Source of the DNA: a virus
Taxonomy: Duplodnaviria; Caudoviricetes
Virus record (IMG/VR): IMGVR_UViG_3300021602_000009
Location: 1 to 54,328 of that record
DNA: 54,328 bases
Direction: 5' to 3' (one strand)
Made by a program: the position numbers and the translations under genes
Part shown: positions 1-54,328 of the stretch, piece after piece
How positions within the stretch are numbered: position 1 is the first letter of the stretch
Layout: each line of letters begins with the position of its first letter
Notes under the pieces: model-generated
Database searches by the model: none
The model's input: the letters and a program-made list of their open reading frames with translations, nothing else
What the model was told of the DNA's origin: nothing

Positions 1-126
1 AGTTTGACAATGGAATGTTGGATAAAGAAACCTTTGAAGATTTAAAGACACGGTACAAGTACTATATTCCGTTACGTGGATTTGACAAAGAAATAGCAGA
101 GGACCGTTACGATTACAGTCCTGATA
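1..126. repeat. Terminal direct repeat, copy 1 (circular assembly overlap)
   Basis: 1-126 is identical to 54201-54326, and the reading frame of the giant gene is continuous across the join. Confidence 0.95.
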
Positions 127-2339
127 TGGGAACGCACTTTGTGGCACCACTTATCAAAGCCAAAGGACGTACATCACGTCCCGAAACTCCGTTTGCTTAT
201 ATTTTCTCTATGAATCACAGTGCCATTACCCAAAGCAATAAAAACAACCTGAACCAGGCATGGGTACGGTTGGCACGACAGGATAAATCCGGCACGTTGA
301 TACTTAAACAAAGCTGGTATAAGAAAGTAGGCGAAACGGACGAAGGACAACCGATATGGGAACAACAAAGCCCTGAATGGAATGCCGATCCTACGCAATA
401 CGGAATGAACATACAGAAGTTTGAAGAAGATATGGCAGCATTGGCAGAAAAAGGCGAAGCCGTGCAGAAACGCGGTAAACTGAACATTGGACTATTTGTA
501 AAACCAAAGCAAGCCAAACAGCACGAACTCCACGTTTACGAAAACGGAACGGAGCATGTGGTATATATAAATGCCAATCCGAAAGTGGCACGAGCCATAA
601 ACGGAGATAACCGTGTAGAAGCCGGAGCATTCTTTGATGGTTTATCCATGGTGAACCGATGGATGGCCGCTAACTTTACGTCAAGAAATCCGTTATTTAT
701 GGTAACGAACTTTGAACGTGATATAACCTTTGCCACTACCACGCTGGGAGTAAAAGAAGGAATTGTGTATCAGGCGCATTTTGTGGGTAACGTACCACAT
801 GCAGTAAAAGCCATTACCAACGTTATAGCCGGAAAAGGTGAGGTAAAAACAAAATACGACAAGTATGCCGAAGAATTTATTCTAAACGGAGGAAAGACCG
901 GCTACACGCATATTGTTGAAATTAAAAGCGTACAGAAACGTATAGAAGAAGAAATAAAAAGCGGAAAAGTACACGAACCCGGATTTGTGTTCAAAGCCTT
1001 TGAGTTAGGAAACTTAGTAGCGGAAAATACAACCCGCCTTGCTACTTACATTACTTCGCGAGAAGCAGGACGAGGAATACATGAATCCATCAGCAATGCC
1101 AAAGAAGTAACCGTAAATTTCAACCGAAAAGGCAGTGGAGCTATGGGAGCTGATGCCATGCGTAAATCATTCTTATTTTTCAACGTGGCGGTACAGGCAC
1201 TGGATAATATAACAGGAATAGCCAAAAAGCATCCGTATAAATTAGCTGCATTATTAGCTTCGTTTGTAGCCAGTGGATTATTAGCCCCAATCTTAGCCGG
1301 ATTACTCGGAGGTGATGAAGCCGAAGAAGCGTACAACAATCTTTCGGACTACGACCGACAAAACAACTGGTGTATATGGACCGGAAGCGGATTTTTGAAA
1401 TGGGCATTACCACAGGAGTTGCGTGTATTCCATGCATTAGGAGATAATGTATATCGTCATACGCAGGGCAAAGTAACCAATACCGAATTGGCAGTAAATA
1501 CCATGATAGGACTTACCGACTTATTGCCGGTGAACCCAATGGGAGCTATGAACAGTGAAGATAAGAAGTGGAAAATGGTTGCCAACTCGGTAACACCCGA
1601 TGTGATAAAACCATTTATGCAATTAGCACTCAATGTTACCTATACCGGTGGCAGTGCCTACAATCCGTTTGCCAATGATGCAGATCCCGGATTTGTACAA
1701 GCCAGCAAGAATAAAAAGGGAGAACCGTTTGCACCAGCCGTATTGGTATGGGCAGCACAGCAAACCGATAACCTTACCGGTGGTGATGGAGTAAAGCCGG
1801 GAGCTGTTAGTCCAAACCCTGATATTATCAATCACCTTATGCGCGGTTATATGGGTGGACTTTATACCATAGCCATAAAATCGGTAGATACTGGAGATAA
1901 GCTGATAGAAGGTAAAGACGTAAAACTACGTGATACGCCAATAAGTACACTTTATACAAGTAAAGATGACATCATGGAAAATAACTCCAGAATGCGCAAA
2001 GAATACAACGAAGTGAAAGCAGAAATCAATGACGAAAAGCATTATGTGAGTAAATATAAAAGCGGTGCCATGGATATTTACCGACAAACCGGTGATCTGA
2101 GTAAAACGGCAGAATATACTACTAAAATGCAAGCGTTATCCACGCAGAAGTTTATTGTACTAAAACAGTTGACCAATGGAATAACCAAACTGGAAGGCGA
2201 AATAGAAGATGCACCAAACGGAGAAGAACTACAGAAACGCGCCAATGAACTGAAGGGTTTTGTTATACGGATAAATAAAGCTAATGCGCCGGAAGAGATT
2301 AAAACAATTATGACGGAGTTAGAGAAATCTGCTAAATAA
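1..2339 (+). CDS. C-terminal part (LPD38-like region) of the giant polyvalent virion protein that starts at 41690
   Basis: Position 15 corresponds to 54215, which is in frame with the ATG at 41690. Motifs YIPLRGF, T-SRNPLF, ENTTRLATY and EVTVNFNRKG resemble LPD38-type C-termini. Confidence 0.8.
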   Translation, partial: FDNGMLDKETFEDLKTRYKYYIPLRGFDKEIAEDRYDYSPDMGTHFVAPLIKAKGRTSRPETPFAYIFSMNHSAITQSNKNNLNQAWVRLARQDKSGTLILKQSWYKKVGETDEGQPIWEQQSPEWNADPTQYGMNIQKFEEDMAALAEKGEAVQKRGKLNIGLFVKPKQAKQHELHVYENGTEHVVYINANPKVARAINGDNRVEAGAFFDGLSMVNRWMAANFTSRNPLFMVTNFERDITFATTTLGVKEGIVYQAHFVGNVPHAVKAITNVIAGKGEVKTKYDKYAEEFILNGGKTGYTHIVEIKSVQKRIEEEIKSGKVHEPGFVFKAFELGNLVAENTTRLATYITSREAGRGIHESISNAKEVTVNFNRKGSGAMGADAMRKSFLFFNVAVQALDNITGIAKKHPYKLAALLASFVASGLLAPILAGLLGGDEAEEAYNNLSDYDRQNNWCIWTGSGFLKWALPQELRVFHALGDNVYRHTQGKVTNTELAVNTMIGLTDLLPVNPMGAMNSEDKKWKMVANSVTPDVIKPFMQLALNVTYTGGSAYNPFANDADPGFVQASKNKKGEPFAPAVLVWAAQQTDNLTGGDGVKPGAVSPNPDIINHLMRGYMGGLYTIAIKSVDTGDKLIEGKDVKLRDTPISTLYTSKDDIMENNSRMRKEYNEVKAEINDEKHYVSKYKSGAMDIYRQTGDLSKTAEYTTKMQALSTQKFIVLKQLTNGITKLEGEIEDAPNGEELQKRANELKGFVIRINKANAPEEIKTIMTELEKSAK

Positions 2340-2346
2340 AATTATT

Positions 2347-2571
2347 TTAATAGAATAACACTATAATTAAATTTATAGTGCTATTTTTAATAGTTTCGAG
2401 CATTTCCATAAGCGCAACAGAGCACATTCGGGGAAAATCGAAAAACAATCCGATGGAATAATAAAGTTGATTGGGGTTTAATCCGAAGAAAATTTCAACA
2501 CTTTCGCAGTTTGGCGTGGAAATATGCATACTATTATTCTGCATATTTACATTTTCATTGTTCGTTGGCAT
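2347..2571 (-). CDS. Small hypothetical protein (74 aa) downstream of a structured leader
   Basis: ORF track; its start codon lies in a 12-nt sequence complementary to the upstream leader. Confidence 0.45.
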   Translation of the reverse strand: MPTNNENVNMQNNSMHISTPNCESVEIFFGLNPNQLYYSIGLFFDFPRMCSVALMEMLETIKNSTINLIIVLFY

Positions 2572-2780
2572 TTATGAATGAAAATATAAATGAATAAAAA
2601 GAAGAAAGGCTATCCTTCCCCATCCGCGCCAACGAACAAATTATAACACAAGTGTCATAACCCACAGGGGAAAGATAGCCCATTATCCTTGCAGAAAACA
2701 TGCAACCTATAGCCATAAAAATGGCTATGACATAATTGTGTTTTATAAAATATCCGTTGGCGTTGGATTCTGCAAACATA
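2558..2780 (-). ncRNA. Candidate structured leader or c4/CI-like antisense RNA
   Basis: TAnnTTTG-type promoter box at about 2773-2780 (minus), several stems (about 2608-2620/2668-2680, 2641-2660, 2710-2728) and an inverted repeat 2558-2569/2628-2639. Confidence 0.4.
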
Positions 2781-3070
2781 CAATAATAATTTAAAATCGC
2801 AATAGAAAAATAGAAATATTTTGTAATAAAGTTTTGATATGTAGGGTTTTGGTTGCATTTGTAGGAAAAATCAGACATATTAAGAAAAAGAAAGTCATCA
2901 ATCGAAAAGCTGCTTAGTGTGGTGATTAGCAGCGAATCAATTAATGACTTCTTATATTTTAATTCAACAATCACCACAAAGTTGAACAGGATATGTATGT
3001 ATTTCTTTGCAAATGTAGGAAATAAAATGCAATAAATACATAAAATGTCGGATAAATACGACATTTTATG

Positions 3071-3110
3071 ATAAAAAACAGCTTGTCAAAATCTGACAAG
3101 CTGTTTTTTA
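3071..3110. terminator. Bidirectional intrinsic terminator
   Basis: ATAAAAAACAGCTTGTCA-aaatc-TGACAAGCTGTTTTTTAT, a perfect stem with A/T tails. Confidence 0.8.
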
Positions 3111-3112
3111 TT

Positions 3113-3514
3113 TTATTGTTGCGGTTTGCAATTAATCCAGAAAATATTTGCAGCGAGAATTTTAGTATCAGTGGACCTGATTGGCTCAATACTACCCCTA
3201 AGTGTTACGTTATTCTCTTTCAAATGTCAGTAGAGTGTTTGTTCGGAGCGGATTCCGGTTTGTTCGAGTATGGATTTAATCGTATTTTCGGGAGCATTGT
3301 ACAGGTCAATGGCATATTCGATGGTGGCGGTTGTGAAATGGTTGCTTTTAAGTGTAATTTTGTTATCGGTAAGTACACGGAATATGGTAGCCTGTGAAAT
3401 ATCCAAGTCAGCAGCAATAATCCGAACACTTGTACCACCAGTGTACAGTTCGATAATTTGTTCGTTACGTTTTATTTTTTTGAGTGCAGCTTCGGCACGT
3501 TGTTTTTTGTTCAT
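3113..3514 (-). pseudogene. Tandem-HTH DNA-binding protein interrupted by an in-frame TGA at 3227-3229
   Basis: Repeat 1 SQATIFRVLTDNKITLK aligns with repeat 2 SEQTLY*HLKENNVTLR. The frame stays open for 37 more codons to a TAA next to the terminator. Confidence 0.6.
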
Positions 3515-3531
3515 GGTATAAATAGTTTAAG

Positions 3532-3570
3532 AAACCCCTCCGCTTCGCTCGTCCCCTTAAAAAGGGGACA
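3532..3570 (+). repeat. REP-like palindromic repeat, family A
   Basis: AAACCCCTCCGCTTCGCTCGTCCCCTT-loop-AGGGGACA; six copies in the genome. Confidence 0.85.
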
Positions 3571-3721
3571 ACTAAGAAAAAATGGCGAAACCGGAGCTTC
3601 GCCATTTAGTACAATTTTTTGAAAAGCAAATCACAATTTTAGTGACTTAATCTACCATAGTAGAAATTATGCTGCAAATATAAAGCATGTTTTTGAATAA
3701 ACAAACGTTTTTGAAAGAAAA

Positions 3722-3964
3722 TCACAAGAAAACTATCGGAATTGAATTAAAATAATCCCAGCGCATTCTGGAAAACATAAAAGCTTGTTCTTCAGTTTTA
3801 AATTTATACACACGTTTAATATACTTAGATTTTCCAGTAGAGTAACCAATGTGATAGAGTGGATGAAAAAAGTTATTGTTTTCAATAGAAATAAACGAAT
3901 CAGGATGCTTTTTGAACTTCTTTTTGAGTTTGCGAGGGAGTTTGAGGAAGCGCGGGATTTTCAT
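3722..3964 (-). CDS. Hypothetical basic protein
   Basis: ORF in the leftward operon with an AT-rich start context. Confidence 0.6.
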   Translation of the reverse strand: MKIPRFLKLPRKLKKKFKKHPDSFISIENNNFFHPLYHIGYSTGKSKYIKRVYKFKTEEQAFMFSRMRWDYFNSIPIVFL

Positions 3965-4003
3965 TGTTTTAATTTTTAGAATTATAATAACTAAAACATA
4001 ATC

Positions 4004-4189
4004 TTATTGATAGATACAAAAATTTAAAATAACAAGTACACAACCATGAAAAGGAGCTTGATTATCAGTATTTATAAGAAAACCAAATCCTTGAAACGCT
4101 TCTGATATGCACCAACTTGAATTAAATTTACAATTCTTCGTTTTTATTAGTTTAGTAAAATACTTTATATCTTTATATCTGTTATTCAT
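4004..4189 (-). CDS. Hypothetical protein
   Basis: Starts 4 nt after the rusA stop, same strand. Confidence 0.5.
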   Translation of the reverse strand: MNNRYKDIKYFTKLIKTKNCKFNSSWCISEAFQGFGFLINTDNQAPFHGCVLVILNFCIYQ

Positions 4190-4193
4190 AATT

Positions 4194-4526
4194 TTATTTT
4201 TTAAAAGTTTTCAATTCAAATTCAAAGAATTCATTTCCTTTGGTTACAATTTCGGTATCTACAATGGCACGGCGGATAAGTTTATCATTAAAGCCGTACT
4301 TTTTAGAAAGAATATCCTGTAAGGGTTTCACCGGGTTATCCCAATCAGATAGTGTGGAGCTAAACCCGAACTTAAAGTATATTTCGAACGGTGGGTCAGG
4401 AATAACGATTTTGCGTGGCAATAACCAAAGCAGTTTCGTTTGGTATGCTTTGTATTCGTCCGTTTTGTATCGTTTACCTTTCCACGCTTCGTTTACGGAA
4501 AGCGGTTTTTCGTTTAGTCTGGGCAT
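4194..4526 (-). CDS. rusA: RusA-family Holliday junction resolvase
   Basis: PLSVN near the N-terminus and the DWDNPVKPLQDIL...NDK acidic motif. Confidence 0.8.
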   Translation of the reverse strand: MPRLNEKPLSVNEAWKGKRYKTDEYKAYQTKLLWLLPRKIVIPDPPFEIYFKFGFSSTLSDWDNPVKPLQDILSKKYGFNDKLIRRAIVDTEIVTKGNEFFEFELKTFKK

Positions 4527-4529
4527 GAG

Positions 4530-5378
4530 TTATACACGTTGAGAACAGATATTGATATTATTGATAGGCGAAAATACACGGCTAATGGTATTAGTTGATA
4601 AATGCGTGTAAATCTGCGTGGTTTTTTGCGATTTATGTCCGGCAATTTTCTGCACCATAAATAAATCTGTACCCGCTTCGACCATATGCGTAAAAGCACA
4701 ATGCCGGAGTAAGTGCGGATAAATGCGTTTTTTGATATTTGCTTTACGTGCTAACTTTTTGAGCGTAGTACCCACACTTGTTTCGGAATACTGCGCGTCG
4801 AACTGACCATTTAAAACATAGATTTTGGATTTATATTCTTCCCAATATTTTTCGAGCAAAGGAATAATAATCTCCGGCAACATAACCTGGCGATCCTTTC
4901 CACCTTTGGCATCAATCACATTAATAATCATACGGCTGCGGTCTATGTTTTCCCATTTCAGGTTGAGCAGTTCCGAAATACGCAAACCAGTACTGTACAG
5001 CAACGACAATACAACTTTGTGCTTAGTATTATCGCACACGTCGAACAGCATCTGAATTTCCTCCTGGCTGAAAACAATGGGCAGTTTCGTACTTTTACGC
5101 GGATAAGGTACGTTATCCAGTTTCCGCGGTTGGTGCCCAACTTCATTGTAGAAAAACTTTATAGCACACAATGCAGCCCGGTGCGAAGCTGAATTTTTAA
5201 TCTGTAACAAATAACTTTCAATCTGTTTCGCTGATATTTCGGAGGGTTTTGTAGCTGCCTTTTCGTGATACTTCAAAAACTTATCAATTTGCGCCACATA
5301 ACTTTCCTCTGTATTATGCGAATACTTCCGAAGCTGTATTGCTTTGGAAAGTTGGTTTAAATAGTTTCCGATATTCAT
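4530..5378 (-). CDS. Tyrosine recombinase, integron-integrase-like (N-terminal SAM-like domain, no IntI-specific insertion)
   Basis: LRKYSHNTEESY N-terminus; catalytic motifs GLRISE, KGGKDR, HLLRH, GH and TTQIYTH; 282 aa; divergent from a cassette array. Confidence 0.9.
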   Translation of the reverse strand: MNIGNYLNQLSKAIQLRKYSHNTEESYVAQIDKFLKYHEKAATKPSEISAKQIESYLLQIKNSASHRAALCAIKFFYNEVGHQPRKLDNVPYPRKSTKLPIVFSQEEIQMLFDVCDNTKHKVVLSLLYSTGLRISELLNLKWENIDRSRMIINVIDAKGGKDRQVMLPEIIIPLLEKYWEEYKSKIYVLNGQFDAQYSETSVGTTLKKLARKANIKKRIYPHLLRHCAFTHMVEAGTDLFMVQKIAGHKSQKTTQIYTHLSTNTISRVFSPINNINICSQRV

Positions 5379-5404
5379 TGTATAAATAGTTTAAAGTTAG
5401 TTAG

Positions 5405-5440
5405 TTGTGGAGTGGTGGGGATAGATATGAGTTAGGTGCA
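5405..5440 (+). other. attI-like primary recombination site (putative crossover G5431/TT)
   Basis: GTTAGGT core 52 bp upstream of the recombinase start, with no preceding attC-type hairpin; first boundary of the array. Confidence 0.6.
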
Positions 5441-5455
5441 ATTGTTTTGTTTAAA

Positions 5456-6109
5456 TTAAAAAGCCAACGCACTCTGCAAATTTTCCAAATTTGTAAAAGG
5501 TTTAGTCCATTGCTCTGCCATAGCTTTTGCAATACCTTCAAAGGTTTTACTTCTCATTTTACCTCTTATCTCAACAGGCATTTTAGCACACTCATATTCC
5601 CATTTACTTGTCTTTTTTACTTTACCGTTTGCATAAGTTAATGTTACAAATTCGCCTTTATCTACAATATCAGTAGGTACTAATTTCGGTAAATTTTTAA
5701 GCCATAAGCAAGTAGGTTTTTTGTTCTTATGCCCAAATTGATATGGCTCAATTATTTGGTCTGGCTTTCTGTATTTACTACTCATTACTCCTATCGGGTT
5801 TTCAATTGCTATTTTCGGTATATTACAATTAACCAATGCCATAAAAAAATCAATACCTTGTTGCTGTCTACCATCGGCTATTTTCTTTTTAAAATGAGCA
5901 GCACCACTAACAGCCAGGTGCGTACAAGGCGGGAAAAATATCCCCATGTCCCAACCCATATTTATAACTTCAAATATATCTTGTTGGTAATGCCATTCGG
6001 GGTGTCCTCCGCTACATTCTTGTATATCACAACTAAATGCTTCGTGTCCTAATTTTCGTAACTCTTTGGTTACCGCTTGTGATTCTTCACATCCTACTAA
6101 AATTCTCAT
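5456..6109 (-). CDS. Phage-type DNA cytosine methyltransferase (cassette 1)
   Basis: ILVGCEESQ and SCDI SAM-binding region, catalytic PPC, ENP motif, PYQFG and KPTCLW. Confidence 0.8.
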   Translation of the reverse strand: MRILVGCEESQAVTKELRKLGHEAFSCDIQECSGGHPEWHYQQDIFEVINMGWDMGIFFPPCTHLAVSGAAHFKKKIADGRQQQGIDFFMALVNCNIPKIAIENPIGVMSSKYRKPDQIIEPYQFGHKNKKPTCLWLKNLPKLVPTDIVDKGEFVTLTYANGKVKKTSKWEYECAKMPVEIRGKMRSKTFEGIAKAMAEQWTKPFTNLENLQSALAF

Positions 6110-6169
6110 AATTATATTTTTAAAATCCTCCCTTTTTTTAATTTAAACAAAACAACTGTTCGCTTCGCC

Positions 6170-6245
6170 ACCTAACAGCACCTAATGTCAAGCGGCACAA
6201 ACTAACCGATTATTGCCGCCAGCCATTAGCTGCAAAACGTTATAA
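6170..6245 (+). other. attC-like site 1
   Basis: ACCTAAC...GCACCTAATG/GCGGCA...TGCCGC/CATTAGCTGC...GTTATAA. Confidence 0.8.
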
Positions 6246-6285
6246 GCAAGTGCTACATTCGTGCTAAATTGAAAGTTCATTGCTC

Positions 6286-7056
6286 TTAATCCGTTTTAAT
6301 AATTTTTTCTTCCCAACGCTCTTTGAGTTTTTCAAACTCATTAAGGTTTTTTTCTACCAAAACAACTGTTCTGTCATTTTCAACACCAATTGCAGTTGTA
6401 CCGCTTCCTGCTGTAAAGTCTAAAACTACATCACCTTTTTTTGTATAGGTTTCAATGATGTATCTACAAAGGTCTTTTGGTTTCTGTGTTTTGTGCCAAG
6501 TCTTACCTTCGCTTTCAGCAGTCTTAAAATATTGAACGCTTCGTGGGTATCTTAGTCCATCACTTTTAACTTCAACTTGTTCAAAACTTCCATACACATC
6601 ATTTTCTGTTTGTTGTTTTCTAACACCTTTATTGTAAGCAGTACCTTCTGTCATTTGTGGGTAATAAACAGGTGTTCCTTTGCAAAACACAATAATATCT
6701 TCGTGAGCAACCAATGGTCTTTTTTTAGCGTTTAGAAATCCTGTTGCTTTTGATTTTTCCCACACCCAAGTATATTTAAACATTTTGGGGTTGCTCATTA
6801 TCAAAGCACTTGTAAATGGTTGCTGTGCGTGAAATACTATTGCTGTATTTTGTTTTGCAATCCTAATTACTTGCTCCCACATTTTATCAAATGGTATTAC
6901 TTCATCCCAACTGCATTGTGTAGTCCCAAAAGGTAAATCACAATAAATTAGGTCTATACTTTCATTTTTAAGTTTTGGTAAAAAATCAAGTGCATCTTCG
7001 TTAAAGATGTTTAATTTCCCCTCGCTCAAAAAATTATTAAAACTACTATTCTGCAT
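6286..7056 (-). CDS. N6-adenine/N4-cytosine DNA methyltransferase, beta class (cassette 2)
   Basis: Motif IV variant DLPF comes before HKTQKP and motif I DFTAGSGTT. Confidence 0.88.
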   Translation of the reverse strand: MQNSSFNNFLSEGKLNIFNEDALDFLPKLKNESIDLIYCDLPFGTTQCSWDEVIPFDKMWEQVIRIAKQNTAIVFHAQQPFTSALIMSNPKMFKYTWVWEKSKATGFLNAKKRPLVAHEDIIVFCKGTPVYYPQMTEGTAYNKGVRKQQTENDVYGSFEQVEVKSDGLRYPRSVQYFKTAESEGKTWHKTQKPKDLCRYIIETYTKKGDVVLDFTAGSGTTAIGVENDRTVVLVEKNLNEFEKLKERWEEKIIKTD

Positions 7057-7090
7057 AATTCAAAGTTTATCGTTTTTAATCCGCACCAGC

Positions 7091-7157
7091 TTATAACACC
7101 ACCTATACGCAAGTTTTGTGAAAAACAAAACCTGACGTATAGCTGTAAACGTTAGGT
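7091..7157 (+). other. attC-like site 2
   Basis: TTATAAC...CTATACG/GTTTTGT...ACAAAAC/CGTATAG...GTTAGGT. Confidence 0.8.
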
Positions 7158-7243
7158 GTAAGCGTGAAAAAAAGAAAAAGAAAACATTGATATAGAATTA
7201 TTAGCACAAATTGTAAAAGTACAAACAAATTAACATTAAATCC

Positions 7244-7579
7244 ATGAAAGTAAAAGACATTAATTATTACGTGAAATTCATTTTTTCCTCTCTTGACGGA
7301 CAGTTTTGTTTATCGACAACTGACTTAGAAGTTCTGAAACTCATTAAATCAGAAAAGACAAACGAATCCAAGAGAAATTATACAATTGGCGACATTGTCT
7401 ATTTCGACTCAAACGAAGAAAGAAACCAAAAATTAAAAGTAACCGATGTTAGAATCAGACGATTAGTTGATGACACCGAAAATCTTAAATACGGATTTGA
7501 TTCTTCTGACTGTGTAAACATGTTTGGCGAAAATAAAGAAGCACTATTCATTATTCACGTCACTATAGAAAAGATCTAA
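7244..7579 (+). CDS. Hypothetical protein (cassette 3)
   Basis: AT-rich ORF oriented opposite to the surrounding phage operon. Confidence 0.7.
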   Translation: MKVKDINYYVKFIFSSLDGQFCLSTTDLEVLKLIKSEKTNESKRNYTIGDIVYFDSNEERNQKLKVTDVRIRRLVDDTENLKYGFDSSDCVNMFGENKEALFIIHVTIEKI

Positions 7580-7823
7580 CGAATCGTTGATTTCTTTTCG
7601 TTCGACTTTTAAAACATTGACAATATAACTCAAAAGAATATGAGAGAATCTTAGGTTATCATAACCGCATTTTGACTTGATTTCGTTGATATGAAAATTA
7701 AATGTTTTACCGTTGAAAGACATAGTATTTATTAGGTTGACCTTACGACCTAAAGGTTTAAATTGTAAGAAAATAAAAGATTTAAAAATAAAATGAATTG
7801 TAAAATAAATTAAAAATAATGTT

Positions 7824-8321
7824 ATGAAAAAAGTCGTAAAGAACAAATTTATTTTAATTAGCTTGATTAGTTTAGGCTATTTATTGACGTCATGTGGAAC
7901 TTTAAATGTGTATGTAAACCAGAGTTCAACATATTCCAAGAAAAATCCAATTACGATTAATCAATCTTCAGATGATCAAAGTGGAACATTAGGAGAATTA
8001 CAATTTCTTTTACAGTCTAATGGCTACAAATTAATGTCTTATGGTGCCGCTAAAAAAGCTCTAAACTTAGACACAGAAGCTCATAGCAGCACTTTTCATG
8101 GAGAAATTACAAATTCAACAACATTTAAGTCTGTATATGTTTTAAATTTAAATTATACTTATTACTGGGATTCATTCTATTATGCATATAGAAGTTTCTC
8201 ATCTACTATAACTGATTTGAGAACAGGTGAAATAATTATGACAGCTAATTTTAGAGGTGATAAAAGTTGTCGTGCAGTTCTAACCGAATTAGTTGATAAA
8301 ATGAATTCAGTTATATTATAA
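7824..8321 (+). CDS. Putative lipoprotein (cassette 3)
   Basis: Basic N-terminus, hydrophobic stretch and LTSC lipobox. Confidence 0.75.
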   Translation: MKKVVKNKFILISLISLGYLLTSCGTLNVYVNQSSTYSKKNPITINQSSDDQSGTLGELQFLLQSNGYKLMSYGAAKKALNLDTEAHSSTFHGEITNSTTFKSVYVLNLNYTYYWDSFYYAYRSFSSTITDLRTGEIIMTANFRGDKSCRAVLTELVDKMNSVIL

Positions 8322-8383
8322 TAATTAACACGAAAAGGTATCAAATCATTGGTGAATTAAACGTAAAGACTAAAACGCCTAAC

Positions 8384-8515
8384 ACCTAACACACGCCTAT
8401 GTGCTTTGGCGGCTGACGTGCATTTAGCGGTCTTTGCTCCCGCATTCACTTTGTCGTTCCACGACAGCGAATGCTCCCGCAAACCGCCAAATGCCCATAG
8501 CCTCGGTCGTTAGGC
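8384..8515 (+). other. attC-like site 3
   Basis: ACCTAAC...CTATG/TTTGGCGG...CCGCCAAA/CATAG...GTTAGGC, with an inner stem TGTCGT/ACGACA. Confidence 0.8.
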
Positions 8516-8520
8516 GTAAT

Positions 8521-8730
8521 TTACCACAACTTAACTGTGATAGTCGCACATAATAGGCATAACGAAAATCCATTTTTTCCGTAAGCGAAGTATATAATTG
8601 GAAAATGTCTATATCCTTCTTTTGAAAGGTGTCCAAACTTATAATCAAATTTAAAACTACGCCTGACATCGGCTAAAACTTCATTGCCGTTTTCGTGCTT
8701 ATTCATAGCTTTGTAATCTCTTTCATCCAT
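8521..8730 (-). CDS. Small hypothetical protein (cassette 4); start lies inside the attC-like loop
   Basis: The ORF reads through the left box as LADVRRS, and its stop sits just inside the cassette boundary. Confidence 0.6.
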   Translation of the reverse strand: MDERDYKAMNKHENGNEVLADVRRSFKFDYKFGHLSKEGYRHFPIIYFAYGKNGFSLCLLCATITVKLW

Positions 8731-8793
8731 TTTTGTAATTTGAGAAGTTTCTGTGTTTTAATCGGCAACGCAGTTTAGCCGTGTCCGTTATGG
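8661..8793 (+). other. attC-like site 4 (left box variant GCCTGAC)
   Basis: CGGCTAAAACT/TTGCCG...CGGCAA/AGTTTAGCCG...GTTATGG. Confidence 0.72.
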
Positions 8794-8800
8794 CAGCAAT

Positions 8801-9079
8801 TTACACCACCTCATATTTACTCAATCGTTTCTCCAGTTCGGCAATACGTTTTTCCTTTTTATCAGCCCAGATGCGGTAGTTTACCGTCATAGCTTTTATT
8901 TGGATAAGTAAGCGGTCGATTTTATTCAGTGCAATTTTGAGTGGAGAGGAAAACTGACCGTTTTCAGGATCGTGAATCTGTTTGTGCAGAACAATGTGTA
9001 GTTGTTGCGGTGCAGATGGTTTTGTTTCCATAATCATAAATTCAGGAAACATGGTCTGTTGAATGGCGTTGTTTTGCAT
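8801..9079 (-). CDS. Hypothetical coiled-coil protein
   Basis: Tightly packed in the leftward operon. Confidence 0.65.
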   Translation of the reverse strand: MQNNAIQQTMFPEFMIMETKPSAPQQLHIVLHKQIHDPENGQFSSPLKIALNKIDRLLIQIKAMTVNYRIWADKKEKRIAELEKRLSKYEVV

Positions 9080-9081
9080 GA

Positions 9082-9267
9082 TTACTTAAATTTAGATTGT
9101 TTGTATAGTCTGTTTTTTCGTTGACTGGTAGTATGCCATGCGTTACAGTCTTTGCAGTAATACATGTTGCGTTCGCTGCGTACCGTATTGCCTTTTCGCC
9201 TTTTAATCCGCGACCGGCACAATACGCCAATAGCTCCGTATTTGTTATGACTTACTTTGTCGCACAT
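9082..9267 (-). CDS. Small zinc-finger-like protein
   Basis: MCDK...YYCKDCNAWHTTS motif. Confidence 0.65.
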   Translation of the reverse strand: MCDKVSHNKYGAIGVLCRSRIKRRKGNTVRSERNMYYCKDCNAWHTTSQRKNRLYKQSKFK

Positions 9268-9745
9268 GGTATAGAAAATAACCCGAAACAAAACCACCTA
9301 CCAAACAAATAAGGTGAAGCAAAGCAGCACTGTCGGGACGTAAAAAACTAAGTATCAGGTTAGCAGCAATCAGTATCAGGTTTATGATTACAGAACTTAA
9401 TCGTTTAAACAGAATTACGCTACTTTGGATAAAATGCAGGTATAACCCCAACATGACATACACCATTCCGCTGGCACCCACTACCGTAAGCGAATAACTG
9501 CACACCCACGAAGCACCCGAAGCCAACCCAATGATAAGCAATGCCAACACCACCGGACGAATATACAGGCGAAGCAATCGGAATAACGACCAGAAAGCAA
9601 AACTATTCAGCAATAAGTGCCAAACAGAAGCGTGTTGAAACATGTAGCTGAAATGCGTCCACCACGGAGAATGAGCAGAATAACCCAGCTCAGTGCCAAA
9701 ACAGCCGAATGTAACGGAAAATAGGATTAGAAAAGCATAGTTCAT
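9245..9745 (-). CDS. Rhomboid-family intramembrane serine protease
   Basis: YMFQHASVWHLLLN, catalytic GASG, C-terminal HLICLVGG and multiple TM segments. Confidence 0.85.
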   Translation of the reverse strand: MNYAFLILFSVTFGCFGTELGYSAHSPWWTHFSYMFQHASVWHLLLNSFAFWSLFRLLRLYIRPVVLALLIIGLASGASWVCSYSLTVVGASGMVYVMLGLYLHFIQSSVILFKRLSSVIINLILIAANLILSFLRPDSAALLHLICLVGGFVSGYFLYHVRQSKS

Positions 9746-9747
9746 AC

Positions 9748-10113
9748 TTACAAATTTGCAAAATGATTAGATTCTGACTGTTCCACTGCCGACAATACGC
9801 GTTCCCAGCCGGAGAAACCCTCCATATTATGATCGTCGATATACATGTGAGCATATACTTTTCGTGAATTACTACCGTATTTTTCAGTGTTCACCGGATT
9901 ATTGTCGTTGATGCGATGAAACTTAATGCCGGTATGAATCAGAAAATTGATAGCCTTAAGCAGTTCGGCACCATCACGGCTGGTCCATATAATAATGTAG
10001 TGACCATTATCGTACAGTTGGTTGATTACTTCCTTTGAATTGGGCAATAGCTCACCAATAGCAGGGAATTTATTGTGGACGATAGTTCCGTCGAAGTCGA
10101 TAGCAAGAATCAT
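9748..10113 (-). CDS. HAD-superfamily phosphatase-like protein
   Basis: IDFDGTI, WTSR and K...YIDD motifs. Confidence 0.85.
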   Translation of the reverse strand: MILAIDFDGTIVHNKFPAIGELLPNSKEVINQLYDNGHYIIIWTSRDGAELLKAINFLIHTGIKFHRINDNNPVNTEKYGSNSRKVYAHMYIDDHNMEGFSGWERVLSAVEQSESNHFANL

Positions 10114-10114
10114 A

Positions 10115-10465
10115 TTAGTTGCGATTTTGAATTAGTTGACTGGATTTATTGGAGCGTTTAATTTGGAGTTGCTGGCTGACTGCATATCTTATTGTTCGTT
10201 CACTTACACAAACGCTCGGTTGATTTTCGTAGGCAAACCAGATAGAAGCCTGAACATTTTGAGACTGGAGAAAGTGTAAGCGGAAGATGCTGTAAATTTT
10301 ATCCGCGTTACGGAATTTTGCCCGGTTTGCGGTATAAATAATGTTTCTTACCCGGCGAAGCGACAATTTAGTTGGCAGAGGTCTTTGGCTTATTTCCCGG
10401 AACGTGAGATGTTCCTCATTCCATAATCTGAATATCTCTTCGTCTCTTTCTGTATTGTATTTCAT
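10115..10465 (-). CDS. Putative HTH transcriptional regulator
   Basis: RDEEIFRL...LSLRRVRNII and VSERTIRYAV helix-turn-helix-like segments. Confidence 0.55.
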   Translation of the reverse strand: MKYNTERDEEIFRLWNEEHLTFREISQRPLPTKLSLRRVRNIIYTANRAKFRNADKIYSIFRLHFLQSQNVQASIWFAYENQPSVCVSERTIRYAVSQQLQIKRSNKSSQLIQNRN

Positions 10466-10521
10466 ACGATTTAAACTAAATAGAAGGATTAATGCGACAA
10501 ATGTAGGAATTTAATTTTAGT

Positions 10522-10537
10522 TTTGCAAACGTGGTCA
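10522..10537 (+). promoter_or_regulatory. 16-bp motif TTTGCAAACGTGGTCA upstream of the capsid operon
   Basis: Identical copy at 33228-33243 upstream of the portal operon. Confidence 0.6.
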
Positions 10538-10607
10538 CGAAATATTTTATAATTTTTTTTTATTTGTATTCGATTTTATTAGCGAAAAGCAAATACAAAC
10601 ACAAATT

Positions 10608-11432
10608 ATGGAAACTACAGAAGAAAAAATGCCACCTATTCCAGCCGTTGAAACCACAGCAGAGGGCGAAGCAGGCGCAGTTCACGAAGAAATGCAGACA
10701 CAACCCACAGGACGTGACGCATTTATGGGACGATACAAAACCGCTTATCCCGAAAAGCAGGAAGACCCCAGCGAAGACGAACTGTACGAACATGCTAACA
10801 AAGGCTGGAGCGAACGCGACGAATATGAAGGTAAATACGGACATCTGAACTCACTAAATGAAACCCTTGCAGCAAATATCAGTGAATATCCACAATTTGC
10901 ACAATTTGTAGCAATGGTAGCCAACGGAGCAAATCCGTGGTTTGCACTCGGTAGCTGTATTGGTCCTAATGCCGACAAGTTGGACGAAGAATCGCAGAAG
11001 CAATTTGAGAACGGAAAGGCAGAATACAATAAACGTATTGAGCAGGTGAAAGGTAACTTTGATAATTATACCAAAGACCTGAAAGCCTACGGAGAAGCCA
11101 ACGGACTGACACCCGAACAAGTTGATGAACTTGACGACAAAATAATGGAGATAGCCGATGCCTTTGCCGACCGTGACATTCCGACTGAAGTAATTGACAT
11201 TGTATTTAAAGGAATGGACTACGACAACGAGAACGCAGCCCGTGAAGAAGCTGCTAAACTTGCCGGAAAGAATGCCGCCATTGACGAAATGAAAGGTAAA
11301 AACGCTAAGAAAAGCGCATTACCCGATCTGACCGGAAATCGAAGCAACAAAACACCGGGTGCCGGAATTTCAAAAAACTTTGCACCGAAAGTTCAAAACA
11401 TTCAGGACGCACTGACGGAAAAGGACATTTAG
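10608..11432 (+). CDS. Putative capsid scaffolding protein
   Basis: Acidic, helical protein directly upstream of the capsid candidate. Confidence 0.6.
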   Translation: METTEEKMPPIPAVETTAEGEAGAVHEEMQTQPTGRDAFMGRYKTAYPEKQEDPSEDELYEHANKGWSERDEYEGKYGHLNSLNETLAANISEYPQFAQFVAMVANGANPWFALGSCIGPNADKLDEESQKQFENGKAEYNKRIEQVKGNFDNYTKDLKAYGEANGLTPEQVDELDDKIMEIADAFADRDIPTEVIDIVFKGMDYDNENAAREEAAKLAGKNAAIDEMKGKNAKKSALPDLTGNRSNKTPGAGISKNFAPKVQNIQDALTEKDI

Positions 11433-11489
11433 TCGGCAGTAAGCAGTAAGCAGTAAGCAGTAAGCAGTAGCAGTAAGCAGTAGCAGTAA
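11431..11489 (+). repeat. Heptamer tandem repeat (AGTAAGC)n
   Basis: About 9 units, some imperfect, between the scaffold and capsid genes. Confidence 0.9.
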
Positions 11490-11519
11490 ATAAATTTTAA
11501 TAATTAAAAACAATAAGGT

Positions 11520-12857
11520 ATGAAAAAGTATTTTGGAATTTGGAAATCGAGCGGATTAGTCATGATGATTCTCATGGCATTATGCTCACTAATGGGAGTT
11601 CACGGTATGCCAGTAATGACAGCCGATGTAACTTATGGAGAAGCAATATCGTTTCAGCAGGCATTTGCGGATGCACCTGAAATAGTAAAAGCTGTAATCG
11701 AAAGAGAAGTAGTAGTGATTAAGCCACACTTAACGCCACTTTATACTCTGGGAAGTAAACACGCAAAAGTAAGTGATGCTAAATCGCGCATTATTCATTA
11801 TGACGAGATGGAAGCCAGTCCGCTAAGCACTAAAGTAGGCACAGCTTACACAGGAAGCGGACAGATTCAGGATGCCATTAATTTTGCCGACAATGCATTA
11901 ATTGCTATCAATGAAACCGTATTCTTCAAAGGAATTAATGGTTATCTGGAAGACGGAACTACAGTGGACGGTTGGTTTGCTGCGGTAGTAGTGGATAAAG
12001 ATAATACAGGTAAACCTATCATTAAACCTATCAACGGTAAACTGAATAGTTCAACGCCGAATACTATTCCATCATTGGCACTGAATACCGTAGTATTACG
12101 TGGTTTGCGTACCGGTTCGGAAACACAGATCAGAACAGCACCATTAGTAGCAACTCCAGTACAGAAAACCCAATACATGCAAAAATCAATTATGGAGACG
12201 AAGGAAACTACCGACTTCATTTTGAATCAGGAAATTGCAGACGTAAAATGGGGAAAAACTGAAATTACCGATTTTGCCATTTTTGAACATAAACTAACGG
12301 CCGAAACCGATATTTTGATTGGTAAGAAACGCAAGTTGAACATTGCCAATAAATATAACGACAACTCACCCGAAGAAACATTCTTCCAGGAAGGACTTTG
12401 GTGGCAAGCTGGTAAAGATCATTCACTCCCAACAGCAGCAGTGAAAGGTGACTTGATTAGCATGATGAAAACTATATTTGTGGGAAATGCTTCCTCTAAT
12501 ACAAAAATCCTGTTTGCAGGAGCTGATATTGTGGAAACATTGAGCAAAGTAGATTACGATCAGGTGATTTATCCGGGCAAACCCGCACAAGTATTCGGAT
12601 TGGACGTACAGCAAATTATTTACGGACAATATAAATTGCTTATTTGCTCCGAACCAGCCTTTGACGATTTGCAAATGCCGGGTTACGGATTGGTAATTGA
12701 CGATGCGTATTTGTACAAATATACCCGTGGTTGGCAAACCATTAATCTGGATAACGAAAAACTGGGTATCTCAGCAACTCAAAGTCAGATTATTATTGAC
12801 AACTTTGGCTATGTGCTGAAAAACGCCAAAGCCCACACCCGCGTGAAACTCGTGTAA
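11520..12857 (+). CDS. Major capsid protein with a hydrophobic N-terminal leader
   Basis: Size and position after the scaffold gene, followed by a terminator; TPLYTL, QYMQK and EGLWWQAG segments typical of Bacteroidota phage capsid proteins. Confidence 0.7.
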   Translation: MKKYFGIWKSSGLVMMILMALCSLMGVHGMPVMTADVTYGEAISFQQAFADAPEIVKAVIEREVVVIKPHLTPLYTLGSKHAKVSDAKSRIIHYDEMEASPLSTKVGTAYTGSGQIQDAINFADNALIAINETVFFKGINGYLEDGTTVDGWFAAVVVDKDNTGKPIIKPINGKLNSSTPNTIPSLALNTVVLRGLRTGSETQIRTAPLVATPVQKTQYMQKSIMETKETTDFILNQEIADVKWGKTEITDFAIFEHKLTAETDILIGKKRKLNIANKYNDNSPEETFFQEGLWWQAGKDHSLPTAAVKGDLISMMKTIFVGNASSNTKILFAGADIVETLSKVDYDQVIYPGKPAQVFGLDVQQIIYGQYKLLICSEPAFDDLQMPGYGLVIDDAYLYKYTRGWQTINLDNEKLGISATQSQIIIDNFGYVLKNAKAHTRVKLV

Positions 12858-12867
12858 GCAAAAACCA

Positions 12868-12903
12868 AAAGCAGAGATGTAAATAACCTTACGTCTCTGC
12901 TTT
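12868..12903 (+). terminator. Hairpin terminator after the capsid gene
   Basis: AAAGCAGAGATGTAA/TTACGTCTCTGCTTT. Confidence 0.65.
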
Positions 12904-12917
12904 AATATCATAATACG

Positions 12918-13553
12918 ATGAAAATGTATAAAATGCAAACGATAGGACAGGAACATACGATTCCGGTACCTATGAACGGAGAAAACCGTTATATCAAGTT
13001 TATCAAAGTGGCTGCGAATAATCCTTTTGCGTATTACAGCACGGACGATGCAGCAGTTCAGAAAGCCATTGAAGGCAGTAAAATGTTTGAAAGTGGGGAA
13101 ATTGCGAAGATGGGAGAAGAAACAGAGTTGCCAGTAGGCAGTGAGCAGTCGGCAGAAGAACCCCCAACCCCTAAAGGGGAAAAACAGTTGACAGTTGACA
13201 GTGAGCAGACGGCAGATAACAACCCAGAATTGGAAGAACAAATTATCGCTGTAGGTGGAGAACAGGAGCAGTTGCCAGTAGGCAGTGAACAGTCGGAAGA
13301 AGAACCCCTAACCCCTGAAGGGGAAAATCAGTCAACCGACGACAGTCAACCGACGACCGACGAAAACCCAGAACCGGGAGTGAAAGCAACTGAATACCCT
13401 GATGTAACTACCTTTCAGCAAGCTAAAGAGATATTGAGTTCAGAACCTTATAAGGTTGCAAAAATCGTTATCAGTACTCCACCGAAAATTTTGAAGAAAG
13501 CTGCAGAATTAGGCGTATTATTTCCAAACCTGAAAGCAGTTGCGGTACAATAA
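12918..13553 (+). CDS. Hypothetical head-module protein with a duplicated repeat-derived acidic insert
   Basis: LPVGSEQS-EEP-TP-GE occurs twice. Confidence 0.75.
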   Translation: MKMYKMQTIGQEHTIPVPMNGENRYIKFIKVAANNPFAYYSTDDAAVQKAIEGSKMFESGEIAKMGEETELPVGSEQSAEEPPTPKGEKQLTVDSEQTADNNPELEEQIIAVGGEQEQLPVGSEQSEEEPLTPEGENQSTDDSQPTTDENPEPGVKATEYPDVTTFQQAKEILSSEPYKVAKIVISTPPKILKKAAELGVLFPNLKAVAVQ

Positions 13554-13576
13554 AATAAACTATTTAAGATTTAATG

Positions 13577-13613
13577 AAAAGCGGGATTGAGATGATTAAT
13601 CTCGCTTTTTTTT
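13577..13613 (+). terminator. Intrinsic terminator
   Basis: AGCGGGATT/AATCTCGCT stem followed by a T-run. Confidence 0.75.
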
Positions 13614-13629
13614 CAAAAATACAATCAAC

Positions 13630-14295
13630 ATGACAAAAGCGGATTTCATATCACTTGTATTGCGAATACTCAACGAAGCCGACGCAAGTATAGACGGAAC
13701 AACACTCGTGGGAGCAGATATGACCAATATATCCACTTATGTTGAAAAACTCTATCCGGTAGCTTATCGCCGAAGCGTGAAATTATTTCCCCGAAACTGG
13801 TATGCAGCCAAAACAGTAAGTACTCCCACAGTAACAGCCAATGTACCCGACGGGACGGGTTACTACATATTACCCGGTGATTACCTGGAACTTATAAGTT
13901 TTAAGATGCAGGGATGGAAAACAGCCTGCATGACAGCACCCGAAGAAACCCCACAACTAAATAAGAAACAAAGTAACGAATATCTGCGTGGCACAGTTCA
14001 ACGTCCGGTATGCATACTACGAATGATACCGGTAACAACAATAGTTGCACCGATAACCACCACGATTAAAAAAGTATTGTATTACTACTCCCTTCCACGC
14101 ACATCGGATGCAGCAACACATGTAGTAGAACAATTTATATACATACCCAATGTAGATACATTGGGAAGTACAGTAGATGTATCAGACGCAGGAATAATGG
14201 CACTGGCTTACCTTACAGCATCGACAGTATTGATAAGCGTTGAAAAAACAGTACAAGCACAAGCAATAGAAGCAAAAATACCCGAATTAATATAA
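13630..14295 (+). CDS. Putative head-tail adaptor (tail tubular A-like)
   Basis: Size, position and YYILPGDYLEL motif. Confidence 0.55.
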   Translation: MTKADFISLVLRILNEADASIDGTTLVGADMTNISTYVEKLYPVAYRRSVKLFPRNWYAAKTVSTPTVTANVPDGTGYYILPGDYLELISFKMQGWKTACMTAPEETPQLNKKQSNEYLRGTVQRPVCILRMIPVTTIVAPITTTIKKVLYYYSLPRTSDAATHVVEQFIYIPNVDTLGSTVDVSDAGIMALAYLTASTVLISVEKTVQAQAIEAKIPELI

Positions 14296-14300
14296 GCATT

Positions 14301-17300
14301 ATGGAAATACTAACATCATTAAAAACGCCTGTAAATACTTTAGCAGATTTATATTCAAATTTCAAAGATGGAGGAGAATCCGGTTGGTTTACGTTTGCCG
14401 GTACCGATGCTAAATTTTATTTTTGGAATGGTGAAAAATGGAAGGAATTGATTTATACCACCATTACTGAAGATACGAATAATGAAGGACAGTATTATTA
14501 CGCAGGACTGATTGATGGATTATCAGGTACGTTTCATCTGATAAATTACTATAATTATAATAATGCGTTGGTGCGCGTATTGCATCATGTACAAACAAAT
14601 CAGGTATTTTACCGTGGCGAAACACTTGTTTCAATATGGGAAACTCCTGACATAAGCATTGCATCGCCAACCGAATCGGACGTAGTTGTAATTAATGAAT
14701 TGCAACGGTACCAAAACGAGCAACAGCGAAAGACCAATGAATTAGAACGGATTGATGCTGAATTAAACAGAGAAACACAAGAAGGAGAGCGACAAACTAC
14801 ATTTACGGAAAATGAATCAGAACGTCAATCAACCTTTGAAGAAAATGAGAATACCCGGCAAGAAAACGAAAATACCCGCATTAATACCGAACAGGACCGT
14901 GTAAGCGCAGAAGGAGCCAGAGTAATCGCTGAAAATTCACGGGAAGAAAATACAGAAACAGCTATACAAAATGCTGAAAACGCAACAAGCTCAGCCAACG
15001 CAGCAGCCGCAGCAGCTCCGAAAACTATCACACTGATATCTATTACCACCCTGCCTTCAGCAAGTAGTCATTCGGTTGGAGACAAAGCATATCAACTATC
15101 AGATAAAAAAATATATACTATTAGCAATACAGGTGATGAGTGGGTGGATGAGGTAACGCCACGGGAAGTTGACCGGTTTATTTTTAATGATGTAGAGTAC
15201 CAATTTTCAAATAATCAACTTATTCATACCGATAATGGTATAGTTTCAATTGCCCGAACTTCCGGAAACGGAGCTGCCGGCACGGATGATACTTATACCA
15301 TCACTTTTACCAATGGAACAACAACTACTTTCGTAGTGCATAACGGTAGTAATGGTACTAACGGAAATAACGGTAAAGGAATTACTTCAATTACCCGCAC
15401 AAGTGGCACAGGCGCAGCCGGAACTACCGACACCTATACGATTACATTTACTGATTCAAGTACTACTACATTTCAGGTAGTGAATGGAGCGAATGGAACG
15501 GGTGCAACTGTGGAAAATGTAAGAAGTCAAAACCCTGCAAAAGTACCCAGCAGTAAGTTGATGGATGATGAATTGAATAAGAAAGCTGTTTTTAATGTAA
15601 CTACAGAAGTTCCTTTATCAGCAGGCCAATATTATACAGCCACTACAGCCAGAGCTGCTGTGCCTACCGGAGTGAAGAAATTAGGATTGGAGATTACTTA
15701 TGCAACCAGTGCAGGTGTGTGGGTGAGTGAGAAGTTTGTGGGGAGTGATGTGGCAAATTGGAATGATTTTGGTTTTTGGTCAGATATGTTTGTAAAACAA
15801 ATATCGCTACAAAGCAAAAACTTATTCAATAAAGCTACGGCTGCATTAGGAACTCTCACGAATGGCATTTTTGCAGCAGGTGGAACGAGTTGGTATGCAT
15901 CTGATTTTATACCTGTGACTGCAAGTACAAATGTTTTTGCACCAAGTGGATGCACGGTTTACCAGTACGATTCCGCAAAAAATTACATTGCAGGTTCATC
16001 ATCATCTCCAAGTGCATATTTTACAACACAAGCTACTTGTGCTTATTTAAGGGTTTCGATTTTCTACACAGTTTTAAATACTTTTCAGATTGAATATGGA
16101 ACAACATCTTCAAGTTATGCTGCTTATTCAAGAATAGTCAGATGTTCATCTATTGGCAATGAAACTGTTGTTGTTTTTAAACCAGACACTACTGATAGTG
16201 ATTTATTGGCTTTATTTAATAGCTATTATACTAAAACTGAAATTATTGCATTAAAACCAAATACAGTTGTAACTCAAAGCAAAAACTTATTCAATAAAGC
16301 TACGGCTGCATTAGGAACTCTCACGAATGGCATTTTTGCAGCAGGTGGAACGAGTTGGTATGCATCTGATTTTATACCTGTGACTGCAAGTACAAATGTT
16401 TTTGCACCAAGTGGATGCACGGTTTACCAGTACGATTCCGCAAAAAATTACATTGCAGGTTCATCATCATCTCCAAGTGCATATTTTACAACACAAGCTA
16501 CTTGTGCTTATTTAAGGGTTTCGATTTTCTACACAGTTTTAAATACTTTTCAGATTGAATATGGAACAACATCTTCAAGTTATGCTGCTTATTCAAGAAT
16601 AGTCAGATGTTCATCTATTGGCAATGAAACTGTTGTTGTTTTTAAACCAGACACTACTGATAGTGATTTATTGGCTTTATTTAATCCGAAATTATATGGC
16701 AAAAATTATCTAGCTATTGGAGATAGCGTTACAGCTGCACTGAATTATCAAGTTAAGGTAGCAAATTCATTAGGTATGAATTTGACAACACATGCATTAG
16801 GTGGTATTGGTATAGTGGCAATGGTTGATGGTGCAACTGATATTGCTGCATTAACTCCTACTGATTTGGTTGGAATTGATATAATTACATTTTTTGGAGG
16901 TTTAAATGACAGAGGGTTAGCAGATGGAGTAGTTACGGACTTATATCCAACTCAAAATACTTTGGCAGGTAAGTATAATTATGCCTTAAATAAATTATAT
17001 ACACTTGCTAATTCTGCTGGCAATACTACTTTAAATATAGTAGCAATTGCACCCTATAAATGTGGCAAATATGGTTGGATAGATGCAGATGGAGATGATG
17101 AATATCCAATTGGTTCAGGACGTAATTTATTAACCCAAGTTCAGATATTAGAAAAAGTATGTGAACGTAAAGGTGTACCTTTAATTAATTTATATAAGAA
17201 TTCTGGAATCAATGAATTCACATGGAATATTTACGGCGGTTCTAACTCTGCGACTAATCAATATACTTATATTGGCGAATTTGCCTCAATTGAATTATTG

Positions 17301-17486
17301 CCATCAGGGACTTTAAATCAAGCTGCAAGAGTCGTCGGAGTTGCTTATGCATATATCCACAATGGAACGCAATGGGTTTATGGTTCTAATCCTTATCCAT
17401 GGAATGCTGACCAATTACATTTATCGGAAGCCGGTCATGCTAGAATTGCAAGTATTATATCATCAAATTTGAAAACAATAATATAA
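14301..17486 (+). CDS. Tail fibre/spike with a C-terminal SGNH hydrolase domain
   Basis: Coiled-coil region, two GxxSIxRTSG..DTYTITFT repeats, a duplicated 137-aa module, and GDSVT, GGLND and DQLHLS motifs. Confidence 0.8.
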   Translation: MEILTSLKTPVNTLADLYSNFKDGGESGWFTFAGTDAKFYFWNGEKWKELIYTTITEDTNNEGQYYYAGLIDGLSGTFHLINYYNYNNALVRVLHHVQTNQVFYRGETLVSIWETPDISIASPTESDVVVINELQRYQNEQQRKTNELERIDAELNRETQEGERQTTFTENESERQSTFEENENTRQENENTRINTEQDRVSAEGARVIAENSREENTETAIQNAENATSSANAAAAAAPKTITLISITTLPSASSHSVGDKAYQLSDKKIYTISNTGDEWVDEVTPREVDRFIFNDVEYQFSNNQLIHTDNGIVSIARTSGNGAAGTDDTYTITFTNGTTTTFVVHNGSNGTNGNNGKGITSITRTSGTGAAGTTDTYTITFTDSSTTTFQVVNGANGTGATVENVRSQNPAKVPSSKLMDDELNKKAVFNVTTEVPLSAGQYYTATTARAAVPTGVKKLGLEITYATSAGVWVSEKFVGSDVANWNDFGFWSDMFVKQISLQSKNLFNKATAALGTLTNGIFAAGGTSWYASDFIPVTASTNVFAPSGCTVYQYDSAKNYIAGSSSSPSAYFTTQATCAYLRVSIFYTVLNTFQIEYGTTSSSYAAYSRIVRCSSIGNETVVVFKPDTTDSDLLALFNSYYTKTEIIALKPNTVVTQSKNLFNKATAALGTLTNGIFAAGGTSWYASDFIPVTASTNVFAPSGCTVYQYDSAKNYIAGSSSSPSAYFTTQATCAYLRVSIFYTVLNTFQIEYGTTSSSYAAYSRIVRCSSIGNETVVVFKPDTTDSDLLALFNPKLYGKNYLAIGDSVTAALNYQVKVANSLGMNLTTHALGGIGIVAMVDGATDIAALTPTDLVGIDIITFFGGLNDRGLADGVVTDLYPTQNTLAGKYNYALNKLYTLANSAGNTTLNIVAIAPYKCGKYGWIDADGDDEYPIGSGRNLLTQVQILEKVCERKGVPLINLYKNSGINEFTWNIYGGSNSATNQYTYIGEFASIELLPSGTLNQAARVVGVAYAYIHNGTQWVYGSNPYPWNADQLHLSEAGHARIASIISSNLKTII
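15810..16685 (+). repeat. 411-bp direct duplication (15810-16220 and 16275-16685)
   Basis: The copies appear identical by eye; period 465 bp, in frame. Confidence 0.92.
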
Positions 17487-17513
17487 GACCGATAACACTT
17501 TAATTAGTAACTT

Positions 17514-17909
17514 ATGTGCCAGGAACTTGAAAAGCAAATGCAGGAAATGCTTAAAGGAAGCAAACCAACTATAACCACTAAAGCAATAAATATTCTGGCT
17601 ATGGATATCGACAAAAAATTTGCCAACGTAGATGTAAAGTTGGATAACATTTTAGAACTTCTAAAAACAAACAAAGCCGATACCGATAAAAGAATAGATA
17701 AGTTACAAACAGAATCGACAGAGCGATGTGCAGCGCATAAGGTAGAGCTAACTAAGAAATTAAAAGAGCTTGACAAAGATGTGGAAACTATCAACTACTT
17801 CACTAATCACCCAAAAATTCTGAAAACTATTGCAGTGGCTATTTTAGCTATAGCTGCATTTGCACTTGGACATTCTAATTTGTTGGACATACTAAAATTT
17901 ATAAAATGA
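17514..17909 (+). CDS. Coiled-coil protein with a C-terminal TM helix (lysis module)
   Basis: Position upstream of the endolysin and a hydrophobic C-terminus. Confidence 0.6.
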   Translation: MCQELEKQMQEMLKGSKPTITTKAINILAMDIDKKFANVDVKLDNILELLKTNKADTDKRIDKLQTESTERCAAHKVELTKKLKELDKDVETINYFTNHPKILKTIAVAILAIAAFALGHSNLLDILKFIK

Positions 17910-18073
17910 AAAATTGGAAAACATCACTCGTAGGACTTGCAATCATTATTGCAGGTATCGTAGTTTTCATTCGGACGAATGACTACACGCAGGCAGGAGC
18001 TGCCATATTGGTTGGCACAGGGTTCTTATTTTCTAAAGATAACAATGTGACCGGAGGCACTAAAGCAGTATGA
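17906..18073 (+). CDS. Putative holin, 55 aa, two TM helices (not in the ORF track)
   Basis: MKNWKTSLVGLAIIIAGIVVFIRTNDYTQAGAAILVGTGFLFSKDNNVTGGTKAV; ATGA overlaps with both neighbouring genes. Confidence 0.7.
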   Translation: MKNWKTSLVGLAIIIAGIVVFIRTNDYTQAGAAILVGTGFLFSKDNNVTGGTKAV

Positions 18074-18525
18074 GCAAAATAGACACACTTCACCCGCTGA
18101 TCCGTGAAGAAGTCAGGGCATTGGTAAATAAAATCAATACCGAAATTCTGAAAAGTAACGTGAAAATGGTAGTTACTCAGGGTTTACGCACATTTGCTGA
18201 GCAGGATGCACTATATAAACAAGTTCCGAAAGTAACCAACGCCAAAGGTGGTCAATCAATCCACAACTATGGACTTGCTTTTGATTTTTGCTTAGCTGAA
18301 GCCGGAAAAACTATTTGGGACGTGGCCAAAGATTTTGACGGTGATAAGGTGGCTGACTGGATGGAAGTGGTAAAGGTTTTTAAAGATGCCGGTTATACCT
18401 GGGGTGGAGATTTCCGAAGCATACATGATGCTCCGCATTTCGAAAAAACATTTGGCCATACATGGCAGCAGCTCCTTGAGATTAAAAACGCAGGTAAAAC
18501 CGAAAACGGATATGTGGTATTATGA
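18070..18525 (+). CDS. Endolysin, M15-family (L-Ala-D-Glu-type) peptidase
   Basis: GLRTFAEQDALY, SIHNYGLAFD, WGGDF and DAPHFE motifs. Confidence 0.9.
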   Translation: MSKIDTLHPLIREEVRALVNKINTEILKSNVKMVVTQGLRTFAEQDALYKQVPKVTNAKGGQSIHNYGLAFDFCLAEAGKTIWDVAKDFDGDKVADWMEVVKVFKDAGYTWGGDFRSIHDAPHFEKTFGHTWQQLLEIKNAGKTENGYVVL

Positions 18526-18571
18526 CTTATGAAGATTACATAATTGAAATACAACTCACTTTTAATTTAGC

Positions 18572-19177
18572 ATGGGTATGATACAACTAATTAAAGCATT
18601 TTGGAAGCCGGTACTTGTGCTACTGGTGGTAATAATATTGTCAGATTGGATTTGGAATAATTATAATAAACCTAATCCACCAACCACCGGCAAAACATAT
18701 ACTCAGGCTGACATTGAAAATGCCAAAGCCCGCGTAATTGATTCTATTTACGATGAAGTGGATTATGACAGCATTGCCATATTTCAGGCTGGAAAGGATG
18801 CTAAAGCTGCCGAATCTATAGCGTTACGATCCAGGGAACAATCTTATAAAAAAGGTTATGAACGGTGGAAGCATATAACGGATAGTTTGCTACTGGTGAC
18901 TAAAATAGACAGTGGTTGTAAAAAGATAGTAAAATCACAACAAAATCAGATTGATTCGCTGAATGGTGTTGTTGAAACTGTAGGACAGGAAGCCGAGAAT
19001 TACTCACGTAGATTGTATTTTTCGGAAAAGCAAAACGAGAAAAAAGATAGTATTATTACCCGAAGAGATAAAACCATTGATAGGATTGAAAATGAACGAT
19101 CCGATAATCAGTGCTATAAAAACTGGTTTGATAGCCGACCTTTTTGGAAGTGGGTGCATAATCCGAAATGCAGGTAA
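18572..19177 (+). CDS. Putative spanin-like protein
   Basis: N-terminal TM followed by coiled coil, directly after the endolysin. Confidence 0.5.
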   Translation: MGMIQLIKAFWKPVLVLLVVIILSDWIWNNYNKPNPPTTGKTYTQADIENAKARVIDSIYDEVDYDSIAIFQAGKDAKAAESIALRSREQSYKKGYERWKHITDSLLLVTKIDSGCKKIVKSQQNQIDSLNGVVETVGQEAENYSRRLYFSEKQNEKKDSIITRRDKTIDRIENERSDNQCYKNWFDSRPFWKWVHNPKCR

Positions 19178-19187
19178 TAAATATAAG

Positions 19188-19228
19188 AAAGCCCTCCGCT
19201 TCGCTCGTCCCCTTTGTGAAAGGGGACA
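19188..19228 (+). repeat. REP-like repeat, family A
   Basis: CCCTCCGCTTCGCTCGTCCCCTTT-gtg-AAAGGGGACA. Confidence 0.85.
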
Positions 19229-19267
19229 TTTACGAAGGAATGAGATATGAGTATTTAATAAGATAAA

Positions 19268-19572
19268 CAGGTTCGTTGAAATTTTAGAGAAAGTTTGTTT
19301 GGACAGGGGTTCGACTCCCCTCACTTCCACATCATGCCAGTTACATGTTAGCTAACCCGTCGCTTTAGTACGGTGCTAAACTCACTCAAATTGCCTTTAG
19401 ATAGTATCGAAAAGGATTTCGAAAGTTTAGCAAACCGGGGGTGTTTGGTTTTGACAGCAGATAAGTAGATTTAATGGAGAACTTGCAAGCCAATAAACGG
19501 CAAAACAATCAGAATGTTTAACCCATCACTAAGAGTGGCGGTATAACAGCCCGCAGGGAGCTAAATCCCTGC
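19268..19572 (+). ncRNA. ssrA: Circularly permuted (two-piece) tmRNA gene
   Basis: The acceptor piece GGAC-AGGGG-TTCGACT-CCCCT-CACTTCC-A (19301-19329) precedes the 5' end GGGGGTG-TTTGGTTTTGAC (from 19437). It has a G3-U pair, inter-piece helices, a tag frame at 19499-19546 and a closing hairpin at 19553-19572. Confidence 0.88.
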
Positions 19573-19624
19573 ATTGTTTGAAGAATTTTAAAACAAAAAT
19601 ATAAACCAATTAAAAAACACGAGT

Positions 19625-20059
19625 ATGATACACTTTTTTCAAAACGCAAATGCGTGGGTGATAGGCGAAACCCCGATGTCGTTTGTACCAATTGCAGCCT
19701 ATTTTATGGAAAACTCTGACAACGTAGTGCAGAGTGTGAATCTCATTCCGATGAGTAAGAATTCGAATTTGCCAACATTTAGTGCTGTAAAAATTTCAAG
19801 CATTGCAAAAAATGAAGATGGCGAACTGTACGAAAGCGTAGCAGAATTTGCAACCGCAGTAGCCGGTTATTTTGCCACTTCTACCAATCCGGCTTACGTG
19901 AAAGGTAATCCGTTCACGTATGCTGATTTTACGGAAGAGCAATTGGCAGCATTGAAAGGTGAACCAGGATTATTTTCAGTAGCAATTCCATGGTGTGATG
20001 ATTTTAATGCACTACAAGCTGCTCTTATTGAAGCAGGATTAATGCAAGTAGAAGAATAA
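19625..20059 (+). CDS. Hypothetical protein
   Basis: Contains KGNPFTYADFTEEQLAALKGEPG, a collagen-adjacent motif seen in phage proteins. Confidence 0.75.
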   Translation: MIHFFQNANAWVIGETPMSFVPIAAYFMENSDNVVQSVNLIPMSKNSNLPTFSAVKISSIAKNEDGELYESVAEFATAVAGYFATSTNPAYVKGNPFTYADFTEEQLAALKGEPGLFSVAIPWCDDFNALQAALIEAGLMQVEE

Positions 20060-20060
20060 G

Positions 20061-20134
20061 CATAGTTTTTTCATAGTATTAGATTTAAGGTTAACGCGGA
20101 AGCTCTCGTTGTGATAACGCGAGCTTTCTTTTTT
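20061..20134 (+). ncRNA. Candidate 3'-UTR small RNA ending in an intrinsic terminator
   Basis: TTTTTTCATAGTATTAGATTTAAGGTTAA followed by the hairpin AAGCTCTCGTT/AACGCGAGCTT and a T-run. Confidence 0.45.
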
Positions 20135-20179
20135 AGACCCCCTCTAACTCCCCCAAGGGGGAGGATAAGAAAAATAAGA

Positions 20180-22279
20180 ATGAACATTGAGCAGATAATA
20201 ATAGAAAATGCGAAACGTAATGCTGCTAAGAAGCACGATTACGATCCGGTGTCGGGATTGAACTGTTACGGTGAGCGATTTGTGCTTACGGTACCGGAGA
20301 AGAACCCGCGCACATTTTATTTGCCTATAGAAATGAAAAACCTGAAAGCAGTAAAACTACTTCAAAAGCACGGAAGCATAACTGCAACGCTGAGAGCGCA
20401 ATTTAATAACCAAAAACCCAATCAGGCGCAAATAGATTACTTCTGGATGAAGATTTGCGAAGAACGTTATACATACGATTTTGAATTTTTCGCCATATCC
20501 TGCGTAACCATACGCGATAAAGAAACAGCCGATACTATAAAACTACAGCTCAACCCGGCACAGCGCATGTTGCTGGAAGTATTCGAAGATCAGCGTAAAG
20601 CAGGCATACAAATAACGGTGCAAGTACTCAAAGCCAAGCAAATGGGATTCAGTACGCTGACGCAAATGTATATGAAGTGGATTCAGATAATACACAAGCT
20701 CAACTGGAACAGCGTAGTGTGCGCTCATACCCGCGATGCAGCCATTAATGTGCGAAGTATGTATCAACGTTCCATTGACAGCATGATGGCTATAAACGGG
20801 CAGAAAATAAGCATGAAGGGATTCGGTACCACGCAGAACATGAAAGAAGTGCCGGAGCGAGGTTGTTTGATTACCGTAGGATTTGCCACCGAGCCTGACA
20901 GTGTGCGAAGTCAGGACGTGAAGATGGTGCATTTTTCGGAAGAAGCCTTTTATCCTTCCACTGACAATAATAACCCCGAACTATTAGAAGCAGGTATAAT
21001 ATCATCTTCAACAACAGGACCGTTTACAATGATAGTGCGCGAAAGTACGGCCAATGGAGTGGGGGATTTCTTTTACGAGCAATGGCAGAAAGCCAAGAAA
21101 CAAGAAACAGCCTTTGAACCGGTATTCGCACCCTGGTTTATGATACGGTTATACGAAACACAATTCGACGGCAGCTATTACCTACACAATGGCCGAAAGA
21201 AAAAAGGAACAGTAGCCGATTTTGTTGGTACGCTGGACGAATACGAGTGGAATTTGTGGAATAACCATACCAAAGATAAAATTTGTACGCTGGAGAACCT
21301 GAACTGGCGCAGAATGAAAGCAGCGACCATGCCGAGCGAAAGCAAAATGAAGCAGGAATACCCAAGCGACGATATAGAAGCATTTCAGGACAGCGGAAGC
21401 CCGGTATTTAAAGCCGAAGATGTGGAAGCTATGCGCCCTGATTGCCGATTGCCCGATGTGGTTGGAACACTTGCTTCACTTTGTCCACCCGAACTAGCAC
21501 TGACCGAACCACACCGCCGGAGCGAAATACTCAAAGAGTTGCGGTTTGTGAAAGACGAAGCAGCCACCGAAGCCGTATTGCACGGAGACGCTAAACAACG
21601 CCTGAACCGTGGAATAAACAAACTGCATGTGTGGGAAATGCCCGACAAAGAAATAAAAATAAGTAACCGGTACCTGGTAGTATTCGATCCACAGAAAGGA
21701 GTGAGCGAAAGTGCCGACTACGGAGTTATAAAAGTATTGGACCGTTACTGGATGATGTATGGCGAAAAGCCTGAAATAGTAGCCATGTTTTACGGACACA
21801 TTGATAAGGACGTGACAATATGGATAGCTGCACAAATTGCCAAGTGGTATAATAACGCCTTGTTGGTGGTAGAAAGTAATACCTACGATAGCGACAACAA
21901 AGAAGATCAGACCGAATATATATTTGAAACTATAAAAGAGTATTACGACAATCTGTATAGCCGTACCCCAGCCGAAAAAGTACGCGAAGGAGCACCAATA
22001 CGTTACGGATTCAATACCAACCGAAGTACGAAACCCATGATAATAGCCAATTTTAAAGCTATACTTCGCGAACAGGGATATATAGAACGTGACGAGGAAA
22101 CGCTAAACGAAGCACGAGTGTACGAAGAAAAGAAAGACGGAACTACAGGAGCCAAGCATGGCAAACATGATGACCGGTTGATGGCAACAATGATTTTGAT
22201 TACTATCTGTTTTCAAATGCCAATACCTGCGGAAATAAAAGCAGCTCAGACCGGACATGTGAAGCGGACAGCGTGGTAA
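20180..22279 (+). CDS. terL: Terminase large subunit
   Basis: LKAKQMGFST Walker A region, HFSEEAF Walker B, ESTANG, and nuclease motifs VFDP, VVESN and HDDRLMA. Confidence 0.92.
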   Translation: MNIEQIIIENAKRNAAKKHDYDPVSGLNCYGERFVLTVPEKNPRTFYLPIEMKNLKAVKLLQKHGSITATLRAQFNNQKPNQAQIDYFWMKICEERYTYDFEFFAISCVTIRDKETADTIKLQLNPAQRMLLEVFEDQRKAGIQITVQVLKAKQMGFSTLTQMYMKWIQIIHKLNWNSVVCAHTRDAAINVRSMYQRSIDSMMAINGQKISMKGFGTTQNMKEVPERGCLITVGFATEPDSVRSQDVKMVHFSEEAFYPSTDNNNPELLEAGIISSSTTGPFTMIVRESTANGVGDFFYEQWQKAKKQETAFEPVFAPWFMIRLYETQFDGSYYLHNGRKKKGTVADFVGTLDEYEWNLWNNHTKDKICTLENLNWRRMKAATMPSESKMKQEYPSDDIEAFQDSGSPVFKAEDVEAMRPDCRLPDVVGTLASLCPPELALTEPHRRSEILKELRFVKDEAATEAVLHGDAKQRLNRGINKLHVWEMPDKEIKISNRYLVVFDPQKGVSESADYGVIKVLDRYWMMYGEKPEIVAMFYGHIDKDVTIWIAAQIAKWYNNALLVVESNTYDSDNKEDQTEYIFETIKEYYDNLYSRTPAEKVREGAPIRYGFNTNRSTKPMIIANFKAILREQGYIERDEETLNEARVYEEKKDGTTGAKHGKHDDRLMATMILITICFQMPIPAEIKAAQTGHVKRTAW

Positions 22280-22317
22280 GACCCCCCAACCCCTAAAGGG
22301 GAGTAAGAAGTTTGTAG

Positions 22318-22584
22318 TTAGCGTGGAGACCTGATATATTTATGGACAACTTTAAGTGCTTTCTCGGGAGTGTAGTTTTTACGCAAATACATAAGAAATT
22401 CAGAAAGTTCCTTTTCACGTTTTTTATTTTCCCAAGCATATACAAATGCAGTGGAGTTGACACGATAAATATGTTTAGATTTACAGTGATCACATTCAGT
22501 ACAGTTGAAATAATCTTCCGTATCGAAAAGTTTATCACAATCCGAACACCACATTTTTTGTTTTTTATCTTCTTCGCGTGACAT
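22318..22584 (-). CDS. Small Cys-rich hypothetical protein
   Basis: CSDC...CTECDHC. Confidence 0.6.
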   Translation of the reverse strand: MSREEDKKQKMWCSDCDKLFDTEDYFNCTECDHCKSKHIYRVNSTAFVYAWENKKREKELSEFLMYLRKNYTPEKALKVVHKYIRSPR

Positions 22585-22638
22585 ACATTTAAAGTTTGTA
22601 GGATAATGGCTACAAAGTAAATTAAAATGTATGAAATA

Positions 22639-23910
22639 TCATGCTTTTTTCGTGGGTTTTTTATTCAGCAGGAAATCAATCACTTTCCGATTAGCTTCCG
22701 AAACCTTGTTGATATTGACTTTTGTGTTGCGGTTGGTATAAATTCCAGCCATGCCGGGAGTGGTTCGACCTTGCGCTAAATCAATAATAGGATCGGGAAC
22801 GTCGAGTTCTCCGGCAATGGTAGCCCACGAATGCCGTGCCCAATAACACGAAACAAAAGAAAGTACCAGTTTCAGGTTATCATTCATGCGCCGTTGTAGG
22901 TTGCGGTAATCGTCGGTGGTATAAGTATCGAGGAACGAAAGCAGGTATTTTTTACCCGGATAACGTTTGATAATTTCCATAGCTTCCGGTTCGATACGGA
23001 TAATAACCGGTTCGTTAGTTTTATCGCGCATAATCGAAAGCTGATCATTCCGAATATCCGCACGGGTAAGAAACAAAATATCCTTCACATTCATTCCACA
23101 CAGGAAAAAGGACAAGAAAAACAAATCAATGTATTTTTTCACGTCAGGAAATTCGGAAGTATGTTTTTTGCTCATTTCCTTTAGTTCAGCCTTGAATACA
23201 TCCATGTCGAGATTATACATGTATTGCAGGTCCTTAATCGTAACGTTTCGATGTTTGGTTTTGCTGCGCTTGATTTTAAACCTGCGGAACGGATAAAGGT
23301 CATACCCAATTAAATCGTGGTCAATAGCATCATTAAAAATAGTACGGATAGCGCGCATGTACACGCCACGTCCATTTACGCTCATTCCTGTTGATTCGCA
23401 GTAAGTATCAAAGTCTTTGAGCCAACCCACAGTAATGTCGGAAATATAAAATGTTTCCAAATTGACAAACGCACCCACTTTGACCAGCATTTGCGTATAT
23501 TGTGAGCGGGAAGAAGAAGCACGAAACTTAGCAGCGTAATTGTTGGTATAGGTTGAGAAATGCAGTTTCCTGCGCTCGTCCTTATCTAATTCCTCGTAAC
23601 CTTCGTCGCCAGATTCAATAAAGCGTTTTATTTCGGTGCCGGTTTTGAATTTAGTACGAAGTAAGCCACGCAGTTGCAAATCCTCCAGTACATTTTGTGT
23701 GTATGCCAATTTGTCGGCCACTACGTTATTCATCATCACCACACGAGGAACGCCCACAATTTTTCCAGATACAAAGTTTTCTTTTGGAACTTCAATACCG
23801 GTAGCAACATAAAATGCTTGTCGGTGAAAATTGAAGCGTATTTTCACCGGATATTTTCCGTTTGCTTTTTCTCGTCGTGATTCCAGCACGACCGTTATTT
23901 TCATATCCAT
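22639..23910 (-). CDS. int: Prophage tyrosine integrase (Bacteroidota type with arm-binding N-terminus)
   Basis: YPVKIRF arm domain, SAM-like core, CGMNVKD, YWARHSWAT and a C-terminal Tyr; adjacent to attP. The start is probably 23910 or 23904 rather than 24024. Confidence 0.9.
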   Translation of the reverse strand: MDMKITVVLESRREKANGKYPVKIRFNFHRQAFYVATGIEVPKENFVSGKIVGVPRVVMMNNVVADKLAYTQNVLEDLQLRGLLRTKFKTGTEIKRFIESGDEGYEELDKDERRKLHFSTYTNNYAAKFRASSSRSQYTQMLVKVGAFVNLETFYISDITVGWLKDFDTYCESTGMSVNGRGVYMRAIRTIFNDAIDHDLIGYDLYPFRRFKIKRSKTKHRNVTIKDLQYMYNLDMDVFKAELKEMSKKHTSEFPDVKKYIDLFFLSFFLCGMNVKDILFLTRADIRNDQLSIMRDKTNEPVIIRIEPEAMEIIKRYPGKKYLLSFLDTYTTDDYRNLQRRMNDNLKLVLSFVSCYWARHSWATIAGELDVPDPIIDLAQGRTTPGMAGIYTNRNTKVNINKVSEANRKVIDFLLNKKPTKKA

Positions 23911-23925
23911 GTGATTGTGGTTTGT

Positions 23926-24258
23926 TTGAAAATTGTACAAAACATTTGACGCATTGTGTCGCAAAGTTTCGTGTTTTTGCACATTGTATTGAAAATTGTT
24001 TGAAAATGGCTTTTTAGTAGACATAAAAAAAGTGATTTAGAGTTGCACATTAAAAAATGTAATCAACTGAAAATCACTTATAAAAGTATTCTTTTTTGTT
24101 TTGTCGGGGTAGCGGGATTCGAACCCACGACCCCCTGCTCCCAAAGCGAAAAACAACAAAGTTTTTATGTTGATTATCAGTTGTATATGTTTGTGGCGTG
24201 TGTGATTTTCAATAAACTGTACAATACACAGTGTGTGTTTTGAAAATAGATTGAAAAT
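23926..24258. other. attP region with putative arm-type sites
   Basis: TTGAAAAT at 23926, 23989, 24000, 24240 and 24251, including pairs 11 bp apart on both sides of the tRNA core. Confidence 0.65.
24104..24147 (-). other. attP core: 3' half of tRNA-Pro(TGG)
   Basis: The minus strand reads GCTTTGGGAGCAGGGGGTCGTGGGTTCGAATCCCGCTACCCCGA; the 5' half is absent. Confidence 0.9.
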
Positions 24259-24530
24259 CATCGTGCCTGGTAAAGTTCGTTTACTTTACGTTCTAATTCT
24301 TTAAATCGTGCTTCGGCAGAAAGCTGTTCTTCAGTCTCTCCAAAGAGATAGGCCACCGAAACGCCGTAATACTGCGCAATAAGTACAATCTGATCAGCCT
24401 TCATCTGTGTTTTGCCAGTTAGATAATCATTCAGCGCATCACGCCCCACATGCAAGTACTTAGCCAGCTCCAGTTTTTTAGTCCTTCGGGCTTTTATCAG
24501 CAATTGTATTTGATTAGTTAGAGTACTCAT
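24258..24530 (-). CDS. XRE-family HTH protein
   Basis: ELAKYLHVGRDALNDYLTGKT...IAQYYGVSVAYLFG. Confidence 0.85.
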   Translation of the reverse strand: MSTLTNQIQLLIKARRTKKLELAKYLHVGRDALNDYLTGKTQMKADQIVLIAQYYGVSVAYLFGETEEQLSAEARFKELERKVNELYQAR

Positions 24531-25141
24531 AGATTGTTATTTTTGAGTTTAAATCCAATAGTTTTTAAATCATCTAATTCAAGATTATATAAAATTGGCT
24601 CTCCACCTTTTTCAGCCATAGTAAAGTAATATGTATCATCTTCTCCTTTTTCAATGTATTTAAATACACAACCTGAATCATCGGTTAATTCATTATTGAC
24701 AAATATGGATTCTTGTTTATCTATAATTTCGTTTGTTTTTGAAGAATCATTTTTATAAAATAAAGCAACTGGAATAGCAGGAATATATATAGATGCAAAT
24801 ACAATGGTTGCTATTATCTGGACAGTCAAAACTTTTGCTTCATCTGCATTAAAATCAGTCGTCCATAATGCAGTCATTGAAAAATACGCTAAATGTATAA
24901 CTATAAAAATAGTAAGTATTTTTCCAAATAGATTTTTACATAATGGCATGATTAACATGTTGTACATTTGAGCAATTCCAATAATTAAAGCCAAATCACC
25001 TATACCAATTAAAATAATAAAAAACCACCACCAGTGTGTCATCCAAGAAAATAATAACATCAATATAAAATATACAACACATCCAATTAAGTCATATAAT
25101 ATTGCAATTCCTATTGTTGTGAAAAATGATTTTACACCCAT
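24527..25141 (-). CDS. Membrane protein in the repressor operon (possible superinfection exclusion)
   Basis: About four TM segments, AT-rich, co-oriented with the repressor. Confidence 0.65.
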   Translation of the reverse strand: MGVKSFFTTIGIAILYDLIGCVVYFILMLLFSWMTHWWWFFIILIGIGDLALIIGIAQMYNMLIMPLCKNLFGKILTIFIVIHLAYFSMTALWTTDFNADEAKVLTVQIIATIVFASIYIPAIPVALFYKNDSSKTNEIIDKQESIFVNNELTDDSGCVFKYIEKGEDDTYYFTMAEKGGEPILYNLELDDLKTIGFKLKNNNL

Positions 25142-25143
25142 AA

Positions 25144-25515
25144 TTATTTCTCCGGTTCTGCTGCTGTTAATACTCCATTATTTTCTTTATATGGCTTACT
25201 TTTAAGTTGTGTATTTTCTTTTTTAAGTTCGTAATTTTCAATAGCAAGTTTTTCAATTCGTTCAAGTAAAAAGTTGTTATCAACAAACTTCACATCAAGT
25301 AGACTTTCGTCTTTTTTAATCATTTCGCCATTCCCAGTTACAAGCCATTCTGCATTTATATCAGAATAAGTGTAGAGTATCTTCGCAACTTTATCAGATC
25401 CGACATCTTTTACTTTATCTAAAAATCCATTAGCTACACCAATTTCGATACAAAACTTTCGTACACTAACTTGTTTGTAATCAATAATTTGTTTAATTCT
25501 ATCAATTATATTCAT
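25144..25515 (-). CDS. CI-like repressor (HTH, no peptidase domain)
   Basis: IIDRIKQII...FCIEIGVANG...INAEWLVTGNGEM; divergent from a cro-like gene. Confidence 0.8.
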   Translation of the reverse strand: MNIIDRIKQIIDYKQVSVRKFCIEIGVANGFLDKVKDVGSDKVAKILYTYSDINAEWLVTGNGEMIKKDESLLDVKFVDNNFLLERIEKLAIENYELKKENTQLKSKPYKENNGVLTAAEPEK

Positions 25516-25523
25516 AATTAATT

Positions 25524-25575
25524 TGAAAATAATCTACAAAATTGTTTGATATTATGAAAATACTCTATATATTTG
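25524..25575 (+). promoter_or_regulatory. Rightward early promoter and putative operators
   Basis: TTTG (25545-25548) and TATATTTG (25568-25575) match the Bacteroidota -33/-7 consensus. The repeat TGAAAATA(A/C)TCTA occurs at 25524 and 25555. Confidence 0.7.
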
Positions 25576-25643
25576 CACCGATAATTAATTATAACGAAAC
25601 AGTATAATAAAAAGTAACCAACAAAGATATATATAATATTAAT

Positions 25644-25859
25644 ATGGAAACAACAAAGCGCGTTAAAGTTGTGAGAAAACCCTCATTAATTGACACATTA
25701 AAAACATTACCTCTCGGAATACCTCATTTATTCAGTACCCGCGATTTCAAAATACAGTCTGCCCGAAATGCCATAGCCGGTTTGCGTAAACTGAAAATGG
25801 AATTTATCATTACTGAAGAAGATATGGTAAGTGAATATAAAGTTACCCGCCTGAAATAA
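25644..25859 (+). CDS. Cro-like small DNA-binding protein
   Basis: First gene of the divergent early operon. Confidence 0.55.
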   Translation: METTKRVKVVRKPSLIDTLKTLPLGIPHLFSTRDFKIQSARNAIAGLRKLKMEFIITEEDMVSEYKVTRLK

Positions 25860-25881
25860 ATTTCACCGAAATAACTGATTT

Positions 25882-26571
25882 ATGGAAACAAGTGTAGTAT
25901 TAAGTCGTAAAATGGGGAATTATGCAATTACCCAGCGTACCAGCGATGGTTATTTCGATGGTAATGCATTGTTGGCACAATGGAATGCAGACGAGAACAA
26001 TACAAGGAGAAGATTAGACGATTTTCTTTCGTATAAATCAACACAGGAATTTATAGAAGAAATATCAAAAAGCCAAAGGGGAAATTTCGCCAAAGGTGAT
26101 AATCAAATAGTTACACGACAAAAGGGAAGAATTACCATGAATGGACGAACGCACGATAAAGTATGGATGCACCCTTATCTGTTTATTGATTTTGCTATGT
26201 GGGTAAATCCAACCTTTAAAGTGACAGTAATTCAGTTTGTATATGACGAATTAATCAAACAACGTAATGAAGCCGGTGATGCTTATCGCGAAATGTCGGT
26301 AGCTGTAGCAAAGATTACTCAAAAATCGGAACTCCCACTTGCCATAACTAAAGTAGCACAGGCAATGAACTATATATGTTTTGGAATGCACGAAAAAGAT
26401 ATACGTAACCGGAAAGGCGAATTAGAAATGAAAGAATTGGTAGAGCTTGAAAAAGAAATAACCTTACTAATCAATGTATCGTTTATACGCGACTTTCATA
26501 CGCTGATTGAATACCTCAGAGATAAACACCGGACAAAGTATTATCAACGTCCGGAAGTTTTTAATCAATAA
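25882..26571 (+). CDS. KilA-N domain protein (antirepressor-like)
   Basis: QRTSDGYFDGNALL...VWMHPYLFIDFAMWVNP. Confidence 0.85.
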   Translation: METSVVLSRKMGNYAITQRTSDGYFDGNALLAQWNADENNTRRRLDDFLSYKSTQEFIEEISKSQRGNFAKGDNQIVTRQKGRITMNGRTHDKVWMHPYLFIDFAMWVNPTFKVTVIQFVYDELIKQRNEAGDAYREMSVAVAKITQKSELPLAITKVAQAMNYICFGMHEKDIRNRKGELEMKELVELEKEITLLINVSFIRDFHTLIEYLRDKHRTKYYQRPEVFNQ

Positions 26572-26661
26572 ATAGAAGCCTTGAGAAAGCCATCGACGTA
26601 ATCCAAAAGCCAACCACGGAGTAGGTAATACCATCTACTCCGCCAAAAGCCATTAAACACC

Positions 26662-26859
26662 ATGACCGATACAAAACCCAATGTAGACCCCACCGGGCAA
26701 TACAGCATAGCCAATACAGCTAAACACCTGAATGTAGGAGTGCGAAGCATACAACGCTGGGTAAAGGATGGACGCATGAAAGCCAAAACCCGCAAGATAG
26801 ACAGTAAACGCTATATAAGCGGACTTGAAATAATCAAAGCATGGAATTCAATGTATTAA
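26662..26859 (+). CDS. Excisionase-like HTH protein
   Basis: YSIANTAKHLNVGVRSIQRWVKDG. Confidence 0.8.
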   Translation: MTDTKPNVDPTGQYSIANTAKHLNVGVRSIQRWVKDGRMKAKTRKIDSKRYISGLEIIKAWNSMY

Positions 26860-26879
26860 CCCCAAAAATAAACGACAAC

Positions 26880-27077
26880 ATGAAGTACCTGATCACCAAA
26901 ACAGTAGTGCTGTATGACAACGGCGACCAACGCAACCTAAAGTGGCATATACCTACTGACGACTTAGAAGTTACCCGAAAACAATTGCAAGAAGAACTTC
27001 AATGCAAGAAGATTTCCTTCACGTATGAAGACCTGACGCAAAAGTTTGAAATACCCGCAGAACCAACCCAAAAATAA
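26880..27077 (+). CDS. Hypothetical protein
   Basis: Packed early operon. Confidence 0.6.
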   Translation: MKYLITKTVVLYDNGDQRNLKWHIPTDDLEVTRKQLQEELQCKKISFTYEDLTQKFEIPAEPTQK

Positions 27078-27227
27078 TACAATTATGCTAAAACCTATTG
27101 GCAGCCACATAACGCTGCAACAAGACCCGCCGTTGCGGTTATTCCGCCTGAACTACTGTTACGAACCCGAAGAAGACCAACCACACCTGCTTCACATGAA
27201 AGTGCTTAACTGGCACGTGGAAATACA

Positions 27228-27521
27228 TTGGTAAGTATGATAACGATTGAACTTCACTACCAGTACTCCGAATTGGATAAAAAGCACAATTTCGGGATAG
27301 TGACACAGCCGGATATGCCGGGAGCATATAAAAGCTACGTGCAATGGATATGGTTTCATGTGGGCCGACAACTTGCCAGAACAAACAAAGAAACTTACGT
27401 GATATATCCGTACAAAGTAGGCAAACTGAAAAAGGCATACAAATACTGCAACGATGCAGAACGACAAGGAACAATGATAGCTAACCGTATAAAAATGATA
27501 CTTAAAAACAGCAAAGTATAA
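27228..27521 (+). CDS. Hypothetical protein
   Basis: Packed early operon. Confidence 0.6.
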   Translation: MVSMITIELHYQYSELDKKHNFGIVTQPDMPGAYKSYVQWIWFHVGRQLARTNKETYVIYPYKVGKLKKAYKYCNDAERQGTMIANRIKMILKNSKV

Positions 27522-27527
27522 CGCGAT

Positions 27528-27749
27528 ATGCAACAATTCATCAATGTAAAAATAGGCGATCAGGTAAAACTCAATAAAACCATGTTTACCTGCATGAAAA
27601 CCACAGAAAGTTTTCAGTGTGGATTATGTGGGTTTAAAACGCAAACCGAACGCTGTCCGCAGGGAAAATCCCGTCCGGCATGTTTTTCCAGCGAACGCAC
27701 AGACCGTAAAAGTGTATATTTTCTTAAATCTAAAATAGAAACTCAATGA
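27528..27749 (+). CDS. Cys-rich hypothetical protein
   Basis: CGLCGF...C...CFSSERTDRKSVYF. Confidence 0.65.
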   Translation: MQQFINVKIGDQVKLNKTMFTCMKTTESFQCGLCGFKTQTERCPQGKSRPACFSSERTDRKSVYFLKSKIETQ

Positions 27750-27940
27750 AAACACTCAAACGTATCAAACGCTTTCTGAAAAAAGTATTCAGAAAAGTAC
27801 TAAAATCTTCCGATCCGCTATCGGTACTCCGCGAAGATACCTACAGTAACGAAGAACTGGACGAAATGAGCGGACGTATGCACCGCCGACAATATGCAGA
27901 ACAGCAGGGAATAGAAACCGATTTTAAACGACTGGACTAA
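27746..27940 (+). CDS. Hypothetical protein
   Basis: ATGA overlap with the previous gene. Confidence 0.6.
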   Translation: MKTLKRIKRFLKKVFRKVLKSSDPLSVLREDTYSNEELDEMSGRMHRRQYAEQQGIETDFKRLD

Positions 27941-28089
27941 TGGAAGACCCCAAAACCATACTCCTTTGCTCATTAGCAGCAGTAGGAATAATAGTAGTAA
28001 TACTTGTGATAGGTGCATGTAAAGCAGCCGGAAACTCCGACCGCAAGGAAGACCAAATATGGAACAACAAACGCGATTATGAAAGCTGA
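27940..28089 (+). CDS. Small membrane protein, 49 aa (not in the ORF track)
   Basis: MEDPKTILLCSLAAVGIIVVILVIGACKAAG...; TAATG overlap with the previous gene. Confidence 0.55.
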   Translation: MEDPKTILLCSLAAVGIIVVILVIGACKAAGNSDRKEDQIWNNKRDYES

Positions 28090-28609
28090 ACCCAAAATAA
28101 AACGCTACCGCTTAGGCATTAGTCAACGGTTCCTGAAAGGACACCCACGCGCAGGAGAAGAAACGTTTTTCGTAGGAAAAATTCAAAAAGCCCTTGGATG
28201 TCCTGATTGTGAAAGACGGGATTGTCATTGGTGTATGCGAAAAACCCGAACACCAAAAATACATACCATACGCGGGAATTACTCACTATGGAAAAAGCGC
28301 ATGGCAGAAGTACAAGAAGGACGTGCAGTGATAGAACTGTACTACTGGCAGGGAAAACCCTACAACAGCAATCAGATTGTATTTGCTGAATTGGATAAGG
28401 ATTCAGGTTGCGGTTTGCAGGAACTTTCATTTATAAACAATGAATTTCAAAGACCTTGTGTATTTGGAAGTGGATATGCAGTGAGAAATACAATAAATGA
28501 ACTTGCAAAAAACGACAGCTTACAAATAGAAGATTTCAAAGCATGGTTTAAAGGGTACGACCTGAGCAAACCAATGGCAATAATTCACTTTACCAAATTA
28601 AGATATTGA
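28079..28609 (+). CDS. Hypothetical phage protein (possibly ASCH/PUA-like)
   Basis: KIHTIR, WQGKPY and LAKNDSL...DFKAWF motifs. Confidence 0.6.
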   Translation: MKAEPKIKRYRLGISQRFLKGHPRAGEETFFVGKIQKALGCPDCERRDCHWCMRKTRTPKIHTIRGNYSLWKKRMAEVQEGRAVIELYYWQGKPYNSNQIVFAELDKDSGCGLQELSFINNEFQRPCVFGSGYAVRNTINELAKNDSLQIEDFKAWFKGYDLSKPMAIIHFTKLRY

Positions 28610-28857
28610 AAACTATGTGGACAACAAATTACAAACGAAACGACACCGGAGCGATAGTGGAAGCCACGCACGACTTCGGGAATGATGTAACAGTAGTTAC
28701 TTCATTTGAAACCAACCAAAGCGAATTACGCCACGGTAAAATTACAATAGGCGACCCAAACGAGATTAATCCCGAACTGCATGCCTATTTCAAATACCTG
28801 TCGAACATCGACGGAGAAGTTAACCCAATAATTAAAAACGAAGAAGACAATGATTAA
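28606..28857 (+). CDS. Hypothetical protein
   Basis: Overlaps both neighbouring genes. Confidence 0.55.
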   Translation: MKTMWTTNYKRNDTGAIVEATHDFGNDVTVVTSFETNQSELRHGKITIGDPNEINPELHAYFKYLSNIDGEVNPIIKNEEDND

Positions 28858-29347
28858 ATTTTATGAAGCGGTAGTTAAGTACGACCGCATGGGCGAAGAA
28901 GGAACCCCAAAGAAAGTGACCGAACAATACCTGCTTGATGCAGTGAGCATCGGTGAAACAGAGAAACTACTTATTGCTGAACTTGAAGGAATGGGAGAAA
29001 TTGACATTACCAGCATTAAGCTAAGTAAGTATTGTGAGTTTATTCCGTACAATATACTAACCGGTGCAGTAGTAACCGGAGAAAATCAGATCACAATTGA
29101 TTCTGACGAAACAGAAGACGACCATAAATACTTTGACGTGAAACTTTCTTTCATTACGCTGGACGAAATGAAAGGTAAGGAAAAGAAAACCGCGTTTCGC
29201 TACATTACCAAAGCATCGAGCGTGGAAGCAGCTGGAAAAACAGTGAAGTTGTTTATGGCAGGATCATTAGCCGATTGGGAAATAAATAATATCATTGAAA
29301 CCAAGATTGTTGACGTGCTACTGTATAACCGTGAACCAGTTGTATAA
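28850..29347 (+). CDS. DUF4494-like protein
   Basis: KKVTEQYLLDAVS...ITLDEMKGKEKKT...IIETKIVDV. Confidence 0.8.
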   Translation: MIKFYEAVVKYDRMGEEGTPKKVTEQYLLDAVSIGETEKLLIAELEGMGEIDITSIKLSKYCEFIPYNILTGAVVTGENQITIDSDETEDDHKYFDVKLSFITLDEMKGKEKKTAFRYITKASSVEAAGKTVKLFMAGSLADWEINNIIETKIVDVLLYNREPVV

Positions 29348-29349
29348 CC

Positions 29350-29694
29350 GTGTCTAAGCAATATACAGCCGTAATCCGCACCGCTGACGAACTCAATAAG
29401 TTGTACAAGGACGCATTATCATCTCTTCAACTTCCGGCAAGCTGGAAGTTGGAGGGATATAATACACTTCGCCTTACAACAGAACCCGATAGCGAAATCC
29501 AAAGTGTAGGCGCACTGTTTTTAGATACCAACACACGGGGTATTGAAGTAAAACGCTACCGACTGTATTTCCACACCTACACCGAAAGATTAGGATTGGT
29601 TGAGAAGTCGGTGGTTGACTTTGGTAAGTTTGCTTACAAGTGCCTGGTAAATAACCGTACAGTGGAGCAGATGAATCAGTATTTAGGGCAGTAG
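29350..29694 (+). CDS. Hypothetical protein
   Basis: Packed operon, GTG start. Confidence 0.55.
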   Translation: MSKQYTAVIRTADELNKLYKDALSSLQLPASWKLEGYNTLRLTTEPDSEIQSVGALFLDTNTRGIEVKRYRLYFHTYTERLGLVEKSVVDFGKFAYKCLVNNRTVEQMNQYLGQ

Positions 29695-29712
29695 GCAGTA
29701 GGTAGTAGGTAG

Positions 29713-29940
29713 ATGAAAGCAACCACCATGAAAGATCAGCAACGCGAACGCAAAACGCGAACTGAAGGAGTAAATATAGTAAAATGCAAAGGACGGAATC
29801 ATTATGTGGTTTGTCAGATGCAGGATATTGGTAGCCGGTACGGAACAAGACGAGGACTATGTGCTATAAAACAATTTACCGAGCGCAAACTTGCTGATGC
29901 CTACTGGGAGCAAATAAAGAACGGAAATGCAGGTACTTGA
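29713..29940 (+). CDS. Hypothetical protein
   Basis: Packed operon. Confidence 0.55.
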   Translation: MKATTMKDQQRERKTRTEGVNIVKCKGRNHYVVCQMQDIGSRYGTRRGLCAIKQFTERKLADAYWEQIKNGNAGT

Positions 29941-30121
29941 CATAATCCTCCAGATACAAGCGGAGAAAAAAGGCAAACGCCATCCAGAACATGCCACGGT
30001 GCGCGAAGTGACCGACATATACCCCGAAGCTAAAGCGGAGATTGACGAACTGGAACGCACCGGAGTAATCAGATTAGGACCAACAATACACGGACACTAT
30101 ATTGAAGTAATTAATAATTAA
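29927..30121 (+). CDS. Small winged-helix-like hypothetical protein
   Basis: EIDELERTGVIRLGPTIHG. Confidence 0.55.
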   Translation: MQVLDIILQIQAEKKGKRHPEHATVREVTDIYPEAKAEIDELERTGVIRLGPTIHGHYIEVINN

Positions 30122-30137
30122 TAATTAACAATTAATA

Positions 30138-30392
30138 ATGAAACCAGAACCCTTAGTAATAGAATCAGGCTGTTACAAAATATGTGTAACGCCAATGATT
30201 GAATTTCTCACCAAAAAGCCGGTAGTCAGAATTGAATGTATTGAAGATGATACAAATGCGATGGATGATGAAGGTTATTGGATAGAAGAACACGAATCGG
30301 CAATGTACACATTCAGCGATGTTGCGGAACTGGATAAGTTTATTTCGAAATTACAGGAAGCACGTATATTTATTCAACCCGAAACCACATGA
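30138..30392 (+). CDS. Hypothetical protein
   Basis: Packed operon. Confidence 0.6.
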   Translation: MKPEPLVIESGCYKICVTPMIEFLTKKPVVRIECIEDDTNAMDDEGYWIEEHESAMYTFSDVAELDKFISKLQEARIFIQPETT

Positions 30393-30712
30393 AATCAATC
30401 TATATCTGCATACCTATGCCGGTGAGCATCGAACTGCATCAGCGCAATAAAGCCTATCTGTTGCAGTGCGCTTTCGAGAAAGAAGGCTATATGGTAATTA
30501 ATCCCTTTGAATTGCGGGATCAGTTGGAGAAAAGCTTTCATCATGTGGCTGCACGTGAACCAATGCCGGAAGAATATAAGAGGGAACACATGAATAACGT
30601 GGAGTTTTGCCGTGAAATATTTCTGTGTAAAGGATGGGCAGATGATGCCGACTGTATGAACGAAGTAGACCAGGCTATCAGGCATGGATTGACATTTAGA
30701 TTTGAAAAATAA
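30389..30712 (+). CDS. DUF4406-like (nucleoside deoxyribosyltransferase-like fold) protein
   Basis: SIYICIPM, GYMVINP, C-EIFLCKGW and CMNE motifs. Confidence 0.7.
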   Translation: MKSIYICIPMPVSIELHQRNKAYLLQCAFEKEGYMVINPFELRDQLEKSFHHVAAREPMPEEYKREHMNNVEFCREIFLCKGWADDADCMNEVDQAIRHGLTFRFEK

Positions 30713-30714
30713 GT

Positions 30715-31101
30715 ATGGAACTATATATAGAACGTGAACGCCCTGTGCGTAATATGCAAAATGGACGGTTTTTGCCCGGATTTATACCCCACAATAAAGG
30801 TAAACGCTGGGACGAATGGATGAGTAAACCGATGCGGGAAAAACGCAAAAAAGAACTTGCAGAAAGTCTGAAAAAATGTGATCACTCTAAATGTGGCGGT
30901 CATAATGCTAAAATGATAGTGGGAATACAAAACGGTAGATTTATAGGTCCGTTTCACGGATCAATGAAGGCAGCAGATTATGCAGGATGTTTTCCTGAGC
31001 AAATACGCAATGTATGCAAAGGAAAAGGATATACCGCAGGTAGTATAAAATGGTTTTACGAGGAAGATTTTGAGAAATGGATTAAGGAGATAAAAGAATA
31101 A
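30715..31101 (+). CDS. NUMOD-like DNA-binding protein
   Basis: GRFLPGFIPHNKG and AADYAG...IRNVCKGKGYTAGSIKW. Confidence 0.65.
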   Translation: MELYIERERPVRNMQNGRFLPGFIPHNKGKRWDEWMSKPMREKRKKELAESLKKCDHSKCGGHNAKMIVGIQNGRFIGPFHGSMKAADYAGCFPEQIRNVCKGKGYTAGSIKWFYEEDFEKWIKEIKE

Positions 31102-31107
31102 ACTAAT

Positions 31108-31302
31108 ATGATAATAACATATATAGCACCTATACACAATTGGATGCATGCAGTTGTAGAATTAGAGGAAAAAGTAGTTCCTAAAATAGGTGACAAAATT
31201 TATATTCAAGATATAGGTGATAGTTTTAGACAAGTTGAAAAAATTGTACAAAACTATTTAGGAAGAGATACAACCATATTTCTTATCAAACCTATAAAGT
31301 AA
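31108..31302 (+). CDS. Hypothetical protein
   Basis: AT-rich ORF packed in the operon. Confidence 0.55.
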   Translation: MIITYIAPIHNWMHAVVELEEKVVPKIGDKIYIQDIGDSFRQVEKIVQNYLGRDTTIFLIKPIK

Positions 31303-31305
31303 TAA

Positions 31306-32307
31306 GTGTTCGACAAAATAACCATACGAGCCACTGTAAGTGCTGAAGAGTGTGTGCATTTGGCACAGCTTCATCACTTACATGTATGGACTAATGACGT
31401 AGGTACACAAGTTGAGTATCGAAGTTCGGAATATGGCAAGTTAAGTGGCATTGACGTACAGATAAAGAATAACAAACTAACGCTGAAATGCAGTCTGCAT
31501 AAATTCTGGGAACTTCGAAACTTTGGTAAGTTACGAAACGATACGCTATTCAGCATATCCGAAGCAAAGGCAGCCTTTGAAATGTTGCTGTTCGAAAACG
31601 GATTGGTGCATAAACGTGTGCGTATAGCTTATTTTGAAATAGGACTGAATATGAATGTAACGCTCGATCCGTTGAGTTTTATTGAACTGATACAGTTTAT
31701 TTCGTTCAAAGATAAGATTTGGTTTGTAGATGCAAACTACCGCATAAACAGACAGAAAACCACCGAGAAGTACAAGGATATACGAAAGTACTATAAGATA
31801 TACGATAAGAGTTGGGAGACAGAGGAGAAGAGAAGAAGCAGTAAAAAGTCGGTAGTCGGTAGTGGGCAGTCGGTAGAAAGCGGTAAGCAGCAAGCAGTAA
31901 GCGGTAAGCAGAAAGAGTATATACTTAGGATTGAAACGGTGTATAAACGACATAATGAACGGTCGGATAAGTTTATGAGTGACGACAATCTAAGGCGGTT
32001 GGTGAACCGGTTCTGGGTAGATTGGAAAGACCTCTTTTTTTTGCGCCAGGTACGAGCCTATAAGGGCGCACGTAAGAGCGAAGTGGAACGTGCCCGGATA
32101 ATTATAAATGAAGGGGCAGAGGAGTACTTACAACGCATGAAAGAGGAGCTAAAGCAGAAAAGAATCACGGAAAAGCAATTTCGCACCATAAGGGAGTTTA
32201 TCCGCGATTATGACGAGAGAGACCCACGATTCCGTATTATCGTTTCACAGCAGGAAAAAGAGTATAACTCATTGATACAAAGAGTATATGACCATTGTAA
32301 AACATAA
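31306..32307 (+). CDS. Putative replication initiator (gene II/X or Rep_trans-like)
   Basis: FDKIT, SLHKF, FEIGLN, KIYDK and ILRIE motifs; last gene of the early operon. Confidence 0.6.
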   Translation: MFDKITIRATVSAEECVHLAQLHHLHVWTNDVGTQVEYRSSEYGKLSGIDVQIKNNKLTLKCSLHKFWELRNFGKLRNDTLFSISEAKAAFEMLLFENGLVHKRVRIAYFEIGLNMNVTLDPLSFIELIQFISFKDKIWFVDANYRINRQKTTEKYKDIRKYYKIYDKSWETEEKRRSSKKSVVGSGQSVESGKQQAVSGKQKEYILRIETVYKRHNERSDKFMSDDNLRRLVNRFWVDWKDLFFLRQVRAYKGARKSEVERARIIINEGAEEYLQRMKEELKQKRITEKQFRTIREFIRDYDERDPRFRIIVSQQEKEYNSLIQRVYDHCKT

Positions 32308-32400
32308 TGCCTATATGGGCATATATAACACTGTAATAATCAGCATAATATAAAACAGTTTGTATTTGCTACATTGAAAATCAATAGTTTATAGAAATTA

Positions 32401-32428
32401 ATGGCTACTTTATAGTAGCCATTTTTTT
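32401..32428 (+). terminator. Hairpin terminator of the early operon
   Basis: ATGGCTACT-ttat-AGTAGCCAT followed by a T-run. Confidence 0.65.
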
Positions 32429-32496
32429 GTTCCGACCTTATCTAAAACCTTTAATTGCTCCAATAAAAATTATAGATGAAATTCAATTGTTGGTAG

Positions 32497-32551
32497 CTTG
32501 TCCTATACCTCCCGAAAGGAGGCGGATTCGCAGAATACGCCTTTCGGGAGG
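32497..32551. other. GC-rich hairpin downstream of the rep gene, candidate origin
   Basis: CCTCCCGAAAGG...CCTTTCGGGAGG, preceded by CTTGTCCTATA, in non-coding DNA. Confidence 0.4.
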
Positions 32552-32731
32552 AAACTGTTTGTTTTTGATAGCAGTAAGCAGTAAGCGGTAAGCAGTAAGA
32601 AAAAGAAATAGATTGATTATGAATGATTTACAGAGAATTGAAGAATAGGAATAAATAGTGAATTATCTAAAGTAGAGGGAAATAGATATTAGTAGGTAGT
32701 TTGTAGTAGGTAGTTTATAGTAGGTAGTAAG

Positions 32732-32771
32732 AAACCCCTCCGCTTCGCTCGTCCCCTTCTTCGAGGGGACA
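32732..32771 (+). repeat. REP-like repeat, family A, preceded by TAGTAGG heptamers
   Basis: Near-identical to the copies at 35419 and 38793. Confidence 0.85.
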
Positions 32772-32826
32772 TAATAAAAAAAGCAACCGGTTGAAGTTGC
32801 TTTGAATATTTATAAATTCTATCTTA

Positions 32827-33159
32827 TCAGAACATGGAGTTGATTTTGTCCTGTGCTTCTTTGAGGGTGTTGATAGCTTCGAGGGATTTTTCATCCAGTC
32901 CGAGTTTTGCTTCTGTTTGTTTGGAGAGTACAAACGGAAGGAGTTTGGGGAACATGGTCATGTAGAACTCCAGCTTTTGTTCCGGTTGCAATGTTTTCAG
33001 TACATCGTCCATTTGTTCGCTTCCTTTGTTGAGGAAGTCGATAACCCATTGTTTCAGCTCCACCGTTGTTTTGTTGGGAGTTCCTTTGGCACGTCCTCCG
33101 GTTTTCTTTTTCTTCTTCGGTTCTTCGGGTTTTTGTTCCGGGATTTTCTTTATATCCAT
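32827..33159 (-). CDS. Putative terminase small subunit
   Basis: KTGGRAKGTPNKTT motif; divergent from the portal gene. Confidence 0.55.
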   Translation of the reverse strand: MDIKKIPEQKPEEPKKKKKTGGRAKGTPNKTTVELKQWVIDFLNKGSEQMDDVLKTLQPEQKLEFYMTMFPKLLPFVLSKQTEAKLGLDEKSLEAINTLKEAQDKINSMF

Positions 33160-33227
33160 AGCAGTTGCGGTTTATAATTTACAAAATTCAGTAAGAAAAG
33201 CGAAACGAAAAACATCGACATGCAAGA

Positions 33228-33243
33228 TTTGCAAACGTGGTCA
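33228..33243 (+). promoter_or_regulatory. 16-bp motif TTTGCAAACGTGGTCA upstream of the portal operon
   Basis: Identical to 10522-10537. Confidence 0.6.
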
Positions 33244-33291
33244 TTAAAAAACAACGGTTTTTTGTTTTTTTGATACTCATTTGACAAAGCC

Positions 33292-35358
33292 ATGCCCACG
33301 AACAAACGAACCATAGAGATATACCGCAGGAAGTACGGTAAAACAGCAACAGAAGCGCGAAACAAACAGCGCACGAGCAGCAGTTACGGAGACAGTATGG
33401 CACGAAAACCCAACTTGTTGATGTCAGCTTACAATTGCTGGAACAGTATGAGCGATTTACGCACACAGATGCGCCGGAACGAAGAGTTTGTATATGGGGA
33501 CCAATGGAGCGACCGGGTATATGACCAGAAAAATAAACGCTCCGTAACCGAGCGAACCTTACTCACCGAACAAGGACTGCAACCCAGCCAGTACAACATT
33601 ATCCGCAATGTGCTGCGTACCACATCAGGTATATGGAGCAACAACAAAGTGCTTCCGGTAGTAGTGGCACAAAAAGATGAAAACCAAACAGAAAGCGAAG
33701 TACTGACAGCTACTTTACACACCATATTTCGCAAAGACGAATTGTGGAAACTCTTTGTCAGCCAAGTAACACAACTTCAGATAACAGGCATATCCGCCGT
33801 AAAATCACATTGGGCAAACCGGGACGGACAAAGCGACCTGGCAAACGATTACGTTGATCCTTTCGCATTTTTCGTGGATAACACGATGAAAGACCCACGC
33901 TACAAAGACTGTTCGATAGTTGGTTGCTATTGGGATTTGAGCATTGACGACATTGTGGGACTGTTCAGCAACGGAAACAAAGAACGTGCAGCCATTATAC
34001 GTTCCATTTATTCCGGCATAAAAGACGAAGATCGTTTATACTCAATGGTGCAGACCTTCACCGACCAGCGGATGGAGAAAGATTTTCTGGTACCGGGAGT
34101 AGAAGCGTATGGATTAGGACGGGTGATTGAAGTATGGCGCAAAGAAAGTGCCGAATGTTTCTGGATTCACGATTACCTGAGTGGAGAATATTACCCGGAC
34201 TTTGACGTAACCGAAAGCGAACTCAAACAGATACTTGCCCAGCGCAAAGCCGAACAGGCAGCAATGGGAGTAATGCCCGAAGATATGATGCTGATAGATT
34301 GGGAATGGGGTACAAGTAACTACTGGAAGTATTATTACCTCACACCGGTAGGCGAAGTGCTGAAAGAAGGTAAAAACCCATTCTGGCACGAAAAACCCCC
34401 TTTCACCTTTGAACTGCATGATTTTTATGTAGGTAAAATTTATCCATTCGTGAAAGATCTGATTGATACGCAGAAACAAATCAACAAGTTATCGGCCATA
34501 TCCGAATTGTTGTCGAAATTCTCCGCTAAGTCGCTGATGTTTATGCCAACGGATCAGATTGATGATGAGAACGGTTACGGACTGGATTATATTGAGGATA
34601 AAATGACTGATTACGATGCAGTGATTCCTTACAAACCCAAAGCGGGAGTTTCGGGTCCAAATTATGTGAACACCGTGGCGCAGGCATTTACTCCGCTAAA
34701 CGTGGTAAACATGTACCTGAAACTAAGCGAAAACGTTTCGGGCGTATTTGGAGCATTGCAAGGCGCACAACCCACCGCGGGAACTCCGGCACAGATGTAT
34801 GCACAGCAAAGCCAAAATTCAGCCGTAAGCCTTACAGGATTATTTGAGAGCGTAAACAGTTTCTTTAAACGGGTAGCAACCATGAACGTGCAACTTATGC
34901 AGCAATTCTACACGGATAAACGCTATGTATTCGATCAGAAATCAGGGAAGCGATTATTGTGGGACCCTGAACGGGTAAAGAACGTGGAGCATGAAGTAAC
35001 AGTAGGCGAACAAACCGATACACCCGCTTACCGATTGATGGTGAATGATCTGTTATTCCAGCTCAAACAATACGACACAACGAATATGCTTGATTTGCGG
35101 GGAATGATTGAAGCAGGTAATTTGCCGTTTAAGGAATCGTTGCTGAATTATCTGAACAAACGGGAGCAGGAAGTACAACAAGCACAACTACAAACCCCTC
35201 CCCCTGCGGGTACTCCCCTTCAAGGAATGGGAGATCAGGGAGGATTGCCAGCAGATTTACAACAACAATTGGGACAATATCAATTCTCGCCACAGCTGAT
35301 GGCACAGTTTGCTCAACTGCCACCGGAAGTGCAGAAACAGATAATTGAGGGGAATTAG
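33292..35358 (+). CDS. Portal protein (P22-like)
   Basis: FVYGDQW, NIIRNV, DLIDTQKQINK and VSGVFGALQG motifs, Q-rich C-terminus, 688 aa. Confidence 0.8.
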   Translation: MPTNKRTIEIYRRKYGKTATEARNKQRTSSSYGDSMARKPNLLMSAYNCWNSMSDLRTQMRRNEEFVYGDQWSDRVYDQKNKRSVTERTLLTEQGLQPSQYNIIRNVLRTTSGIWSNNKVLPVVVAQKDENQTESEVLTATLHTIFRKDELWKLFVSQVTQLQITGISAVKSHWANRDGQSDLANDYVDPFAFFVDNTMKDPRYKDCSIVGCYWDLSIDDIVGLFSNGNKERAAIIRSIYSGIKDEDRLYSMVQTFTDQRMEKDFLVPGVEAYGLGRVIEVWRKESAECFWIHDYLSGEYYPDFDVTESELKQILAQRKAEQAAMGVMPEDMMLIDWEWGTSNYWKYYYLTPVGEVLKEGKNPFWHEKPPFTFELHDFYVGKIYPFVKDLIDTQKQINKLSAISELLSKFSAKSLMFMPTDQIDDENGYGLDYIEDKMTDYDAVIPYKPKAGVSGPNYVNTVAQAFTPLNVVNMYLKLSENVSGVFGALQGAQPTAGTPAQMYAQQSQNSAVSLTGLFESVNSFFKRVATMNVQLMQQFYTDKRYVFDQKSGKRLLWDPERVKNVEHEVTVGEQTDTPAYRLMVNDLLFQLKQYDTTNMLDLRGMIEAGNLPFKESLLNYLNKREQEVQQAQLQTPPPAGTPLQGMGDQGGLPADLQQQLGQYQFSPQLMAQFAQLPPEVQKQIIEGN

Positions 35359-35458
35359 TAGGTAGTAGGTAGTAGGTAGTAGGTAGTAGGTAGTAGGTAG
35401 TAGGTAGTAGGTAGTAAGAAACCCCTCCGCTTTGCTCGTCCCCTTCTTCGAGGGGACA
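35356..35458 (+). repeat. (TAGTAGG)x8 plus one variant, followed by a family A REP-like repeat (35419-35458)
   Basis: Directly visible in the sequence. Confidence 0.92.
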
Positions 35459-35476
35459 TTTGAAAGAAAATATAAT

Positions 35477-38400
35477 ATGAAGAAACAGATTGACATACAC
35501 GGATTAAGTACAACGTCGCTATATAAGGACGGTGAGTATTTGTCGTTGGTAAACCTGCGGAAAAAGAACGGCGTACTGAAACCGGTAACACCCAGAAAAG
35601 TGGTGAATACGTTGGAAGATATCTACAGTTATCTGTTTCAACATAATTTGCCACAAAGCGATGTACCAAACTTATTAGGAGTGCGTGACGGACATGTTTA
35701 TCTGATAGGAGTTACAGAACCGTTTACCACAGTAGAACTTACCGAGGTAGATGAATTTAAAAGCATGACCCAATTGGGAAATCTGGTGAATGTGCTTGAT
35801 AAGAATGGACTAAAAACGTTATTCTGGCAAAATGGAGCATACAATGTATATGATATTGCTTTTGGAGGAAGTCAGACCGATAGTTTGTTAGGTCCGGTAA
35901 AGGTTGATTTGAAAGTTGATGGAAGAAATGAAAATGGAGTACGGAGGGTTGATTATTTTGAAAGTGATTCGGTAGTATACGGACAAGTTGATTATGCCGA
36001 TTGGAGTTTGAAAGTTCATGTAGCTGAGCGTAAAAACTTTGCTATCGGAATGTTCGCTAAAGCATTATCAGAAACAAAAAATCTTGGATACATACATGGA
36101 TATATTTTAGCCTGTACTGCTATAGAATTATTTGATGGCTCATATATACTTCAGAGCAATCCTGTATTGCTTGGATCTGCTTTTGTAAAAGATGGGTATT
36201 TCAATGTAAATTCAAATGGAGTTGTATTATCATGGGATTCTCCCGAAGGAAGAAATCCTATATTCATACCAAACTACGATAATAATACTCCAGATGGGAA
36301 TTATATGGATAGTATGAATGTATATGACTTTGACCATCAAACCCCGGAAACATATTCTCCATATCCAAACTTATTTGCTTATGCAAACAACTATTATTCA
36401 GCAGGACGTATGAGTGCTGGCAAAATGGTTTCATATATATCTTCAAATGAATTAAAATTCAAAGTTAATACCAATATAGATGAAAATTACAGAAATCTTA
36501 TAAAATCTGTATCTGTATTTATTTCAAGTGAAATTTCAATGTATAAAATGGATTCTCCTGATAATACAATTGAAAGATGGAATACAACATCAACAACATA
36601 TCCAGAAAACTTTTTCCCAAAATATAAGGATAACTCAGATATAATAAAAGAAATATCTAATAACCAACAATTCTACAAGGTTCATGAAATTGCTTTTGAT
36701 GATATAAAAACAACTACCGAGAACGATGGTTGGGTAACAATCGACCTAAAAGGAAAATTAGGCGAAAACCTGAAAAATCAGGAGCCGTTGCCGGTGGATA
36801 ACTTCACGCACCACGACATGGTACCAAACGGTCAATTTGTATACAACAATAAGTTGCATGTGTGGGACTACAAACAAGAACTGTTTCACGGTTGGCCGTT
36901 GAATTATTTCTATGCCAATCAGGGAGTAGGACAATTCCCCGCTATACACGTACATAATGCGTACAACAGACAATGCTGGGTACGGGTGAAAATTAAAACA
37001 GAAACAGGCATTTCGGAAGTAGTGCGAATAATGAGTGGAACAAGCGACGAGGATATGTATTCTACCAACGGCATACTATCCTATCCAGATTCACGAGCCA
37101 CGGAAATGACTATTTACGAAAAATACCAATACGAAACAAGTGGTGGCGGTACCATTCATAACTATACAGTTGTAGCACAAAAAACATTCAAGCTAACGGC
37201 CAGTGACGATCAGAATTTTGCGTATTACATAGCACCCGATTTAAAACCCATTGCATTAGACAGCATTGCAACTGAAATAGCTGCACCAACGGAGCTAAAC
37301 CGCACGCAGATTTACCGTAACGGACTGAAAGTTTCGCAGGTGAACAATCCTTTTTATTATCCGGCTGATCAAACGCACACCGTGGGCACCGGGATAATAC
37401 GCAATGTGGCAACCAACGCCATGCGAATGAGTGACGGACAATTCGGACAATACCCGCTATATGTATTTACCACAGAGGGCGAATATTCTTTTGACACCGG
37501 AACAACCATAGCCTATAACCGGCAATCTCCGGCAAGTATGGTAGTTGCGGTTAGTGATATAGTATGTCCGACACCTTACGGAGTAGTATTTGTGGGAAAA
37601 CGTGGCGTTTACCTGATACAAGGACAAACAGTGGAATACCTGAGCGCACAACTGGAACAACTAAGCCCTGCATTGAATATAGGAGCGAATCAGGTAAATT
37701 TCTGGGAATTTATAACCACGCTCAAAGAAATACTGTACGACAGTTTGCAGAATGAATTGATATTCGTAAACGATACGAACCGAAACTTTGTATTCAACAT
37801 TGATGCAAAAATGTGGTACCGTAGCACGGAGAAGATTGATTATGCAGTGCAGAATACATCGCCGGAGCTGATGGTTTCAGCACAAAAGGAAATAGTACAC
37901 ACTTCGGACGATATTAAAGTACCCGCTTATAGCATTCCGGCATATTGGAGCGAAATAAACGCAGAAGTAGGAGATATTTTCCCATTAATCGGGGTAGATT
38001 GTGTTGTTGCCAAAATATTGGAAGCAGGAGACGTGGGTTACGAAGCAGGAATTAGAAAAGCCTATATTATGGGGGCAACTTTATCACCCGGAACGTGGAG
38101 TGATGCAGTTGCTTATAACTTTATGGGATTAATTGTACCAAATTCACTTGTAATTGGAAAAATAGTACAAGGCGGATTGTCGTTTCCAACCACCGGATCG
38201 TATTGGTCCGTAAGTTCTCATTTGACAAACGGAATAAGTTGGAGTTGCGATAGCAATTCGCTTCAAGAAACAAACAAAAGTACGCTATTGCCTTATTTTA
38301 GTTATGCAGTGGTACAAAACCCGAAACAATGGGTTGCACAGGTAGATGTTCCGGCAGTGTATTACGAAGATGGAGAAATTGAAATCGTTGAAACATTGAA

Positions 38401-38791
38401 GGACTTCTCACAACAAGAAAGCAATGCCGTTGCGGTGGAGCTGATTACCCGTCCGATGTATAACGAGACAGACGAACAAAAACACCTGCAACGAATGATA
38501 CTAAGAGGATTGTATTTTGGAATGAATACCGACAACTCCGAAAGTAAACCGTTCATTTCGCTTTACGGGAGCAATGATGGGTTGAACTGCATAATGTTGC
38601 GGGGATTTGCAATGCCGGATGGTAACGACAAACAGGGACGGGATTACAAGGACTTTGATTTGGGACTGATGGCACAAACAGCATTCAGAACTTATGTACT
38701 TGCCTACAGCGCAGAACTGGAAGCAGACAGTCAGATTGATGGGATAGATATGGAGGTGAGTGTGAATTATAAGAATGAGAAAATGCGTTGA
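35477..38791 (+). CDS. Tail/nozzle (DNA stabilisation-like) protein
   Basis: Large beta-rich protein after the portal, with KVSQVNNPFYYP and GQFGQYPLYVFT motifs. Confidence 0.65.
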   Translation: MKKQIDIHGLSTTSLYKDGEYLSLVNLRKKNGVLKPVTPRKVVNTLEDIYSYLFQHNLPQSDVPNLLGVRDGHVYLIGVTEPFTTVELTEVDEFKSMTQLGNLVNVLDKNGLKTLFWQNGAYNVYDIAFGGSQTDSLLGPVKVDLKVDGRNENGVRRVDYFESDSVVYGQVDYADWSLKVHVAERKNFAIGMFAKALSETKNLGYIHGYILACTAIELFDGSYILQSNPVLLGSAFVKDGYFNVNSNGVVLSWDSPEGRNPIFIPNYDNNTPDGNYMDSMNVYDFDHQTPETYSPYPNLFAYANNYYSAGRMSAGKMVSYISSNELKFKVNTNIDENYRNLIKSVSVFISSEISMYKMDSPDNTIERWNTTSTTYPENFFPKYKDNSDIIKEISNNQQFYKVHEIAFDDIKTTTENDGWVTIDLKGKLGENLKNQEPLPVDNFTHHDMVPNGQFVYNNKLHVWDYKQELFHGWPLNYFYANQGVGQFPAIHVHNAYNRQCWVRVKIKTETGISEVVRIMSGTSDEDMYSTNGILSYPDSRATEMTIYEKYQYETSGGGTIHNYTVVAQKTFKLTASDDQNFAYYIAPDLKPIALDSIATEIAAPTELNRTQIYRNGLKVSQVNNPFYYPADQTHTVGTGIIRNVATNAMRMSDGQFGQYPLYVFTTEGEYSFDTGTTIAYNRQSPASMVVAVSDIVCPTPYGVVFVGKRGVYLIQGQTVEYLSAQLEQLSPALNIGANQVNFWEFITTLKEILYDSLQNELIFVNDTNRNFVFNIDAKMWYRSTEKIDYAVQNTSPELMVSAQKEIVHTSDDIKVPAYSIPAYWSEINAEVGDIFPLIGVDCVVAKILEAGDVGYEAGIRKAYIMGATLSPGTWSDAVAYNFMGLIVPNSLVIGKIVQGGLSFPTTGSYWSVSSHLTNGISWSCDSNSLQETNKSTLLPYFSYAVVQNPKQWVAQVDVPAVYYEDGEIEIVETLKDFSQQESNAVAVELITRPMYNETDEQKHLQRMILRGLYFGMNTDNSESKPFISLYGSNDGLNCIMLRGFAMPDGNDKQGRDYKDFDLGLMAQTAFRTYVLAYSAELEADSQIDGIDMEVSVNYKNEKMR

Positions 38792-38792
38792 A

Positions 38793-38890
38793 AAACCCCT
38801 CCGCTTCGCTCGTCCCCTTCTTCGAGGGGACATTAGTAGGTAGTAGGTAGTTAGTAGTTAGTAGTAAGAGATAGTAAATAGTAAATGAAA
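38793..38890 (+). repeat. Family A REP-like repeat plus degenerate TAGTA heptamers
   Basis: Directly visible in the sequence. Confidence 0.8.
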
Positions 38891-38910
38891 AAATAGTAAA
38901 TAAAAAAGAT

Positions 38911-39555
38911 ATGTTACCGTATTTACCAATGATAGCTTCGCTTGTTTCCAGTGGATATGGAGCGATAAAGGAAGGACAGCAACGTGCAGAAATGGCACAG
39001 GAACGTCAGAAATGGAATGCCGATAATGAATCACTGTACAATCAGGATTATTACGGTGATTATACCCAGCGTGCCGATGCACAGAATGTAATCAGGCAAA
39101 TGCGCGACCAGATTAAAAGTCAGGATAAGATTGACCAGAATGTGGCTGCGGTAACAGGAGAAAGTCCCGAAGCAATTAATGCCGGAAAAGAACGCCGGAA
39201 TAAAGCTATGACCGATGTGTATGCCAATTTAGGAGCAATGGGAGCAAACTACAAAGAACGTGCGAAAGACCGCTATATAGGACGCAAACAAGCCATGCAA
39301 GGAATGGAATACGACACGATGAACCAGAATGCAGGAAGTTCAAACAACTTGCTGTATAACGGACTTAGCAGTCTGGGGGAAACGGATTGGGCAAGCGTAG
39401 TTGGTGGTGGTAAGTCGGCAGTCGGCAGTAATGCAGACGGTAGTCATCATGACGGATTTGATACAAAAACAGGTATTCCATGGAGAAGTACTTCAATTAA
39501 GCCGGAAAAAGACATGACGCAAGTATCTTCATACGTGAATACAAAACCGTGGTAA
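38911..39555 (+). CDS. Putative ejection/internal virion protein
   Basis: Gly/Ala-rich N-terminus and helical Q/A-rich body. Confidence 0.55.
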   Translation: MLPYLPMIASLVSSGYGAIKEGQQRAEMAQERQKWNADNESLYNQDYYGDYTQRADAQNVIRQMRDQIKSQDKIDQNVAAVTGESPEAINAGKERRNKAMTDVYANLGAMGANYKERAKDRYIGRKQAMQGMEYDTMNQNAGSSNNLLYNGLSSLGETDWASVVGGGKSAVGSNADGSHHDGFDTKTGIPWRSTSIKPEKDMTQVSSYVNTKPW

Positions 39556-39572
39556 CAATTAATAAAAACCCT

Positions 39573-39971
39573 ATGAAAGAACTATTGAGACGATTACAGA
39601 AGCAAATTACCGTATGGTTGGCAATACAGAAGTTGATGGTTGCGGTTAAGCTGTGCGCGAAAGTGCATAAGTTTGAAAGCAGAAATTGTGATAATCACCG
39701 TAAAGTACGTGCATGTGTTGGACTTATTGAGATGAATGTTCTCAACAAAAAAACAAAACAGGTAGAAATCAAGCAACGGTTATGGATAGTAACGCTTCGG
39801 AACTTTCAGAAGATGAAACGCAAAGGATGGTTACCAAAATACATGCGCTTTGATGAATACGGACGCAAATCGTTTTATGTGAGCAATCCGAACCGTACAT
39901 ACGCACAAGAGCAACAAGTACGCTTGTTTGCCAAAATAAAATACAAAGAACACTTAAAAGAGCAACCATGA
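39573..39971 (+). CDS. Basic hypothetical protein
   Basis: ORF within the late operon. Confidence 0.65.
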   Translation: MKELLRRLQKQITVWLAIQKLMVAVKLCAKVHKFESRNCDNHRKVRACVGLIEMNVLNKKTKQVEIKQRLWIVTLRNFQKMKRKGWLPKYMRFDEYGRKSFYVSNPNRTYAQEQQVRLFAKIKYKEHLKEQP

Positions 39972-40483
39972 CAGTAATTTATCTATATACCCACGATTCG
40001 CTTCAAAAAGCGGTGAAGTTAGAAACTTCGCTACTGGCAGAGCGCAGACGTGTACAATTTAAAGACGGCACAAGCGAAGAAATGCTTGACGACCTGGTGA
40101 TGGACGAAGAATACGACGTGATGTTCCGCAAATTGTTTCTGGAAGCACACGCCGATGTACTCTCGCATATTTCGGTGAATTACCTGATGGACACACCAAC
40201 AGACCTTTCGCCCATGCTGAATGAATTCCAGGACTTTAGTCAGGACCGTGACTTTACGATATGGATGAACATGCACGAAGACTGGCCGAAACAATACCGG
40301 AAAAGTGTAGATATAAAATTGCAACAATACCTGACTGATTATATTTGCTACCGGTGGTTAGAAACAAAAAGCCCGAACGATGCACTGACATTCCGTAGTC
40401 GGTTAGAACCCACGATAGACGATGTGAAGAGTTTGTTGATTAGGAAGACGGTGCCGTTGAAACGATGGCCGAGTTTTCCGTGA
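39968..40483 (+). CDS. Hypothetical structural protein
   Basis: ATGA overlap with the previous gene; YLTDYICYRWL motif. Confidence 0.65.
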   Translation: MTVIYLYTHDSLQKAVKLETSLLAERRRVQFKDGTSEEMLDDLVMDEEYDVMFRKLFLEAHADVLSHISVNYLMDTPTDLSPMLNEFQDFSQDRDFTIWMNMHEDWPKQYRKSVDIKLQQYLTDYICYRWLETKSPNDALTFRSRLEPTIDDVKSLLIRKTVPLKRWPSFP

Positions 40484-40490
40484 CCCCTCC

Positions 40491-40592
40491 GAACCCTTCC
40501 CCCTTCGGGTACTTCCATTGAAAAGGGAAGATTTTGGAGAACAAGAAATATAAACCCTACCCCCTGCGGGTACTCCCCTTTAAAAGTGGAGA
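40491..40592 (+). repeat. Two REP-like repeats, family B
   Basis: CCC-T-CCCCCT(T/G)CGGGTACT-CC-TT...GGAGA; further copies at about 35192 and 44024. Confidence 0.75.
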
Positions 40593-40608
40593 TTTAAAAA
40601 TAAGTACC

Positions 40609-41679
40609 ATGCCAAACACAGCAGATATATACCAGCAACAACTACAAGCACAGCAGCAAAATAACAGCGCACTTGCCGACCAGTACAAGTCGCAGGCAGA
40701 CGCTATACAAAATCAACTGAGTACATTACCCGGTTTCGATTCTAAGAAAGCATGGCAGGATTACCAGACAGGCGGAAAACCGATGCTGGAAGCGATAATG
40801 AGTAATTATCAGAAGCCTGTACCAACGCTAACGCCCGAACAAGAACAAAAAGCGAAGTATGGATCAGCCTTAACCGATACAATGAGCACATTGGCAGAGA
40901 TGTTTGCAAGCGGACAAGGTGCCATGGTGCGTAACCGTGCCAATGATCCAACCAGCACTCAAACCACCAATGCGCGACTGCAAGCCTTACAGGACAAATA
41001 CAAAAATGACCTGATGCAGTACAACCATATAAACTCCAATGTACAACTGCAAGATTGGGGACAAGCCCGACAAGATGCGAAGTACGAAAGCGAAAAACAG
41101 TACAACAATCTGTTTGCACAACTGAAACAAGCACGAGCACAGGAAGCAGCAGCCCGAAAAGCAGCAGAAACAGCGCAGAAGGAGGGAATTGATTATGGAT
41201 TGAAGAAAGACGCGCAGGATGAAACCAAAAACTATCATAACAAATCGCTATCCATTGAGCAACAGAAAGCAAATAAGGAGAAAACGGATAAGTTTTCAGG
41301 AATTATTATAAATGCTCATCCTTCAGACCCAAAAGGACAGATTGATGAAACAGGTAACAAAGTAATTCAATATCATTTGACAAAACCCGCTATACAAAAC
41401 ATAGCCGGTACAGCACAACAAGATGCTGAATTCATGGCACAAGATACAGATAAGAATTCCCCATTGTACGGTAAAATAATGGTTGATAAGCAAAGTATAC
41501 TTGGAGTACCAACAAAAGGACTTACTACCGATGAAGAATTGGCACGAATGTATAGAAAATATCGATATGATAAAGGTTTTGCGCCAAAAACAGAAGCAAT
41601 ACAAACACCATATTTATTACCGGAATTAAAGAACATAGGGAAACAACAGGGAAAAGGAAAAACAATATCTAATTTCTAA
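40609..41679 (+). CDS. Putative ejection/internal virion protein
   Basis: Q/A-rich coiled coil immediately before the giant gene. Confidence 0.6.
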   Translation: MPNTADIYQQQLQAQQQNNSALADQYKSQADAIQNQLSTLPGFDSKKAWQDYQTGGKPMLEAIMSNYQKPVPTLTPEQEQKAKYGSALTDTMSTLAEMFASGQGAMVRNRANDPTSTQTTNARLQALQDKYKNDLMQYNHINSNVQLQDWGQARQDAKYESEKQYNNLFAQLKQARAQEAAARKAAETAQKEGIDYGLKKDAQDETKNYHNKSLSIEQQKANKEKTDKFSGIIINAHPSDPKGQIDETGNKVIQYHLTKPAIQNIAGTAQQDAEFMAQDTDKNSPLYGKIMVDKQSILGVPTKGLTTDEELARMYRKYRYDKGFAPKTEAIQTPYLLPELKNIGKQQGKGKTISNF

Positions 41680-41689
41680 ACAATAAGCT

Positions 41690-44600
41690 ATGCCAACGAA
41701 CGACAAAGTACAAGCATTATACGACCAACTAACTACTGACGGTTACAATTTAGGTGATTACAATACATTTGCCACAAAGTTAGACAATCCTGAAAAAGTA
41801 AAATCACTTTATGAAGGAATAACCAAAGACGGCTATAATGTTGGTGATTTTGATACTTTCAGTTCAAAGATAGGAAGTGCGCCCATGACACGGCCACAAG
41901 AACAAAGCTACGCACTTACTCCCGAAATTAAACAAGGGATTGATATTGGCAATGGTGGAAGCGTGAAAGATGCACAGGGAAATGTATCGACACCATATCC
42001 AAGAAAAGGGACGATAGATTCAACTTCAATAAATACACCGAGCGTGGAAATTCCAGCAAGTGAACTTCCACAAGATAATAATCGAATTGTAATACCTACG
42101 CTTGATTATGGAGTTAAGCCATTACAAAACGATGCTATAAAACCATTACAGGATTACCAACCTATAAAACTTGCAACACAAAAAGAAGCAATTAATCCAA
42201 CCAATAACCCAAAAATAGACGTAAATAAACCTGCACAGGTAAAATCACGTAATTGGGATCAACGTATTTTGGACAGTGCAATACAATCAGTAAACTCATT
42301 AGGAGGTGGAGTTGAAGGCGCAATAGGTGATTATTATCAGAAGATGCAGGATATTTGGGGATTTGATTGGATGGGAAAACTTGCGGACAAATTTAGTTTA
42401 GCTTCAGCCGAAGTCAACGAAGGAGCAAAAGATTTCAAAAAAAACAATCCAGAAGAAGGACTTCCCGAAATGATTGGAGGTATTTTACCAATGGCAGCAG
42501 CTACAGTAGCCGATGTATATACCGGTGGAGCGTTAACCCCTGCCATAATGGGAACATTTGGAGTAAGTGGTTATGGTGATGGTATTCGGATGTATGACGA
42601 CATAAAATCAGCCAATGGCGAACAAGGAGACGATTTAGCGCGAACCGGTGCAGGATTAGGATATTCAGCCGTGATGCTGGGTACTATGAACGCACTCACT
42701 AAATTTGGAGTAGGAGGAGTTCAGAAACTTGCCAAAAGTGCAGTACTTCCCGAAATAATCAGCAATGTATTCAAATCAAGCCCTAAAGCCTTTGAAGGAG
42801 GAGCAAAAGAACTATTTGAAGCATACGCCAAAGCACAACCAAGTATTGCCGGTCAACTTTTGAAGAACGGAGTACACAGTGTAGCCACAATGGAAGGAAT
42901 GGAACTTTCAAAAATGGGAATTAATGCGCTTATCGGACAAAAACAAACCCTGAAAGACTGGACAAATACAGCCACAAGTGCTGCTGTTTCAGGACTTTTA
43001 TTTACAGCCGTTGCACCTTTCTCTATCAAATATGCCAACGATGCCAATTTAGCACGTATAATGGCACAGAAAGAAGTTACCATAGCAATGGACGGTAAGA
43101 ATCCGATAGAACTTATTCCAACCAAAAACGGAATGCAAGGACGTACACCGGACAATAAACTGGTAAAAGTAACACCGGAAATGGAAAACAATTCATTTAC
43201 CATTGAATCTAACCATTTTATTGATTTATTGAAGCAATTCAAACAAAGTAAAACGGTTGATCCAAACTTAGAACGCAATGTATTCTCCAATCGTGTAGCC
43301 GGAGTATTGAAAAACTTCATTACCGATAAAGGAAATATACAAGTTGCGGTAGATGAGCAGGGAAATAAACTATATATTTCGGGAAAAGACGAAAATGGCA
43401 ATTTGATTGGAGTAAATGGAAGTGGTGAAGTCCAGCCTATACCAGAAAATGCAAAGATTGAATCAGCACCAGTTGGAGATGTTCACGAATCCATAATGGC
43501 TGAATATGATAAGCAGCAGAAAAATGGGGACAAAAGGGACAACAGCGACGTTTTACAAAACGCATTGCCCGACGGTACTGATAATATGGAAAGTATAGTG
43601 AACCCCACTATACCCGAAGACATAGACCCTATCAATCCAACTTCGCATGTACAAGTTGGAATTGAAACCTTACAAACTCAACAGGCAATGGAAAAGGCGT
43701 TGGAAGGTATGGATTTTACTTTTGACCCGAAAGTGGCAGAATTAGACCCGCAAGAACAACACGCCATTTTATTACAAGTATTGGAAGATGAAAAACTGAG
43801 CGATGAACAAAAACAATCCATATCCGATTATTTAAACAGTGTTGCGGTAAGCAAACAGTTACATGCACAAAGGCAAATAGCCAGAAACAATCAACTACAG
43901 TTTGTCAATGATGAATTACGCGGTAGTGTAAATCAAAAGACCGGCACGTTGGTAAGAGCAAACATAAAAGGAGATGAAAATGCACAAAATGTGTTTGTAA
44001 CAGGTGGATTAGCCATAAAAACAACCCCTCCCCCTTCGGGTACTCCCCTTGAAACAAGTGGAGAATTGAGAGAGTTTGAAGTTGACCCTGAAAATTCTGA
44101 CGAAACAATTTTTTATAAAACCGGAAGAAAAAACGCTAACGGCACACCCGAAGTATTACCCACTACTATTGACAATTTGGAAGTAGTGGACCAATCTGAT
44201 TTAGAACAAACCATAAGCGAAACACAGGCAGCGTGGAATGACCATTTCCAAAAACAAGATAATGGAATAGATGCTGCGGTACAAGAATACTTTGCACCAA
44301 CGACCTCCCCTAACCCCTCCCAAGGAGGGGAACAAAACCAAGACCCATTGCAAGGAATTTCCAGCGGTGATACGGTGAACTACATTGATGATAATGGCGA
44401 CCAACAAAGCGGAATTATTCAGATTGATCCGGTATTAAGGCAAGAAGGGAAAGTATTTATTAATGATGAGGAGTGGCCGATGGAGAATGTGTTACCAAAA
44501 CAAAGCCAAGAGCCAAGTGCCAAGAGCCAAGATTCTGTGGACAATGGTGACGTTGCGGACAATAAGCAACAACCAACTTCACAATATCCCGAATTACAAG

Positions 44601-47600
44601 ATGGTACGCCTGATTTCAATAACATGACCGATGAACAGGTTATCAACTATACTCGTGAAACCAAAGGAGAAGAAGCAGCAAACGCCTTAGTTCAACGACA
44701 AGTAAAACGCCTACAAGGACAAATATCCGAAAATCAACGTGCTACAGCCAAGCACACCGAAGATACAAACAAACTACTTGCAAAGAGTAAAACAATGCAA
44801 GAGGACAACGCTATTGAAGCCAAACAAGCAGCCAAAGCTATAGCATTGAAAGAAGAATTTACTACTTTGAGTACTAAGTTAGCAGAAATGCAAACCTATT
44901 TACCGAAAGTAGAAGCACCTGCACCGGTTGAAACTCCACAACAAGCACCGAAATTACGCCCTGAAATTGCTCAACTGCAAAAAGAAGAAGCGGAACGGAA
45001 AGCGAAAGAAGAAGCAGTAAGCAGTAAGCAGTCAGCAGTCAGCAGTGAAGAACCAAAACCTATTGAAAGTGCAATAAATGATGAGAATCCAGCAATTTCA
45101 GGAGAAAAGAACAAAATAAATACCCCATTCCAACAACGCCAAAACAATTTGGGCGATTACGTTGACATGGAAGATTATATCCTTAGAGCAATAGCCGGAG
45201 GATTGAAATTCAAATGGAAAACGGACGGAGTAAAAAAAGGCATGGCCGATGAATTAGGATTTGGAGATAAAGTAGGAGAAAGACGAAATTATTTAAACCT
45301 GATTGACGAAAAGAACGGAATTACCCCACAAGACTTTGCTCACAACATTTGGAATGAGTATGGAGAAGATGGCAACGCAGGAGAAATACCCGGAGTTCGG
45401 AATATGACCGACCAGGACATACTGAATTTAGTGCATGATGTATTACGTGCTACCAAGAGCAATACAAGCGCATTGGAACAAGCCGAAGCCAAACGGAATA
45501 ATTTTGAACTAACCCCCGAAGATTACGGAATTTATGATAGCCTTACTCCACAAGAAATCAATTATCTGGAACAAATACCCGATGATATATTGGAATCTTA
45601 TTTGGGAATTACTAACTTTACGCCCGAACAATTAGATTATGTAACTAATTTACAAAACGAATATGGCAAAACTAACGACCAATCAGCGAATTCAAGCCCA
45701 AGTGAACGCAATCAAGGACTTGAGAGCGAAGAATCAATCCAATCTGGACAAAGCAATAGACAAGAGGTTGTCGAACAAAAATTCTTGACAGAAAAGGAGT
45801 TTATAAAACAATACCTTTTAGATTATATTGATAAAAACGGAATTTCAGAACAAGATTTTGAAGATTCAGATTCGTATGATGATATTTTCAACGAAGCATC
45901 TGACACTTATCCTGAATATATTACCGAACTTAAAAATACAGGTAAGCTGCAAGAATGGTTTGATAGCGCAAAATTGGGTGATAAAATTTCCATACGAAAA
46001 GGAACTGAAACAGCAGGTTTTGAAGTAAATGATTTTGTTGATACTAATAAAGAAAAAAACGATTCCAAAGCAAAGCGAGAAGAAGAAAAGAAAGCAGAAC
46101 AAGAAAGATTATTTAAAAGTATTGGGATTGATAAAAAGTCAAACAACCAACCTAAAGAACCAGTTTTATCTCAACCTCAACTCGATACCCAAGAACTCGA
46201 TACCTACATAGCCGAACAAGACCACAATACCAACCCTACTGACAAACAGAAGGAAACAGGCATTTACCCGAAAGCCCGTGTAAACCTACAGCACCACAAT
46301 ATAACCATTGAAACGCTGAAAGGTACCGAACGTTCAGGGATTGACGAAGGCGGTCAGAAATGGAGCGTAACCATGCAAAATCACTACGGTGAGTTAGATG
46401 GTACAGTTGGTTATGATAATGATCCGATTGATGTGTTTATTGGTCCGAATCCAAAACAAGGGGAAATCTTTGTTGTGGATCAGATTTTGCCCGATGGTTC
46501 ATTCGATGAATCAAAGGTAATGTTAGGTTTTGACAGTGCCGAAGAAGCCAAGGCAGCTTATATGAGTAATTATTCCGAAGGATGGGACGGTTTTGGCTCA
46601 ATTACTCCTGCCGGTGATAACTTCAAGGCATGGTTGTATGATGGCAAGAAACAAAAGAAACCTTTTGCAGAATATGTGGGGACACCGAAGGCGGTTGAAA
46701 CTTCCGGGGACAATGGAGATGTTGCAGACAATAAAACACAACTCACCCCTTCCGAACGTTACGACAATGCCACAACACCCGAAGAACGCCACGCGGCAGC
46801 GGTGGAGATAGTGCAAGCGTTGGAAAAGACCTTGCATGTAGGCACAACACCGGCACAGGTATTGAAAAGTACCGACGAGTTTATGTCAACGCTCAAAACG
46901 CATATATCCGATGCTGAATACCAAAAAGCAGAGCAATACCTTGCCAGCGGACAAAAATTAGCTGCGGTACGTTTAGGCGGAAAGATACTGATAAACATGG
47001 AGCATAACTTCGATGCCAAAGTATTGACCGAATCGTACATGCACGAAACAGCACACAAAGCCTTTGATGTAGCGTTTCGTGGTGAAGATTTAAGCAACCT
47101 CGACATACCAAACATTCAGGATTATATCCCTTCTGTATATTGGGGCGAAGATAACGCCATGAAAGCCACGGAAGTAGTAGCGCATTATGTAGAAGAATTA
47201 TTGAATAAATATACTCCAGAACAGATAAAAAATGGAGAAATAGACTTATCTTTGTTGAACGAAGATGTGCAATATATTGTTACCAAAACATTAAACAAAC
47301 TTACCAATGGAAAAATTGATAGTATCGGACAAGAACGGTTCAATGACCTTAGAAGTATATCCGCAAGTGATAGAGGAATACAAGCGGACGGACACAGCGG
47401 GAAAAACGATGTGGGAGAAACTGGAGATAGTAAACCAGATAACGGAAAGCCTGGGACTGAGCCAAGGTTCACCAACGGAAAAATAATATCCAAAACAAAA
47501 ACACCAATTGGAACGGAAGTAAAAGTAAAATATAAAACTCCAATAGGTGCAGAAACAAAGATATTCTATACCGATGGCGAAATACCAATGACGTTTAATA

Positions 47601-50600
47601 CAGAAGCGGACATTGACAAATTTAAAGAATCTTTAAGCGGACAAGTACAAAGTGAAATTAAGCCTGAAACCGAACGCGAAAGAATCCTACGTGAAAAGTT
47701 AGACAAACTTCGTGGTAAATTAGGAATCAATGAAAAACCGGAATATAAAATATCCGAACCTACAGGAAAACTCGATGATACTGGACAACTCGTTTCAGAC
47801 AACATATCAATCGGGAAAGACATCCCGCAAGGAGAAACCTTTGCAGAATGGCAAAAAAGCAAACTCCCTGAATGGACGGACTATGCGCTCCAAATAGTAA
47901 ATAAAGTAGCCAATAAGCAATATCTGGAACAAATGGATTTGCAGGATTTGGCAACCATTTACAATGCTGCGGTTAGAAATAATTATCAAGGGTGGGAACA
48001 AAGTGACATAAACGATGTTGTTTCTATACTTGTTCATAACAATATATTCAGGGTAAGAGATGAAGCAGAACGCAAAAGATATGAAAATATCTACCGTGCG
48101 ATTAAAAACCTTCAACCTGAATTCAAACGCCTTGACAGCGAAACAACCGATTTAGCCCTTGACATTACGGAAATGTTGTTTGAGGACGGTGATGTATCGT
48201 TCCCTGATTATTCGGCGCGGATGATTGAAGCCATGGGCGAAGGAATCAAACCGTATTTAAGCGGATTTTATGAACTTTCGAGAGTAAGCGTACCACAAGA
48301 AGGCATGACACCGGCTGCGGAAGTAGCCAATTTCGATATTAAAAACTTTAATCACAAAGAATATGTATCTAATCGACCAAGAAACAGCCAACCAAATAGC
48401 ACTCCAGCCAATGAAGTACGACCAGATGCAGACCTTATTCCAGTCAACGGAGCCGGAAGCGGAAGCATGGGAAGCAGAAGCCCGAAAAGTGGTGGAAAAA
48501 CAGTCGGACAGCCAAGTGGCAAGAGCCGTGGTGATTTACAGCCCACTTTATTTGGAGAACAAAGCGATAACGAATTATTGCCAACAGAATCCGCAGTTGA
48601 GAAACCAGCTACCGGAGATACTGACGGCAGAGGAAATGGCATTGATAGCCCAGAAAGACATCTTTTTGACGGAGGAACAAGTGAATCAGGTCATCAAGAT
48701 AACGTTGGATTACCAGAAACGTTTAAAGAGCGCACAGCCCGAAAAATAATAGAACAGCGAAACGCTGAATATATTCCGGTACAACTCATGGACGAAGCCA
48801 ACGTGCGTGAAACATTGCCGTTATTACTTCCCGAACAACAAGACGACGTATTAAAAGCCGAAAACCGTTTCTTTGGTGAGCAACACAAAACAAACGAAGC
48901 AGCGCACGGAAAAGGTATGTTATTTACCAATGGCACCGGCACCGGAAAAACCTACACCGGATTAGGCATTGCCAAACGCTTCGACAAGCAAGGAAAGAAA
49001 AACATACTTATTGTAGTACCCAGCGAAGCCAAAATAGGTGATTGGGTACAGGACGGTCAGAATATAGGACTATCCATTACTCCGCTTACTTCCACCAAAG
49101 ATGCCGGACAAAACGCAGTCATTACCACGTATGCCAATTTCAGAGCCAATGACGCGCTGAAGGATCGTGATTTTGATTTGGTCATGTACGACGAAAGCCA
49201 CCGATTGATGGAAGAAAAAAGCGGTGCCACTTCAAGTACCACCAATGCACACTACGGACATTCAAATGTATCGGAATGGCAAGCGTTTAACCGGTTACAA
49301 TCCATCAATCCGGCTTATCAGGAAATTGAAGCGTTGTATGAACAAATACGCACAGCAAGGGACAAAAGACCGTTGGAAGAAAAAGTACTTCAACTGCAAA
49401 AAGCCTATAATCAAAACGTAAAACTGGTATTACAGGAACGCGCCAAACGTGCTTATGAAAACACGAAAGTAGTATTTTTGAGTGCCACACCGTTCAAAGG
49501 ACATTTCAACCTGAAATATGCTAACGGTTCGCTGTTCGATTGGGGCAATGAAACCATTACCAACGGACGCGGCAGCCGTGTAAATCCAGAAGCACAATTC
49601 TATCTAAATAACTTTGGCAGTGCTTACGAATGGAAGTTCCATCGTTTGCAAAAGAAACAAAACTCCAATGCCGAAGCCGTGGCGATGCAGGAAATTGAAT
49701 TCTCACAGCGATTAATGGCACAAGGGGCAATGAGTGGCCGAGCAATTGAAAGCGATAAGGATTATTCGCGTGAATTCCCATTGGTAGCGTTGGACAAAGC
49801 CGAAGTATTTAATCAGGCATTAAACGAAATCTATTCGGACGAATTCGGAGAACTGAGCGAAGCAGCGCACAAAGTATTCAACGATTACAACTACACCACC
49901 AAGCTGTTTGAATCGCTCAAAGCATCTATGAACATACAGCGCATTCAGGATCATTTGGATTTAGGACGTAAAGTAATAGTTTTCCACCGCCGGAAGCAAG
50001 CCAATGTATTACCACCGTTTCAGTCGATATTAGACCAGACACGCCAATTGGCAGACCAATATGTTTCGGAAGCAGTAGAAACCAACGATATAGCCAAAAA
50101 GGCAGAGTTGATACACAAAGCCAATGAAATGCGGAAGAAGTCAGAACAGTTTGAAACAAAATACGCTGACTTACTGACATACGAACAAACATTGAACTAT
50201 GATCCGTCCATTACGCAGATAAACGAAGCATTCCCCGGACAAGTAGTAAGCATGAATGGTGATACGCCCAAAAAAGACAAATCGAAGAACGTAGCCCTGT
50301 TTAATGACGACAATTCGGGAAAGAACATTATCGTGGTACAGGAAGAAGCCGGAAAAGAAGGTATTTCGTTACACGATACGACAGGAAAACACCAGCGGGT
50401 ACTCATTAGTCTTTCGTTACCTATTTCGAGCACCACAGCCCTGCAAATTGAGGGACGGCCATATCGTATCGGTAATGAATCGGACGCAATCTTTGAATAT
50501 CCGTTGTTAGGATTAGATCAGGAAATATCCGATTTTGGACAGAAGATAAACAAAAAGCTATCCACTACCGAAAATTTAGCCATTGGCGATCAGGCGCGTG

Positions 50601-53600
50601 ATTTGTTGCGGTCGTTTGCCGAAGGCGTATTATTCAATTCAGGAACAGACGCACCGAACTTAAACCAGGGCAAAGGCGGAAAAGAATACGACAAGAAAGC
50701 ACAAGAAACCTTGTCGGAATTCCGCAAAGCCGTATTGGTTTACAATACCAACCAAAAAACCACCGGCAGACGTGACCAACGCGAAGGTACAGACTATTAT
50801 GCCACACCCGAACCGGTAGGACAAAAAATGGTTGATTGGTTAGGACTACAAGCCGGAGAAACAGCAATGGAACCAAGCGCAGGACACGGAGCAATAGCAA
50901 TGTGGTTTCCTGAAAAAGTAAACGTAACCGTAGTTGAGCCAAGTTATAAGCTATTCTCAAAACTGAATGCACGAGCAGGAGGAGGAGGTAGAAAGATGAT
51001 TAATGATATATTCGAGAATTTGAATGTAATCAATAAGTTCAACGGAGTAGCCATGAATCCACCGTTTGGAAGTGGCGGTAAAACAGCCGTGGAGCATGTG
51101 GCCAAAGCATTTGACCATTTACAGAACAACGGACGTATAGTAGCCATTATTCCACAAGGACAGGCCGATGGACGGTTGGACAAATTCCTTGAAGAAAACA
51201 ATAACGCTCACTTAGTAGCTTCGATAAAACTACCTTCAGTAACTTTTGAACAAGCCGGAACGAAAGTAGGGACACGCATTGTGGTGATTGATAGGATTGA
51301 TTTGCCAACGGAATACGCGGTAAGACAAGAAATAAGCAAAGAAGAAACCAACGACATTGTTTCAGGCAAAAGAATTGGTTTTATGTCAAAGGAAGAAAAG
51401 GCAGCAGCTATTGAAAAACGCATGAATGAAATTCGTGCTGAACTTCCACGGACACAGAATATGGATTTGTCGGGAGACAAAAACATTGATGAACTATTCA
51501 ATGAGATTGAGGATTTGAGCGTAGAGCCAAGACAAAACCCCTCCGCTTCGCTCGTCCCCTTAGAAAGGGGACAGTCGGAAGGAGAAGTTGTTGCGGAAAA
51601 TACGAACGAAGGTAAATTACTTCCGGTAGAAGAATTTGTGCATACTCAAACAGGACAAAAGCTGTACAACGTGAAGATAAACGGACGTAGTGACGATTAT
51701 ACCACTATGTCGGATATAGCTAAGAAATTCAATCCTTACAACGCTGGCCGTCCGTGGAATAAATTTTCGAAAGGATTTTTATTTGCTGACAGGAATGATG
51801 CGGTGAAGTTTAAGAATGAAGTGGAAGAAGTGAAGCCGGAATATAAACTTGTAGATGAGAATGATAAAAAGTCATTAAGTCCGTCAGAAAAAACACAAAA
51901 TAAAATTGATTCAAAGTTTCCAACGCCTGAATACAAAATTATAGGCGAAAAAGGCGCAGCTAACCTTGACAAAGCCGAAGAAGCTACTACCAGACTGGAT
52001 AATTTGAAGGTTGCAAGGGAAATGGAGAAAACATTTAACAAACAATCGGAAAAAGATATTAAAGATGGGTGGCTTAATGAAAACTATGCTTTTGTAAGAC
52101 AAACTAAAGATAATAAATTAATACGCCTTGCTACCGGTTGGGAAAAAGGAGTGGATGGATTGTGGAGGTATGAAGTTCCGGACGGAAAATTCTCAAAAAG
52201 AATGCTACAAGAGAAACATGATGGGCAAATGAAACTTTCCGAAGCATGGGAGGACGAACAACTGTTTAAGACATATCCACAATTGAAAGATATTGATGTT
52301 GATATGTTTGTTGGTCGTTTTGCAAAGAAAGGTGGAAGTTTTAATCCTGAAACTAATAAAATAATAATTGCTGCAAACGAAACAGAACAAGCACGTTCAA
52401 TAATGGTGCATGAGATTCAACATACCATACAGCACGAAGAAGGTTTTGCACAGGGTGGAAGTGTAGACATGTTTTCAAATTCAAGAAATAATACAAGAAG
52501 ATTATTTACTGATTTAGATGAAGCATTTGACAAATTAGGATATACTGAATGGCTTAAAAATGCGGACGATGACACGTTTAAGAAAATAATGTCAATTGAT
52601 AAGAATTTTGCAGGTATGTACGTTTTTGCCGAAACCCAAAGCGAAAACGTGAAAAGCAAAATGATTAAGAAATTAGATGAAGCTGATGCAGTAATCAAAG
52701 AAAACGATGCTATTTTTGGAAAACACGGTAGATATGCAGATATAAAAGATACACAACTATATCATAATCTTTCCGGTGAAGTAGAAGCTCGTAATGCTTC
52801 CACCCGAATGAACTTAACCCCTGAAGAACGCCAACAACGTTTACTCAGCGAAACAGCCGACGTAGCACCAGAAGAACAGATTGTATTAATGGACGGATTA
52901 GGAGTAAGCGAAAGCGTACCCGAAAAACCTGAATTTACACCCGAAAAACCCCTTCAACAATACGCCACGGAGATAAACGCTTATAATGAGAAGATAAAAG
53001 CCATTGAGGACCGGAAGCAGGAATTGAAGAAAAAGCGTGATGACAAGACAATAAGCAATGTGGACTTTGAGAAACAAGCACAGCAGTTGAATGTAGAGAA
53101 ATCGCATTTAGTAGAAAAGCTGAAAAGGATTGAAGCGGGGACGAGTAAGCCGGAGGACTTTGAAGAAGTAGGTAGTAGGCAGTCGGCAGTCGGTAGTGAA
53201 GAAAATACAACAGTAAGCAGTAATAAGCAAGCAGCAAGCAGTGAGGGAACAAAACCACCTACTCCACCAACCACAAGTAAGGCTACCAAATTGGCAGCGG
53301 AAGCCGGTGAGAATATATCGGAAAAGTTGCGGGACGAATTAGATTCAAAGATTGGTCGTGGCGAAGGTAAGTTGGCATTCCGTTTACAAGAAGCATATCA
53401 GGATCAGCATTTGGCAGTAAAAGAATTTCAGGAAGTATTGAAAAATAACGGAATGAAGATTACTCCAATGAATGACTGGTATATGCGTGTAACTGCATTG
53501 GGTGGAATGAATGACAGTCAGATGGATTATTACGAGCACCATTTCAATCTTCCTATTATGAAGGAAGTGAACCGCATGGAGAAAATATCTTCTTACCGTG

Positions 53601-54328
53601 ATATTGAAAACTACATGATGCAGAAACATGGATTGGAGCGTAATGAATGGATGAGCCAGGAAGAAGCTAAAAAAGAATTGGACAAAAAATATAACTTTGA
53701 TGAATACGACCAACAGGAAAAGTCATTGAACAAGCAAGCTGAAAAACTGGATGAACAAATAAAGTCAGCAGATGAAAATACTGAAACTGAAAATTTAAAA
53801 AAACAATTGAGTGATGTTTACAAAGAGCTTACTCAACTTGAAAAAAAGAGAAAATTCAGGGAAAAAATGAAAGATGCTGAATTTAATGGCATTAAAAACA
53901 CGTTGGAAGAAGCAGAAGCCAATAAATGGTACGAAAATCAAAAGGAATATATTGATAATTCATTGCAAAACGAAAGCATTACACCGGAAGAATATGAGAA
54001 AAGAGTAAAGAATTTAGATATTATCTTTGAAAAAGGTTACAAAAATAAGTACGAAGCTAAAGACTATTCCGGTATCACTGCCATTGAAGAAGAAACAGGC
54101 ATGCCGGCACAACAATATATTGACGAATTTGAAGCTAAACACGATGTAACCAGGTTTTGGGAACTGATAAACAAAGCCACTAAAAACGCTACACAGACAC
54201 AGTTTGACAATGGAATGTTGGATAAAGAAACCTTTGAAGATTTAAAGACACGGTACAAGTACTATATTCCGTTACGTGGATTTGACAAAGAAATAGCAGA
54301 GGACCGTTACGATTACAGTCCTGATAAC
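41690..54328 (+). CDS. Giant polyvalent (DarB-like) protein, ~4,949 aa, continuing through the origin to 2339
   Basis: Contains a pyrophosphatase-like domain (DNDPIDVF, FDESKVMLGF; ~46200-46680), HETAH (~47040), an SF2 helicase (GTGTGKT ~48930, DESH, SAT, GKEGISLHD), an adenine MTase (EPSAGHG, NPPF; ~50790-51070) and an LPD23-like region (GWEKGVDGLWRYE, HEIQH, GEVEARN). The track lists no closed ORF in this frame, consistent with no internal stop. Confidence 0.88.
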   Translation, partial: MPTNDKVQALYDQLTTDGYNLGDYNTFATKLDNPEKVKSLYEGITKDGYNVGDFDTFSSKIGSAPMTRPQEQSYALTPEIKQGIDIGNGGSVKDAQGNVSTPYPRKGTIDSTSINTPSVEIPASELPQDNNRIVIPTLDYGVKPLQNDAIKPLQDYQPIKLATQKEAINPTNNPKIDVNKPAQVKSRNWDQRILDSAIQSVNSLGGGVEGAIGDYYQKMQDIWGFDWMGKLADKFSLASAEVNEGAKDFKKNNPEEGLPEMIGGILPMAAATVADVYTGGALTPAIMGTFGVSGYGDGIRMYDDIKSANGEQGDDLARTGAGLGYSAVMLGTMNALTKFGVGGVQKLAKSAVLPEIISNVFKSSPKAFEGGAKELFEAYAKAQPSIAGQLLKNGVHSVATMEGMELSKMGINALIGQKQTLKDWTNTATSAAVSGLLFTAVAPFSIKYANDANLARIMAQKEVTIAMDGKNPIELIPTKNGMQGRTPDNKLVKVTPEMENNSFTIESNHFIDLLKQFKQSKTVDPNLERNVFSNRVAGVLKNFITDKGNIQVAVDEQGNKLYISGKDENGNLIGVNGSGEVQPIPENAKIESAPVGDVHESIMAEYDKQQKNGDKRDNSDVLQNALPDGTDNMESIVNPTIPEDIDPINPTSHVQVGIETLQTQQAMEKALEGMDFTFDPKVAELDPQEQHAILLQVLEDEKLSDEQKQSISDYLNSVAVSKQLHAQRQIARNNQLQFVNDELRGSVNQKTGTLVRANIKGDENAQNVFVTGGLAIKTTPPPSGTPLETSGELREFEVDPENSDETIFYKTGRKNANGTPEVLPTTIDNLEVVDQSDLEQTISETQAAWNDHFQKQDNGIDAAVQEYFAPTTSPNPSQGGEQNQDPLQGISSGDTVNYIDDNGDQQSGIIQIDPVLRQEGKVFINDEEWPMENVLPKQSQEPSAKSQDSVDNGDVADNKQQPTSQYPELQDGTPDFNNMTDEQVINYTRETKGEEAANALVQRQVKRLQGQISENQRATAKHTEDTNKLLAKSKTMQEDNAIEAKQAAKAIALKEEFTTLSTKLAEMQTYLPKVEAPAPVETPQQAPKLRPEIAQLQKEEAERKAKEEAVSSKQSAVSSEEPKPIESAINDENPAISGEKNKINTPFQQRQNNLGDYVDMEDYILRAIAGGLKFKWKTDGVKKGMADELGFGDKVGERRNYLNLIDEKNGITPQDFAHNIWNEYGEDGNAGEIPGVRNMTDQDILNLVHDVLRATKSNTSALEQAEAKRNNFELTPEDYGIYDSLTPQEINYLEQIPDDILESYLGITNFTPEQLDYVTNLQNEYGKTNDQSANSSPSERNQGLESEESIQSGQSNRQEVVEQKFLTEKEFIKQYLLDYIDKNGISEQDFEDSDSYDDIFNEASDTYPEYITELKNTGKLQEWFDSAKLGDKISIRKGTETAGFEVNDFVDTNKEKNDSKAKREEEKKAEQERLFKSIGIDKKSNNQPKEPVLSQPQLDTQELDTYIAEQDHNTNPTDKQKETGIYPKARVNLQHHNITIETLKGTERSGIDEGGQKWSVTMQNHYGELDGTVGYDNDPIDVFIGPNPKQGEIFVVDQILPDGSFDESKVMLGFDSAEEAKAAYMSNYSEGWDGFGSITPAGDNFKAWLYDGKKQKKPFAEYVGTPKAVETSGDNGDVADNKTQLTPSERYDNATTPEERHAAAVEIVQALEKTLHVGTTPAQVLKSTDEFMSTLKTHISDAEYQKAEQYLASGQKLAAVRLGGKILINMEHNFDAKVLTESYMHETAHKAFDVAFRGEDLSNLDIPNIQDYIPSVYWGEDNAMKATEVVAHYVEELLNKYTPEQIKNGEIDLSLLNEDVQYIVTKTLNKLTNGKIDSIGQERFNDLRSISASDRGIQADGHSGKNDVGETGDSKPDNGKPGTEPRFTNGKIISKTKTPIGTEVKVKYKTPIGAETKIFYTDGEIPMTFNTEADIDKFKESLSGQVQSEIKPETERERILREKLDKLRGKLGINEKPEYKISEPTGKLDDTGQLVSDNISIGKDIPQGETFAEWQKSKLPEWTDYALQIVNKVANKQYLEQMDLQDLATIYNAAVRNNYQGWEQSDINDVVSILVHNNIFRVRDEAERKRYENIYRAIKNLQPEFKRLDSETTDLALDITEMLFEDGDVSFPDYSARMIEAMGEGIKPYLSGFYELSRVSVPQEGMTPAAEVANFDIKNFNHKEYVSNRPRNSQPNSTPANEVRPDADLIPVNGAGSGSMGSRSPKSGGKTVGQPSGKSRGDLQPTLFGEQSDNELLPTESAVEKPATGDTDGRGNGIDSPERHLFDGGTSESGHQDNVGLPETFKERTARKIIEQRNAEYIPVQLMDEANVRETLPLLLPEQQDDVLKAENRFFGEQHKTNEAAHGKGMLFTNGTGTGKTYTGLGIAKRFDKQGKKNILIVVPSEAKIGDWVQDGQNIGLSITPLTSTKDAGQNAVITTYANFRANDALKDRDFDLVMYDESHRLMEEKSGATSSTTNAHYGHSNVSEWQAFNRLQSINPAYQEIEALYEQIRTARDKRPLEEKVLQLQKAYNQNVKLVLQERAKRAYENTKVVFLSATPFKGHFNLKYANGSLFDWGNETITNGRGSRVNPEAQFYLNNFGSAYEWKFHRLQKKQNSNAEAVAMQEIEFSQRLMAQGAMSGRAIESDKDYSREFPLVALDKAEVFNQALNEIYSDEFGELSEAAHKVFNDYNYTTKLFESLKASMNIQRIQDHLDLGRKVIVFHRRKQANVLPPFQSILDQTRQLADQYVSEAVETNDIAKKAELIHKANEMRKKSEQFETKYADLLTYEQTLNYDPSITQINEAFPGQVVSMNGDTPKKDKSKNVALFNDDNSGKNIIVVQEEAGKEGISLHDTTGKHQRVLISLSLPISSTTALQIEGRPYRIGNESDAIFEYPLLGLDQEISDFGQKINKKLSTTENLAIGDQARDLLRSFAEGVLFNSGTDAPNLNQGKGGKEYDKKAQETLSEFRKAVLVYNTNQKTTGRRDQREGTDYYATPEPVGQKMVDWLGLQAGETAMEPSAGHGAIAMWFPEKVNVTVVEPSYKLFSKLNARAGGGGRKMINDIFENLNVINKFNGVAMNPPFGSGGKTAVEHVAKAFDHLQNNGRIVAIIPQGQADGRLDKFLEENNNAHLVASIKLPSVTFEQAGTKVGTRIVVIDRIDLPTEYAVRQEISKEETNDIVSGKRIGFMSKEEKAAAIEKRMNEIRAELPRTQNMDLSGDKNIDELFNEIEDLSVEPRQNPSASLVPLERGQSEGEVVAENTNEGKLLPVEEFVHTQTGQKLYNVKINGRSDDYTTMSDIAKKFNPYNAGRPWNKFSKGFLFADRNDAVKFKNEVEEVKPEYKLVDENDKKSLSPSEKTQNKIDSKFPTPEYKIIGEKGAANLDKAEEATTRLDNLKVAREMEKTFNKQSEKDIKDGWLNENYAFVRQTKDNKLIRLATGWEKGVDGLWRYEVPDGKFSKRMLQEKHDGQMKLSEAWEDEQLFKTYPQLKDIDVDMFVGRFAKKGGSFNPETNKIIIAANETEQARSIMVHEIQHTIQHEEGFAQGGSVDMFSNSRNNTRRLFTDLDEAFDKLGYTEWLKNADDDTFKKIMSIDKNFAGMYVFAETQSENVKSKMIKKLDEADAVIKENDAIFGKHGRYADIKDTQLYHNLSGEVEARNASTRMNLTPEERQQRLLSETADVAPEEQIVLMDGLGVSESVPEKPEFTPEKPLQQYATEINAYNEKIKAIEDRKQELKKKRDDKTISNVDFEKQAQQLNVEKSHLVEKLKRIEAGTSKPEDFEEVGSRQSAVGSEENTTVSSNKQAASSEGTKPPTPPTTSKATKLAAEAGENISEKLRDELDSKIGRGEGKLAFRLQEAYQDQHLAVKEFQEVLKNNGMKITPMNDWYMRVTALGGMNDSQMDYYEHHFNLPIMKEVNRMEKISSYRDIENYMMQKHGLERNEWMSQEEAKKELDKKYNFDEYDQQEKSLNKQAEKLDEQIKSADENTETENLKKQLSDVYKELTQLEKKRKFREKMKDAEFNGIKNTLEEAEANKWYENQKEYIDNSLQNESITPEEYEKRVKNLDIIFEKGYKNKYEAKDYSGITAIEEETGMPAQQYIDEFEAKHDVTRFWELINKATKNATQTQFDNGMLDKETFEDLKTRYKYYIPLRGFDKEIAEDRYDYSPDN
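48363..48749 (+). CDS. Candidate nested gene in the +1 frame of the giant gene (128 aa)
   Basis: A-rich start context and globular-looking sequence, while the host frame here is a low-complexity linker. Confidence 0.45.
   Translation: MYLIDQETANQIALQPMKYDQMQTLFQSTEPEAEAWEAEARKVVEKQSDSQVARAVVIYSPLYLENKAITNYCQQNPQLRNQLPEILTAEEMALIAQKDIFLTEEQVNQVIKITLDYQKRLKSAQPEK
51535..51573 (+). repeat. Family A REP-like repeat, in frame inside the giant gene
   Basis: Translated as NPSASLVPLERGQ. Confidence 0.85.
54201..54326. repeat. Terminal direct repeat, copy 2
   Basis: Identical to 1-126. Confidence 0.95.

What the first reader, a model, noticed from the sequence alone, without database searches (positions are those of the whole stretch)
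4530..8795. Phage-borne integron-like cassette system with a non-IntI tyrosine recombinase
Seen: a 282-aa tyrosine recombinase points away from a GTTAGGT site (5431), followed by four units closed by imperfect hairpins of the form ...AAC-stem-loop-stem-GTT. The left box of each hairpin matches the start of its own unit, not the GTT that closes the hairpin: GTTAGGTG/CACCTAAC, GTTATAAGC/GCTTATAAC, GTTAGGTGT/ACACCTAAC and GTTAGGCGTA/TACGCCTGAC. Established: this is the signature of integron cassettes integrated as circles at G/TT, with intI divergent from attI. The enzyme lacks the IntI-specific insertion (the ALERKYP region of IntI1) that handles extrahelical attC bases, and it is separate from the prophage integrase at 22639. 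Inference: a parallel integron-type gene-capture system operating in a Bacteroidota phage.
Basis: partly seen in the sequence, partly recalled or inferred. Interest (0 to 1): 0.93.

Follow-up and report, generated by a model that had tools for sequence, protein, structure and literature searches.

The report
Phage gene-cassette array, integron-like, non-IntI recombinase
A lake-water phage carries a working-looking copy of the integron idea (a recombinase, a docking site and swappable gene cassettes closed by DNA hairpins), but with an enzyme that lacks the part thought essential for integrons, and the cassettes mostly carry genes that help phages evade bacterial defences.

Summary
Window 5431-8787 holds four cassettes (808, 912, 1358, 278 bp) joined at G/TT (G at 5431, 6239, 7151, 8509, 8787). 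Each ends in an imperfect hairpin whose left box is the reverse complement of that cassette's own first bases.

A covariance model of these hairpins finds exactly those four sites in the 54-kb window. It finds 240 sites in 80 related viral loci, 236 of them upstream of the recombinase on its strand.

The 282-aa recombinase has all six catalytic residues. It lacks about 42 aa of the IntI-specific insertion, scores below the IntI and Xer cut-offs, and falls outside the IntI clade. A conserved attI (TACATATAnTA|GTTA) lies about 50 nt upstream of its start codon in 51 distinct loci, and sequence diverges right after GTT.

Cassettes are shuffled, duplicated and shared between arrays. Two cultured Flavobacterium phage isolates differ by exactly one 506-bp cassette, with only AAC|GTTA shared at the junctions.

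Cargo includes DNA methyltransferases and other anti-defence genes. Cassette ORFs are inverted relative to canonical integrons. Catalysis by this enzyme and the single-strand pathway are inferred, not shown. No description was found in print.

The parts
4530..5378 (-). 282-aa tyrosine recombinase lacking the IntI insertion (XerA/IntI-like); catalytic R133, K158, H222, R225, H248, Y257
   Evidence: Pfam Phage_integrase 2.3e-37 plus SAM_4. NCBIfam XerA_Arch 192.6 bits (cut-off 220) and integron integrase TIGR02249 186.6 bits (cut-off 265), the latter in two stretches. The catalytic residues are invariant in 27 homologues. About 43 aa are absent relative to VchIntIA 2a3v. AF2 model pLDDT 85, with no extra helix at 183-198.
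5379..5444 (.). attI-like primary site; core GATAGATATGA|GTTAGGTGCAAT with the junction G at 5431, 52 nt upstream of the recombinase start codon
   Evidence: Consensus TACATATa.ta|GTTA...gcAAt over 51 distinct loci. Sequence diverges immediately after GTT between loci that are identical up to it.
5431..6238 (.). cassette 1 (808 bp): ORF 5456-6109(-), 217 aa, a methyltransferase-like phage protein
   Evidence: Chain walk. No Pfam hit. DNA homologues are annotated as DNA methyltransferase in Flavobacterium and Cellulophaga phages.
6165..6250 (-). attC-like site 1 (bottom strand on -); R'' CACCTAAC at 6169-6176; closes at G6239
   Evidence: R1 60.2 bits, E 2.4e-14. Bottom-strand fold -17.9 kcal/mol, z -3.35.
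6239..7150 (.). cassette 2 (912 bp): ORF 6286-7056(-), 256 aa, N6/N4 DNA methyltransferase
   Evidence: PF01555 2.5e-20. A contig in other metagenome runs matches 6239-7097 and then runs on with unlike sequence before 6239.
7086..7162 (-). attC-like site 2; R'' GCTTATAAC at 7089-7097; closes at G7151
   Evidence: R1 54.0 bits, E 1.3e-12. Bottom-strand fold z -6.18.
7151..8508 (.). cassette 3 (1358 bp): ORFs 7244-7579(+) 111 aa and 7824-8321(+) 165 aa (lipoprotein-like N-terminus); the only cassette here with + strand ORFs
   Evidence: No family hits.
8379..8520 (-). attC-like site 3, long and GC-rich; R'' ACACCTAAC at 8382-8390; closes at G8509. It is multi-copy in the source metagenome.
   Evidence: R1 19.4 bits, E 0.006, not in the training set. 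Fold z -6.86. Contig depth 177.6 against about 20, with several different continuations after 8510-8514 and before 8388.
8509..8786 (.). cassette 4 (278 bp): ORF 8521-8730(-), 69 aa, starting inside the loop of its own hairpin
8656..8800 (-). attC-like site 4; R'' TACGCCTGAC at 8658-8667 (GAC instead of AAC); closes at G8787, the distal end of the array
   Evidence: R1 35.8 bits, E 1.6e-7, not in the training set. A contig from another study is identical over 8786-9010 and unlike before 8786.

Best explanation
This is an integron-like gene-capture platform carried by a phage of Bacteroidota.

How it is proposed to work: a small tyrosine recombinase (Xer/IntI-like, without the IntI I2 insertion) inserts circular cassettes at a conserved attI about 50 nt upstream of its own gene. 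It also excises and re-orders them by recombining the hairpin-forming sites (attC-like) that close each cassette. The crossover lies in the core AAC|G/TTA.

The sites most likely react as folded single strands of the bottom strand, which here is the coding strand of the cassette genes. That strand alone carries conserved G.T wobble pairs, a 4-nt bulge and a mismatch.

The cassettes form a shared pool, rich in DNA methyltransferases and other counter-defence genes. The pool also supplies arrays in virulent phages that have no recombinase of their own.

Shown here: the site architecture, the circular-cassette signature, the attI, and variation of content exactly at the junctions, including in cultured isolates. 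Also shown: the absence of the insertion and the placement outside the IntI clade.

Inferred: that this enzyme is the catalyst, that the substrate is single-stranded, and that the cargo is selected for counter-defence.
For: **Sites**
- Exactly 4 R1 hits in the window, all on the - strand.
- On 44 related sites, 78.1% of cells pair against 58.6% in shuffles (0 of 500 reach it). The covariation score is 0.491 against 0.167, and slid versions reach at most 0.153. 16 of 18 stem pairs show compensatory changes.
- The bottom strand is more stable in 92 of 97 sites, Wilcoxon 7e-17.
- Conserved G.U pairs in 40, 31 and 34 of 44 sequences.

**Circular-cassette signature**
- 24 of 38 loci, against 2 of 180 and 0 of 38 in controls.
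- The R'' 12-mer matches the cassette's own start at 10.25 of 12 positions, against 6.4 of 12 for the closing box, over 80 cassettes.

**Linkage to the recombinase**
- 240 hits in 80 viral loci. 236 lie on the recombinase strand and upstream of it, within 412 kb of 1.10 Mb.
- 59 of 61 loci with at least 1 kb of upstream sequence have a site.
- attI consensus in 51 distinct loci.

**Mobility**
- L060/L064 read c0 c6 c23 c1 c2 c24 c25, while L063/L065 read c4 c5 c2 c1 c0 c26 c27. L019 carries c3 three times.
- Contigs from other runs break at 6239, 8510-8514 and 8786.
- Seven cultured Flavobacterium phages differ by whole cassettes.
- mumin6-1 and mumin6-3 differ by one 506-bp cassette, with only 3+4 shared letters at the junctions.

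**Enzyme**
-.
- No canonical IntI in 0 of 5 host genomes that carry such arrays.
- R1 gives only 7 weak hits (17.8-23.1 bits) in 304 kb around 16 canonical intI genes.

**Cargo**
- Of 94 cassette ORFs, Pfam finds C5 MTase 4, N6/N4 MTase 4, Dam 2, PAPS reductase 3, TAGT 1, Tad3 1 and Lar 1.
- Nilsson 2020 (PMC7077304, passages) links a variable MTase to plating efficiency.
Against: - No experiment or read-level evidence here shows this recombinase cutting these sites. Only assembled contigs were available, so no cassette circles or excision joints could be seen.
- Arrays of the same kind vary in five cultured phages that encode no tyrosine recombinase at all: PF00589 in 0 of 5. The adjacent gene is therefore not needed in cis.
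- Canonical IntI is common in the wider phylum, 90 of 301 sampled genomes, so a trans-acting IntI cannot be excluded everywhere.
- Published work holds that the I2 helix is needed for attC recombination, and that recombinases near attC sites which lack it are not IntI (Cury 2016, PMC4889954, passage).
- Site 4 has GAC for AAC. Site 3 scores weakly.
- Many of the 80 loci are repeats of the same phage from different samples.
- The hairpin alignment behind the model started from sites picked by my own rule.
Confidence: 0.75

Rival explanations
1. The array is built and shuffled by a canonical integron integrase supplied in trans by hosts. On this reading the adjacent 282-aa recombinase has another job, such as dimer resolution or phage integration, and merely sits next to a hot spot.
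For: - Recombinase-less arrays in cultured phages still vary by whole cassettes.
- Canonical IntI scores over cut-off in 90 of 301 genomes of the GTDB phylum.
- Qi 2023 (PMC9892861, section 3.4 read) showed that IntI1 recombines 5 of 6 phage-borne attC sites. One is from Polaribacter phage P12002L, which carries R1-class sites when filters are off.
Against: - attI lies at a fixed distance from this gene in 51 distinct loci.
- 236 of 240 sites lie upstream of the gene on its strand.
- 0 of 5 host genomes with arrays have a canonical IntI; their best TIGR02249 matches are the insertion-less genes beside the arrays.
- Only weak R1 hits occur around 16 canonical intI genes.
- The phage already has a separate 461-aa integrase.
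Confidence: 0.1
2. The same enzyme and sites are used, but the reaction runs on double-stranded DNA in the Xer/dif or lambda-like manner. The hairpin potential would then be incidental, for example serving as a terminator or as paired binding sites.
For: - The enzyme is closest to XerA and other Xer proteins, which act on duplex sites.
- It lacks the insertion that in IntI handles extrahelical bases.
- attI is an ordinary duplex-looking site.
Against: - Strand asymmetry is conserved. The bottom strand is more stable in 92 of 97 sites.
- Three conserved G.T wobble pairs would be A.C mismatches on the other strand.
- Stem pairs covary while the sequence is free.
- The two boxes lie 48-154 nt apart, which suits no known duplex core site.
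Confidence: 0.12
3. The hairpins are ordinary intergenic repeats or terminators. On this reading the mosaic gene content comes from homologous or illegitimate recombination between phages, and no dedicated cassette system exists.
For: - Phage early regions are mosaic.
- The hairpins lie between genes.
- Qi 2023 raised illegitimate recombination at GTTRRRY-like motifs as a possibility (section 3.4).
Against: - The own-start rule is not expected from terminators: 24 of 38 against 2 of 180 and 0 of 38, and 19 of 22 in isolates.
- The 506-bp difference between two isolates has only 7 shared letters at its ends.
- Identical cassettes occur in different orders.
- No Rfam family matches the region.
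Confidence: 0.03

Closest known systems
Canonical integrons (IntI1; VchIntIA of the Vibrio cholerae chromosomal integron, PDB 2a3v)
   Same: A tyrosine recombinase sits next to a primary site. Cassettes are joined at G/TT. Each cassette ends in an imperfect inverted repeat with outer AAC...GTT boxes. The left box matches the cassette's own start, which is the circular-intermediate signature. One strand folds better than the other. Arrays are shuffled and contain duplicates.
   Different: - The enzyme lacks the roughly 42-aa insertion: the box I to box II distance is 91-93 aa against 133.
- It scores below the IntI cut-offs and falls outside the IntI clade, which has 100% SH-aLRT support.
- The hairpin has a longer outer box with a conserved wobble at position 10, a one-sided 4-nt bulge and a mismatch, rather than the classical extrahelical bases. 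The description of the classical bases is recalled.
- The site model barely scores sites beside canonical intI genes.
- ORFs are on the folding strand and read towards attI in 93 of 96 cassettes.
- The carrier is a phage.
CALINs (clusters of attC sites lacking an integrase) reported in phages, Qi et al. 2023, PMC9892861
   Same: Phage-borne attC-like sites flank orphan DNA methyltransferases, including in Polaribacter phage P12002L. Recombinase-less arrays occur in virulent phages.
   Different: That paper reports no associated recombinase and no attI. It does not mention Flavobacterium or Cellulophaga phages in its main text. Here the arrays are tied to a dedicated recombinase family and an attI, and they hold up to 17 or more sites.
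Xer recombinases (archaeal XerA, PDB 5hxy and 4a8e; bacterial XerC/XerD)
   Same: These are the best sequence and fold matches. They have the same size and two-domain build without an insertion.
   Different: The protein scores below every Xer cut-off. Xer genes of the same host genomes form separate clades. The genomic context is a cassette array and not a dif site.
Tyrosine recombinases near attC sites that lack intI_Cterm, dismissed in Cury et al. 2016 (PMC4889954); 'integron-like subgroup' of Smyshlyaev et al. 2021 (PMC8138268)
   Same: These are recombinases without the IntI insertion found beside attC sites. [quoted passage not shown]
   Different: Cury found 21 scattered cases, always with fewer than three attC sites, and concluded they are not IntI. 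Here 375 viral and 433 genomic contigs encode relatives. Of the 80 best viral loci fetched, 59 of 61 with at least 1 kb upstream carry sites. Arrays are long and attI is conserved.

Membership tests
Integron integrase IntI (NCBIfam TIGR02249 / PRK15417; IntegronFinder intI_Cterm) | Tyrosine recombinase fold with the catalytic R-K-H-R-H-Y residues | tested here: met
   PF00589 2.3e-37. R133, K158, H222, R225, H248 and Y257 are invariant in 27 homologues. The fold matches XerA and IntI4.
Integron integrase IntI (NCBIfam TIGR02249 / PRK15417; IntegronFinder intI_Cterm) | IntI-specific additional domain (I2 helix) between the catalytic boxes | tested here: not met
   Against 2a3v, query 177-198 faces chain 179-243. 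The box I to box II distance is 91-93 aa in all array-linked groups, against 133 in 14 of 19 IntI rows; the motif search misfired in the other 5. The model has only a loop at 183-198. The intI_Cterm profile itself was not available.
Integron integrase IntI (NCBIfam TIGR02249 / PRK15417; IntegronFinder intI_Cterm) | Score over the curated family cut-off | tested here: not met
   TIGR02249 186.6 bits against a cut-off of 265, in two stretches. PRK15417 125.7 bits against 435.
Integron integrase IntI (NCBIfam TIGR02249 / PRK15417; IntegronFinder intI_Cterm) | Placement inside the IntI clade | tested here: not met
   19 IntI rows form one clade (100). The window groups with 28 phage and close chromosomal rows (96) outside it. 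Deeper forks are unresolved. This is a quick tree with SH-aLRT support only and a very long outgroup.
Integron as a system (recombinase + attI + attC cassettes) | Primary site next to the recombinase gene where cassette content changes at G/TT | tested here: met
   Contig L035 ends at GTTA. A contig in runs X2/X3 carries cassette 2 after a different left neighbour, with the break at 6239.
Integron as a system (recombinase + attI + attC cassettes) | Cassettes closed by imperfect inverted repeats with outer AAC...GTT boxes and a structure conserved by covariation | tested here: met
Integron as a system (recombinase + attI + attC cassettes) | Circular-intermediate signature: R'' complements the cassette's own start rather than the box that closes the hairpin | tested here: met
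   24 of 38 against 2 of 180 and 0 of 38. 10.25 against 6.4 matches of 12. 19 of 22 in cultured phages.
Integron as a system (recombinase + attI + attC cassettes) | Extrahelical bases in the inner box that set strand choice | tested here: inconclusive
   The bottom-strand folds show a one-sided 4-nt bulge, a G.G mismatch and occasional single bulged bases. Whether these play the role of the classical extrahelical bases is unknown.
Integron as a system (recombinase + attI + attC cassettes) | Mostly promoterless cassettes read away from attI from a common promoter | tested here: not met
   In 93 of 96 distinct cassettes the longest ORF is on the recombinase strand and reads towards attI. Promoters were not tested.
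Integron as a system (recombinase + attI + attC cassettes) | Demonstrated recombination by the cognate enzyme | not testable with these tools
   Only assembled contigs of public runs were served.
Xer chromosome-dimer resolvases (XerC/XerD/XerA) | Score over the curated cut-off and grouping with host Xer genes | tested here: not met
   XerA_Arch 192.6 bits against 220, XerD 167.9 against 329.6, XerC 160.8 against 335. Ten host Xer genes fall in two separate clades.

The most novel reading that the evidence does not exclude
A second lineage of integron recombinases exists that handles folded single-stranded cassette sites without the I2 helix. It may pre-date that insertion or have evolved in parallel.

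Phages of Bacteroidota would use it as a community-wide exchange for counter-defence genes. Recombinase-bearing temperate phages and host chromosomes would mobilise cassettes in trans into virulent phages that carry only the array. This would reset phage host range one cassette at a time.
Probability: 0.5. Interest if true: 0.92.

Novelty: new variant of a known kind. Interest (0 to 1): 0.88.

Why it matters
Integron biology rests on the view that the IntI insertion is what lets a tyrosine recombinase use folded single-stranded attC sites. Detection programs accordingly require that insertion. Arrays like this one are therefore filed as orphan 'CALINs', and their enzyme is discarded.

A large recombinase family without the insertion, tied to long and actively varying arrays, would do four things:
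- It would show a second solution to the same problem, or the ancestral one.
- It would explain many orphan arrays.
- It would extend integron-type gene capture to phages, as a store of anti-restriction and anti-defence genes. That mirrors the reported use of chromosomal integrons as stores of defence genes (10.1101/2024.07.02.601686, listing and start of abstract only).
- It would give a mechanism for the methyltransferase-dependent host-range differences already measured in cultured Flavobacterium phages (PMC7077304, passages).

Cultured phage-host pairs exist, so the idea can be tested directly.

Tried and rejected
- **First viral scan.** A scan with the single protein gave only distant 28-29% relatives. 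The alignment-based scan worked.
- **attI pattern.** My first pattern matched too early and was replaced. The final pattern still misses a one-base variant, ATAGATAG, in 12 of 80 loci.
- **Chain walk.** Steps with low hairpin scores or very long 'cassettes' are probably false. They were cut before counting: 135 cassettes kept, 96 distinct.
- **Alignments.** Alignment A2 had five misaligned rows (L059_0, L076_0, L070_0, L047_0, WIN_2), which I dropped to make A3.
- **Outer-box pairs.** Outer-box pairs 1-8 pair poorly in linear arrays, as expected for hybrid boxes. This is not evidence on its own.
- **Model filters.** R1 with default filters found nothing in P12002L. With filters off it found 15 matches at E<=1, 8 of them at E<0.01. 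Default-filter counts are therefore lower bounds for short sites.
- **Rfam.** No match in the region. It appears to hold no attC family; that is recall.
- **Reads.** Only one run (X1, probably the source sample) holds the stretch, and all runs were served as contigs. No circles, strand data or rare excision joints could be sought. The four 'joints' in table 5 have short sides of 25-28 letters and I do not use them. X2 and X3 appear to be the same data filed twice and count once. Habitat labels of runs holding a small share are not used.
- **Promoter in the hairpin loops.** I considered that the long hairpin loops carry a promoter. I could not support it by motif and dropped it. I keep only the observation that ORFs often begin inside the loop.
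- **Tree.** It is a quick search with a very long outgroup. L108 and L139 (fragments) were dropped, L010 gave no ORF hit, and L190 (an unpublished genome) was left out. It does not resolve whether the family is sister to IntI.
- **Counts that include unpublished genomes.** The 91 of 251 count includes unpublished genomes G047 and G149.
- **Literature.** Searches found no paper describing a cassette system with an insertion-less recombinase in phages. The library lacks most subscription journals. Supplementary tables of Qi 2023 (site coordinates) and Nilsson 2020 (Table S13) were closed.
- **Not run.** Complex prediction, the search of protein representatives and the protein-atlas search.

Full report
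**What the window is.** The window is an IMG/VR viral contig of 54,328 bases, classed as linear and 82% complete. It encodes a portal, a terminase-like protein, virion proteins and a 461-aa integrase at 22639-24024. The finding lies in a leftward-transcribed block at 4530-8800.

**The observation.** The ORF at 4530-5378(-) is a 282-aa tyrosine recombinase. GTTAGGTG begins at 5431, 52 nt beyond its start codon.

Four units follow, joined at GTT; the G is at 5431, 6239, 7151, 8509 and 8787. Each unit ends in an imperfect hairpin. The left box of each hairpin is the reverse complement of that unit's own first 8-10 bases:
- CACCTAAC at 6169
- GCTTATAAC at 7089
- ACACCTAAC at 8382
- TACGCCTGAC at 8658, with one mismatch

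. At all four sites the - strand folds better than the + strand.

**Relatives.** The recombinase has many homologues of about 277 aa: 1892 proteins at E<=1e-20, with the best non-self hits 84-56% identical. A profile of 27 of them found relatives on 375 viral contigs, of which 80 loci were fetched. It also found relatives on 433 contigs of GTDB species genomes. The closest of these (50-56% identical) are in Bacteroidota MAGs such as Ginsengibacter, Flavobacterium, Pedobacter and Chitinophagaceae.

The cassette genes have about 70% DNA matches in cultured Flavobacterium, Cellulophaga and Polaribacter phages. A Bacteroidota host is therefore likely but not proven.

**attI.** The sequence upstream of the start codon was lined up across loci. 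A conserved core, TACATATAnTA followed by GTTA, lies about 50 nt from the gene (51 distinct loci).

Loci that are identical up to GTT differ completely after it (L058, L059, L060 and L061; L077 and L082). One contig ends exactly at GTTA (L035). Many contigs end 50-500 nt upstream of the gene, as expected if assemblies break at a variable array.

**The circular-cassette rule.** I walked from the attI GTT to the reverse complement of the next 8 bases, and then to the GTT that closes a hairpin. This recovers arrays of up to seven cassettes of 123-1897 bp. The sites are 48-154 nt long, with a mode at 131-138.

The rule holds exactly within 1.5 kb in 24 of 38 dereplicated loci. The controls gave 2 of 180 for random GTTs at least 6 kb away and 0 of 38 when the key is swapped between loci. 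The left box matches its own cassette start at 10.25 of 12 positions, but the box that closes its hairpin at only 6.4 of 12, over 80 distinct cassettes.

**Structure of the sites.** Logos show TAAC-A on the left and C-GTTA...G.AAT on the right. An invariant A at +10 faces a C.

The bottom strand is the more stable one in 92 of 97 sites, with means of -22.9 and -19.4 kcal/mol. Its fold has these parts:
- an outer helix of 9 or more pairs
- a 4-nt bulge on the 5' arm only
- three pairs
- a mismatch
- a long stem

I tested this structure on 44 aligned bottom strands. 78.1% of cells pair, against 58.6% in shuffles (0 of 500 shuffles reach it). The covariation score is 0.491 against 0.167, and slid versions reach at most 0.153. 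16 of 18 inner-stem pairs show changes on both sides. Three G.U pairs are conserved, in 40, 31 and 34 of 44 sequences. On the top strand those pairs would be A.C mismatches.

This asymmetry is the main argument for a single-stranded substrate. It remains an inference.

**Covariance model.** Model R1 was built from that alignment. It finds exactly four matches in the window, all on the - strand, two of them outside its training set.

In the 80 viral loci it finds 240 matches at E<=0.01. 237 are on the recombinase strand and 236 also lie upstream of the gene, in 412 kb of the 1.10 Mb searched. 59 of 61 loci with at least 1 kb upstream have a site. Arrays reach 17 or more sites (L047).

Around 16 canonical intI genes (12 from the Bacteroidota phylum, 4 gammaproteobacterial; 304 kb) it gives only 7 weak matches of 17.8-23.1 bits. 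These sites are therefore a class of their own.

**Mobility.** Cassettes clustered at 85% identity occur in different orders. L060 and L064 read c0 c6 c23 c1 c2 c24 c25, while L063 and L065 read c4 c5 c2 c1 c0 c26 c27. Each order was recovered from two samples. L019 holds one cassette three times. One cassette is shared by arrays of different recombinases.

Contigs of public runs were laid on window 4400-9400:
- The probable source sample breaks at 6238-6258 and inside site 3. There the depth is 177.6 against about 20, and several different sequences follow 8510-8514 or precede 8388.
- A contig in a soil/wetland data set matches 6239-7097 with 30 differences, then runs on unlike before 6239.
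- A contig from a separate freshwater study is identical over 8786-9010 and unlike before 8786.

**Cultured phages.** R1 finds 9-15 sites per genome in seven Baltic Flavobacterium phage isolates: 79 hits with filters off, all on the ORF strand. It also finds sites in Cellulophaga phage phi17:1 and in Polaribacter phages P12002S and P12002L.

The isolate arrays differ by whole cassettes and by order:
- mumin6-1: 8 6 10 0 5 1 2 3 4 7
- mumin6-3: 8 6 0 5 1 2 3 4 7
- hattifnatt9-1: 11 16 9 1 2 0 3 4 7

19 of 22 distinct cassettes obey the own-start rule.

mumin6-1 and mumin6-3 differ by exactly one 506-bp cassette. Their flanks show 4 mismatches in 4189 nt and 4 in 6306 nt, and the two junctions share only AAC|GTTA. 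That rules out exchange through long homology.

These isolates and P12002S encode no tyrosine recombinase at all (PF00589 in 0 of 5). The enzyme must therefore be able to act in trans, or these arrays changed in an ancestor or in co-infection.

**The enzyme.**
- All six catalytic residues are invariant.
- NCBIfam places it below every cut-off. XerA is best at 192.6 bits against 220. Integron integrase scores 186.6 against 265 and is split in two.
- Against VchIntIA (2a3v), query 177-198 faces chain 179-243.
- The box I to box II distance is 91-93 aa in phage and chromosomal array-linked proteins, 133 in IntI and 94-98 in host Xer proteins.
- An AlphaFold model (pLDDT 85) has a loop where the extra helix would be. 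Its best PDB matches are XerA, an archaeal Xer and then IntI4.
- In a quick tree of 88 proteins, IntI is one clade (100) and the window's family is another (29 rows, 96). Deeper forks are unresolved. Three insertion-less proteins from other phyla are sister to IntI.
- Five host genomes with arrays have no canonical IntI (0 of 5). The wider phylum often does (90 of 301), as do Gammaproteobacteria (91 of 251; this count includes two unpublished genomes).

**Differences from classical integrons.** In 93 of 96 distinct cassettes the longest ORF lies on the recombinase strand. The hairpin is therefore 5' of the gene, and the whole array is read towards attI and the recombinase. ORFs often start inside the long hairpin loop (window cassette 4).

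More distant chromosomal relatives (37-41% identical), for example in a Sediminibacterium chromosome and on a Chryseobacterium plasmid, have the array downstream of the gene with ORFs on the top strand (20 of 21). Pedobacter agri has the classical divergent layout. The inverted gene orientation is thus a trait of the phage-type clade.

**Cargo.** Of 94 cassette ORFs (89 from related loci plus the window's five), Pfam names:
- C5 DNA methylase: 4
- N6/N4 methylase: 4
- Dam: 2
- PAPS reductase: 3
- TET-associated glycosyltransferase: 1
- radical SAM: 1
- Thoeris inhibitor Tad3: 1
- Lar: 1

PHROGs adds further methyltransferase families. Most ORFs have no name.

Nilsson et al. 2020 reported that phages lacking a specific methyltransferase plated poorly on one host (PMC7077304, passages). 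Their text has no mention of integrons, hairpins or integrases.

**Literature.**
- Qi et al. 2023 (PMC9892861; outline, section 3.4 and passages read) reported CALINs without integrases in phages, including P12002L, and showed IntI1 recombining 5 of 6 phage attC sites.
- Cury et al. 2016 (PMC4889954, passages) concluded that recombinases near attC sites that lack intI_Cterm are not IntI.
- Neron et al. 2022 (PMC9024848, passages) found one complete integron in Bacteroidetes proper.
- Smyshlyaev et al. 2021 (PMC8138268, passage) noted that the insertion is not fully conserved in their integron-like subgroup.
- Five full-text searches found no description of this system.
- The role of the I2 helix is taken from listings and abstract starts of PMC7790495 and PMC4792948, and from recall of the 2a3v paper.

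**Verdict.** It is best filed as a new variant of the integron kind: it works like an integron but is not a member of the IntI family. Three points remain open: catalysis by this enzyme, the single-strand pathway, and whether the family is older than IntI or parallel to it.

Noticed in passing
window 41690-54328 (+, open at the end) and 3-2339 (+, open at the start): A giant ORF runs off the end of the contig (4213 aa), and an ORF open at the start (778 aa) matches the C-terminal part of the same PHROG families (phrog_14770; DarB-like antirestriction phrog_10089). The contig is probably circularly permuted and encodes a protein of roughly 5000 aa related to antirestriction proteins.
   Followed up: partly
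window 19240-19637 (+): ARAGORN calls a permuted tmRNA-like gene with the tag peptide GKTIRMFNPSLRVAV. It was not checked with Rfam or relatives.
   Followed up: no
L140 9345-16809; L126, L115, L125, L163; L226 (Chryseobacterium sp. SNU WT5 plasmid NZ_CP041688.1) 11145-17453: A second architecture occurs in Bacteroidota chromosomes and on a plasmid of a cultured strain. A recombinase without the IntI insertion (37-41% identical) is followed downstream by an array of the same site class on the opposite strand, with ORFs on the top strand. Many MAG contigs end just after this gene.
   Followed up: partly
window 8388-8512: The core of hairpin site 3 is multi-copy in the probable source metagenome (summed contig depth 177.6 against about 20). 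It also occurs in a freshwater run from another study with different flanks.
   Followed up: partly
genome handles: Canonical integron integrases over the curated cut-off occur in 90 of 301 sampled genomes of the GTDB phylum that holds Sediminibacterium. That is far more than the literature on complete genomes suggests. The classes of these genomes are not shown. One Chlorobi MAG (G008) has both a canonical IntI (L177) and an insertion-less relative (L113).
   Followed up: no
L141, L161, L138 (Bryobacterales, Longimicrobiales, Gemmatimonadetes MAGs): Three recombinases without the insertion group as sister to the canonical IntI clade (96) in the quick tree. They could bear on how the insertion arose.
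   Followed up: no
phage records MT732463-MT732472 (Polaribacter phage Freya_1 to Freya_10): Ten near-identical isolates range from 43,978 to 48,920 bases. Their integrase gene (30% identical to the window's) sits between 71 and 4168 bases from the record start, so variable sequence lies before it.
   Followed up: no
window 4194-4526 (-): The ORF next to the recombinase's 3' end has a weak RusA (Holliday junction resolvase) match, E 0.0016, below the cut-off.
   Followed up: no
L053 9370-9873 (-); L047 13491-13630 (+): The few R1 sites not upstream of the recombinase: two on the opposite strand about 8 kb downstream in L053, and one downstream in L047. These may be second arrays or contig permutation.
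   Followed up: no

Follow-up and report, generated by a model that had tools for sequence, protein, structure and literature searches.

The DNA analysed here is a stretch of 54,328 nucleotides from a tailed phage (Caudoviricetes; IMG/VR record IMGVR_UViG_3300021602_000009), referred to below as the window, and the whole analysis rests on metagenomic contigs. Positions 5432-7151 hold two gene cassettes, each with an orphan DNA methyltransferase gene on the minus strand, flanked by attC-like hairpin sites that end in AAC and GTT boxes. Both end coordinates fall on G|TT junctions, the first (G5431|T5432 on the plus strand) in an attI-like site (5431-5438) and the second in hairpin site B, while the junction between the two cassettes, 6239|6240, is set by site A. 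The array to which they belong, its sites and the neighbouring recombinase gene are listed in Table 1.

Table 1. Features of the cassette array and its surroundings in the window (R' and R'' boxes in plus-strand naming).
Feature	Position	Strand	Description
Terminator-like hairpin	3607-3580	minus	12-pair stem followed by a T-run; consensus match only; would close the leftward gene string
Tyrosine recombinase gene	4530-5378	minus	282 aa, Xer/IntI-like; PF00589 (2.3e-37), PF13495
attI-like simple site	5379-5438	minus	YAAC box 5434-5431, then an AT-rich core that is conserved; the start codon of the recombinase follows after about 52 nt
Whole array	5432-8787		four cassettes; adjoins the attI-like site and the 282-aa tyrosine recombinase gene
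Cassette 1	5432-6239	minus	orphan C5-like methyltransferase ORF and hairpin site A; inverted 7-mers at both ends
ORF of cassette 1	5456-6109	minus	217 aa; open, full length
Site A	6168-6247	minus	attC-like hairpin; R'' box 6169-6176, R' box 6239-6246
Cassette 2	6240-7151	minus	orphan N6/N4 DNA methyltransferase ORF and hairpin site B
ORF of cassette 2	6286-7056	minus	256 aa; open, full length
Site B	7089-7159	minus	attC-like hairpin; R'' box 7091-7098, R' box 7151-7158
Cassette 3	7152-8509	plus	plus-strand ORFs 7244-7579 and 7824-8321; hairpin site C
Site C	8377-8517	minus	long hairpin; overlapping R'' boxes 8377-8384 and 8384-8391; R' box 8509-8516
Cassette 4	8510-8787	minus	69-aa ORF 8521-8730 (minus) and site D
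Site D	8659-8795	minus	loop holds the start codon of ORF 8521-8730; degenerate R'' box, GAC for AAC

The hairpin sites were searched with R1, a covariance model based on a 73-sequence alignment. Early finders, which relied on AAC...GTT ends and whole-site folding energy, were dropped because they missed sites A and B and returned many chance matches. A looser stem finder (926 and 928 matches on the two strands) served only to reveal a spacer geometry of 5 nt on one side and 1-2 nt on the other; a stem finder restricted to this geometry gave 262 versus 115 matches, and since it was still noisy the covariance model was built. Sites A (39.3 bits, E 5e-7) and B (32.2 bits, E 2.4e-5) are members of the R1 seed, site D (37.9 bits, E 1.1e-6) lies outside it, and site C is a weak match (10.2 bits, E 3.5). 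Across the entire 54-kb window, both strands included, only three R1 matches have E < 0.1, all on the minus strand within 6168-8795; Rfam gave no match in 5300-8900. The minus strand of site A folds at -17.9 kcal/mol versus -10.3 for the plus strand, and site C, folded as DNA, at -41.7 versus -34.2 kcal/mol (z -6.7). Cassette 3 is AT-rich (GC 0.26-0.30), its ORFs have no family match in Pfam, NCBIfam or PHROGs, and ORF 7824-8321 carries a lipoprotein-like signal.

The first enzyme is a predicted C5-type DNA methyltransferase, a label that holds by fold and motifs and not by curated family. Its ORF matches phrog_757 ('DNA methyltransferase', 8.5e-67); no Pfam or NCBIfam family was matched, PF00145 included, no PDB sequence scored with E < 0.5, and BLASTP against a cassette ORF that bears PF00145 gave no significant alignment. 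The AlphaFold model (pLDDT 83) retrieves C5-cytosine methyltransferases exclusively as top matches in a PDB fold search (M.HaeIII, DNMT3A and M.HhaI; probability 1.00, E from 2e-5). All 25 relatives compared keep PPC (60-62) and ENP (103-105) unchanged, in line with the Pro-Cys and Glu-Asn-x motifs of C5 methyltransferases. The N-terminus shows an invariant C-E-E-S-Q run and, by eye, no canonical FxGxG, the N-terminal cofactor-binding motif of these enzymes. The second enzyme is a predicted N6/N4 DNA methyltransferase, with PF01555 at 73.8 bits for a cut-off of 26.7 (2.5e-20) and a further match to phrog_67; it has FTAGSG, and DLPF where such enzymes usually carry a DPPY-like catalytic motif. 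The preliminary description had named the pair as C5-type and N6/N4-type methyltransferases with no restriction partner. Fold and motifs bear out the first label and PF01555 the second, and the window ORFs scanned gave no match to a restriction endonuclease family; a giant ORF shows only a ResIII/helicase-type match. Homologues of both enzymes lie in other loci too in cassettes bounded by the same kind of hairpin site, the first enzyme in 3 loci and the second in at least 6 strong matches.

The orientation of the cassettes is a family character. Because the gene of each cassette follows its hairpin on the recombinase strand, it is read in the direction of attI and the recombinase gene, which mirrors the arrangement of a classical integron: the dominant ORF points toward the recombinase in 133 of 156 unique cassettes, is undecided in 22 and opposes it in a single one, which is cassette 3 of the window. 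In 57 of 130 cassette ORFs the start lies inside the hairpin site, the start codon frequently falling in the loop. Cassettes 1 and 2 and the cassette-4 ORF do run antisense to the classical attC direction, as previously described, the better-folding strand, with the cleaved-type AAC box at its 5' end, being the minus strand, on which the recombinase gene also lies. The term 'inverted' is therefore apt by comparison with classical integrons but not as a peculiarity of this array, given that 133 of 156 cassettes share the arrangement. The leftward operon proposed at the same time agrees with the shared orientation of the methyltransferase, cassette-4 and recombinase genes, but it is interrupted by the plus-strand ORFs of cassette 3 (7152-8509). 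Co-orientation and the terminator-like hairpin suggest that the methyltransferase cassettes may be co-transcribed with the leftward phage genes. A scan for sigma-70-type promoters, a model ill-suited to Bacteroidota, returned 27 versus 25.8 in shuffled sequences. One sequencing run labelled RNA-Seq is probably DNA.

Methyltransferases are the commonest cargo of the related arrays (30 of 130 cassette ORFs, 22 by Pfam and 8 more by PHROGs only), and a hand check of the survey cassettes revealed no clear enrichment of them near attI. Sister arrays hold five methyltransferase families; other cargo includes the Thoeris inhibitors Tad3 and Tad6, Lar, TAGT (TET-associated glycosyltransferase) and PAPS-reductase-like proteins (6 in all), and for roughly 60% of the cassette ORFs no family was matched. 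The presence of methyltransferases, Lar, Tad3, Tad6 and TAGT in sister arrays points to counter-defence as the common theme, within which both methyltransferases of the window would shield phage DNA from host restriction. This abundance of methyltransferases and named anti-defence proteins in homologous loci fits the shuffleable anti-restriction module that had been suggested from the single locus. Orphan methyltransferases with regulatory roles exist, and on this precedent the cassettes could be real and their enzymes could nevertheless serve phage biology (regulation, packaging, replication timing) or modify host DNA and not evade restriction. We regard this as rather unlikely: the company of five methyltransferase families with Lar, Tad3, Tad6 and the glycosyltransferase speaks against it, and a variable, swappable content suits an arms race better than housekeeping.

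As to the sites themselves, AAC and GTT are invariant across the 73 aligned sequences. All 13 stem pairs are changed on both sides. The covariation score is 0.399; shuffles give 0.174, none of 500 attaining the observed value, and slid partners give no more than 0.227. This covariation count is partly circular because the seeds, chosen from upstream regions, had passed a base-pairing filter. Read on the recombinase strand, a site consists of YAAC, G, an unpaired spacer of about 4 nt, a stem, a variable loop, the stem partner, 1-2 nt and GTTA. The commonest spacing is 5 nt after AAC versus 1-2 nt before GTT, so that the surplus adjoins the AAC box, the one that would be exchanged. The recombinase strand is purine-rich and is the better-folding one (mean -2.4 kcal/mol) in 140 of 160 unique sites. 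R1 found 169 sites at E <= 0.01 (55 + 106 + 8) across the 73 related viral loci. Matches outside the seed (104 of the 169) all lie on the recombinase strand, 103 of them upstream of its gene and 1 downstream, for a searched sequence that was larger downstream (492 kb) than upstream (303 kb). Of the 54 loci whose upstream sequence spans 1 kb or more, 50 contain a site, and in Bacteroidota MAG contigs 18 of 19 matches obey the same rule of strand and position.

Evidence that such cassettes move comes from comparisons at several distances. Between loci with about 99% identical recombinases, blocks of 285-340 bp with 99-100% identity are reordered, and of 13 cassette clusters found in at least 2 loci, 4 have different neighbours. 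Against the window itself, contigs from two runs align as far as 7154 and part from it there; one from another run departs at 8514, and one likewise from another run agrees completely across 8786-9010 but differs leftward of 8786. The stretch 6238/9-7097/8 of cassette 2 recurs at 96.5% and 97.6% identity within unrelated flanks in contigs from two other metagenomes; among the listed differences, synonymous changes predominate in one (17 vs 6) and number 9 vs 7 in the other. The foreign-contig junctions thus fall at 6239, 7154, 8514 and 8786, the last three being R' junctions, with one exception: in one of the contigs the match with cassette 2 ends at the R'' box (7098), hairpin B is absent from the shared part, and this end is not predicted by a strict rule that the hairpin travels with its gene. 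A read joint 6265-7076, skipping most of the second methyltransferase ORF, was disregarded as a repeat or another organism (sides of 23-34 letters at 88% likeness), and further joints (likewise sides of 23-34 letters, 88% likeness) were set aside as repeats or other organisms. Comparison shows that a cassette unit joins a single hairpin to the gene that follows on its 3' side, as read on the recombinase strand. The earlier view of the two methyltransferases as swappable cassettes is upheld both by the hairpin sites bounded by AAC and GTT and by these displacements.

The same observations bear on a simpler scenario in which the hairpins are intergenic terminators or repeats, the mosaicism results from homologous or illegitimate recombination at short repeats, and the recombinase has another task, for example dimer resolution. 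Indeed, the hairpins are intergenic and would also fold in RNA, many sites have in common a conserved core of about 16 nt, and illegitimate recombination at GTTRRRY-like motifs is raised in Qi 2023. However, all breakpoints between the near-identical loci lie exactly at YAAC|G even though the parent sequences share only about 5 nt there, and site placement is strict, 168 of 169 sites being upstream of the recombinase gene and 169 of 169 on its strand. Moreover, the attI-like junction 5' of the recombinase gene is conserved although its left half varies, and the phage carries a separate 461-aa integrase beside a tRNA-like fragment. Taken with these points, the scenario appears improbable. Under the cassette reading, and by analogy with integrons, the recombinase strand would fold and strand exchange would occur in its 5' AAC box, attC x attI and attC x attC reactions then inserting, excising and reordering cassettes.

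The recombinase is unusually short, and its sequence relates it in about equal measure to archaeal XerA and the integrases of integrons. All NCBIfam scores are below cut-off: 192.6 for XerA_Arch (cut-off 220), 186.6 for the integron integrase model TIGR02249 (265), 125.7 for NF011946 (435), and 160.8 and 167.9 for the XerC and XerD equivalog models (335.15 and 329.6). It aligns end to end with the XerA structure 5hxy (E 4e-34), and R133, K158, H222, R225, H248 and Y257 are invariant in 23 relatives. TIGR02249 is covered at positions 2-180 and 238-314 only. In the alignment to VchIntIA (2a3v), residues 177-198 stand opposite 179-243, 21 residues versus 64 in the chain, and both comparisons show the IntI-specific insertion to be absent. 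This insertion is held essential for integron function (Smyshlyaev 2021); because it is absent here, the action of the recombinase on hairpins is an assumption. None of 14 control genomes has a protein passing the IntI cut-off. The GenBank phage collection yielded no close relative (all matches < 60% identity, 28-32% among the 25 matches listed), and a single-sequence search of the locus yielded distant relatives only (28-29% identity). The attI-like region upstream of the gene forms no hairpin (-0.3 / -0.7 kcal/mol). Among the unique upstream regions of relatives, 63 of 66 contain AAC-(2-6 nt)-ATnTrT, compared with 24 of 881 control windows.

Capture by the phage of an ordinary bacterial integron, whole or in part, with a canonical IntI and canonical attC sites would account for the AAC/GTT boxes, the hairpins, an attI by a divergently placed array, the cassette-sized units and a TIGR02249 score of 186.6 bits. 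Yet this score misses the cut-off, positions 181-237 of the model are unmatched, gene polarity is reversed and spacer geometry differs, and every close relative of the recombinase comes from a viral contig or a Bacteroidota MAG contig whose layout is the same. Such an origin is highly improbable, and any reading of the array recombinase as a canonical integron integrase needs correcting in view of its sequence, the insertion being absent and the scores below cut-offs. Least credible of all, with a negligible chance of being right, is a shufflon-like system that inverts segments to switch genes on and off, which would explain a tyrosine recombinase beside repeated sites and weak NCBIfam matches to tyrosine-type invertases (far below cut-off), but which disagrees with sites that are all direct, with reordered blocks that keep their strand and with an opposed ORF in only 1 of 156 cassettes.

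Compared with classical integrons (mobile class 1 and sedentary chromosomal integrons of Vibrio), the phage system shares a tyrosine recombinase gene beside an attI simple site, together with an array of cassettes that hold one gene each. Cassette ends are likewise imperfect palindromes with AAC/GTT boxes and a variable centre, with exchange in the AAC box, and the purine-rich, better-folding strand runs with the integrase gene. In contrast, the phage recombinase is devoid of the IntI insertion and falls short of the cut-offs of the family models, and the carrier is a phage with counter-defence cargo. The cassette genes occupy the other strand and point at attI and the recombinase, where promoterless cassette genes of an integron are read away from intI from a Pc promoter. 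According to Nivina 2016, the bottom strand of classical attC is the better-folding, purine-rich one, extrahelical bases lie near L'' in the R''-L'' arm and the central spacer is near-symmetric; on that description, the spacer of the phage sites, about 5 nt versus 1-2 nt, differs, with its surplus beside the exchanged box.

Closer in setting are the phage CALINs of Qi 2023 (PMC9892861), which are likewise attC clusters in Bacteroidota-phage DNA with orphan DNA methyltransferases. That of Polaribacter phage P12002L contains two methyltransferases, and one of its attC sites was recombined by IntI1. On P12002L, R1 finds weak sites (18-24 bits) just 5' of the methyltransferase genes, on the gene strand. 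No integrase was linked to those clusters and none is annotated in P12002L, whereas the present arrays are tied to a dedicated recombinase clade and an attI, with uniform reversed polarity. Treponema-type 'atypical' integrons also have the integrase and cassette genes co-oriented, but in them intI precedes the cassettes and its transcription runs toward attI; in the phage arrays attI sits on the 5' side of the recombinase gene, and upstream cassettes read into that gene. Among Xer recombinases (XerA, XerC and XerD), domain layout and length match XerA, and the pdif modules of Acinetobacter plasmids are also small modules bounded by recombinase sites in inverted repeat. Unlike Xer systems, however, the phage recombinase misses all Xer equivalog cut-offs and is accompanied by an attI and an ordered array; dif-like sites are duplexes of roughly 28 bp, whereas the phage sites are hairpins of 58-150 nt with variable loops. 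Phage accessory and anti-defence hotspots are similar as variable regions rich in methyltransferases and anti-defence genes, and differ from the present arrays, which have dedicated site-specific recombination machinery and defined cassette ends.

Altogether, 5432-7151 probably represents two mobile cassettes of a phage-borne integron-like platform, with the methyltransferases as exchangeable counter-defence cargo; as deduced from sequence comparison, both the swappability and the anti-defence role of the array appear well supported. As evidence of how widely the family is spread, there are 146 viral contigs, together with about 1,900 relatives of the recombinase. The balance tips modestly toward the broader proposal that Bacteroidota phages carry widespread, previously unrecognised 'reverse-polarity' integrons, in which an insertion-less IntI/Xer-like recombinase acts on attC-like hairpins and the arrays are banks of counter-defence genes. 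Phage CALINs with methyltransferases are already known (Qi 2023); the recombinase clade and the reversed polarity were not found in print, and the literature searched, the coverage of which stops short of subscription journals, describes no phage array run by a dedicated recombinase that lacks the insertion.

The locus would then be a phage integron-like device that swaps methyltransferases and other counter-defence genes. It would have its own recombinase clade, site geometry and opposite polarity. It would also account for earlier searches for phage integrons having met methyltransferase-bearing attC clusters without an integrase. Three questions become testable: whether hairpin sites can be recombined without the IntI insertion, how cassette orientation is set and cassettes are expressed when their genes face attI, and which of the small family-less cassettes encode new anti-defence proteins, of which, if the proposal is true, the family-less ORFs would be a rich source. 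Integrons are bacterial gene-capture devices, and recent work has shown that they stock anti-phage defence systems; the arrays described here, if the proposal holds, would be the viral mirror image of the bacterial integrons that bank those systems.

The two methyltransferase genes described at 5432-7151 are confirmed as occupying the first two of four cassettes (5432-8787). On the plus strand the array runs from G|TTAGGTG at 5431 through cassette 1, site A, cassette 2, site B, cassette 3, site C and cassette 4 to site D, sites A-D being attC-like hairpins; beside G|TTAGGTG, at 5380-5450, there is no hairpin and the region does not fold. The cassette 2 enzyme carries the motifs FTAGSG and DLPF and belongs to a very large family (at least 8,000 scored candidates, all at E <= 1e-10, with ~70% identity among the matches listed). 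The cassette 1 protein matches no family in Pfam or NCBIfam; its AlphaFold model, built with 25 relatives as input, has a pLDDT of 83, and the top-ranking matches of this model in a PDB fold search are all C5-cytosine methyltransferases, for example M.HaeIII, DNMT3A and M.HhaI (probability 1.00). PPC and ENP are invariant across its family, and the canonical FxGxG motif is not visible in the protein. No restriction endonuclease family was detected in any window ORF scanned, in agreement with the claim that the methyltransferases have no restriction partner.

Features of the window, with coordinates and strand
Feature	Coordinates	Strand	Remarks
Recombinase ORF	4530-5378	minus	282 aa; integrase catalytic and SAM-like N-terminal domains
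First methyltransferase ORF (cassette 1)	5456-6109	minus	217 aa; phrog_757 'DNA methyltransferase', 8.5e-67
Second methyltransferase ORF (cassette 2)	6286-7056	minus	256 aa; N6/N4 DNA methyltransferase; PF01555 73.8 bits (cut-off 26.7), phrog_67
Site A	6168-6247		minus-strand DNA folds better (-17.9 vs -10.3 kcal/mol, plus)
Site B	7089-7159		minus-strand DNA folds better (-17.7 vs -15.2 kcal/mol, plus)
Site C	8377-8517		minus-strand DNA folds better (-41.7 vs -34.2 kcal/mol, plus)
Site D	8659-8795		hairpin site of cassette 4
Palindrome	2626-2763		strong, 138 nt; AAC/GTT-type ends; far side of recombinase, in or beside ORF 2555-3064
Duplication	15814-15940, 16279-16405		exact, direct, 127 nt; within ORF 14301-17486 (structural protein, GDSL-lipase match)
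Permuted 'tmRNA*'	19240-19637		ARAGORN call; candidate, possibly false
23-nt motif	3535, 19191, 32735, 35422, 38796, 51538	plus	GC-rich, six copies (<=1 mismatch); shuffles expect 0

Inverted 7-8-mers frame each cassette because the R'' box of a site matches the R' (cassette-junction) box of the preceding site. In the window, R1, a covariance model of the hairpin sites, retrieves sites A, D and B alone at E < 0.1, D lying outside the seed used to build the model; site C is weak (10.2 bits). Site C contains two overlapping R'' boxes at 8377-8391; the first bases of cassette 3 are complementary to one of them, those of cassette 4 to the other. Cassette 3 (7152-8509) has a GC content of 0.26-0.30, thus is AT-rich, and includes a lipoprotein-like ORF. 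Between its two ORFs, at 7572-7663 on the plus strand, R1 gives a very weak match (13.1 bits, E 0.72) of opposite orientation. An inverted or composite insertion is a possible origin of this cassette. The palindrome at 2626-2763 has no R1 match, the sole one nearby scoring 10.5 bits at 2736-2832.

The recombinase falls slightly short of the cut-offs of both archaeal XerA (192.6; cut-off 220) and the integron integrase model TIGR02249 (186.6; cut-off 265). It aligns with XerA from end to end. The match to TIGR02249 is split in two pieces, leaving model positions 181-237 without counterpart, and in the gapped alignment with VchIntIA 21 residues stand opposite 64 of the integron enzyme; the recombinase therefore lacks the IntI-specific insertion. 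Its catalytic residues do not vary among 23 relatives. Relatives number 1,892 at E <= 1e-20 among 2,575 candidates, and one is encoded in 146 of 176 candidate IMG/VR stretches, the best 80 of these 146 being taken as loci for analysis. Among the 25 records of cultured phages listed from GenBank, no relative exceeds ~32% identity; in genome assemblies the nearest ones (47-56%) come from Bacteroidota MAG contigs, including Ginsengibacter, Flavobacterium, Pedobacter, Chitinophagaceae and Saprospiraceae. One 6.6-Mb Acidobacteriota MAG contig (loci L120-L135 and L148) carries about a dozen distant relatives (~33% identity). These copies represent a different, multi-copy element, and R1 found no sites in the three distant Acidobacteriota-type loci searched.

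Many loci repeat the motif of sites A-C, in direct orientation, upstream of their recombinase. On the recombinase strand, which is the minus strand of the window, the consensus begins with YAAC and G, followed by some four unpaired bases and a stem; after a variable loop come the partner stem, one or two bases and GTTA. AAC and GTT are invariant in an alignment of 73 sites, and all 13 stem pairs vary on both sides, a count that is partly circular since the sites were picked with a pairing filter; the covariation score is 0.399, compared with 0.174 in shuffles (0 of 500 reach it) and at most 0.227 for slid partners. R1 is the fairer test. It was searched against 73 of the 80 loci (omitting the near-duplicates L011, L012, L026, L034, L061, L062 and L072) and gave 169 matches at E <= 0.01 (55 + 106 + 8), all on the recombinase strand; this number and those that follow from R1 are lower bounds, since the default filters missed some strong sites that were recovered filters-off in six loci only. 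Non-seed matches lie upstream of the recombinase gene in 103 of 104 cases, the remaining one being downstream (492 kb searched downstream vs 303 kb upstream), and a site is present in 50 of the 54 loci having at least 1 kb of upstream sequence. On MAG contigs, 18 of 19 matches follow the same strand and position rule. A putative attI, consisting of a YAAC box and, after it, a conserved AT-rich core, occurs in the 120 nt preceding the start codon in 63 of 66 unique loci; among 881 control windows the motif is present in 24. The median distance between box and ATG is 52 nt, and sequences to the left of the box differ between loci.

The cassettes are swappable, as had been proposed for the methyltransferases. 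In two pairs of loci with 98.8% identical recombinase regions (L057/L061 and L060/L062), blocks of 285-340 bp recur at 99-100% identity, reordered but on the same strand. All breakpoints fall at YAAC|G of a hairpin site, even where stems are unrelated, and the parent sequences have only about five bases in common there, which speaks against homologous recombination as well as k-mer assembly chimeras. The unit that moves is the hairpin plus its 3' neighbour gene, as read on the recombinase strand. Among 153 cassette clusters, 13 occur in at least two loci, four of them with different neighbours or attI distance. Two other metagenomes have contigs that contain cassette 2 itself (6238/9-7097/8), 96.5% and 97.6% identical and differently flanked, the listed differences in its ORF being 17 synonymous vs 6 not in one contig and 9 vs 7 in the other. 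Other contigs diverge from the window at 7154 and 8514, and another is identical over 8786-9010 and unlike it left of 8786, all three points being R' junctions. The exception is a boundary at 7098 (run X4 contig), an R'' box, where a copy of cassette 2 has another hairpin in place of hairpin B; R'' may be a further exchange point, or hairpins may be replaced more quickly than genes.

Homologues of both methyltransferases are bounded by such sites elsewhere, in three other cassettes for the first and in at least six for the second (E < 1e-40). Pfam matches were obtained for 41 of 130 cassette ORFs, counts that take in a few closely related loci such as L039 and L040, and 22 are DNA methyltransferases (PF01555 x12, PF00145 x6, Dam x2, MT-A70 x1, EcoRI_methylase x1). 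The others include the Thoeris inhibitors Tad3 and Tad6, Lar, a TET-associated glycosyltransferase, PAPS-reductase-like proteins, a radical SAM protein and a second tyrosine recombinase (L074:4561-5541, 326 aa, PF00589 9.8e-38). PHROGs, searched with 91 of these ORFs (in essence the ones lacking a Pfam match), added eight methyltransferases and three PAPS-reductase-like proteins, bringing methyltransferases to 30 of 130.

The window is an entire IMG/VR virus record (54,328 bp, linear, estimated completeness 82%) of a tailed phage encoding a terminase, a P22-like portal, an endolysin, a 461-aa lysogeny-type integrase and a giant polyvalent protein. Frames 41690-54328 (4,213 aa, open at the record end) and 3-2339 (778 aa, open from the record start, LPD38) match InPase, ResIII/helicase and LPD23, and weakly a methyltransferase small domain; together they suggest a polyvalent protein of ~5,000 aa spanning the record ends. 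Beside the integrase ORF (22639-24024, minus), a hairpin-rich stretch at about 24065-24182 resembles the 3' part of a tRNA; ARAGORN called no tRNA there. Probably the stretch forms the attP core, the phage being temperate and targeting a tRNA. The 23-nt motif, followed by a short hairpin and mostly located at gene borders (one copy lies within the giant ORF), could serve the phage as a promoter or terminator.

That phage attC clusters can carry methyltransferase cassettes is already in print: Qi et al. 2023 screened 10,705 phage genomes and report 17 CALINs, as well as five methyltransferases located in phage cassettes. The CALIN of Polaribacter phage P12002L, one site of which was recombined by IntI1 in that study, resembles the window array in containing two methyltransferases; in contrast to the window, P12002L has no annotated tyrosine recombinase. 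R1 matches P12002L weakly (18-24 bits, E 0.002-0.04, one E 0.28), on the gene strand and 30-90 nt before three methyltransferase genes and a Mom-like gene. The literature search found no dedicated recombinase clade, attI or reversed polarity for phage arrays.

The inverted orientation pointed out in the preliminary description proved to be general, and to treat it as a peculiarity of the two methyltransferase cassettes is wrong. In 140 of the 160 unique sites it is the recombinase strand that folds more stably (mean -2.4 kcal/mol), and this strand is purine-rich; the recombined bottom strand of classical attC shows the same behaviour (Nivina 2016). By the classical convention, this places cassette genes on the other strand; here, however, the dominant ORF of 156 unique cassettes lies on the recombinase strand in 133, on the opposite strand in one (the window's own cassette 3) and is undecided in 22. 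ORFs start inside the hairpin site in 57 of 130 cassettes, including cassette 4 of the window. According to Nivina et al. 2016, cassettes that face the promoter had never been observed in integrons; in Treponema-type integrons, intI reads toward attI. The layout of the phage arrays is a third topology beside these two. Expression by read-through had been proposed for a leftward gene string from 10465 to 3722; its minus-strand ORFs are co-oriented, cassette 3 interrupts it, and a terminator-like hairpin at 3607-3580 would close it. The two methyltransferases are probably anti-restriction cassettes.
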